From Guillardia theta CCMP2712 (lineage: Eukaryota; Protista; Cryptophyta), in the NCBI RefSeq assembly GCF_000315625.1, contig NW_005434653.1:267743-300464 (forward strand): DNA of 32,722 nt, in the 5' to 3' direction. The notes under the pieces were generated by a model. It was not told the DNA's origin. It ran no database searches and worked only from the letters and a program-made list of their open reading frames with translations. A program made the position numbers and the translations under genes. Numbering within the stretch: the stretch's first letter is position 1; each line of letters starts with the position of its first letter. Below, piece by piece: positions 1 to 32,722 of this stretch.

Positions 1-22
1 GAAGAAGACAGGAAAACACAAT

Positions 23-69
<47 letters not shown>

Positions 70-2601
70 AGAGGAGGAATGGCGGCAACGACAGGAGCAG
101 CAGGAGTTTTCAAGGGTGGCGAGTGATTCGGCCTACTCCACCCCTCTCAGCCCCTCACTCTCCACCCTCCGCCCGAACTTCTCCCGCAAGAGTTTCTCTG
201 ATGCCGTCGAGGACTCCCACCACTACCTCGAGCAAGGAAGGAGCACTTGTGCGCTCTCCTGCCTCTGACGCTCGTGCGAGCAGGGAAGTACGAGTTCATC
301 CAGCAGTGGAGCAGGAGCAGCGAGGAAATGAGCGCGCTGGACCTGATGGAGAGGGTACCTTCATTCCCGTCGGAGGCTGGGACGTTGGATGTCATCCAGC
401 AGCAGGAGGAGGAGGAGGAGGAGGTGATGGAGGAGGAGCAGGAGAGGGGGCGGGGAGGGAAAGAGGGAGAGAGAGGAGGTTGAAGTAGAGGGACAGGGGA
501 GGGGAGAGGGAAAAGGAGGGGAGTGGGGGAGGAGAGAGGAGGAGAGGGCTAGCGATGCGCATTTTTCGGTATGCTGAAGATCGCGGCAGAGCGTCAAATC
601 TTCTCCCAGCTGGGCAAGAGCAGAGGAGAGAGCGGAAGAGATCGGCGGGTGGCAAATCTATGGGACTGAGCAGGCAGCAAGGGAGGAGGAGGAGGAGGAC
701 GAGAGGGGAGGAAAGCTGCAGATTGATCGACCAGGACTTGAAGGAGGAGGACGAGGAACCCCGAGGAGGAGGAGAAGTTCAGTGAGAAGTTCAGCTGTTG
801 AGCTCGGGGATGCAGAAATTGTCAAGGTTGCCGTTGATTTGGTATCCTCCTCCTCCTCCTCCTCCTCCTCCTCCTTGTGCTCGTACTCTTTGTCTTTCTC
901 CTCCTCCACCACCTCCTTCTCGTCCTCCTCGTTGTCGTCTTTCTCCTCCTCCTCCTCCTCTACCGCCACCACTTCCATCAACATCCTCTTCCTCCCTCCC
1001 ATCCCCCTCCCACTCTCCCTCTTCCTTACCCTCGCTCCTCTCCCTCACTCGCTTCTTCAGGCTCGCGAGCAGGCACTCCAACATGCCTCCACCATCATCG
1101 AGGAAGCGCAAACATGGTCTCCTTCCTTGTCCTCTTCTTCCTCCTCTCCTCCCTCCTCTCTCCTGCCTGCTCTCCTCCTCTCCCTCCTCCCTTTCTCCTC
1201 TCCTTGCTCCCCTCTCCTTGCTCCCTCCTCCTCTCTCCCCTGATCCCGATCAGACCATCGTCGCCTCTTTCTTCTCTTTTCCCTCCTCTTCTATCGCCCT
1301 CGTTCTTCACCTCGTTGCTCTCCTCCCTCTCCTCTCTCTTATACCTTCCCTTTTCCCCTTCCTCCATGCATCTCTCCCTCCCTTCCTCCTCCTCCTTCTC
1401 CTCTCCTCACCTCTGCTCTGACTCTGCTGGAGTTCAGGCCGAGCTCTCCTCCAAGGGACTTCAACCCGGACGGTCGCAGGCGCCGAGGACGATTTTGCAT
1501 GCCTCGTTTCCTTCCTCCAATCTTATCGTGGACGAGGCTCGACGGCGATCGGAGAGCATGGTCCTGCCAAGACAGGAACGGGAGGAAGAGAGTGGAGAGG
1601 AGCTGCTGGAGAGAGAGCGGAGGAGGGAGGAGGAGGAGGAGGTGTTGAAGAAAGATCTCAGAGAGGTGGTTGAGGATGCGAAGGGGTATGGGCTTGATGA
1701 CGGCGACTTCGTTCAAGCTGCCGTCGACATGGTGATACTCATCATCTCGCCTCCTTCATCTTCCTCCTCTTCCTCCTACTCCTCCTACTCCTCCTCCTCC
1801 TCCTCCTCCTCTCCCTCTTCTCTTCCTCCTCCTCCTCCTCTCCCTCTTCCTCTTCTCCTCCTACTCCTCCTCTTCTCCACCTTTCGTCATCCTCTTCTTC
1901 TGCTCTCCTCCTCCTCCTCTTCTCCACAACCTATTCCTCCCTTGTCCCCATCCTTGTTCCCTCACTCCTTCCTCTCCCTCACTGTCTCCTACAGGCTCGC
2001 GAGCAGGCACTCCAACATGCCTCCACCATCATCGAGGAAGCGCAAAACATGGTCTCCTTCCTCCCTTGTCCCCTCCTCCCTCCTCGCTCCTCTCTCCTCC
2101 CTGCTCTCCTCCTCTCCCTCCTCCCTTTCTCCTCTCCTTGCTCTCCGCTCCCTCCTCCCTTCCTCCTCTTTCCCTTCCCGCGCTCTCTGTCTCCCTCCTA
2201 CCTCTCTTCCTCCTCTTCTCTCCACTGTGACTCTGCTGGAGTTCAGGCCGAGCTCTCCTCCAAAGGCCTGCAGCACCGGCGGTCGGAGACGCCAAGGACG
2301 ATCCTACAAGCATCGTTTCCTTCCCCCAACCACATCGTGAACGAGGCTCGACGGCGGTCGGAAGGAGGAGGAGCAGCAGCAGCAGGGGAGCAGCAGCAGA
2401 TTCCCTTGCCGTCAGCAAGGTCAAGAAGACGGAGCTCGATCCTTATGCAGATGGAGAAACAATACACCTACCTTGTGGTGCGTTGACCATCCTCCCCTCT
2501 CTTCTACTCCCATCGCCTCTCCTCCCTCATCCTCTGTTTCCCTCCTTCCCTGCGATCCCCTTCCTAGCGATTTCTCACATTTTCTCCAGGATGATCCCTG
2601 A
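1..2601 (+). CDS. Spliced hypothetical protein, 5'-partial, acidic/low-complexity, with internally duplicated exons
   Basis: Exon chain ~1-236, 284-423 (GKYEFIQQWSRSSEEMSALDLMER...), 590-841, 1061-1116, 1438-1731, 1995-2051, 2247-~2478, 2590-2601 (DDP*). Acceptors are YAG, several with CTGAC-like branch points. No recognisable domain. The 3' end is uncertain, and exon 1061-1116 is 1 nt short of keeping frame. Confidence 0.55.
1061..2363 (+). repeat. Intragenic tandem duplication of exon-intron units
   Basis: 1061-1116 and 1995-2051 are identical except for one A. 1438-~1555 (AELSSKGLQPGRSQAPRTILHASFPSSNLIVDEARRRSE) matches 2247-~2363 (AELSSKGLQHRRSETPRTILQASFPSPNHIVNEARRRSE), including the acceptor region tgactctgctggagttcag. 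Confidence 0.9.
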
Positions 2602-2838
2602 CAAGAAATCCTCTTATGCTCCCTCGGACTGCCTGCACCCCCCGCTCGCTTCTTCCACCGGCAACTTTGACCTCTTTTTTCTTCCTCGTCTCCCTCCCTC
2701 CTCATATTCTCGTTAGCCCCATGTCTTATGAATTCTGCTTTAATGTTCATAGCTTACAGCTCATCATTCCTCCTCGCTCTCCTTCTCCTCCTCCCTCTCT
2801 CCCTCTCTCCCTGGCTACTTGACGTGACTTGGGATCAG

Positions 2839-4825
2839 TCACTCCCCGAGCACGAGGCCAACGACAATCACTGAAAACAGCGTAAGAACACAAGCGAGGA
2901 TGACAAGAAAAGCAGGAGAACAAGAACGAGTAGGAGCGGCAAGATACAAGTGAAAGAGCAGTGGAGGTTTTATGGAGGGCACACAAATGCTTTCTTACCG
3001 AAGTTGTCTGACATGTTGCTGGGATCTGCTGAGACGATCAGCAGGGAGAAGATGAGGGAGAAGAAAGAGAGAGAGAGGATGAGAACTTGGTGAGCAGGGA
3101 GAGGAGGGGGCAGCAGAAGGACAAGGGAAGGAGAGGGAGACGAAGGAGGGAGGGAGGCAGGGAGGAAGGGATGGAGGAAGGGAGTGGAGGGAAGGAGGGA
3201 GTGGAGAGGCAAAGAAGGGAGAGGAGAGGAGAGGATAGGAGAGGAGAGGAGCAGGGGTTCAATTTCTCACCATCAGCGTTGGGGATATACAACCCGCCGA
3301 CATCAAACTGAGAGCAGAGCGAGTCAGTTCGGAAGAAGGAGGGGGAGGAGAGTTGGTTGGAGTCCTAGAGCGAGGAAGGAGGAACAGAAGAGAAGGGCAG
3401 ACAGGAAGGAAGGAGGGAGGAGGGAGGAGGGAGGAGGGAGGAGGGAGGGGGAGGAAGGAGAAAGGAGGGGGGGGGGGAAAGGGAGGGAGGGACGAGGGGG
3501 AGAGGAGGGAGGAGGGAGAGGACAGGGAGGGAGGAGGGGGCTGATACCTGCACAGGGAGCAAAACGCCGTGTGGGAAGAGATCCAGTAGGTTGCCAAGGT
3601 CAGGAAGGGGGTGAAGCATGATCTGACATGATACTCAGTGGCTGCTCCTCCCCTTCTCCTCCCTTTCTCCTCCTCTTCTTGTTCTTTCTCAGCTCCTACT
3701 CCCACTCCTTCCATTTCTCCCTCCATTGCTGGTTCTCCATCCGAGCTCGAATCCTCCACTTCCATCTTCAAACTTTCCGTCCTCCTCCTCCCCTTCTCCT
3801 CCCCTCCTCCCCGTTCCTCTCTCCTCGTCTCTTCTCTTCTCGTTTCTCTCCTCCCTCCTCTCTCGTCTCTCCTCTCCCTCTTCATCAGCATGAGGACCTC
3901 AGGAACGCCGACATGCAGCTTGATCAGGAGGTCTGGCCTCCCCTCCCCGCCCTCGAACGCCTCGCGGCATGCAGCCACTGCATCCATGATGGCGATACGG
4001 ATGGCCTGGGAGGGGAAGGGGGAGACAAGTCAGATCCCTGTGCGTGCTCGGGGAAAGGAGAGGAGGAAGAGGTGGAAGAAGAATTCAAGAGTGTTGGAGG
4101 ACGTGGGGAAGGATGGAGGTAAGGGGAGAGAAAAGAGGGTAGAAGGGAGGGAGTATAGAGGAGGGAGGAGGGAGTATAGAGGAGGGAGTATAGAGGAGGG
4201 AGGAGGGAGGAGGGAGGAGGGAGGAGGGAGGAGGGAGGAGGGAGGGAGGTAGTAGGAGGAGGGAGGAAGGAGGGAGGAGAGAGGAGGGAGAAGGGAGGAG
4301 GGAGGAGGGAGGAGGGGGGGAGAGTGGGCAGAAGCAACCTCAGAAGCGTGTTGCATTCCTTGGATTTGGGCGAACGATGCATGCATGACCTAAAGACCGT
4401 CAAACAAATTTCCTTCCACCCTCTTCTCCATCCATCCTTCTTCATCCTCATCCTGCTAATCGTTCCCTCCTCCTCCTCCTCCTCCTTATCTAACTCTTCC
4501 TCACCTTGGAGTGCTGAATATCATGAGGGTCCATGCTAGTCGCATGTCGAGCCCGCGGCATCATGCTCTGTCCTGTCGCTTTACTCGGTGAGCGGACGAA
4601 AGTCTCCTGCTGCTGCCCCGGCTGCTCTCGCTCTCCTCCTTTCTGCTCCTGCTCCTCCCAGTGATGGGTCCTGTGCTTGACAGGCTCGGCCTGGGAAACG
4701 TAGGAAGTGTCGCACTGTAAGCTGAAGGACTCGGGGATGTGCGAGTCGTTGAGAGGGCCGAACTGAGGAGTAGAGTGGGAGGGATACGAACTGAGAAGAG
4801 AGTAAGAGGAGAAAGCGACACGATC

Positions 4826-4863
<38 letters not shown>

Positions 4864-5885
4864 AAGGACGAGGACAAGGACGAGGACGCAGACGAGGACA
4901 AGGACGAGGAAGAGGAAGCGATAGGGATGCTGGCAAGGAGAGCTTTGCAGGAGGAATAAGAACCTTCGGGGCTGATTCGGATGATTTGCCGCCTGCTCTG
5001 GATTGGCCTGACACAAGGTCAAGCGGCCAAGAGGCTTCTGAGGCGACTGAAGAAGAGGACAGAGGAGGTCGAGGAGACAATGAGGAGAGAGAGACGAGAA
5101 GATCGAATGAAGAAATAAGGTTGAAGTGAAGAGGAGGAGGAGGAGGAAAATAAGAGCGAATGTCAGTCATCCTGCATTTCCTGTTCTTCATGACTCTCAC
5201 CAGCTCTCTTTGATTGAGGGATTTCTTTGGCTCCTCGTTCTCTTCCCTCCTCTTGTTCTGCTGTCAAGTCACAGGAGGAATCGCATGCAAGAAAGCTCGC
5301 TCACATCGCTTGCAGCATGAGCTCCGACTTGCCTCCCGTGCGAGCGGATCTGAATGAGAAAGTTTTCAGGCTAGCCATAGCAAACAAGGAGAGAGGAAGG
5401 GCAAAGGGCATAAGAGGGAGAGGGGCAGGGAGGGAGATGGGAAGAGGGAGGGGGAGCGAGAGTTGAAGGGGAAGAGAGGGAGGGCAGGAGAGAAGGGGGG
5501 AGGAGGGGAGAGGGAGGGAGGGAAGTAGGGCGGGAGCAGAGTGAGTGAACGAGGTGGAGGGGAAGGGGGAAAGAGAAAGCTGATTGGTCGGGGGTAGAAG
5601 GGGGAAGGGAAGCGACAGCCTCTGTGGCACCTTGACGATCTCCAGGAGCTCAACGTCTGTCAGTGCTGGCATCTGCATCATCGGCAACCCAAACGATGTC
5701 TGTGCATGCTGCAGTCAAAACTCTTTCCACCCTCCTGACTCGCTGCACCCCCTTCACTCAATCCACTTCTGTGCGTCTGCTCTGCCCTTCTTCTCCTCTA
5801 TTACTCCCTCCCCTCTTCCTCCCTGAACCCTTGGTCCATCCCTCTCCCTTTCCTCTCCTCCTCGTCCTTCTCCTACTCCTCCTCC

Positions 5886-5937
<52 letters not shown>

Positions 5938-6094
5938 ACTACTACTCCTACTCCTACTCCCACTCCTCTTCTTACTCCTACTCCTCTCTAACGACAGAAC
6001 TTACCAGATGCTGGTGCTGGACGAAGAAACCTCCAGGTCGATGGCTGGCAAGGAGGAGGCGAGGGATGTGTATGATAACTTCCACTCCAGGCCT
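2839..6094 (-). CDS. Multi-exon protein with a C-terminal Lin0512-family-like domain; 5' end lies in or near the assembly gap
   Basis: Spliced C-terminus reads VMHASFAQIQGMQHASE|AIRIAIMDAVAACREAFEGGEGRPDLLIKLHVGVPE|IMLHPLPDLGNLLDLFPHGVLLPVQ|FDVGGLYIPNAD|DPSNMSDNF|VIVVGLVLGE*. This matches the Lin0512 pattern (A..A..DA ... vGVP ... D...l...fP.G ... GGL ... terminal beta strand), recalled from memory. GT-AG junctions are phase-compatible and the stop is at 2839-2841. Upstream exons lie at ~4505-4790, 4950-5040, 5200-5350, 5631-5700 and 6005-6050. Confidence 0.65.
4826..4915. repeat. (GACGAG)n hexamer microsatellite in an intron
   Basis: Tandem gacgag/gacaag units are directly visible. Confidence 0.9.
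5880..5960. repeat. (CTG)n/(CTA)n/(CTCCTA)n microsatellite in an intron
   Basis: Directly visible. Confidence 0.9.
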
Positions 6095-6194
6095 NNNNNN
6101 NNNNNNNNNNNNNNNNNNNNNNNNNNNNNNNNNNNNNNNNNNNNNNNNNNNNNNNNNNNNNNNNNNNNNNNNNNNNNNNNNNNNNNNNNNNNNN
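6095..6194. other. Assembly gap (100 N)
   Basis: Run of N. Confidence 1.
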
Positions 6195-6292
6195 CCTCTC
6201 CCCCCTCCTCTCGCTCGACTTTCAGTCATCATCCTCTATCCTGCCCTAGTGATGCTTTGTTGCTTCACTTGCTCTACGCAACGTCCTCACGC

Positions 6293-7649
6293 TCAGATGA
6301 TCGTGACCTACACTTCATCTATCCCTCACCGCCTCCTCCTACTACTACTCCTACTCCATCTCTCCATCCTCCTCCTCCTCCTCACTTTGTAAGGGATCGC
6401 GTGCATCAACGCTCCCGGCTTAGCTCCGTCTGGAATTCTGCTCCATCCTCGTCAACAGCAGGCAAGAATTCTCAATCTGCTCTCACCTGACTTTGACCTG
6501 GGCAGGAGGCAGGTGCTCCTCAGCGTATCCCCGCTGCTTCCAGGCCTCGAGCTGGGTATCCGTGAAACCTGCGAGCAACTGAGCCTCCCGTGTCCTCCTC
6601 GTGCGAGGACGCGCTTGACCTGGGAGCGCTGGGAACCTCCCAACCATCTCCGGCATCATGTGCAGGAGCATGTTGATGTTGACCTTGCTCTCAGTCTTGT
6701 GGTGCAGGAGGCTGGGGAAGTGAACTTCTGCGACGTTGATCGACGTCTTCCCCTCTTCGTGCTTCCAGATCACAGGCTGACCCACAGCATCGTGACATTT
6801 CTGCAGCGCTCGTCAGCACGGGCCTTCTCCCAGCTCTCTTCTTCGCTCCATCCTCCCTCCCTCACTACCCATTCTGCTCCTCCTCCTCCTTCACCCTTCC
6901 CGATTCCCTTTTTCCAAAACCTCCCCACCATCTTCCGCTCTCCTTCCTGCATACCAGAATGATCCCCTCTCGTGCGCCTTCCGGCAGGACGGGGTTGACG
7001 ATGACGTTGGGTGTACATGCGCCGCTTTGAGATTTCTCGGTTCTGCTGCTGCTGTGCATAGAAGGCACATGCAGGTTGTTGCCTGTGCGATATGTTATCA
7101 TCTCTTTCTTACCTCTTCCTCGTCATGCTCCTCTTCCTCCTCCGATTCCTCTTCCTCTTCCCTTGCCCTCCTACCACTCCTTGTTGCTCTCCCCCCTGCC
7201 TGCCCCATACCCATTCCTTAATGCCTTCTCCCTTCTCTTCTCTCCCTCCCCTTCTTTTCTCCTCCCCCGCTATCCTCTCCTCTCTCCTCATCATCGTCTT
7301 CCATCTTCACCTCCTGTGAGGTTTGGAGTAGCATAAGGAGTATTGTTGGTGGAAGACACGTTGCTTCCTCCTCTTGATGATCCATGGAGCGCCTCCTCAA
7401 TGATTGCCTACGATTGTCATCATCAACATCATCATCTCCATCACCGCCAGCGCTGCTATCATCTCCATCTCCATCTCTAGCATCATCATCACCATCATCA
7501 TCTCATCATCTCCATCATCATTTTCTTCTTCTTCTTCTTCTTCATCTTCATCATCATCATCATCAATCGCCATCATCACCATCATCATCATCATCACCAT
7601 CATCATCACCATCATCATCATCATCATCAATCGCCATCATCATCATCAT

Positions 7650-7705
<56 letters not shown>

Positions 7706-7746
7706 CCACCACCACCACCACCACCACCATCATTTCCATCATCATT

Positions 7747-7785
<39 letters not shown>

Positions 7786-9057
7786 TCCATCATCTCCATC
7801 ATCATCGTCTTCATCGTCGTCGTCGTCGTCGTCGTCGTCATCATCATCATCATGAAAATGACCCCCACCATCTTCTTCTGTAAGTCATCACCTTTGGAAT
7901 CTCGAGCTTGATCTTCGTCCCTGGCCAGGCATTGGGAATCTTGAAGGTCATCGGACGAAGATTCACTGCAGGCATGTAAACGAAGGCTTAAGGGGGAGCA
8001 AGGAGCAGGGAGCAGGGAGCAGGGAGCAGGGAGCAGGGAGCAGGGAGCAGGGAGCAGGGAGCAGGGAGCAGGGAGCAGGGAGCAGGGAGCAGGGAGCAAC
8101 AAGAAGAGCAGAGGAAGTGAATGGTGAGGAGAAGGAGGATTGCCTGCAAAGCTGGAAGGATACCACGCTAGCTCGCCATCATCACGAGCGAGAAGAATCC
8201 AACCTCTGCAGAACCATGTCAAGGCTGAGGAAACGAAACCAGAAGGAGAAAATTCCTGCTGCCGGGTTTGACGAGCTTACAAACTTCGCCAGCAGCGATG
8301 ATACCTCCAGTTTCCTTGCTTCCGAACTGAAGAAAGGAGAGGGATCAAATTGGTTTGACAGGTCGGTTGTTCGACCCTTTACCTGCGTACGAGCCAGCAC
8401 AAGAGGAGGGAATTTTGCCATCTCTCCCGGAACGTGATCTGTTGACGTCATCAACAACGACAAGCTGAGGAAACAAGTCAAGACAGACAAACCCTCAGTC
8501 ATAGTGACGGTGATGATGAACTTCTTCTCATCCTGATTGTAGGCCGCTCAGCAAATTCGAAGGTAAGGAAAGACGAGCGAGGAAAGCGGTGGAGGACGGC
8601 AGAGGAGAGGATGGGAGGCAAACAGGCGGGGAGGAGGCACAAGAGGCACTGAGCCGCTTACTAACCATCTCATGGTGAATGGCCTCCTGGAGCAAAAGCA
8701 TCGACTTCTCAGAGCCTTGCGTGGAGAATCGAGCGAGGTCGAACTTGTTGTCATGCGAAAGCATCTCCGCGTTGCCGAAGTCAAAGCTCTTGACGTTCGA
8801 CGTCTTCGGGATGAGTTCAAAGTCATGTGACCTCGCTGGAGACGAGCCGTAGCTCCTGAACCTCCCTTGCTGCCAGCTCTGATCCAGCAGCCCTGGACTT
8901 CCATTCTGTGTTGATCCAGAAATGACCTGCTGTTGCTGGTTTGTGCTCGGATGAGACATAGGTAGATTCGGCGGATGCATCACGCTTGGATGAGGTACAT
9001 GCTGCGGCTGCAGCTGCGGCTGCGGTTGATGTTGAAACTGCTGCTGCTGATGTTGAA

Positions 9058-9097
<40 letters not shown>

Positions 9098-9406
9098 CTG
9101 CAGCTGCTGCTGCGGCGGCGGTGGCGGCGGCACCGGCTCTTGGTGTGGAAGCTGCGGCTGCGGCTGCGGCTGGTGCTGTGGATGTTGAAGATGCGGGTGC
9201 TGCTGCATCATGCTCGATTGAGGTACGTGTGGCAGATGCTGCGGCGGTGGCGATTGCTGCTGCTGTTGGTGTACGCTCGGATGGGGCAAATGTGAAGGGA
9301 TAGGAGGCGGCAGTGGCAGCTGCTGCATCATGCTTGGATGAGATGCATGCTGCTGCTGCAGTTGCTGCTGCATACCCAGATGAGGCATCTGCGAAGGCGG
9401 CGGCGA

Positions 9407-9446
<40 letters not shown>

Positions 9447-11871
9447 ATGTGGTGTTGATGCTGCTGCTGCTGCTGCTGCTGCTGCATGTGGTGTTGATGC
9501 TGCTGCTGCTGCTGCAGCTGCTGCTGCTGCGGCTGCGGCTGCTGTTGTTGGGGCATGTTGGAAAGAGGCACATGCTGCTGCGGCTGCTGCTGTACGCTCG
9601 GTTGGGGAGCATGCGGCTGTTGGATGCCAGGGTGGGGAGCATGCGGCTGCTCCTCCGTCTCATCCTGCAAGAAAGGAATCAGCGAGCTGGTCCATACGGA
9701 CACTGACATGCAGTACTCGGCTCACAGCATCCATCCTTGCTGGATTCGGCAATGCTGGATGCAACTTCAAGGTGTAAGAGGAGAAATCAAGGAAACCGGA
9801 ATCAAAAGCCAACGGCACCTGCTGCGAGGGATCGGGGAGATTCGACTGAGCCCTCGACAGCACCTGCTGCAACCGTCAGGCAAATTGACTCACAAGACTT
9901 TTCGGAGGTTTCCTGTAGATTCACTTCCGTGCCAGGAGGACCTTTGATGAGTTGAATGAGATCCCCGATGGTCATTCCCTTCACAGGTTTCCCATCCACC
10001 GCGTAGATCAAATCTCCCACCTTCATGGCATTCTGCCGCGCAGCACCTCCACTGATTTGCCAGGACGAGTCAGATCAACAAGCGGAATGAAGGTGAAAAG
10101 CGATGAAGAAGAAAGAAGGTATCACTTGGGCGCGATGGCGCTCACACTGAAGAGGCCAGACGGGTCTGATACAACGTTTATACCGATTCCCATTTCCTTC
10201 ACATCCACTCCAGGGGGTACCTACAAAGAATCCATAAGTTTGCTCCCATCCAAAGCGGTCTTCACACCAGGCGGAGAATATTGACGTTCTGAGTCAGGTC
10301 TTTCAGGTTGCTCAGGACGAGACTTGCGGTCGGGTTCGAAGTCATCTGGCCGTGACTTGCTGGCTTCGCATCCTCGGGGTCGACTGCTGGAGATCTCTCG
10401 TCCTCGACCGGGACCGGAAGCATGATTGTTGGCTCCTGCAGTGCCCGCCCCTGGGAGTGTTCTGGCAGACTGCCAATCACATCAAAGTCTAGGCAGAGCA
10501 TCTAGACAACATGTAACCTCGATTTCTCATCGCCATGGAAGTGATGAGGTTTTTCTCGATTCATCATGTTTCCATCCTCGTTGACCTAGCAATCAAGCGA
10601 CGATGATTCTTTTTGCATGAAGCTCGTGTGCAATACCTGAACGAGAGGTGAATTGTTGGGTGTCGTTGATGCTGTGAGAATGAAACATTAGAGAGAATAA
10701 GTAGTGCATCCGCAAGCAAGACCTCCAAGCTTCGATCGGTGATGCAGGTTCAACTTAGGTAGGGTAACCGCGCTGGAACCCTTCGGACGAGAGTTGAATT
10801 GCGCGACTTGATCTCTGAAACCAAATGAGGCTATAATTGCTTTGTCATCACCAATTCACCTGATTGACTGGATCATTTCCTCTACAGTCTCATCAGATAT
10901 CTTCTCTCCATTCCCATTGGAGGAATTCATTTGATTGTATCTGCAAAAAATCAACCCTTGGCCTGCGGGGCTTTATGTTGCTCACAAAGAGTGGTTGGTA
11001 TTCAGGTTGATAGGACTTTCCGAGATGTACTGCGGCATTGATCGGGGCGGACCATGGACATTCAACCCATCATGGAGCTGCGAAACTTCTTCGAGTGCCT
11101 GCCCTCGTCGCAAACAAGCTTGTGAGTGAACTCAATCTTGTTGGATTTGAATACCTTCTTCTTTTCAGCCTCATCCGCCATGTTGTGGCTACTTCCACGT
11201 AGATACGATCTGAGCTCATCAGTCGCTCCCGAAGCTCTGCTTTCATACAGGTCTTCGGCTCCCATACCATGCTGCTCACCAGCTCCAACGAAGACCTGAA
11301 GCGATGACCAGTTGTCATCCCGCTTGACAAAGCTCATCCTCGAAAGAGAACTGAGCATACCAGATAGTAATCACCACTGTCTCCGGTGAAGAGGCATCTG
11401 TAAGAATCATATAAAACAAGTTGAACAAGCAGAAATTAGAATCAGACTTGTCTTCTTCCCCAGAACTGTCCCAGACCACACTGCAGTGACCTATTCGACG
11501 CTAGTCTCAACCAGCTTTCATTCAAAACAAGATTCCTACCTCCTCCAGGATCCACGTAAGTGATTGTTCCAAGCCCCTTCAAGAGAAAGTAGTCAAACTA
11601 GCTTTCGTTGCGGCATCACAACTGTTGAACACCTCGCTTCTGTATTCAAGAGACATCGCAACACGCATGCCGACTTGTGCAGGGATGTGCTTTCCGACCA
11701 AAGGTCGTGTTTCTGCTTGCGCCATGCCTGGGTATACTTTTTCTCGCTCCTGCAGCGCGAAATGAAAGTCAGAAGAGAGGAATGGAGGAACGGATATAGC
11801 TCGATAAGATTACCCATGGTTTGAGCGGATGCTCCCACGTTCTCAGGCTTACTGTCATGAGAGATGGATAC
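6293..11871 (-). CDS. Multidomain scaffold protein: MIB/HERC2-like + PDZ + polyQ/P + SH3-like + repeated 'V.IP.G..PG' motifs
   Basis: About 20 phase-compatible exons. MIB/HERC2-like: VGMRV...GLGTITYVDPGGGHCSVVWDSSGEEDKCLFTGDSGDYYL (~11674-11360). PDZ: GIGINVVSDPSGLFSVSAIAP..GAARQNAMKVGDLIYAVDGKPVKGMTIGDLIQLIKGPPGTEVNL (~10190-9913). Q/P/H-rich exon ~9665-8670. SH3-like: VLARTQFGSKETGGIIAAGEVCKLVKPGSRGWILLARDDGELAWYPSSF (~8400-8144). Terminal exon VTII* with stop at 6293-6295. The start codon was not located and may lie at ~12000-12300. Confidence 0.75.
7410..7855. repeat. (CAT)n/(CAC)n/(CGT)n compound microsatellite filling an intron
   Basis: Directly visible between exons at ~7318-7408 and ~7892-7965. 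Confidence 0.95.
7995..8098. repeat. (GGAGCAG)n heptamer tandem array in an intron
   Basis: About 14 near-perfect 7-mers. Confidence 0.95.
8930..9660 (-). repeat. Coding CAG-rich polyQ/proline/histidine tract
   Basis: ORF 8528-9709 encodes several polyQ runs and recurring QQ.H.PHP units, including an exact repeat of QQQQQHQHHM. Confidence 0.9.
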
Positions 11872-12336
11872 CTGGCAAGAAGTCTATGAGTTTCACGCAG
11901 CCCATTAGCTTGCAAAAGTTCTGTGATCTTCTTTAAGCTAAAATTGCAGACAAGTTACTTAGTCCAGCTGCTGCTGCCGGAGATTAAGATTGTTCCATAG
12001 TTATCAACCTAACTGATCCCACATGCTGCGATCCCAACGATTCGGCAAAATGGCATTATAGCGTGAACAAAGCAAACTGCTTTTCCTGACCTTCCTCCTG
12101 TCCTGGACTATTCTGATCGAGTCTTACTCCAGGACAAGACGGGCAAAGCCGGCAACCCACAACAATCCCTTCAAGAGCTCCTGCTACCTGTACCTGCTCC
12201 TGCCCCTCTTCTTCGTTCTGTATTCCAACCCCTGACATGACCTCCTGCTCTTGCTCCCTACTGCCCTCCGCCTCCAGGCATGCGAGAAAGCCGCGTTGCT
12301 TGTCTGCCAACATGCCATGTCAAATCAAATAATGAG

Positions 12337-12761
12337 GGCGGTTCAAAAAACTACGAAGGGTGGGGTGGGGCAGCACGAAAAGGGTGGTCTACCAAGAAAG
12401 GGTAGTATGGGCTAGAAAGGGGGGTCCAAGGGGTTTAAAAAAGCAGCCTCAGGTTAGGCACATGAAGTTAACTAGTAGGGGTACAGTAGCAAGTGCACCA
12501 TCTGGGGGGTAGGGGTAGGGTGGGGGGGCCGAGACAAAAACAGAATCCGAACCGGTTTAGGTACTCTATGACGAGGCTAGAGGACGGGTGGGTAGAAACG
12601 AATCTGCAAAGAGGGGTGGGGTGGGAGAGAGTGCTGTAGGACTAGGCGGGGGTGATGGTTGGGCACGGAGGGGTCACTCAAGGAAATTCGAGAGGGTTTG
12701 ACGTCCCAGGGAGGGGTCCTTGTTAGGAGGGGGAGAGGGGGGGTAGTTTTTGATTCCTGTC
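12337..12761. mobile_element. Putative degenerate MITE-like non-autonomous element
   Basis: Imperfect terminal inverted repeats: tcaaaaaactac (12343-12354) and gtagtttttga (12743-12753). Possible tgag target-site duplication (12333-12336 / 12762-12765). Non-coding, G-tract-rich and TpA-rich, unlike its flanks. Confidence 0.45.
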
Positions 12762-12886
12762 TGAGGCAGGCTCGGACGGTAATACCGTTGCTACTAATGA
12801 GATTTTTTTTATTTCATCGCATCACATCATGTTGTATGAGAAGTTGTCTAAATAATATCGGTCCACCATCACTCAGATTTGTTGAT

Positions 12887-13989
12887 TCAGCTGCTGATTC
12901 CTGCCTCTTGCATAGGAGCATAGATCCCATGGTAAGGCTCTTCGCCGTAGCCGGTCTCAAAAGCTAGATAGCCATCCTAGAAGCACAAGCATCACTTGGA
13001 TGTACATCGCAAGGAGAGGAGGATTCAGAAACCACCCTCCAAGTTTCTCACCATAGGAATTCCCGTGCTGCCTCCCGGATAATCACCATCCGGCGGCAGA
13101 TAGGGAGGGGGGGATCCAACCCACAGCCCTTGGTTTGGCCTGGACTGCCACCATGATCCAAAGAGACCTCCATTTCTCGGTCTGTACGTAAACGCAGGTG
13201 CTGGTTCATACCTATTCAGGCCCTGGTTCACTCTTGCCTGACCACCGTTGTCAGTGTGCTGTGTCATCATGAAATGTGATCGAACAGGAAGTGTAGGCAG
13301 AGCGATCCTCCCATAACGTGACTCCTTTTTCGACCACTGTGCGATCCTTGGTTCATACCCTCTGCGCAACACAGGATACCTTGGAAAAGATTCGAATCTC
13401 AGTCAAGTCTCAATACAATCAAACTTCATTACCGGCGATTTCCATACACAGGCCTGTTGAACCTCCTCATGGACAAACTAGAGCTTGCGTGGGAAGCAGA
13501 AGTTGCCACAGCAGTTTCCTCCTCATCTGTGTTGTTGCGAGGCGCTGGCCCCTCACCCTCAGGATAAGGAAACAAGTCGTTTTCAGGTGAGATGGGGGAT
13601 CCTGGGCAAGTGCAGATAGTAGATCCCTCACTGTAAAACTCGTGCGGGTTTGGAGCGACGCACTTGCACTTGCAGTCCTCAGGGATCGGTTCGTCTGTTA
13701 TGGTGTAAAACGCATCGCAAGGATGCACACATGACGTTTCCCCAACTCCACAGAGCATCTTGCCGCTGAAAACGCGGATGTTGTTTGACCTGGCTGCCGG
13801 CAGAAGAATCCCCGAGTTTCCAGATGCGCTCAATGGTTGTCGGTGAACAGCACTAGCAGATTGCAGGGTGACCGTAGGATTTGTTTTCGACAGCGTAGCA
13901 AGTGCACACAGAGTAACAATGAAGATAGCAGCAATTCCTATAGAAATAAAGTTCTTGTCATCGAAGCGACTGTAAAGTTTCCCCCTCAT
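12887..13989 (-). CDS. Hypothetical single-pass (type II/signal-anchor) membrane protein with a small Cys-rich domain
   Basis: ATG at 13989 follows a ttgcag acceptor (5'UTR intron). TM segment FISIGIAAIFIVTLCALATL, then an 8-Cys block LCGVGETSCVHPCDA...DCKCKCVAP...ICTCPG. Two GT-AG introns (~13380-13432, ~12977-13051). The last exon reads DGYLAFETGYGEEPYHGIYAPMQEAGISS*. Confidence 0.7.
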
Positions 13990-14229
13990 CTGCAAAATCA
14001 ACGGAGTCAAAAAGTGGCAACGTGCAAGACTCATGGACTGCCTTCGGATCATATCATCGTGTCATCAAGTTGATAGACAGCGTAACTTAGTCGCATCACT
14101 CAGATGTCGCTATCTATCAGTTGCTCCTTCAGCCTCTCGCTCTATTTCCATCCCATCGCTCTTTGCCTCACTAGCCATGAAACCTTGCTTTGTGGCTCTT
14201 CGCATAGGCCCTCATCCCCTCTGCACCCA

Positions 14230-14725
14230 CGGGGCCAGACTCAGTGACTGACTCAGTGGGCAGACTTGGCCGAGGTCCGGAGTCCGATCCGGAGTTACGG
14301 TCCGACTCAGTCGAGCAGTGCGGCTGGGCGGCCCGGGCCCGGGAGCGGCCGCAGTGCCAGCCGGGAGTCACCACTGCCAGAGTGATTGACATTCTTGAGA
14401 ACCTAGTTACATCGCTCAGATTCGGCGAAGACTGGGTCGCTGACTCCCGCCGCTGCGCTCTCCCGGGCACTACTGCTGACTGAATCATTCAATGCCATGA
14501 TTAAGTTAAGCGGGGGCCTGCGGCAGCCCGGGCCCGGAAACTGGCGCGGCCGCGGGGCGGGGCCAAACTCAGCTGCAGTACCGTGACGGACGGTCCGGGG
14601 CCCCGGCAGTGACCGTCTCCCGGGCCCGGCGGGGCGGCCCGGCTGGGGGGCCGGGCCCGGGGCTTGGCACGACCGGCCCGGGGCGGGGCCCGGCGGCGGC
14701 CCAGAGTAGGCCCGACTGGATTCTG
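14230..14725. promoter_or_regulatory. GC/CpG-rich divergent intergenic region (probable bidirectional promoter or intergenic repeat)
   Basis: Lies between head-to-head genes. Dense CCGG/CCCGGG/GGCC words and repeated gactcagt motifs surround an AT-rich core tgaatcattcaatgccatgattaagttaag at 14481-14510. Confidence 0.5.
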
Positions 14726-15124
14726 GAAACGATGCGTCTGAGAGCGAAAGACTGATAGCAGCAAGGAATACAACAGAGAAGGCGATAAGAAGAGGAGATA
14801 CTAGCCGTTGATAGCCGGCAGGACTGAGCGAAGAGGCTGATTGATGTAGGGTACAATCTCAGTGGAGAGGTGCGGGAGATACTCGAAGGCGGGAAGAGGT
14901 AGAGATTGAGGTACACGACAACGATAAGAGGGTCAAGCAAGATGGCAAGGCTATCTGAACGATCTTTCAGAGTGTATTGCTCGAACATCAAGACAGTTCG
15001 ACGCTTGCAATCGTGCGTTAGAAACAAGTTGAGACCAGGCTTCAGGTCCCTCCCTGGCAGCCGCAGTTAGGAGGAGCAAGATGCAAGAAGCTGAGACGAG
15101 GAGAGTTTGTGACGTTGGTCTCAG

Positions 15125-18100
15125 ATGATGGAGAGCACGCGGTCGTCGAGGGGGAGGATAGATGGGAGGCTCAGTCTGGAAGGCAGCTCCTCGAAGAACA
15201 GGTCGAGAGCGAGGAGCGAGACCAGCAGTCGCATGGGCGAGGCAGCAGGGGACGACATGCGAATAGACTGGATCAACGAAGCGGTCTGCTCGGCGTTAGA
15301 GTATGTCAAGCTCCCCGCCTCTTGCGCTGCTTAACACTTTGTGGTGCAGAATATCCCCCGACAGCTTTCAGAAGATGATGGAAGTGAGAGAAAACCGCGT
15401 TAACATTTATTCCTTTCTGGACCATACTAACAACATGAAGATATTCTTTATCAACGAGGAGGTTGAAGCTGGGTTCAAGCTCTTCTGTACCATAGACATC
15501 CCGATGGTCGAGCTCCTTCAAAGGTCTCGTTGCATCTGTTTCTTGAAGGAGGACACGGCCAAGGTACCCTACCATGACCCCGCCTCTATCCTCCTGTGGA
15601 TCGAGCTGAAGAGCTCTGTGTACGACGAGCTGTCAACCCTGTGCAAGGAAGTCTTCTTCCCTCTCTTCACGCTTCGGCATGATCACAAGGGGCTCAACAA
15701 CACCGCGATCAAGGAGTTTCCGATGCACCTCTCCGACTTCATCTGCTCTCTCGAAATCCTCAAGGGAAAGTCTCACAACTCCGTGGTGCTCCCCCTGCCC
15801 ACCGGTCTAGACTTTCAGAATTCAGATTCCTTCAAGCACAGGGCTGCGGTCACCCTGATGGAGAACACTGTGCTGTCCTGGACCAAGCAGATCCAATATT
15901 CCATCGCCAAGGACTCCGAAGACATCTCAGAGACATGCAAGTATCCTCTACCAAGCATGGGTGACCTTTGCTTTGCTCTCCTCCTCCCTCTGACACCTCG
16001 CGCAGAAATCGCTTTCTGGAGGTTTCGATCAGATGAGCTTGACTACATCTGCGCTCAACTCAATGACTCCAAGATCATAACCATCATCTCTCTACTTCGC
16101 AAATCCCAATCAACCTACTGCAATGCCTTCGATCTTGCTTCTCAAGGTAAACATCGCCTTCTCTCTCAGCCTTTCACTGACGCATCTCAGCTGCACGAAG
16201 CGCTGCCGAAGAGGCAAGAAGCAACTGCAAGGTGACTGAAATCTACTTCTTCTCCTCCCTCCCCCTCCCCTCCCTCCTCCTTTAGACACCACTACGGCAC
16301 ATCCCCTTCTCCCTCTCCTCTCATTCATTGACCTGTCCAATTTCTTCATCACAGCAGAGAGTGCTGAAAGGCGTGTCGTTGCAGTTCCTCCGGGGCATAC
16401 AAGACTCAGTCAACACACTTGAAAACCATCGCATAGAGGTCTCGAGAGACGAGGCTCCTGTCGAAGACTCCAACGACGTGATGCCCTCCGCGGACCGGAG
16501 CTTCACGGGAGCAGCGTTACCCGCCCTGCTGATCCTGGACGTCGGTTTCGACAAGGAGTGGGTTGCAGCCATGGCCAAGGCCATGCACATCTTGTTTCTG
16601 ATTACGGTTCACTCCCCCTACTACAACACATCTTCAAGACTTTCCACCTTCATTCGACGCCTGGAGAACGTAGCCATCATACAGACATCCAAGTACATTC
16701 TTCAGAAGGATGGCGTGGAGATACTGATCTCTGATCCTGTCGAAGCCATTCATCGACTTGAATCAAGCATTCAGATGTGCGTCAGCTTAAAAGACATGTT
16801 CGACGAGTACAAACAGAAATCTGTCGAACATTTCTCAGATCAGAAGGTAAATCCCTGGATTGCCAAAATGTCAGTCTTTGGGAAGTTAGATAGTTTTATT
16901 CAGAGGGCGCAGGATTTGGTGATCATGGCAAAGAATGCTTACGTTTACGAGAACCTCAAGACAACGATATTTGGAGGGATAAATGGATTGAAGACAACTT
17001 CCTGTGCGAGAGAAATACATCGAGATGTGATTGAAATGATATTTCATGTCATCCATGTACCATACGATCTGCTTGACATTGAAGTTCAACGAGAGTTCGA
17101 CGAGAAGATGAGTCAGTACACCGCAATGACAAAGTCTATTGAATTCCGGGCACTGTCTCTCCTACAACAGGTAGAGCGAGTCGCATGGCTTGTTTGAACC
17201 ATTCACTGACTGACTGCAGGTATTCGAAGACTGCAACAGCTCTGAGAGCATGCTCGACGCGTTCCTGCTGCTGGGTCCGATCCTGGAGCTTCAGAACATC
17301 AACTCGTACGCCGAGAAGATGATGGAGAAGGTGACTAGCGTGCTGCTTGCGGAGATACAGCATGCGCGCAACTCGTTCATCAACGAGGCACTCGAGACTG
17401 AGCTTCACTTTGCTTGCACCATCCCCAAGGTTTCGGCCAAGTGTCTGTGGGGAAAGGCGTTGAAGGAGAGGGTGAGCCGATCGATCAACAAGATGCGATT
17501 CATTGCTGGCATTCCAAACTCCTTCGGCTACATCCGAGAGGTGAGATCAGAGTTTGAATCGCTGTCAGTTGCCCTGGACAAGTACATCCAAGTGAACTAC
17601 AACAACTGGTTCAGTGAAATCCAGAATGGACCACAGTTTGAACTTGACTATCCTGTTCTCACAGTCTTGAGTGACAACAAGATCACGGTGAACGTAAACT
17701 ATTCTTTCTTTGAGACTTTGCAAGAGGCAAGAAGTTTTTCGAGGCTGGACTACAAGATCCCTCTCCGAATTCACGGATTTCTGGAGTTTTCGGATCAATT
17801 TCAGCTCCAAGTCTCCAAACTTTTTCTCATATCCGACATGTACAATACATTGCACGAGGCAAAAAATGATGCAGAATGGTTATTGATGTCGGAGAACTTG
17901 AAGCTGCTCGATGAGATGATCCATGATGTGAGCACCAACATCACATGGACAAGTTTCAAGTTGAACGAGATCATCGACGATCTTTTCATCGTTCTGAGGG
18001 AGAACCTTAATTTGAGTAGAAAACTGCTTGCTTGCGCGAAGGACATCACCAAAGTTTTCAATGGTTGGACTGAGTCAAAGTTGCTGTGGAAGAAGAAAGA

Positions 18101-21100
18101 AGAGGTGTATAGCCTGGAAGTGTTTGATGAGAAATATTGTGCTCGCATCAGTGAACAAGAAACAAGATTACGATCGGATCTATCTAACCTCTACGACATT
18201 GTCGATGAAATCAAAAGACTCAGTCTTCTAAATTCCACTTCCTCCATCTGGCAGAGATATTTCAGAGGGATGAAACAGACAATATCCTTCAACATGAAGA
18301 AGTTTGTGCTAAGAAGTATAGAGGAACTGCTGTCATATTTTGACGATCGAGATCTGCAAAATCATTCCTTCATTGAAATTTACATGGAGGTCCGAGAAAA
18401 GTGCATCACTTTCTCGCCGGAGATAGCTTCACGAGACAAGTTCTCAATCTTTCAGTGCTTTCAAAGGTGGAACGACAAGATTCTGGGCTTCATGAAACTA
18501 GTACATGACGATGAGATAGACCTTCACGACGACGACACAGCATTGTTAGACACGCAGATTGAAGGACAACAGACCCAGATCACAAAGCATCTGTCAATTG
18601 TTGAAACAAATCTTGAAAAGTTCGCAATGACACTGGAGGACTTCGGTTCCATCATCACTTCAGACAAAGAAGTCTTTGTCGATCAGCTTGTTAATCTTTC
18701 CACAAAAGGAAAGCACGTTGCTCCATTCCTCATCGAAAAATTTGAAGACTGCATTGAAAGCTTGAATCACAACAAATCCAAACTTGCTGAGATGAACAAC
18801 TTCTACGAGTGGAGTTGGATCAGGGTGAACTGTCAACCAGTGAAAGTCTTCATCGACCTGAGGATACAAGAAATCATCCACTACTGCACAGCATCCGTCT
18901 ATGAGTTGTTCTCCAAGACCCTCCGGGACATTGAGAAGTTTGTCACCTCGATGCTCCGAGAAATCAAACTCACTCTCGAGTCCGAGGGTGACAGGCAGCT
19001 GGCATTGACCAAGGTGAGAAGAGGCGTCGGGGCTGCTGGCCTGGTGACGAGCTTGGCAGGTGCTGAAGTTCAACATGGACATCAAGAACCACAGGCTGGA
19101 CCTCGAGGAGGGGCTCGAGTGGCTCCGCAACGCCAAGGATGCCATGGACGACCTAGACGTGCTGTCGGTGCCTGAGGACAAGGTGCGGCTGGTGAGCCTG
19201 ACGTCAGCATGGACGGACCTGCAGCACTCGATCGTGCAGATGAAGGAGTCGTTCGACCCTCTGATAGCGTCAGAGTCCAACGGGCTCAAGAGGATGTCGG
19301 AGAACGTGGCGGAGGAGCTGAGAAACCTCGAGACGGAGCTGAACTCCTCTGTGTTGTGGCACAAGGGATGCGCCGCGGGGGAGGCATACGAGCTGATCCA
19401 GAGCTTCTTCCAGCGACTGGAGAGGATCGAGACAAGGTCGATCATCCTCTGTGAGCTGAGGGACCTGCTAGAGACGACCATCTTCATCGACATCTCCGAC
19501 GTGGACGACTACAGGCGGCTGCTGCTGGCGTGCAAGAGCTTGTGGGACGTCAGAGAGATGGTTCTGACGGAGCTGAACTCGATCTACGAGAAGAGCTGGA
19601 AGGATGTCGACGTGGAACAACTTGAGCGAATGACGTCACAGTACGAGCAGATCATCAGCTCGACGGTTGACAGCAGCTTCCGCGAGTACGAGGTCTTCCT
19701 CGACCTTGAGGCACATATCAAGACGATTCGAAGCTCCCTGCCCTACCTGAAGCCCCTGATGGACGAGTCGATCAAAGAGCGACATCTCAAGTGGTTGATG
19801 GCTTGCTCCGGTCATTCGTTCTCCGTTCAAGGGAAGGTGGAGTTTAGCAACATCCTGCAACTCCAGTTGGACGTCTACAGCGATGAGTTCTTCTCGCTCT
19901 TGACCGAGTCAAAGAAGGAGCTGGAGGTAGAGAAGCTGCTTGCTGTCATAGAAGGCAAGTGGTCTGACATACACCTGTACTTCATCAACTCTCAAGACCT
20001 CTATGCAGACGTCATGACGGACTCGCTCATCAACGCGTTCGCTGCCATTAAGGACTTGCAGTCGGAGCTCCTGCAAGCTTCGGCTCTCCCCTGCACCAGC
20101 TTCTGCGAGCAACAGATCCAGGAAATGAACTTGAAGGTGCTGGACGCCGACAAGTTCCTGTGCCTGCTGCTGGAGATCCAGGAGAGGTGGACTATGGTGA
20201 GGAACCATAAGGTGTTCAAGGTGCTCAAGGAGGACGTTGTGTCTCTGCACGCCGAGCTGAGAAAATTCATCCTTCGGATCGAGACCAGGACGCTGCTCAA
20301 AGACATCTGCACATACCCTGACAAGCTCAGCGCCGCTTTCAACCTCATCCAACAGCTCAAGGAGCTGCAGACTCGCGTGTCGTCGGTCCTCCTGCAGAAG
20401 CGCCTCAACTGCCCGAGGCTCTTCATCCTCTCTGATGACGACGCAGTGCAGCTGCTGTCTCGTAGCATGCATGAGGTCCTGACCTGCACACACCTCAGCA
20501 AGATCTTTCATGGCATGAAGGACCTGCTCAAGGCCGACGAGTCCACTGAGTTCATCCTGACCTTGATCGGGGTGCAGACTGAGGCAGGAGAGAAGATAGA
20601 GTTCGAGGGTGACCACGTGTACTTCCGAAAGAACGATGCTGTCGATCGTCTCATCAATGACGTGGATGATAAGGTAGGTCACATGTCATGTGTAGACTGC
20701 GTCTTGACGTGTTGAAACCTGACTGCCTGCGACAGCTGAAGCTGTCGATCAAGATATCGGGGAAGCGAGCTGTGGAGGAGCTGCAGACCAGGAAGCTTCA
20801 CTCGCTCATGGAGGAGTTCTGCTTGCAAGTGATCCAGCTGGGGTACAAGATCAACTGGACGGGAAAGGTAGAGCAATGTCTGTACATGGAGGGCAGCGAG
20901 AGGGCTGTCTCCCTCAGGAAGGTAGCGCAGGAGTGCTCAGACGACCTCTCCCACCTCGTCAACCGCATCCGAGGAAACGCGAGCCTGAACCTCGAGGTCC
21001 GAAGGAAGCTCGCGGCGATGATCCCCTCGGTCGCATTCATGAAGGACGTGATCGAGTCTCTGCTCCAGCAGTCGGGCAGCAACGTCGCTGGCCTTCCCTT

Positions 21101-24100
21101 CGAGTGGCAGATGCAGCTGCGGTACTCCATGAGGAACGCGTCCAAGGACGAGCACCTGGCCTGTCGGCTGCAGATCGGGAGTGCGAGCCTCGACTATGGC
21201 AACGAGCTGGTCTCCCCGAGAGAAGCGTTCTACATCGCTCCTCCCACTCTCAGAGCCTTCTTCGGCATCATATCCGCCATCTACAGTAAGATGATCGTCG
21301 GGTTTCCTCAGAGGAAGGGGATAGGAAAGAAGGAGACGGTCTTGCAGCTCGCTGCTGCCTCGGGCTACACAGCGCAGGTTTGGAACTGCACACAGGACAC
21401 GCAAGTAGACTCGTTGTTTCCCCCCATCGTCTGCGCGTTCGCCACGGGGTCATGGCTGATCTATGAGAATTTTGAGAGTCTGAACGTCAACGTCAAGTAC
21501 AGCTTCCTTGCAAGCCTGAGCTCAGCAGTGTTGGCAGCGATAGCTGGACAGGACGCGAAGATATCAAGGATTCCCATCCGGTTCAAGCACCCCACGGGTA
21601 TATTTCTCTGCTTCGACTTTAGCCCTTCAGCCTACTCCCTCCCGAGCAGCATGAAGCCGATCCTCCGGTCGGTTGCGATCATCAAGCCGGACCTGCGCAC
21701 GCTGATACAAACCTTACTGCTGTCTGAAGGGTTTCAAAGTCACGACAAGCTGTCTCTGACCATCGTCAAGTACTGCCAGCTCTGTGCGCTGCTGATCCCC
21801 TCCTTGCCGCGCGAGGCTCTCAACGCGCGGTTCTTCAAGTCTCTCATCAAGCATTTCGTCGCCATCCTGCAGGCAGACCCGGTGAACAACAGCGAGGAGA
21901 TGATCATCGAGGAGGCGATTTTCCGGGCCCTCCGAGCCTTCGTCGACAACGAGTCCTTGGACCTCTTGCGTGCGGTCCATCGGCACGTCTTCACAGACGC
22001 TGAGCTGCTGCAGTTCCCGAAGCGTATCGACGACTTCACTGCTCACGTCAGCGAGAGCGACGACAACATGTCAACGTCTGCTCTCCGCAAGGTGAACGCG
22101 TTCAAGGCCGCCCTTGAAGTCGGCCGCATCCTCCACGTGTTTGGAGACCAGGGGACAGGCAAGTCGTTTGTGTGGAGAAGTGCGGCCAACCACATCCGAT
22201 CGACGGGGAGGAGAGTGCTATACCAGGGCCTTGACCCCAACATTACCAATCTCTCGCTTCCTGCGAGCTGCGGGTCAAACAGCAAGTTCTTTGACGTCGT
22301 CTTCAATCTCACCACCATGAGGCAGAGGGACAGAGTCTCGGAGGTAGAGAAGTGGCTTGTGCTGGACGGCATCATCTGCCCTGACTGGGTGTCCAACATC
22401 TGGTACACGTCGGAGGACATTGAGGTCAACAAGATCATCATTGAGACTAGCAGGCTGGACCATCACGCGCCCTCCATGCTCGCCAGCTCCGGCCTCATCT
22501 TCATAGACGAGGACACCTGCCCTCTCACTCACCTCCTCGAGCGATGGATCGACGGCCTGCCCCGTGACAACGTCAGGTCCGAGTTCCAGACTCTCTTCCA
22601 CACGCGGATCCCTCATCTCCTGCACCTCAAGGGACTGGACGTGAAACTGACCTACTCTCTCCCCCTCACCTTCCGCACCTGCTTCCTGACCTTCCTCCGT
22701 CTCATGGACAGCCTCGTGCGGGTGGAAGACTGGACGGCCAAGAGCGCAGTGGGCAAGAAGTGCTCCATCATCTTTGACTTCTCGGCAGCCTGGGGGTTTG
22801 GAGGAGCCCTGGTGGCCGACGGGTTCTCAGACAACAAGCGCGTCTTTCATGACTGGTGGCTGTCAAACATGCGAACGTTCGGGGGCAGCGAGATCGACTT
22901 CTCGGGAACGATCTTCGACTACACCTTCCACCCCGAGACGCTGGAGGTCATGTCGTGGAACGACCTGGTGCCGAGCACCAAGTTTGTAAGCGAGCTGGAT
23001 ACCCGAAGTATCATTATCTCCTCTCCCACTCAGATTGCCATCAACCGGTTGTTGTCGCTGCAGCTGACGTCCACCATCCACTTCCTGCTGGTGGGAGGAG
23101 GAGGAGTCGGCAAGAGCTCCATGGTCAGAGAGTTCCTGACGACTGTCTCCAACGACTGCTCCTGCTCTAGCATCTACTTGAACCGGGGGACCGACCACAG
23201 ACACCTGCAAGCTCAGCTGCAGAATCGGCTGAGCCAGAAGAAAGGCAACGTGCTGTGCCCTGCAGAAGGAAAGAAGGCAGTCTTCTTCATCGACGGCATC
23301 TCACATGTCAAGACACGAAAGAACTACCTGAACAGCGTTGTCTCGTTCCTCCACCAAGTGTCTGAGTACCGCACCTTCCTCGACGAAAGCGCACAGTCCA
23401 TGAACGAGATCGTCAACGTCCAGTACCTGGTCACCAAGACAGGCAGCCTGTCCATGAACAAAGACGACCACCAGCTCTTGACCAAGTTCGTCTGCATCTC
23501 GATCCCCTCCCCCACGTTCGAGACCGTCTACTCTATCTTCGTCTCCCTCATCTCCTCTCTCACCCAAGACTTCCTCGAGCCCGTTCAGAAGATCGTTGAG
23601 CCCTTGGGGAAGGCCCTGGCAGAGATCCACGGAAACCTGGTACAGACGTTCTGCAACTTCAAGTATCCCAACTACTGCCACTACTCCCTACACGACGTCT
23701 GCTCCTTCATCTCCGCGTTGTCGAGGGCTACCCCGGAGATCTACGACAAGCCTTCGCTGTACGTGAGCCTTTGGACGCAGGAGTTTGCCCTTGCGTACGG
23801 GGAGAGGCTGTCGAACAAGAAAGACAAGTACATCCTGCACGCTCTCATCAAGGAAGGGCTCGCAAAGTACCTGGAGTGCGAGAACAACGACGTCCAAGAC
23901 TTTGAGTCCATGCTTCACTTCAACGACATGGACAGCGGGACCATCTCACCCTGCAACCTTCCTCGTGACCACTGGAGAGCAGAGTTCGAGAAGAGGCTCT
24001 CGGAGTACAACTCCGTGTTCCCCAAGATCGATCTGCTCCTCTTCGACGAGTTTGTTGATCACCTGCTCAAGGTTCTGCACGCCATGAAGAAGTCGGACGG

Positions 24101-27100
24101 CCACATCGTCCTCTTCGGAGAGCACGGGTCGGGCAAGAGGAGCCTAGCCAAGCTCGCGGCGTTCTCGTTGGGGAAGGAGATCTCGATCCCGGACAAGTCA
24201 GGTGCTGTGAGCAGGAGGTTGCAAGGGAAGGGACTGACCGACATGTCAGGTGCTGTCTCTGACTTCCAGCAGGAGTTTCATCGGCAGCTGTTGAAGTCCT
24301 GGATCACCAACAAGGATGTAGCCATCATCGTCGACGACCAGTTGTCCGATAGAGACTACGCTGAGATCGAGCAGTTCATACAAGGGTCCTACGACTACAA
24401 CGACGAATGGCTCAAAGAAATCGTCAACGAGGACGCGCTGGAGAACGAGCAGCTGCTCAACGCTGTCGACTTCGGCTCGCTCAACAAGAAGGAGTCTCAG
24501 GCGTCAGTAGCGGTCAGACCAGCTGCTGACGTCAGAGACAACGTGCAGTTCCTCTTCTGCCTGTCCGTCGGGGGGCTGGAGGACCTCGCTCGCCACTTTC
24601 CCATCATTCCCCACAGCTCGTACCTCAAGTACCTGGGAGCCTGGAGCCAGGAGTCTCTAAATGAGATCTCGGAGAAGAAGGCGCTGGCGGTGCGAAACTC
24701 GAGCTACGGGGCCTTCTTGTCCTCGGAGTACTCGCTGGTCCAGTTCAGCCTGTTCGCTTTCTCCAGGGCGTCCCGAATGGCTCAGAGCAAGAGAAACAAG
24801 CTCACCAACTTCCCCCCCTTCTACTTCGTTGAGTTCCTGGACTTCTTCAATCGTATCTTGTCGGCTGAGAGCGAACGGCGGGAGAAGGAGAGGTCGGCTC
24901 TGATCAAAATCCTCTCCAATGTGGAAGAGCTGAATGCCAAGATTGACCAGCTGAACAGAGATCAGGAGAAGAAGAAGGAGGAGCTCGCCCAGCAAGAGAG
25001 CTCCGTCGAGAAGCTGATCGTTGAGCTGGGAAAGATCTCGGGGAACCTGGAGCATCACAAGAAGCAGTTCGACGAGACGGTAGACAAGATCAGGCAGAAG
25101 GAGCTTGTCATCTCAATGTCAAAAGCTGACATGGAGGAATCTCAGTCGCTCATGCAATCGTCCATGAACTTCGTGGCAGACTCCGTGAGGAGTCTCGACA
25201 AGAAGAAGCTGTCGGAGATCCGTTGGGTCTCCTCGCCCTCCCAGGCGACAGAGAAGGTCCTGGCGTGCTGCGTGATAGTTCTGAGTCAGAAAGGTGTGCA
25301 TGCATGCTCGTGAAGCAGTCCCTGACTTGTTTGCTCGCAGATCGCGATGGCTGGTGGGATGTGAGCTGGAACAAGTCGAGGAAGATCGTCGATCAGGATC
25401 AGTTTGTCTCGGTTCTTGCCGACTTGTCCCTTAACAAACTCACTCCGGACGTCATGCAAGCGCTTCGAGTCCACGTAGAGGAGAAGGAGAATATCAGCAG
25501 AACTCTTGCTGAGCTGCCTGAGCCCGAGACTCATCTGGTGGGGGTGTGGCAGTGGGTGTGCATGTTGTACGAGTACAAGCAGGTGTTCGACACCAGCATC
25601 GCTCCCAAGATCGCCACCTACCAGTCGGCCACCCTCGACAAGGAGCAGCTGGACAGGACAAGAGCTGAGAACGAGGAGCTGATCGCGACGCTCAAGGTCG
25701 AGCTCGCCTCGGTGTCGGAGCGCTACGAGAACCTGACGATTCAGATCTCGGAGCTCAGCAGGGACATCGAGGCGAACGCAGTGGTGCAGAGAAGCTGCGG
25801 GCAGTTCCTGTCAGACTTGAGCAACCAGGTGAGCCACTGGAAGACAAGGCATGCCAACATCGAGAGCGGCATGAAGACCTGCGTCGGCCAGTGCCTCCTC
25901 GCCAGCGCCATGGTGACGTACACGGGGCTGCTGAGCGAGAAGCAGCGGCATCAGTACCTGGAGGTGGAGTGCAAGGAGAAGATGAGGCTGGTGAGCATCA
26001 GGTTCGAGGAGGAGAAGTCGGCCATGGAGACGCTGGTACAGCCGTCGGAGTACGAGAAGTACTTCATGGAGGGATGGGCGGGGATGAACTGCGACAGCGT
26101 GTACCCCTGGGCCCTTGAGAACATGTGCATCGCTGACAAGTGCGTGCGATTTCCCGTGCTGATCGACCCAGACCTCTTGTGCCTGCCATGGCTGGCGAGC
26201 ATGGAGCGAGATGGGAAGGGAGTGCTGATCAGAGACGTGGAGTTTGTGAAGAAGACCCAAGGGATCAAGCTGTGCGTCGCGTCGGGACAGACGTTGATGA
26301 TCAAGTCGAACGAGGCAAGTCTAGACAGGTCGCTGAGGAAGATACTGCTCAAGAACACAATCAAGAAGGGCAAGACAACCTTCTTGGACGCGGGCTTCGA
26401 GTGGGTCGAGTACAACCCCTCCTTCCAGCTTGTCTTCACCACTACCGCCCATGACTTTGACGTGTCGAGCGCCGTGCACGCGAACTGCATCAGCTTCGAG
26501 GCCGGGGAGGAGCACATCACGCAGCTGCTGCTGGAGGAGGAGCTGCTGATCCGAGACGAGTCGAGCTTCCACGAGTTCAAGCAGACCTCCTACTCCTCCA
26601 TCTCCTGTCTGAGCGAGTACACCAACCTCGAGCGAGCCATCATGCACCAGACTGAGTTCCTGGACGCGTTCCTGCTCTCCGACGGGCAGCCAGTCTTGAG
26701 TGCCAGGAACGAGTACCTGAGGCTTGACAGGATGAAGAAACGAACGGTGGAGGTGGAGGAGGGGATGACGCGAGTGAAGAACAAGCTCAGGTCACACCTG
26801 CAGTCTATCCGCCTCATCGCCTCCATCTGGCTGCTCATCAAAAGGTTCCAAGACCTGGACTCAAGCTATCAGTTCTCGTTGAACCTCTTCCTCCGCGTCA
26901 TCAAGGTCTTCCTGACGGTCAAGACAGGTGACGACGTGTACAAGGAGAGGAAGATCCTGCTGGACAACATCGTCTACTACCTCCTTCCCGGCCTCCACCA
27001 GGACCACCGGCTTCACTTCCTCCTCAGCTTCTACTTCATGACCGAGATCGCTAACGGAGGGCTCTCTCGAGACTTCTGCAGTCGCTACATCTTCAACCCA

Positions 27101-29143
27101 CAAACCGAGGAGGACGGCAACGAATGCTTGATCGACTTGAGCCTCGGCAAGCTCGCGGAATTTGCCATGCAGCAGCAGCAGGAATGCTCCTGCTTGCTGC
27201 AAGACATGAAGGAGGGCGAGAAGAAGTTGATGGAACAGGCGACAAATTGTGCGGACGTCCATCAGCACATCATGTCGTCTCTTGTGGACGAAGACGTCAC
27301 ATCCAGCGAGCACTTGAACAATTTCTTCAAGCGGCACCTTGAAGCCTCCCTGGTCCTGGAGGCCAAGGACAGCAGGCAAGCCCAGCAGCCCCTCCTTGTC
27401 TCCTTCCTCTGCAACTCACCCGAGGAAGTCGACGATTTTATCTACATGTACAGGATCGTCGAGCTGGGAAAGCAGCTCAAGAAGCAGCTCATCCCCTTGA
27501 GCACAACATCTGACGGGTTTTCAAAGTCCCTCCAAGAGTCGCTGCGACGAGGAGACTGGATCCTTGTAAGGGACCTCCACCTGGATCAACAGATCCAGCA
27601 TCAGTTCTGCGACTACATCCTCGACCTCTACTCCTCCTCCTCCTCCTCCTCCTCCTCCTCCTCCTCCTGCTCCGTCGTGTTTGTCGAGCTGCTGCAAGTG
27701 ACCTCGAAGCTCCACTTGATCCTACGCAACTCCATTAAGGTCCGAGACTTCTATCAGCCCCAGGGCATACGAGCCAGGTACGGCAGGTACGACCAGGTCC
27801 TACTGGAGGACGGCAGCACAGCTCAGCGCTCTCAAGCTAGGCTCGTCAACTTGCTACACTCTGTCCTGGTTGCGTTCCAGGGGCTGATGAGGAGGAGCGA
27901 GTCCGGCTCCATGAGCTCGAGCAGGGTCGGGGTCGAGGATCTCGAGTCTGCACTTGTCCTCCTCGAGTCAGGGAGCAGGCAGCCGCCCATGGAGAGGGTG
28001 GCGGACTTGATTTACGGCCACAAGCTGGACTCCAGCTCGTCTCAGGCTCTCCAAGGGTTATGGGAAATGATCTTGTCTTGCCAGAGGAGCGGCGAGGGAG
28101 AAGATGGAGGGCAGGCGGCGGCGGAGCAGCAGCAGCTGGAAAGTTACCTGGACAGGTTGGCGGAGAGGTTGGAGGAGAGCCTGTTCGGGCAGATGGAGGG
28201 GAGCTTGCAGGAGGTTGAGGGGACGGAGGAGCTGTGGAGAGCAGCTGGAGGGTTCAGGGACATGGTGGTGGAGAAGGTAGCGGGGATCAAGGATGTGGTC
28301 TCCCTGGCCACCATCGACCATGACAACCTGGTGGGGGAGATGACGTACGCGGGGACCGACAGGATGCTGCTGCTGCACGCCATAGCGACCGAGTGTGCGA
28401 TCCTCAACGCGCTGAGAAGTGAGATGGCGAGGAACTTTGACATCCTCGACAAGGTGATCATGCGCAGCGGCCTCCTGTCCACGTCAGCAGCTGAGAACGC
28501 GCTGAGGCTCGCAGAGGAGCTGCTGCGGGACCGAGTCCCGGCGCACTGGGTCCGCTCCTCCTTCCCCTCCAGCCAGTCGCTCGGCCCGTGGCTTCTGAAC
28601 CTCAACGAGAGGATGGAGCAGTGCAAGCGATGGGCGCAGAAGCCTCCCGAGCTCCTCGAGCGCCTGAGCATGCACGTTCTGTGCCGCCCTGCGACCTTCA
28701 TAGGAGCCCTCGCCATCACCCGCAACCTCAAGGTGTGGAAGGAGGACAAGGTCGTGCTGCAGTGCCGAGTAGCAGACGAGGATGATGATGATGATGATGA
28801 TGAGGAGGAGGACAAGGAGGAGCAGCAGCAGAACAAGGAGGAGCAGGAAGAGGAGCAGGAGGAGGAGCAGGAGTACATCGAGATCGACGGTCTCGAGCTA
28901 GACGTGCTGGGATGGGACGAAGGGTTCAGCCTTGGGAGCGAGGAGAAACAGCTTCCCCCCCTCGTCCTGAGCGCTTGGCAGGAGGATGTACCCCCCTCCG
29001 ACGTGCTCCTCCCTGTCTTCCAGGGCCTTCGCGACCCCTGGGGCCCCATGTGCTTCCTAAGCCTGAAGAGAAGATGGCGGCCGAAGGACACGATCCTACG
29101 GTCGGTTCTAGCACTAGCCTCTGTGCATACAGAGAGTGCGTGA
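15125..29143 (+). CDS. Dynein heavy chain, axonemal outer-arm-like architecture, highly divergent
   Basis: Tail (PLPSMEIAFW...QL; EARSNCKFL), linker (KELEVEKLL...W; KRLNCPRLFILSDD), AAA1 (FEWQMQLRY, YGNE, GKKETV, GSW, KPDL), AAA2 GDQGTGKS, AAA3 GGGGVGKS, AAA4 GEHGSGKR, coiled-coil stalk and MTBD (LDKKKLSEIR...SWNKSRK), AAA5 (RFPVLIDP, VEYNPSFQL, YQFSL), C-terminal RVPAHW...SLGPWLLNLNERMEQ. Introns: 15301-15349, 15961-16005, 16147-16190, 16232-16384, 17171-17219, 19014-19059, 20674-20735, 24202-24249, 25294-25340. Further 5' exons may exist in 14730-15120. Confidence 0.95.
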
Positions 29144-29330
29144 GGAGGAGGGAGGGAGTTGAAGGAGAGGAGGAGGAGGAGGAGGAGGAGGAGGAGGAGG
29201 ATGAGAAGGAGGAGATGATGATAACAAGGACAAGGAAGAGGATGATGATGAAGATGAGAACTATGATGGCATGAACGAGATGGTGTTTGTTGTTGTCTTG
29301 TTGTCAACTGCAGGAATGAAGAGAAGCAAC

Positions 29331-31184
29331 TCAAGTTGTAGCTCGAAACTCTTCTATCACTCTTCTCAGCGAGTCCAGCGCAGGCCCTTCTGGTGGCTGC
29401 GGCAACATTAGAGGAGACAGGAGGAGAGAAGCAGGAGGAGAGGAGCAGGAGGAGAGGAGCAGGAGGAGAGGACAACAGCAGTACAAGAAGACGGAAGCGA
29501 GGAGGAGTATGGATAGCACGAGGAGGAGGAAATATGTTGAGAAGCCCGACGAGGATGAGGAAGACGAGGAGAAGGAGAGAGGAAGGAGAAGACAGAGGGA
29601 GAGGAAGGGGAAGGGGGGGGGGGGGGGAGAAGACCGAAGGACAGGAGAGAGAAGGAACCTGAGAGAGGGTTAAGTTTAGCTCGAAAGTGTCGATCAGTTG
29701 TCTCGCTCTGCTCGCCCCTTCGTTCCTCGCCGAGCTCGAACCTCCTTGACCTCCCAGCTCTTCCCCCCTGTACCAGATATCACAACTCCTCCTCCTCCTC
29801 CTCCTNNNNNNNNNNNNNNNNNNNNNNNNNNNNNNNNNNNNNNNNNNNNNNNNNNNNNNNNNNNNNNNNNNNNNNNNNNNNNNNNNNNNNNNNNNNNNNN
29901 NNNNNAACGCGAAACGCAACGAAAAAACAGAGGCTACTGCTCCTCCTCCTCATCCTCCCCTCGTCTACTTCGGATCCCACTTACCATCCTTCATCCTCGT
30001 GTGCTTCCTATTGCACTCACCGCATAAGCGAGCTGTACAAGCCCTGCCGCATTCTGAGCTCGTTCGGCTCCCCCCACTCTGTTCGTGCAATCAGAAAATT
30101 TTAGTAGGGTAAGGAAGAGGAGAGGAGAGAAGAGAAGAGAGGAGAGGAGATGACGCAGGAGCAGGAGCAGGAGCAGGAGCACGAGAGGAGAGGAGAGGAG
30201 AGGGGAGGAGAGGGGAGGAGAGGAGAGGGGAGGAGAGGAGAGGGGAGGAGAGGAGAGGGGGAAACAGGATTGGAAAGCATACAGTCGGGGGAGCGAGGAA
30301 GGGAAGAGGACGAGACTAGCCGTGTGAGGGGATGATGAAGGGACGACGAAATGTCAACTACCTTCGATCCTTCCATGCACGAGAACGCCGACCTTGTTGG
30401 CCGCCTGACCCCAGAGGAGAGGAGAGGAGGAGGTAGAGATAACCTGCAAGGTCGTCATGGAATGCTGAGAGAAAAGGAGGAGAGGGAGGAGGACGATGGT
30501 GTAGAGGGAATGGGGGGAAGGGAGGAATAGACAAGAAACTGACCGTCTTCCCCGGAATAATCTCTTGCAGAATCTCGTAGAGCTGAGAACAAGATCAATG
30601 CCTCTGCTGCAGAGGAGGGAGGAGGGAGGAGCGAGGAGGAGGGCGATGAGAGCAAAGGAGGAGGAGGAGAGGAGGGAAGGGTAAGTAGCAAAGAACCTCT
30701 GCGCGAGAAGATTCTGGCAGAGAGGAGCCAAAGTCGTCGATCAGCCAGATGGAGCAATCCTTTGCAACAGCTCTGAAATGCACAGATGTCACAAGGACTT
30801 CAACATCTTCTTCCTTGGCCTCTTCGCTACCGAGTCCTCCTATCCTCATTCTTCCTCCTCATCTTCAAGTTCCTTGTGTGCCTTGTCCCCGTATCACGGG
30901 TCCCTGCCCCTTGCCCCTTGCCCCTCTCCTCCTCCTCCTCCTCCTCCTCCTCCTTCTCCCTTCCATGCTTTGCTTCCTTCCAATCTCACTCTTCTCACCG
31001 AGCAATCGCGATCTTGTGCTGCATCATTTGCGAGAGCTGCACGTCTCTCCTCCTCCTCTCGCCCTTCTCTTCGCTGCTCTCCACCAGTGTGTCGTACGCG
31101 TCCGGTAGTCTGAGAATCGGCTGGTGCAACTTCGCGACTTTGGCCGCCTGAGGATCATTATCATCATCATCGTCATCATCATCG

Positions 31185-31231
<47 letters not shown>

Positions 31232-32722
31232 GTCATCGTAATCATCATTATCGTCATCATCGACTCACATCCTCAATCTTCTCTTGTGTCAGATGCTGCC
31301 CAAAGCAAATGTTGTCCTTGACGCTCGCGGAGAACATCACAGGGTCCTGCAAGAGAAGGACAAAGTGAGACAAGCCGAAGGAAGGGGTGGGAGGTGGTGG
31401 TGGTGGTGGTGGTGGTGGTGGTGGTGGTGGAGGAGGAGGAGGAGGAGGAGGTGGTGGTAATGGTGGAGGAGGAGGGAAGTACCTGAGGGAGGAAGGCAAT
31501 CTGATGGTGAAGCCAAACAGGATCGAACGTGCTGATGTCCGTATCGTCCAGCAGGACGAGACCCTCCTGCGTGACTTGTCAAAGGTAGAGAGAGAGAGAA
31601 AAGAAAACAAGAGCAAGAAACCGAAGATTCGAGAAGACAGAGACGCTAGAAGAAGAATGATGGAGGGGAGAAGGAGGGAATGGGAGCAAGTGGAAAGAGG
31701 AGGGAGGAGGAACACGGAAGTGGAGGGGAGAGATGAGTTGGTACACGTAGACGAGGGTGAGGAGGGAAGGAGAAATTCATCATACCTGGGCGTCGAAGAA
31801 CCGTTCGATCAGAGCGATCAGCGTCGACTTCCCGCTCCTCTTGTTGCCCAAGATGGCGACGTGAGACCTGCAAGGGAAGGTGAGAGAGGAGGAGAAGACA
31901 AAGTAGGAGGGAGGACAGGGAGGGATGAGAGAAGTGAGAGAGAGAGGCGAGGAGCATAGCGAGGGAAAAGTTAGAAGGAGGTATACGGGTAGGTAGAAAC
32001 TGCTGGGAGAGGGCAGGGGCTAGGGAAGGAAGGGAAGGTGGTGGTGGTGGTAGTGGGAGGGTGGGGGGAGAGGGAGAGAGGGAGAGAGAGAGGAGGAAGA
32101 CGAGGAGGAGGAGGAGGTGGAGGAAGAGGAGGAGGAGAAGCAGGAGAGGAAGGAGGAGGAGGGAGCATGGATGGAAACACGGTCAAGGCGGGATGAGATG
32201 TCTTGAGGGATCTCACTTAGCGTCTGCGACGAAGTTGACACGTTCAAGGACAGGAACATCCGGATGAGAAGAGTAAGCGAAGGTGACGTCCTTTAGCTCA
32301 ATCTTGCCCTCGCATTGAGGAAGCGTCAACCCCCCCTGTTCTTCTCGTCAGTACCGTCACATCCTCTTCCCTGTCCTCCGCTCCGCTCCCTCCCCTCTCT
32401 CCTCCCTTCTCCTCTCCTCTTACTTTGCTGTTCACCGCCGGCTCGCGATCAATCAGCTCCAGAACCTGAGGACTTTGGTGAGAAAGAAAGAAGTCAATCG
32501 TCTGTCAACTCACAGTCTGTGCCGAGTTGATGGCGTTGGAGATGTCGGCGATGACTGGAGGGAGGACGGAAAGTGCCATGACGACCTGAGGGGGGCTTGA
32601 GCGAGTAGAAAATGACAGGGGATGGTGAAGGGAGGGAAAGAGAGGGAAGGAAGAGGAGGAGGAGGAGGAGGAGGAGGAGGAGGAGGAGGAGGAGGAGGAG
32701 GAGGAGGGAGGAAGTAGGTTAC
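29331..32722 (-). CDS. ABC transporter, ABCB/MDR-TAP type, 3' part (end of TMD + NBD) with degenerate catalytic motifs
   Basis: Spliced: VVMALSVLPPVIADISNAINSAQT|VLELIDREPA|GGLTLPQCEGKIELKDVTFAYSSHPDVPVLERVNFVADAK|SHVAILGNKRSGKSTLIALIERFFDAQ|EGLVLLDDTDISTFDPVWLHHQIAFLPQ|DPVMFSASVKDNICFG...|AAKVAKLHQPILRLPDAYDTL...QLSQMMQHKIAIAR|AVAKDCSIWLIDDFGSSLP...|...EWGEPNELRMRQGLYSSLMR|...PPEGPALDSLRRVIEEFRATT*. The window ends at a GT donor, so the gene continues upstream. Confidence 0.9.
29806..29905. other. Assembly gap (100 N)
   Basis: Run of N within the ABC gene 3' region. Confidence 1.
31154..31262. repeat. (CAT)n microsatellite in an ABC gene intron
   Basis: Directly visible. Confidence 0.95.
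31386..31475. repeat. (GGT)n/(GGA)n microsatellite in an ABC gene intron
   Basis: Directly visible. Confidence 0.95.

What the first reader, a model, noticed from the sequence alone, without database searches (positions are those of the whole stretch)
21290..22500. Full-length dynein heavy chain with an apparently dead AAA1 site: candidate pseudo-motor or microtubule tether
Seen: AAA1 Walker A reads GFPQRKGIGKKET (21300-21338; consensus GPAGTGKTET). Walker B reads WLIYENFE (21453-21476; consensus WGCFDEFN, catalytic Glu replaced by Asn). Sensor I reads GIFLCFDF (consensus GIFITMNP). The AAA2 arginine finger serving AAA1 reads APSMLASSG (Ser at 22485-22487; consensus SPATVSRCG). Established: AAA1 is the principal hydrolysis site driving the power stroke. 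The ~4,500-codon frame is nonetheless open, and the tail, AAA2-4 P-loop lysines, stalk and MTBD are retained. Inference: a selected non-motile dynein acting as a structural crosslinker, brake or regulator in the flagellum, analogous to the degenerate animal DNHD1 but possibly independent.
Basis: partly seen in the sequence, partly recalled or inferred. Interest (0 to 1): 0.8.

Follow-up and report, generated by a model that had tools for sequence, protein, structure and literature searches.

The report
Expressed outer-arm-type dynein, dead motor site
This alga (reportedly the cryptophyte Guillardia theta) transcribes and splices a full-length flagellar dynein heavy chain gene whose main ATP-burning site has lost every catalytic residue, so it is most likely a non-motile structural or regulatory "pseudo-motor", a kind so far described only in animals.

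Summary
The + strand carries a seven-exon dynein heavy chain (DHC) gene (15303-29143, 4,486 codons, six introns of 46-128 nt). Alignment with canonical DHCs shows every reported AAA1 change at the stated coordinates:
- Walker A: GPAGTGKT to QRKGIGKK
- Walker B: DE to EN
- sensor I: Asn to Asp
- AAA2 arginine finger: Arg to Ser

In addition, about 15 residues at the AAA2 pre-sensor-I insert are missing, and the AAA3 Walker B and sensor I are degenerate.

The gene is not a dead copy. Spliced RNA contigs of about 12 kb from two studies match it without a mismatch. The frame is intact, and GC3 is 0.8 against GC2 of 0.3-0.4.

The tail and motor are closest to outer-arm dynein beta, and trees nest the gene in or beside that clade on an extreme branch. 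No orthologue turned up (best hit 25% identity among 1.84 billion representatives).

Conservation relative to canonical DHCs is highest in the N-terminal tail (0.83) and lowest in AAA1 (0.40).

Best reading: a selected, non-motile outer-arm-type DHC, functionally analogous to animal DNAHX/DNHD1 but of separate, beta-type origin.

Earlier scan notes, which I did not check, report at least five more dead-AAA1 DHC genes elsewhere in this genome.

The parts
15303..29143 (+). Whole gene: seven-exon dynein heavy chain CDS, 4,486 codons plus stop
   Evidence: ORF pieces and open frames. Pfam finds DHC_N1, DHC_N2, AAA_6, AAA_7, AAA_8, MT, AAA_9 and Dynein_C in order. The assembled CDS has one terminal stop.
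15303..19013 (+). Tail, exons 1-3 (15303-16231, 16360-17170, 17220-19013), of outer-arm beta type
   Evidence: Best PDB sequence matches are outer-arm beta chains, starting at residue 15 of the query against residue 31 of Chlamydomonas beta. The 5' ends of the RNA contigs fall about 4-22 nt upstream of ATG 15303. Relative conservation is 0.83 for residues 1-580.
16232..16359 (+). Intron 1 (128 nt, predicted only)
   Evidence: It is the only GT..AG pair that joins the two frames without a stop.
17171..17219 (+). Intron 2 (49 nt, predicted; GTAGAG...CTGACTGACTGCAG)
19014..19059 (+). Intron 3 (46 nt, predicted; AAG|GTGAGA...GGCAG|G)
19060..20673 (+). Exon 4: end of tail and linker (DHC_N2)
   Evidence: Pfam DHC_N2, 147 bits
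20674..20735 (+). Intron 4 (62 nt), spliced out in RNA contigs
   Evidence: Joint in the contigs of runs X3 and X4; sequence.
21300..21338 (+). AAA1 Walker A region GFPQRKGIGKKET. The first Gly becomes Gln, the Lys is kept, and the Mg-binding Thr becomes Lys.
21453..21476 (+). AAA1 Walker B WLIYENFE. Asp becomes Glu and the catalytic Glu becomes Asn.
21597..21620 (+). AAA1 sensor-I strand GIFLCFDF. Asn becomes Asp, and the following PGYAGR loop is replaced.
21828..21830 (+). AAA1 sensor-II arginine (R2081), retained
22143..22166 (+). AAA2 Walker A GDQGTGKS, intact
22422..22433 (+). Site where about 15 residues of the AAA2 pre-sensor-I region (canonical KVLTLxxxERIxL) are missing
   Evidence: MAFFT alignments. 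The genome is collinear with the RNA contigs here, so this is not a missed exon.
22485..22487 (+). AAA2 arginine-finger position: Ser instead of Arg
23094..23300 (+). AAA3: Walker A GGGGVGKS is intact. Walker B FFIDGI has its second acidic residue replaced by Gly, and the sensor-I Asn is lost downstream.
24117..24140 (+). AAA4 Walker A GEHGSGKR, intact
24202..24249 (+). Intron 5 (48 nt, in frame, no stop), spliced out in RNA contigs
24861..25972 (+). Stalk coiled coil and microtubule-binding domain, interrupted by intron 6
   Evidence: Pfam MT. The alignment shows canonical length and a retained W...PK motif at the start of CC2.
25294..25340 (+). Intron 6 (47 nt), spliced out in RNA contigs
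26111..26639 (+). AAA5 (Pfam AAA_9)
27631..27673 (+). (CTC)14 microsatellite, which encodes a poly-Ser tract in AAA6. Both RNA contigs break here.
28052..28979 (+). C-terminal domain (Pfam Dynein_C), with an acidic GAT/GAG-repeat tract at 28781-28877

Best explanation
Shown:
- This is a real, transcribed, correctly spliced gene for a 4,486-residue dynein heavy chain.
- It descends from the outer-arm beta family (Kollmar class 4; DNAH9/11/17 type).
- It has diverged enormously, to about 22% identity with any other dynein.
- Every element needed to hydrolyse ATP at AAA1 is replaced: the Walker A Thr and first Gly, the Walker B Glu, the sensor-I Asn and the AAA2 arginine finger.
- About 15 residues are missing from AAA2 at the position of the pre-sensor-I insert.
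- AAA3 has lost its second Walker B acid and its sensor-I Asn.
- Structural residues are kept: the P-loop Gly-x-Gly-Lys, the sensor-II Arg, the AAA2-AAA4 P-loops, the stalk, the MTBD and the C-terminal domain.
- The N-terminal tail is almost as conserved as it is among working dyneins.

Inferred:
- From general knowledge of dynein mechanics, not from a paper read here, the AAA2 pre-sensor-I insert takes part in linker remodelling. Its loss would further disable the motor.
- The protein cannot run the ATP-driven power-stroke cycle.
- Through its beta-type tail it is probably built into an outer-arm-type complex with intermediate and light chains, in place of or next to the canonical beta chain.
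- Its head would then act as a passive, nucleotide-independent or nucleotide-locked element that reaches the neighbouring doublet through the retained stalk and MTBD.
- That would make it a static cross-bridge, brake or waveform modifier, possibly limited to one of the two unequal flagella or to one zone of them.
- Selection now acts on assembly and architecture, not on catalysis.
For: Gene and architecture:
- Pfam domains appear in canonical order.
- The CDS model has a single stop.

Dead AAA1:
- The changes are seen in the alignment to 7kzm_B and to 12 canonical DHCs.
- The query keeps 46 of 124 near-invariant AAA1-AAA2 columns, against 120-121 in canonical DHCs.

AAA2 and AAA3:
- The AAA2 deletion and the AAA3 degeneracy are seen.
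- The genome is collinear with the RNA across the deletion.

Expression:
- Contigs of 11,978 nt (run X3) and 11,965 nt (run X4), from two studies, lack introns 4-6 at GT..AG borders and show zero mismatches over 19401-25400.
- Five raw RNA-seq reads from run X14 also map.

Maintained coding sequence:
- There is no stop in 4,486 codons, while the other frames carry 76-228 stops.
- GC3 is 0.59-0.88 against GC2 of 0.27-0.41 along the whole gene, including AAA1.

Fold:
- The AAA1-AAA2 module is still predicted to fold as a dynein AAA pair (pLDDT 82.9).
- The best Foldseek matches are outer-arm dyneins.

Beta-type origin:
- PDB matches for the tail and AAA1 are outer-arm beta chains.
- The best hits of the exhaustive search are DNAH11 and protist proteins that cluster with solved outer-arm beta chains.
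- The gene sits in a clade with the outer-arm sequences (support 100, 99).
- It nests inside that clade when the other long branches are removed (95).

Pattern of constraint:
- Identity relative to canonical-versus-canonical is 0.83 for tail residues 1-580, 0.40 for AAA1L and 0.52-0.64 for the rest of the motor.

Precedent:
- Animal DNAHX has a degenerate AAA1, is non-motile and sits in a heterodimeric complex. DNHD1 lacks the Walker B residues (bioRxiv 10.1101/2025.01.18.633724).
- Kollmar 2016 argues that orphan DHCs keep the tails of canonical classes and so occupy axonemal positions (PMC5100056).
Against: - There is no orthologue, so no dN/dS and no test of long-term retention of this particular gene.
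- There is no localisation or proteomic evidence.
- Expression in the one raw-read RNA run is very low: 5 reads in about 6% of the run.
- The P-loop Lys, two Gly and the sensor-II Arg are kept, so nucleotide binding cannot be excluded. The head might be ATP-locked, with weak microtubule binding as in DNAHX, which would argue against a tether.
- MTBD residues are divergent, and microtubule binding is untested.
- Three of the six introns and the last 1.5 kb of the CDS have no RNA support in what I laid.
- The extreme branch (5-8 substitutions per site) makes any tree position uncertain.
Confidence: 0.6

Rival explanations
1. Transport or assembly chaperone of the DNAHX type. The head is locked in an ATP-bound, pre-power-stroke, weakly microtubule-binding state. 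It pairs with another heavy chain in a phi-like autoinhibited particle for delivery into the flagellum, rather than acting as a fixed tether in the axoneme.
For: - The Walker B Glu-to-Asn change resembles the classical hydrolysis-dead, ATP-trapping Glu-to-Gln mutation (general knowledge, not read here).
- The P-loop Lys and Gly residues and the sensor-II Arg are kept.
- DNAHX has a degenerate AAA1, holds ATP and forms phi particles with a second heavy chain.
- The dimerising N-terminal tail is the best conserved part.
Against: - The Walker A Thr-to-Lys change, the loss of the first P-loop Gly, the sensor-I Asn-to-Asp change and the loss of the Arg finger all remove phosphate or Mg contacts, which makes stable ATP binding doubtful.
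- None of the DNAHX hallmarks is present. There are no insertions in the stalk-MTBD or AAA4S, the length is normal at 4,486 aa, and the affinity is beta-type rather than alpha-type.
Confidence: 0.2
2. Functionless decaying duplicate: a paralogue of outer-arm beta that is still transcribed but drifts neutrally.
For: - Extreme divergence and the most degenerate AAA1-AAA2 of all sequences compared.
- No orthologue detected.
- Very low read count in one RNA-seq run.
- Simple-sequence tracts inside the CDS.
Against: - Divergence to about 22% identity needs far more time than a 13.5-kb frame can stay open by chance. The other frames carry 76-228 stops.
- All six introns keep GT-AG borders, and three are proven to be spliced.
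- A strong GC3/GC2 contrast persists.
- Conservation is patterned, with tail above motor above AAA1, not uniform.
- The module is predicted to fold confidently.
Confidence: 0.1
3. Still an active motor. ATP turnover would occur at a non-canonical AAA1, or be driven from AAA3/AAA4, with altered mechanics.
For: - The AAA2-AAA4 P-loops are intact.
- Linker, stalk, MTBD and C-terminal domain are all present.
- Kollmar 2016 proposed that orphan dyneins have new force-production characteristics.
Against: - From general knowledge of dynein mechanics, AAA1 hydrolysis is required for motility in all dyneins studied. Here five catalytic elements are lost at once.
- AAA3 has also lost its second Walker B acid and its sensor I.
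- The AAA2 pre-sensor-I region is missing.
Confidence: 0.05
4. Non-axonemal structural role, for example anchoring cytoplasmic microtubule roots or the rhizostyle, independent of outer-arm partners.
For: The retained stalk and MTBD with a dead motor would suit any static microtubule anchor. There is no direct evidence for flagellar localisation.
Against: The tail aligns from its first residues with outer-arm beta tails, which carry the sites for dimerisation and intermediate-chain binding, and it is the best conserved part.
Confidence: 0.05

Closest known systems
Outer-arm dynein beta heavy chain (Chlamydomonas ODA-beta, Tetrahymena beta, human DNAH9/DNAH11/DNAH17; Kollmar class DHC4)
   Same: - Same domain order and nearly the same length.
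- The tail aligns from the N-terminus.
- These chains give the best sequence matches for the tail and AAA1-AAA2, and they are the nearest clade in the trees.
   Different: - Identity is only about 22%.
- The AAA1 catalytic residues and the AAA2 arginine finger are lost.
- About 15 residues at the AAA2 pre-sensor-I insert are missing.
- AAA3 is degenerate.
- The branch is 5-8 substitutions per site, against 0.5-1 for canonical members.
DNAHX / dynein-X of sea urchin and other externally fertilising animals (bioRxiv 10.1101/2025.01.18.633724)
   Same: A full-length DHC with a non-conserved AAA1 site, presumed non-motile, derived from an outer-arm heavy chain, with its tail retained for complex formation.
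   Different: - DNAHX branches from outer-arm alpha (DNAH5/8 type), is about 5,270 aa long, and has insertions in the stalk-MTBD and AAA4S.
- DNAHX keeps Walker B and is reported absent from protists.
- The gene here is beta-type and 4,486 aa, has no insertion longer than 27 residues, has lost Walker B, and has a deletion in AAA2.
DNHD1 (animal 'orphan' DHC, Kollmar class 11)
   Same: A divergent DHC that lacks the catalytic Walker B residues of AAA1. It was long regarded as a ghost gene but is functional in cilia and sperm, as cited.
   Different: - It is metazoan-restricted according to Kollmar 2016.
- No DNHD1 sequence was available to me, and none was recognised among the best 150 hits.
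- The gene here groups with outer-arm beta.
Unclassified ('orphan') Guillardia theta dyneins of Kollmar 2016 and the holozoan classes 12/13
   Same: - Kollmar reports Guillardia dyneins that group basal to classes 12/13, whose tails resemble outer-arm classes 3 and 4.
- In my tree this gene groups with an ichthyosporean (Chromosphaera) and a Hanusia divergent DHC, beside the outer-arm clade.
- This gene is probably one of those orphans.
   Different: - That paper states that the ATP hydrolysis sites were not analysed.
- I could not check identity with a particular CyMoBase entry.
- The grouping of long branches may be an artefact.

Membership tests
Dynein heavy chain superfamily | Tail (DHC_N1), linker (DHC_N2), AAA1-AAA6 ring, coiled-coil stalk with MTBD between AAA4 and AAA5, and a C-terminal domain, in that order | tested here: met
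   Pfam hits above the curated cut-offs, in order, on consecutive exons. The alignment covers the full length against canonical DHCs.
Outer-arm dynein beta (DHC4; DNAH9/11/17) | N-terminal tail homologous to beta-type tails | tested here: met
   For residues 1-309, seven of the eight best distinct sequences are chains named outer-arm beta or DNAH17/DNAH9; the top one is an unnamed Leishmania chain (9y6s_5c) that also scores close to DNAH9/17 when an outer-arm beta hit (P0005) is searched against PDB. For residues 581-1178, the top five are DNAH17 and Tetrahymena beta chains. E-values are 1e-11 to 1e-13.
Outer-arm dynein beta (DHC4; DNAH9/11/17) | Motor domain falls inside the beta clade in a phylogeny | tested here: inconclusive
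   With four other long branches the gene is sister to the clade (99). Without them it nests inside (95). The branch is 5-8 substitutions per site, so the position is unsure. Clade identity was checked through PDB matches of P0005 and P0031.
Outer-arm dynein beta (DHC4; DNAH9/11/17) | Catalytically competent AAA1 (GPAGTGKT, DE, sensor-I Asn, AAA2 Arg finger) | tested here: not met
   All four elements are replaced.
DNAHX (dynein-X non-motile subfamily) | Branches from outer-arm alpha (DNAH5/8 type) | tested here: not met
   Best matches and tree neighbours are beta type. DNAH5 and Chlamydomonas gamma score lower. No DNAHX sequence was in the tree.
DNAHX (dynein-X non-motile subfamily) | Extended length (about 5,270 aa), with insertions in the stalk-MTBD and AAA4 small domain | tested here: not met
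   The protein is 4,486 aa. The largest insertion relative to canonical DHCs is 27 residues, in the tail, and stalk length is canonical.
DNAHX (dynein-X non-motile subfamily) | Non-conserved AAA1 motifs | tested here: met
DNHD1 (class 11) | Orthology to animal DNHD1 | not tested
   No DNHD1 sequence was returned by any tool. Kollmar 2016 restricts class 11 to metazoans.
Processed or decaying pseudogene | Frame disruptions, loss of splice sites, no transcription | tested here: not met
   One terminal stop in 4,486 codons. Borders are GT-AG, and three introns are removed in RNA contigs.

The most novel reading that the evidence does not exclude
The gene may be one member of a whole set of motor-dead dyneins in cryptophytes. 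Scan notes report at least five more in this genome, and Hanusia phi expresses one.

Together with similar genes in an unidentified 40%-GC eukaryote (L001) and in the ichthyosporean Chromosphaera, these could form an ancient sister lineage of the outer-arm dyneins.

On that reading, non-motile 'dynein-X-like' heavy chains would not be an animal invention. They would be an old, repeatedly retained component of eukaryotic flagella that standard annotation files as ordinary dyneins.
Probability: 0.15. Interest if true: 0.8.

Novelty: new variant of a known kind. Interest (0 to 1): 0.58.

Why it matters
Dynein motility depends on ATP hydrolysis at AAA1. Heavy chains that keep the whole 0.5-MDa architecture but give up that site were recognised only recently, in animals (DNAHX, DNHD1), and DNAHX was reported absent from protists.

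This gene is an expressed, beta-type example in a cryptophyte alga. It shows that the same outcome arose from a different parent chain and by different structural changes, including loss of Walker B and a deletion at the AAA2 insert.

If the tail still docks it in the outer arm, cryptophyte flagella would contain built-in passive heads. That bears on how waveform and the asymmetry between the two flagella are set.

It also warns that counting dynein genes by domain annotation overestimates the number of working motors.

Tried and rejected
Searches for an orthologue all failed:
- The word search with the AAA1-AAA4 exon gave one unrelated 20%-identity hit.
- The exhaustive HMMER search of 1.84 billion representatives gave at best 25% identity, and the window's own protein did not appear.
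- The word search with the last 700 residues found nothing.
- The scan of JGI metagenome contigs found nothing.
- The profile search with the four long-branch relatives returned only canonical dyneins.

So dN/dS could not be computed.

I considered P0017 (locus L001) and Hanusia P0124 as orthologues and rejected both:
- Identity is 20-22%, no better than to canonical beta chains.
- The tail of L001 is 19% identical.
- Neither shares the AAA2 deletion.
- L001 comes from a 40%-GC genome.

Other checks:
- I checked whether the AAA2 deletion or the dead motifs could come from a wrong gene model. They cannot, because the RNA contigs are collinear with the genome from 20736 to 24201.
- I checked whether the RNA contigs ending near 27.64 kb meant a truncated transcript. 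They stop at a (CTC)14 repeat longer than the assembler's word, so this is an assembly break.
- Neighbouring ORFs gave no Pfam hit and no help with context.
- Supplements of Kollmar 2016 are not held, so the gene could not be matched to a named orphan.
- Looking up the scan's findings by sequence returned nothing.
Full report
**What is in the window**

The + strand between 15.3 and 29.1 kb holds six long open stretches in alternating frames. Their translations hit, in order, Pfam DHC_N1, DHC_N2, AAA_6, AAA_7, AAA_8, MT, AAA_9 and Dynein_C, all above the curated cut-offs. The scores are unusually low for a dynein: AAA_6 reaches only 95 bits.

I laid four public runs on 19401-25400. Two contigs of about 12 kb, from two different studies (X3 of 2014 and X4 of 2018), match the genome without a single mismatch. 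They skip 62, 48 and 47 nt with GT..AG ends (sequences). Because they are spliced, they are RNA-derived. A raw RNA-seq run (X14) gave only five reads from the 6% of the run that was read.

The three remaining frame changes are each explained by one short GT-AG intron:
- 16232-16359, the only solution that joins the frames;
- 17171-17219;
- 19014-19059.

The resulting CDS has seven exons and 4,486 codons with a single stop at the end.

The contig lengths place the 5' ends of the transcripts about 4-22 nt upstream of ATG 15303. The first residues align with the first residues of outer-arm beta tails, so the start codon is credible.

Both contigs end at a (CTC)14 microsatellite at 27631-27673. 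This is an assembly break, and it also shows that there is no intron between 25400 and 27631.

**Checking the observation**

Their identification does not rest on eye alone. phmmer against all PDB chains aligns them to Chlamydomonas outer-arm beta. MAFFT alignments with canonical DHCs give the same columns.

| Element | Canonical | This gene |
|---|---|---|
| AAA1 Walker A | GPAGTGKTET | QRKGIGKKET (first Gly lost, Lys kept, Mg-coordinating Thr to Lys) |
| AAA1 Walker B | CFDEFNR | IYENFES (Asp to Glu, catalytic Glu to Asn) |
| AAA1 sensor I | ITMNPGYAGR | LCFDFSPSAYS (Asn to Asp, loop and its Arg replaced) |
| AAA1 sensor II | Arg | Arg kept (R2081) |
| AAA2 arginine finger | ATPATVSRAG | HHAPSMLASSG (Arg to Ser) |

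I found two further defects:
- About 15 residues are missing at the conserved KVLTLxxxERIxL segment of AAA2, the pre-sensor-I insert. The stretch is collinear with the RNA contigs.
- AAA3 keeps its P-loop, but its second Walker B acid is replaced (FIDD to FIDG) and its sensor-I Asn is lost.

The AAA2, AAA3 and AAA4 P-loops are intact. The stalk and MTBD have canonical length, with recognisable landmarks.

In numbers, 124 AAA1-AAA2 columns are at least 90% conserved in 58 canonical DHCs. The gene keeps 46 of them, canonical sequences keep 120-121, and other degenerate dyneins keep 51-114.

**Is it a live gene?**

Several independent features say yes.
- It is transcribed, and three introns are demonstrably removed.
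- The 13.5-kb frame has no internal stop, while the five other frames of the same DNA carry 76-228 stops.
- Codon-position structure is strong everywhere, including AAA1 (GC3 0.78-0.88 against GC2 0.30-0.41 in the motor). A sequence drifting neutrally to about 22% identity would have lost this.
- Divergence is patterned. Relative to identity among canonical DHCs, tail residues 1-580 retain 0.83, the linker 0.64, AAA2-AAA6 and the C-terminal domain 0.52-0.64, and the AAA1 large domain only 0.40. AAA1 is normally the best conserved part of any dynein.
- With an alignment of 70 sequences, AlphaFold2 predicts the AAA1-AAA2 pair with mean pLDDT 82.9. Foldseek returns outer-arm dyneins first. This prediction leans on the canonical rows of the alignment, so it is weak support.

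**What it descends from**

- PDB sequence searches with the N-terminal tail, the middle tail and AAA1-AAA2 all put outer-arm beta chains on top: Chlamydomonas and Tetrahymena beta, DNAH9 and DNAH17.
- The exhaustive search of 1.84 billion representatives found 1,929 proteins at E up to 0.001. None is more than about 25% identical over the AAA1-AAA4 exon.
- The best named hits are a fish protein annotated DNAH11 and unnamed full-length DHCs of Fabomonas, Willaertia, a cercozoan, Mantamonas and Phytophthora. The Willaertia one (P0005) matches DNAH9, DNAH17 and Chlamydomonas beta best in PDB.
- A FastTree of 124 sequences puts the gene in a 52-row clade with these sequences (support 100).
- An IQ-TREE run under LG+C20 on 39 sequences puts it beside the outer-arm clade (99). 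There it sits with three other long-branch, AAA1-degenerate dyneins: P0017 from a metagenomic eukaryote, P0039 from the ichthyosporean Chromosphaera perkinsii, and P0124 from the cryptophyte Hanusia phi.
- With those three removed, the gene nests inside the beta clade (95).
- I confirmed that this clade is class 4 (beta plus the third, kelch-tailed outer-arm chain) from PDB matches of two members.
- The terminal branch is 5-8 substitutions per site, so I treat 'derived from outer-arm beta' as well supported. I treat the four-member long-branch group as unresolved.

**Relatives**

I found no orthologue.

P0017 lies on a 23-kb contig (L001) as a full-length gene of about 4,480 aa with short introns. 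It has lost Walker A, Walker B, sensor I and the Arg finger. However, it is only 19-22% identical, keeps the AAA2 insert, and comes from a 40%-GC genome. Hanusia P0124 is equally distant. I therefore do not call either an orthologue.

A caveat applies. The window's own protein did not appear in the exhaustive search. Either this gene is not in that collection, or such entries are hidden. In the second case a cluster-mate could be hidden as well.

**Context from the scan and the literature**

Earlier follow-up notes name the genome as Guillardia theta. I did not verify this independently.

Other first-reader notes list at least five more DHC genes with degenerate AAA1 elsewhere in this genome, and one note on the AAA2 insert in this same gene. 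I confirmed the AAA2 deletion. I could not see the other genes.

Kollmar 2016 (PMC5100056) makes three relevant points:
- It already lists unclassified Guillardia dyneins that group basal to the holozoan classes 12 and 13.
- It notes that orphan dyneins keep the tails of canonical classes and should therefore sit at the corresponding axonemal positions.
- It states that ATP sites were not analysed.

Chai et al. (bioRxiv 10.1101/2025.01.18.633724) describe DNAHX:
- It is an animal-specific, non-motile offshoot of outer-arm alpha with a degenerate AAA1.
- It has large insertions and forms a phi-like heterodimer.
- They report it absent from protists.
- They point out that DNHD1 also lacks Walker B.

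**How it most likely works**

Shown: AAA1 lacks every residue known to be needed for hydrolysis and for the trans-acting activation from AAA2. Part of AAA2 is missing at the pre-sensor-I insert. The tail, AAA2-4 P-loops, stalk, MTBD and C-terminal domain are retained. That the AAA2 insert contacts the linker is my own knowledge of dynein structures, not something I read here.

Inferred: the protein cannot perform a power stroke. Because its beta-type tail is the most constrained part, it probably still dimerises and binds intermediate and light chains. It would then be placed in an outer-arm-type complex, where its head acts as a passive element.

Whether the head is nucleotide-free (strong microtubule binding, a tether or brake) or nucleotide-locked (weak binding, as in DNAHX) cannot be decided from sequence.
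- The loss of the Mg-binding Thr, the first P-loop Gly and the Arg finger, together with the Asn-to-Asp change, favours an empty or weakly occupied site.
- The kept Lys, Gly and sensor-II Arg, and the Glu-to-Asn change, leave ATP trapping possible.

I give the non-motile structural or regulatory reading 0.6, the transport-chaperone variant 0.2, neutral decay 0.1, an active unconventional motor 0.05 and a non-axonemal anchor 0.05.

**Novelty and verdict**

The existence of odd Guillardia dyneins and the concept of non-motile heavy chains are both published, so this is not categorically new.

What is new:
- documentation of a completely dead AAA1, with AAA2 and AAA3 defects, in an expressed protist DHC;
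- its beta-type origin, distinct from the alpha-type DNAHX;
- the pattern of constraint, which points to the tail as the selected part.

I rate it a new variant of a known kind, with interest 0.58.

Noticed in passing
window 15303-19013 versus 19060-29143: Third-position GC steps from about 0.60 in exons 1-3 (tail, codons 1-1200) to 0.78-0.88 in exons 4-7. The change falls at the exon 3 / exon 4 intron. It could reflect a chimeric origin of tail and motor or a local compositional boundary.
   Followed up: no
window 15961-16005: A possible extra in-frame intron of 45 nt (GTGACC...CTGAC...CGCAG, pyrimidine-rich). It coincides with a 9-residue insertion relative to canonical tails. It was not covered by the reads I laid. 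If real, the protein has 4,471 residues.
   Followed up: partly
window 27631-27673, 28781-28877, 29142-29214: Trinucleotide repeats lie inside and just after the CDS. (CTC)14 encodes a poly-Ser tract in AAA6 and breaks both RNA contigs. GAT/GAG repeats give an acidic tract near the C-terminus. More GAG repeats follow the stop.
   Followed up: partly
window 20674-20735, 24202-24249, 25294-25340: The proven introns are very short (47-62 nt). Each has a CTGAC motif 12-20 nt before the 3' AG, which looks like a branch-point consensus. One intron is in frame and free of stops, so it is invisible to ORF scanning.
   Followed up: partly
L001 4649-18277: An ENA metagenome contig from a 40%-GC eukaryote carries another full-length DHC of about 4,480 aa. 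It was called as three pieces, has short introns, and has lost Walker A, Walker B, sensor I and the AAA2 Arg finger. Its 90% cluster has 19 near-identical members.
   Followed up: partly
protein P0124 (EukProt, Hanusia phi): Hanusia phi, reported as a cryptophyte related to Guillardia, expresses a 3,701-aa DHC fragment with a degenerate AAA1 (PRGIGKQAA, WALF-EV, no sensor-I Asn). It is only about 20% identical to this gene and may correspond to one of the other dead-AAA1 genes noted in this genome.
   Followed up: partly
run X9 (freshwater metagenome, 2023): A freshwater metagenome holds 38% of the 31-letter words of 19000-25400, that is, near-identical DNA of what the scan's notes call a marine alga. 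This may be contamination or a close freshwater relative.
   Followed up: no
window 28144-29919 minus strand: A 591-aa antisense ORF overlaps the 3' end of the gene. It has no Pfam hit and is probably a by-product of the high GC3 of the sense strand, since the antisense frame 0 has few stops.
   Followed up: partly
window 1000-9000: There are strong alternating GC and AT skews (for example GC skew -0.44 at 1001-2000 and +0.34 at 4001-5000), and long ORFs on both strands without Pfam hits. The nature of this region is unknown.
   Followed up: no
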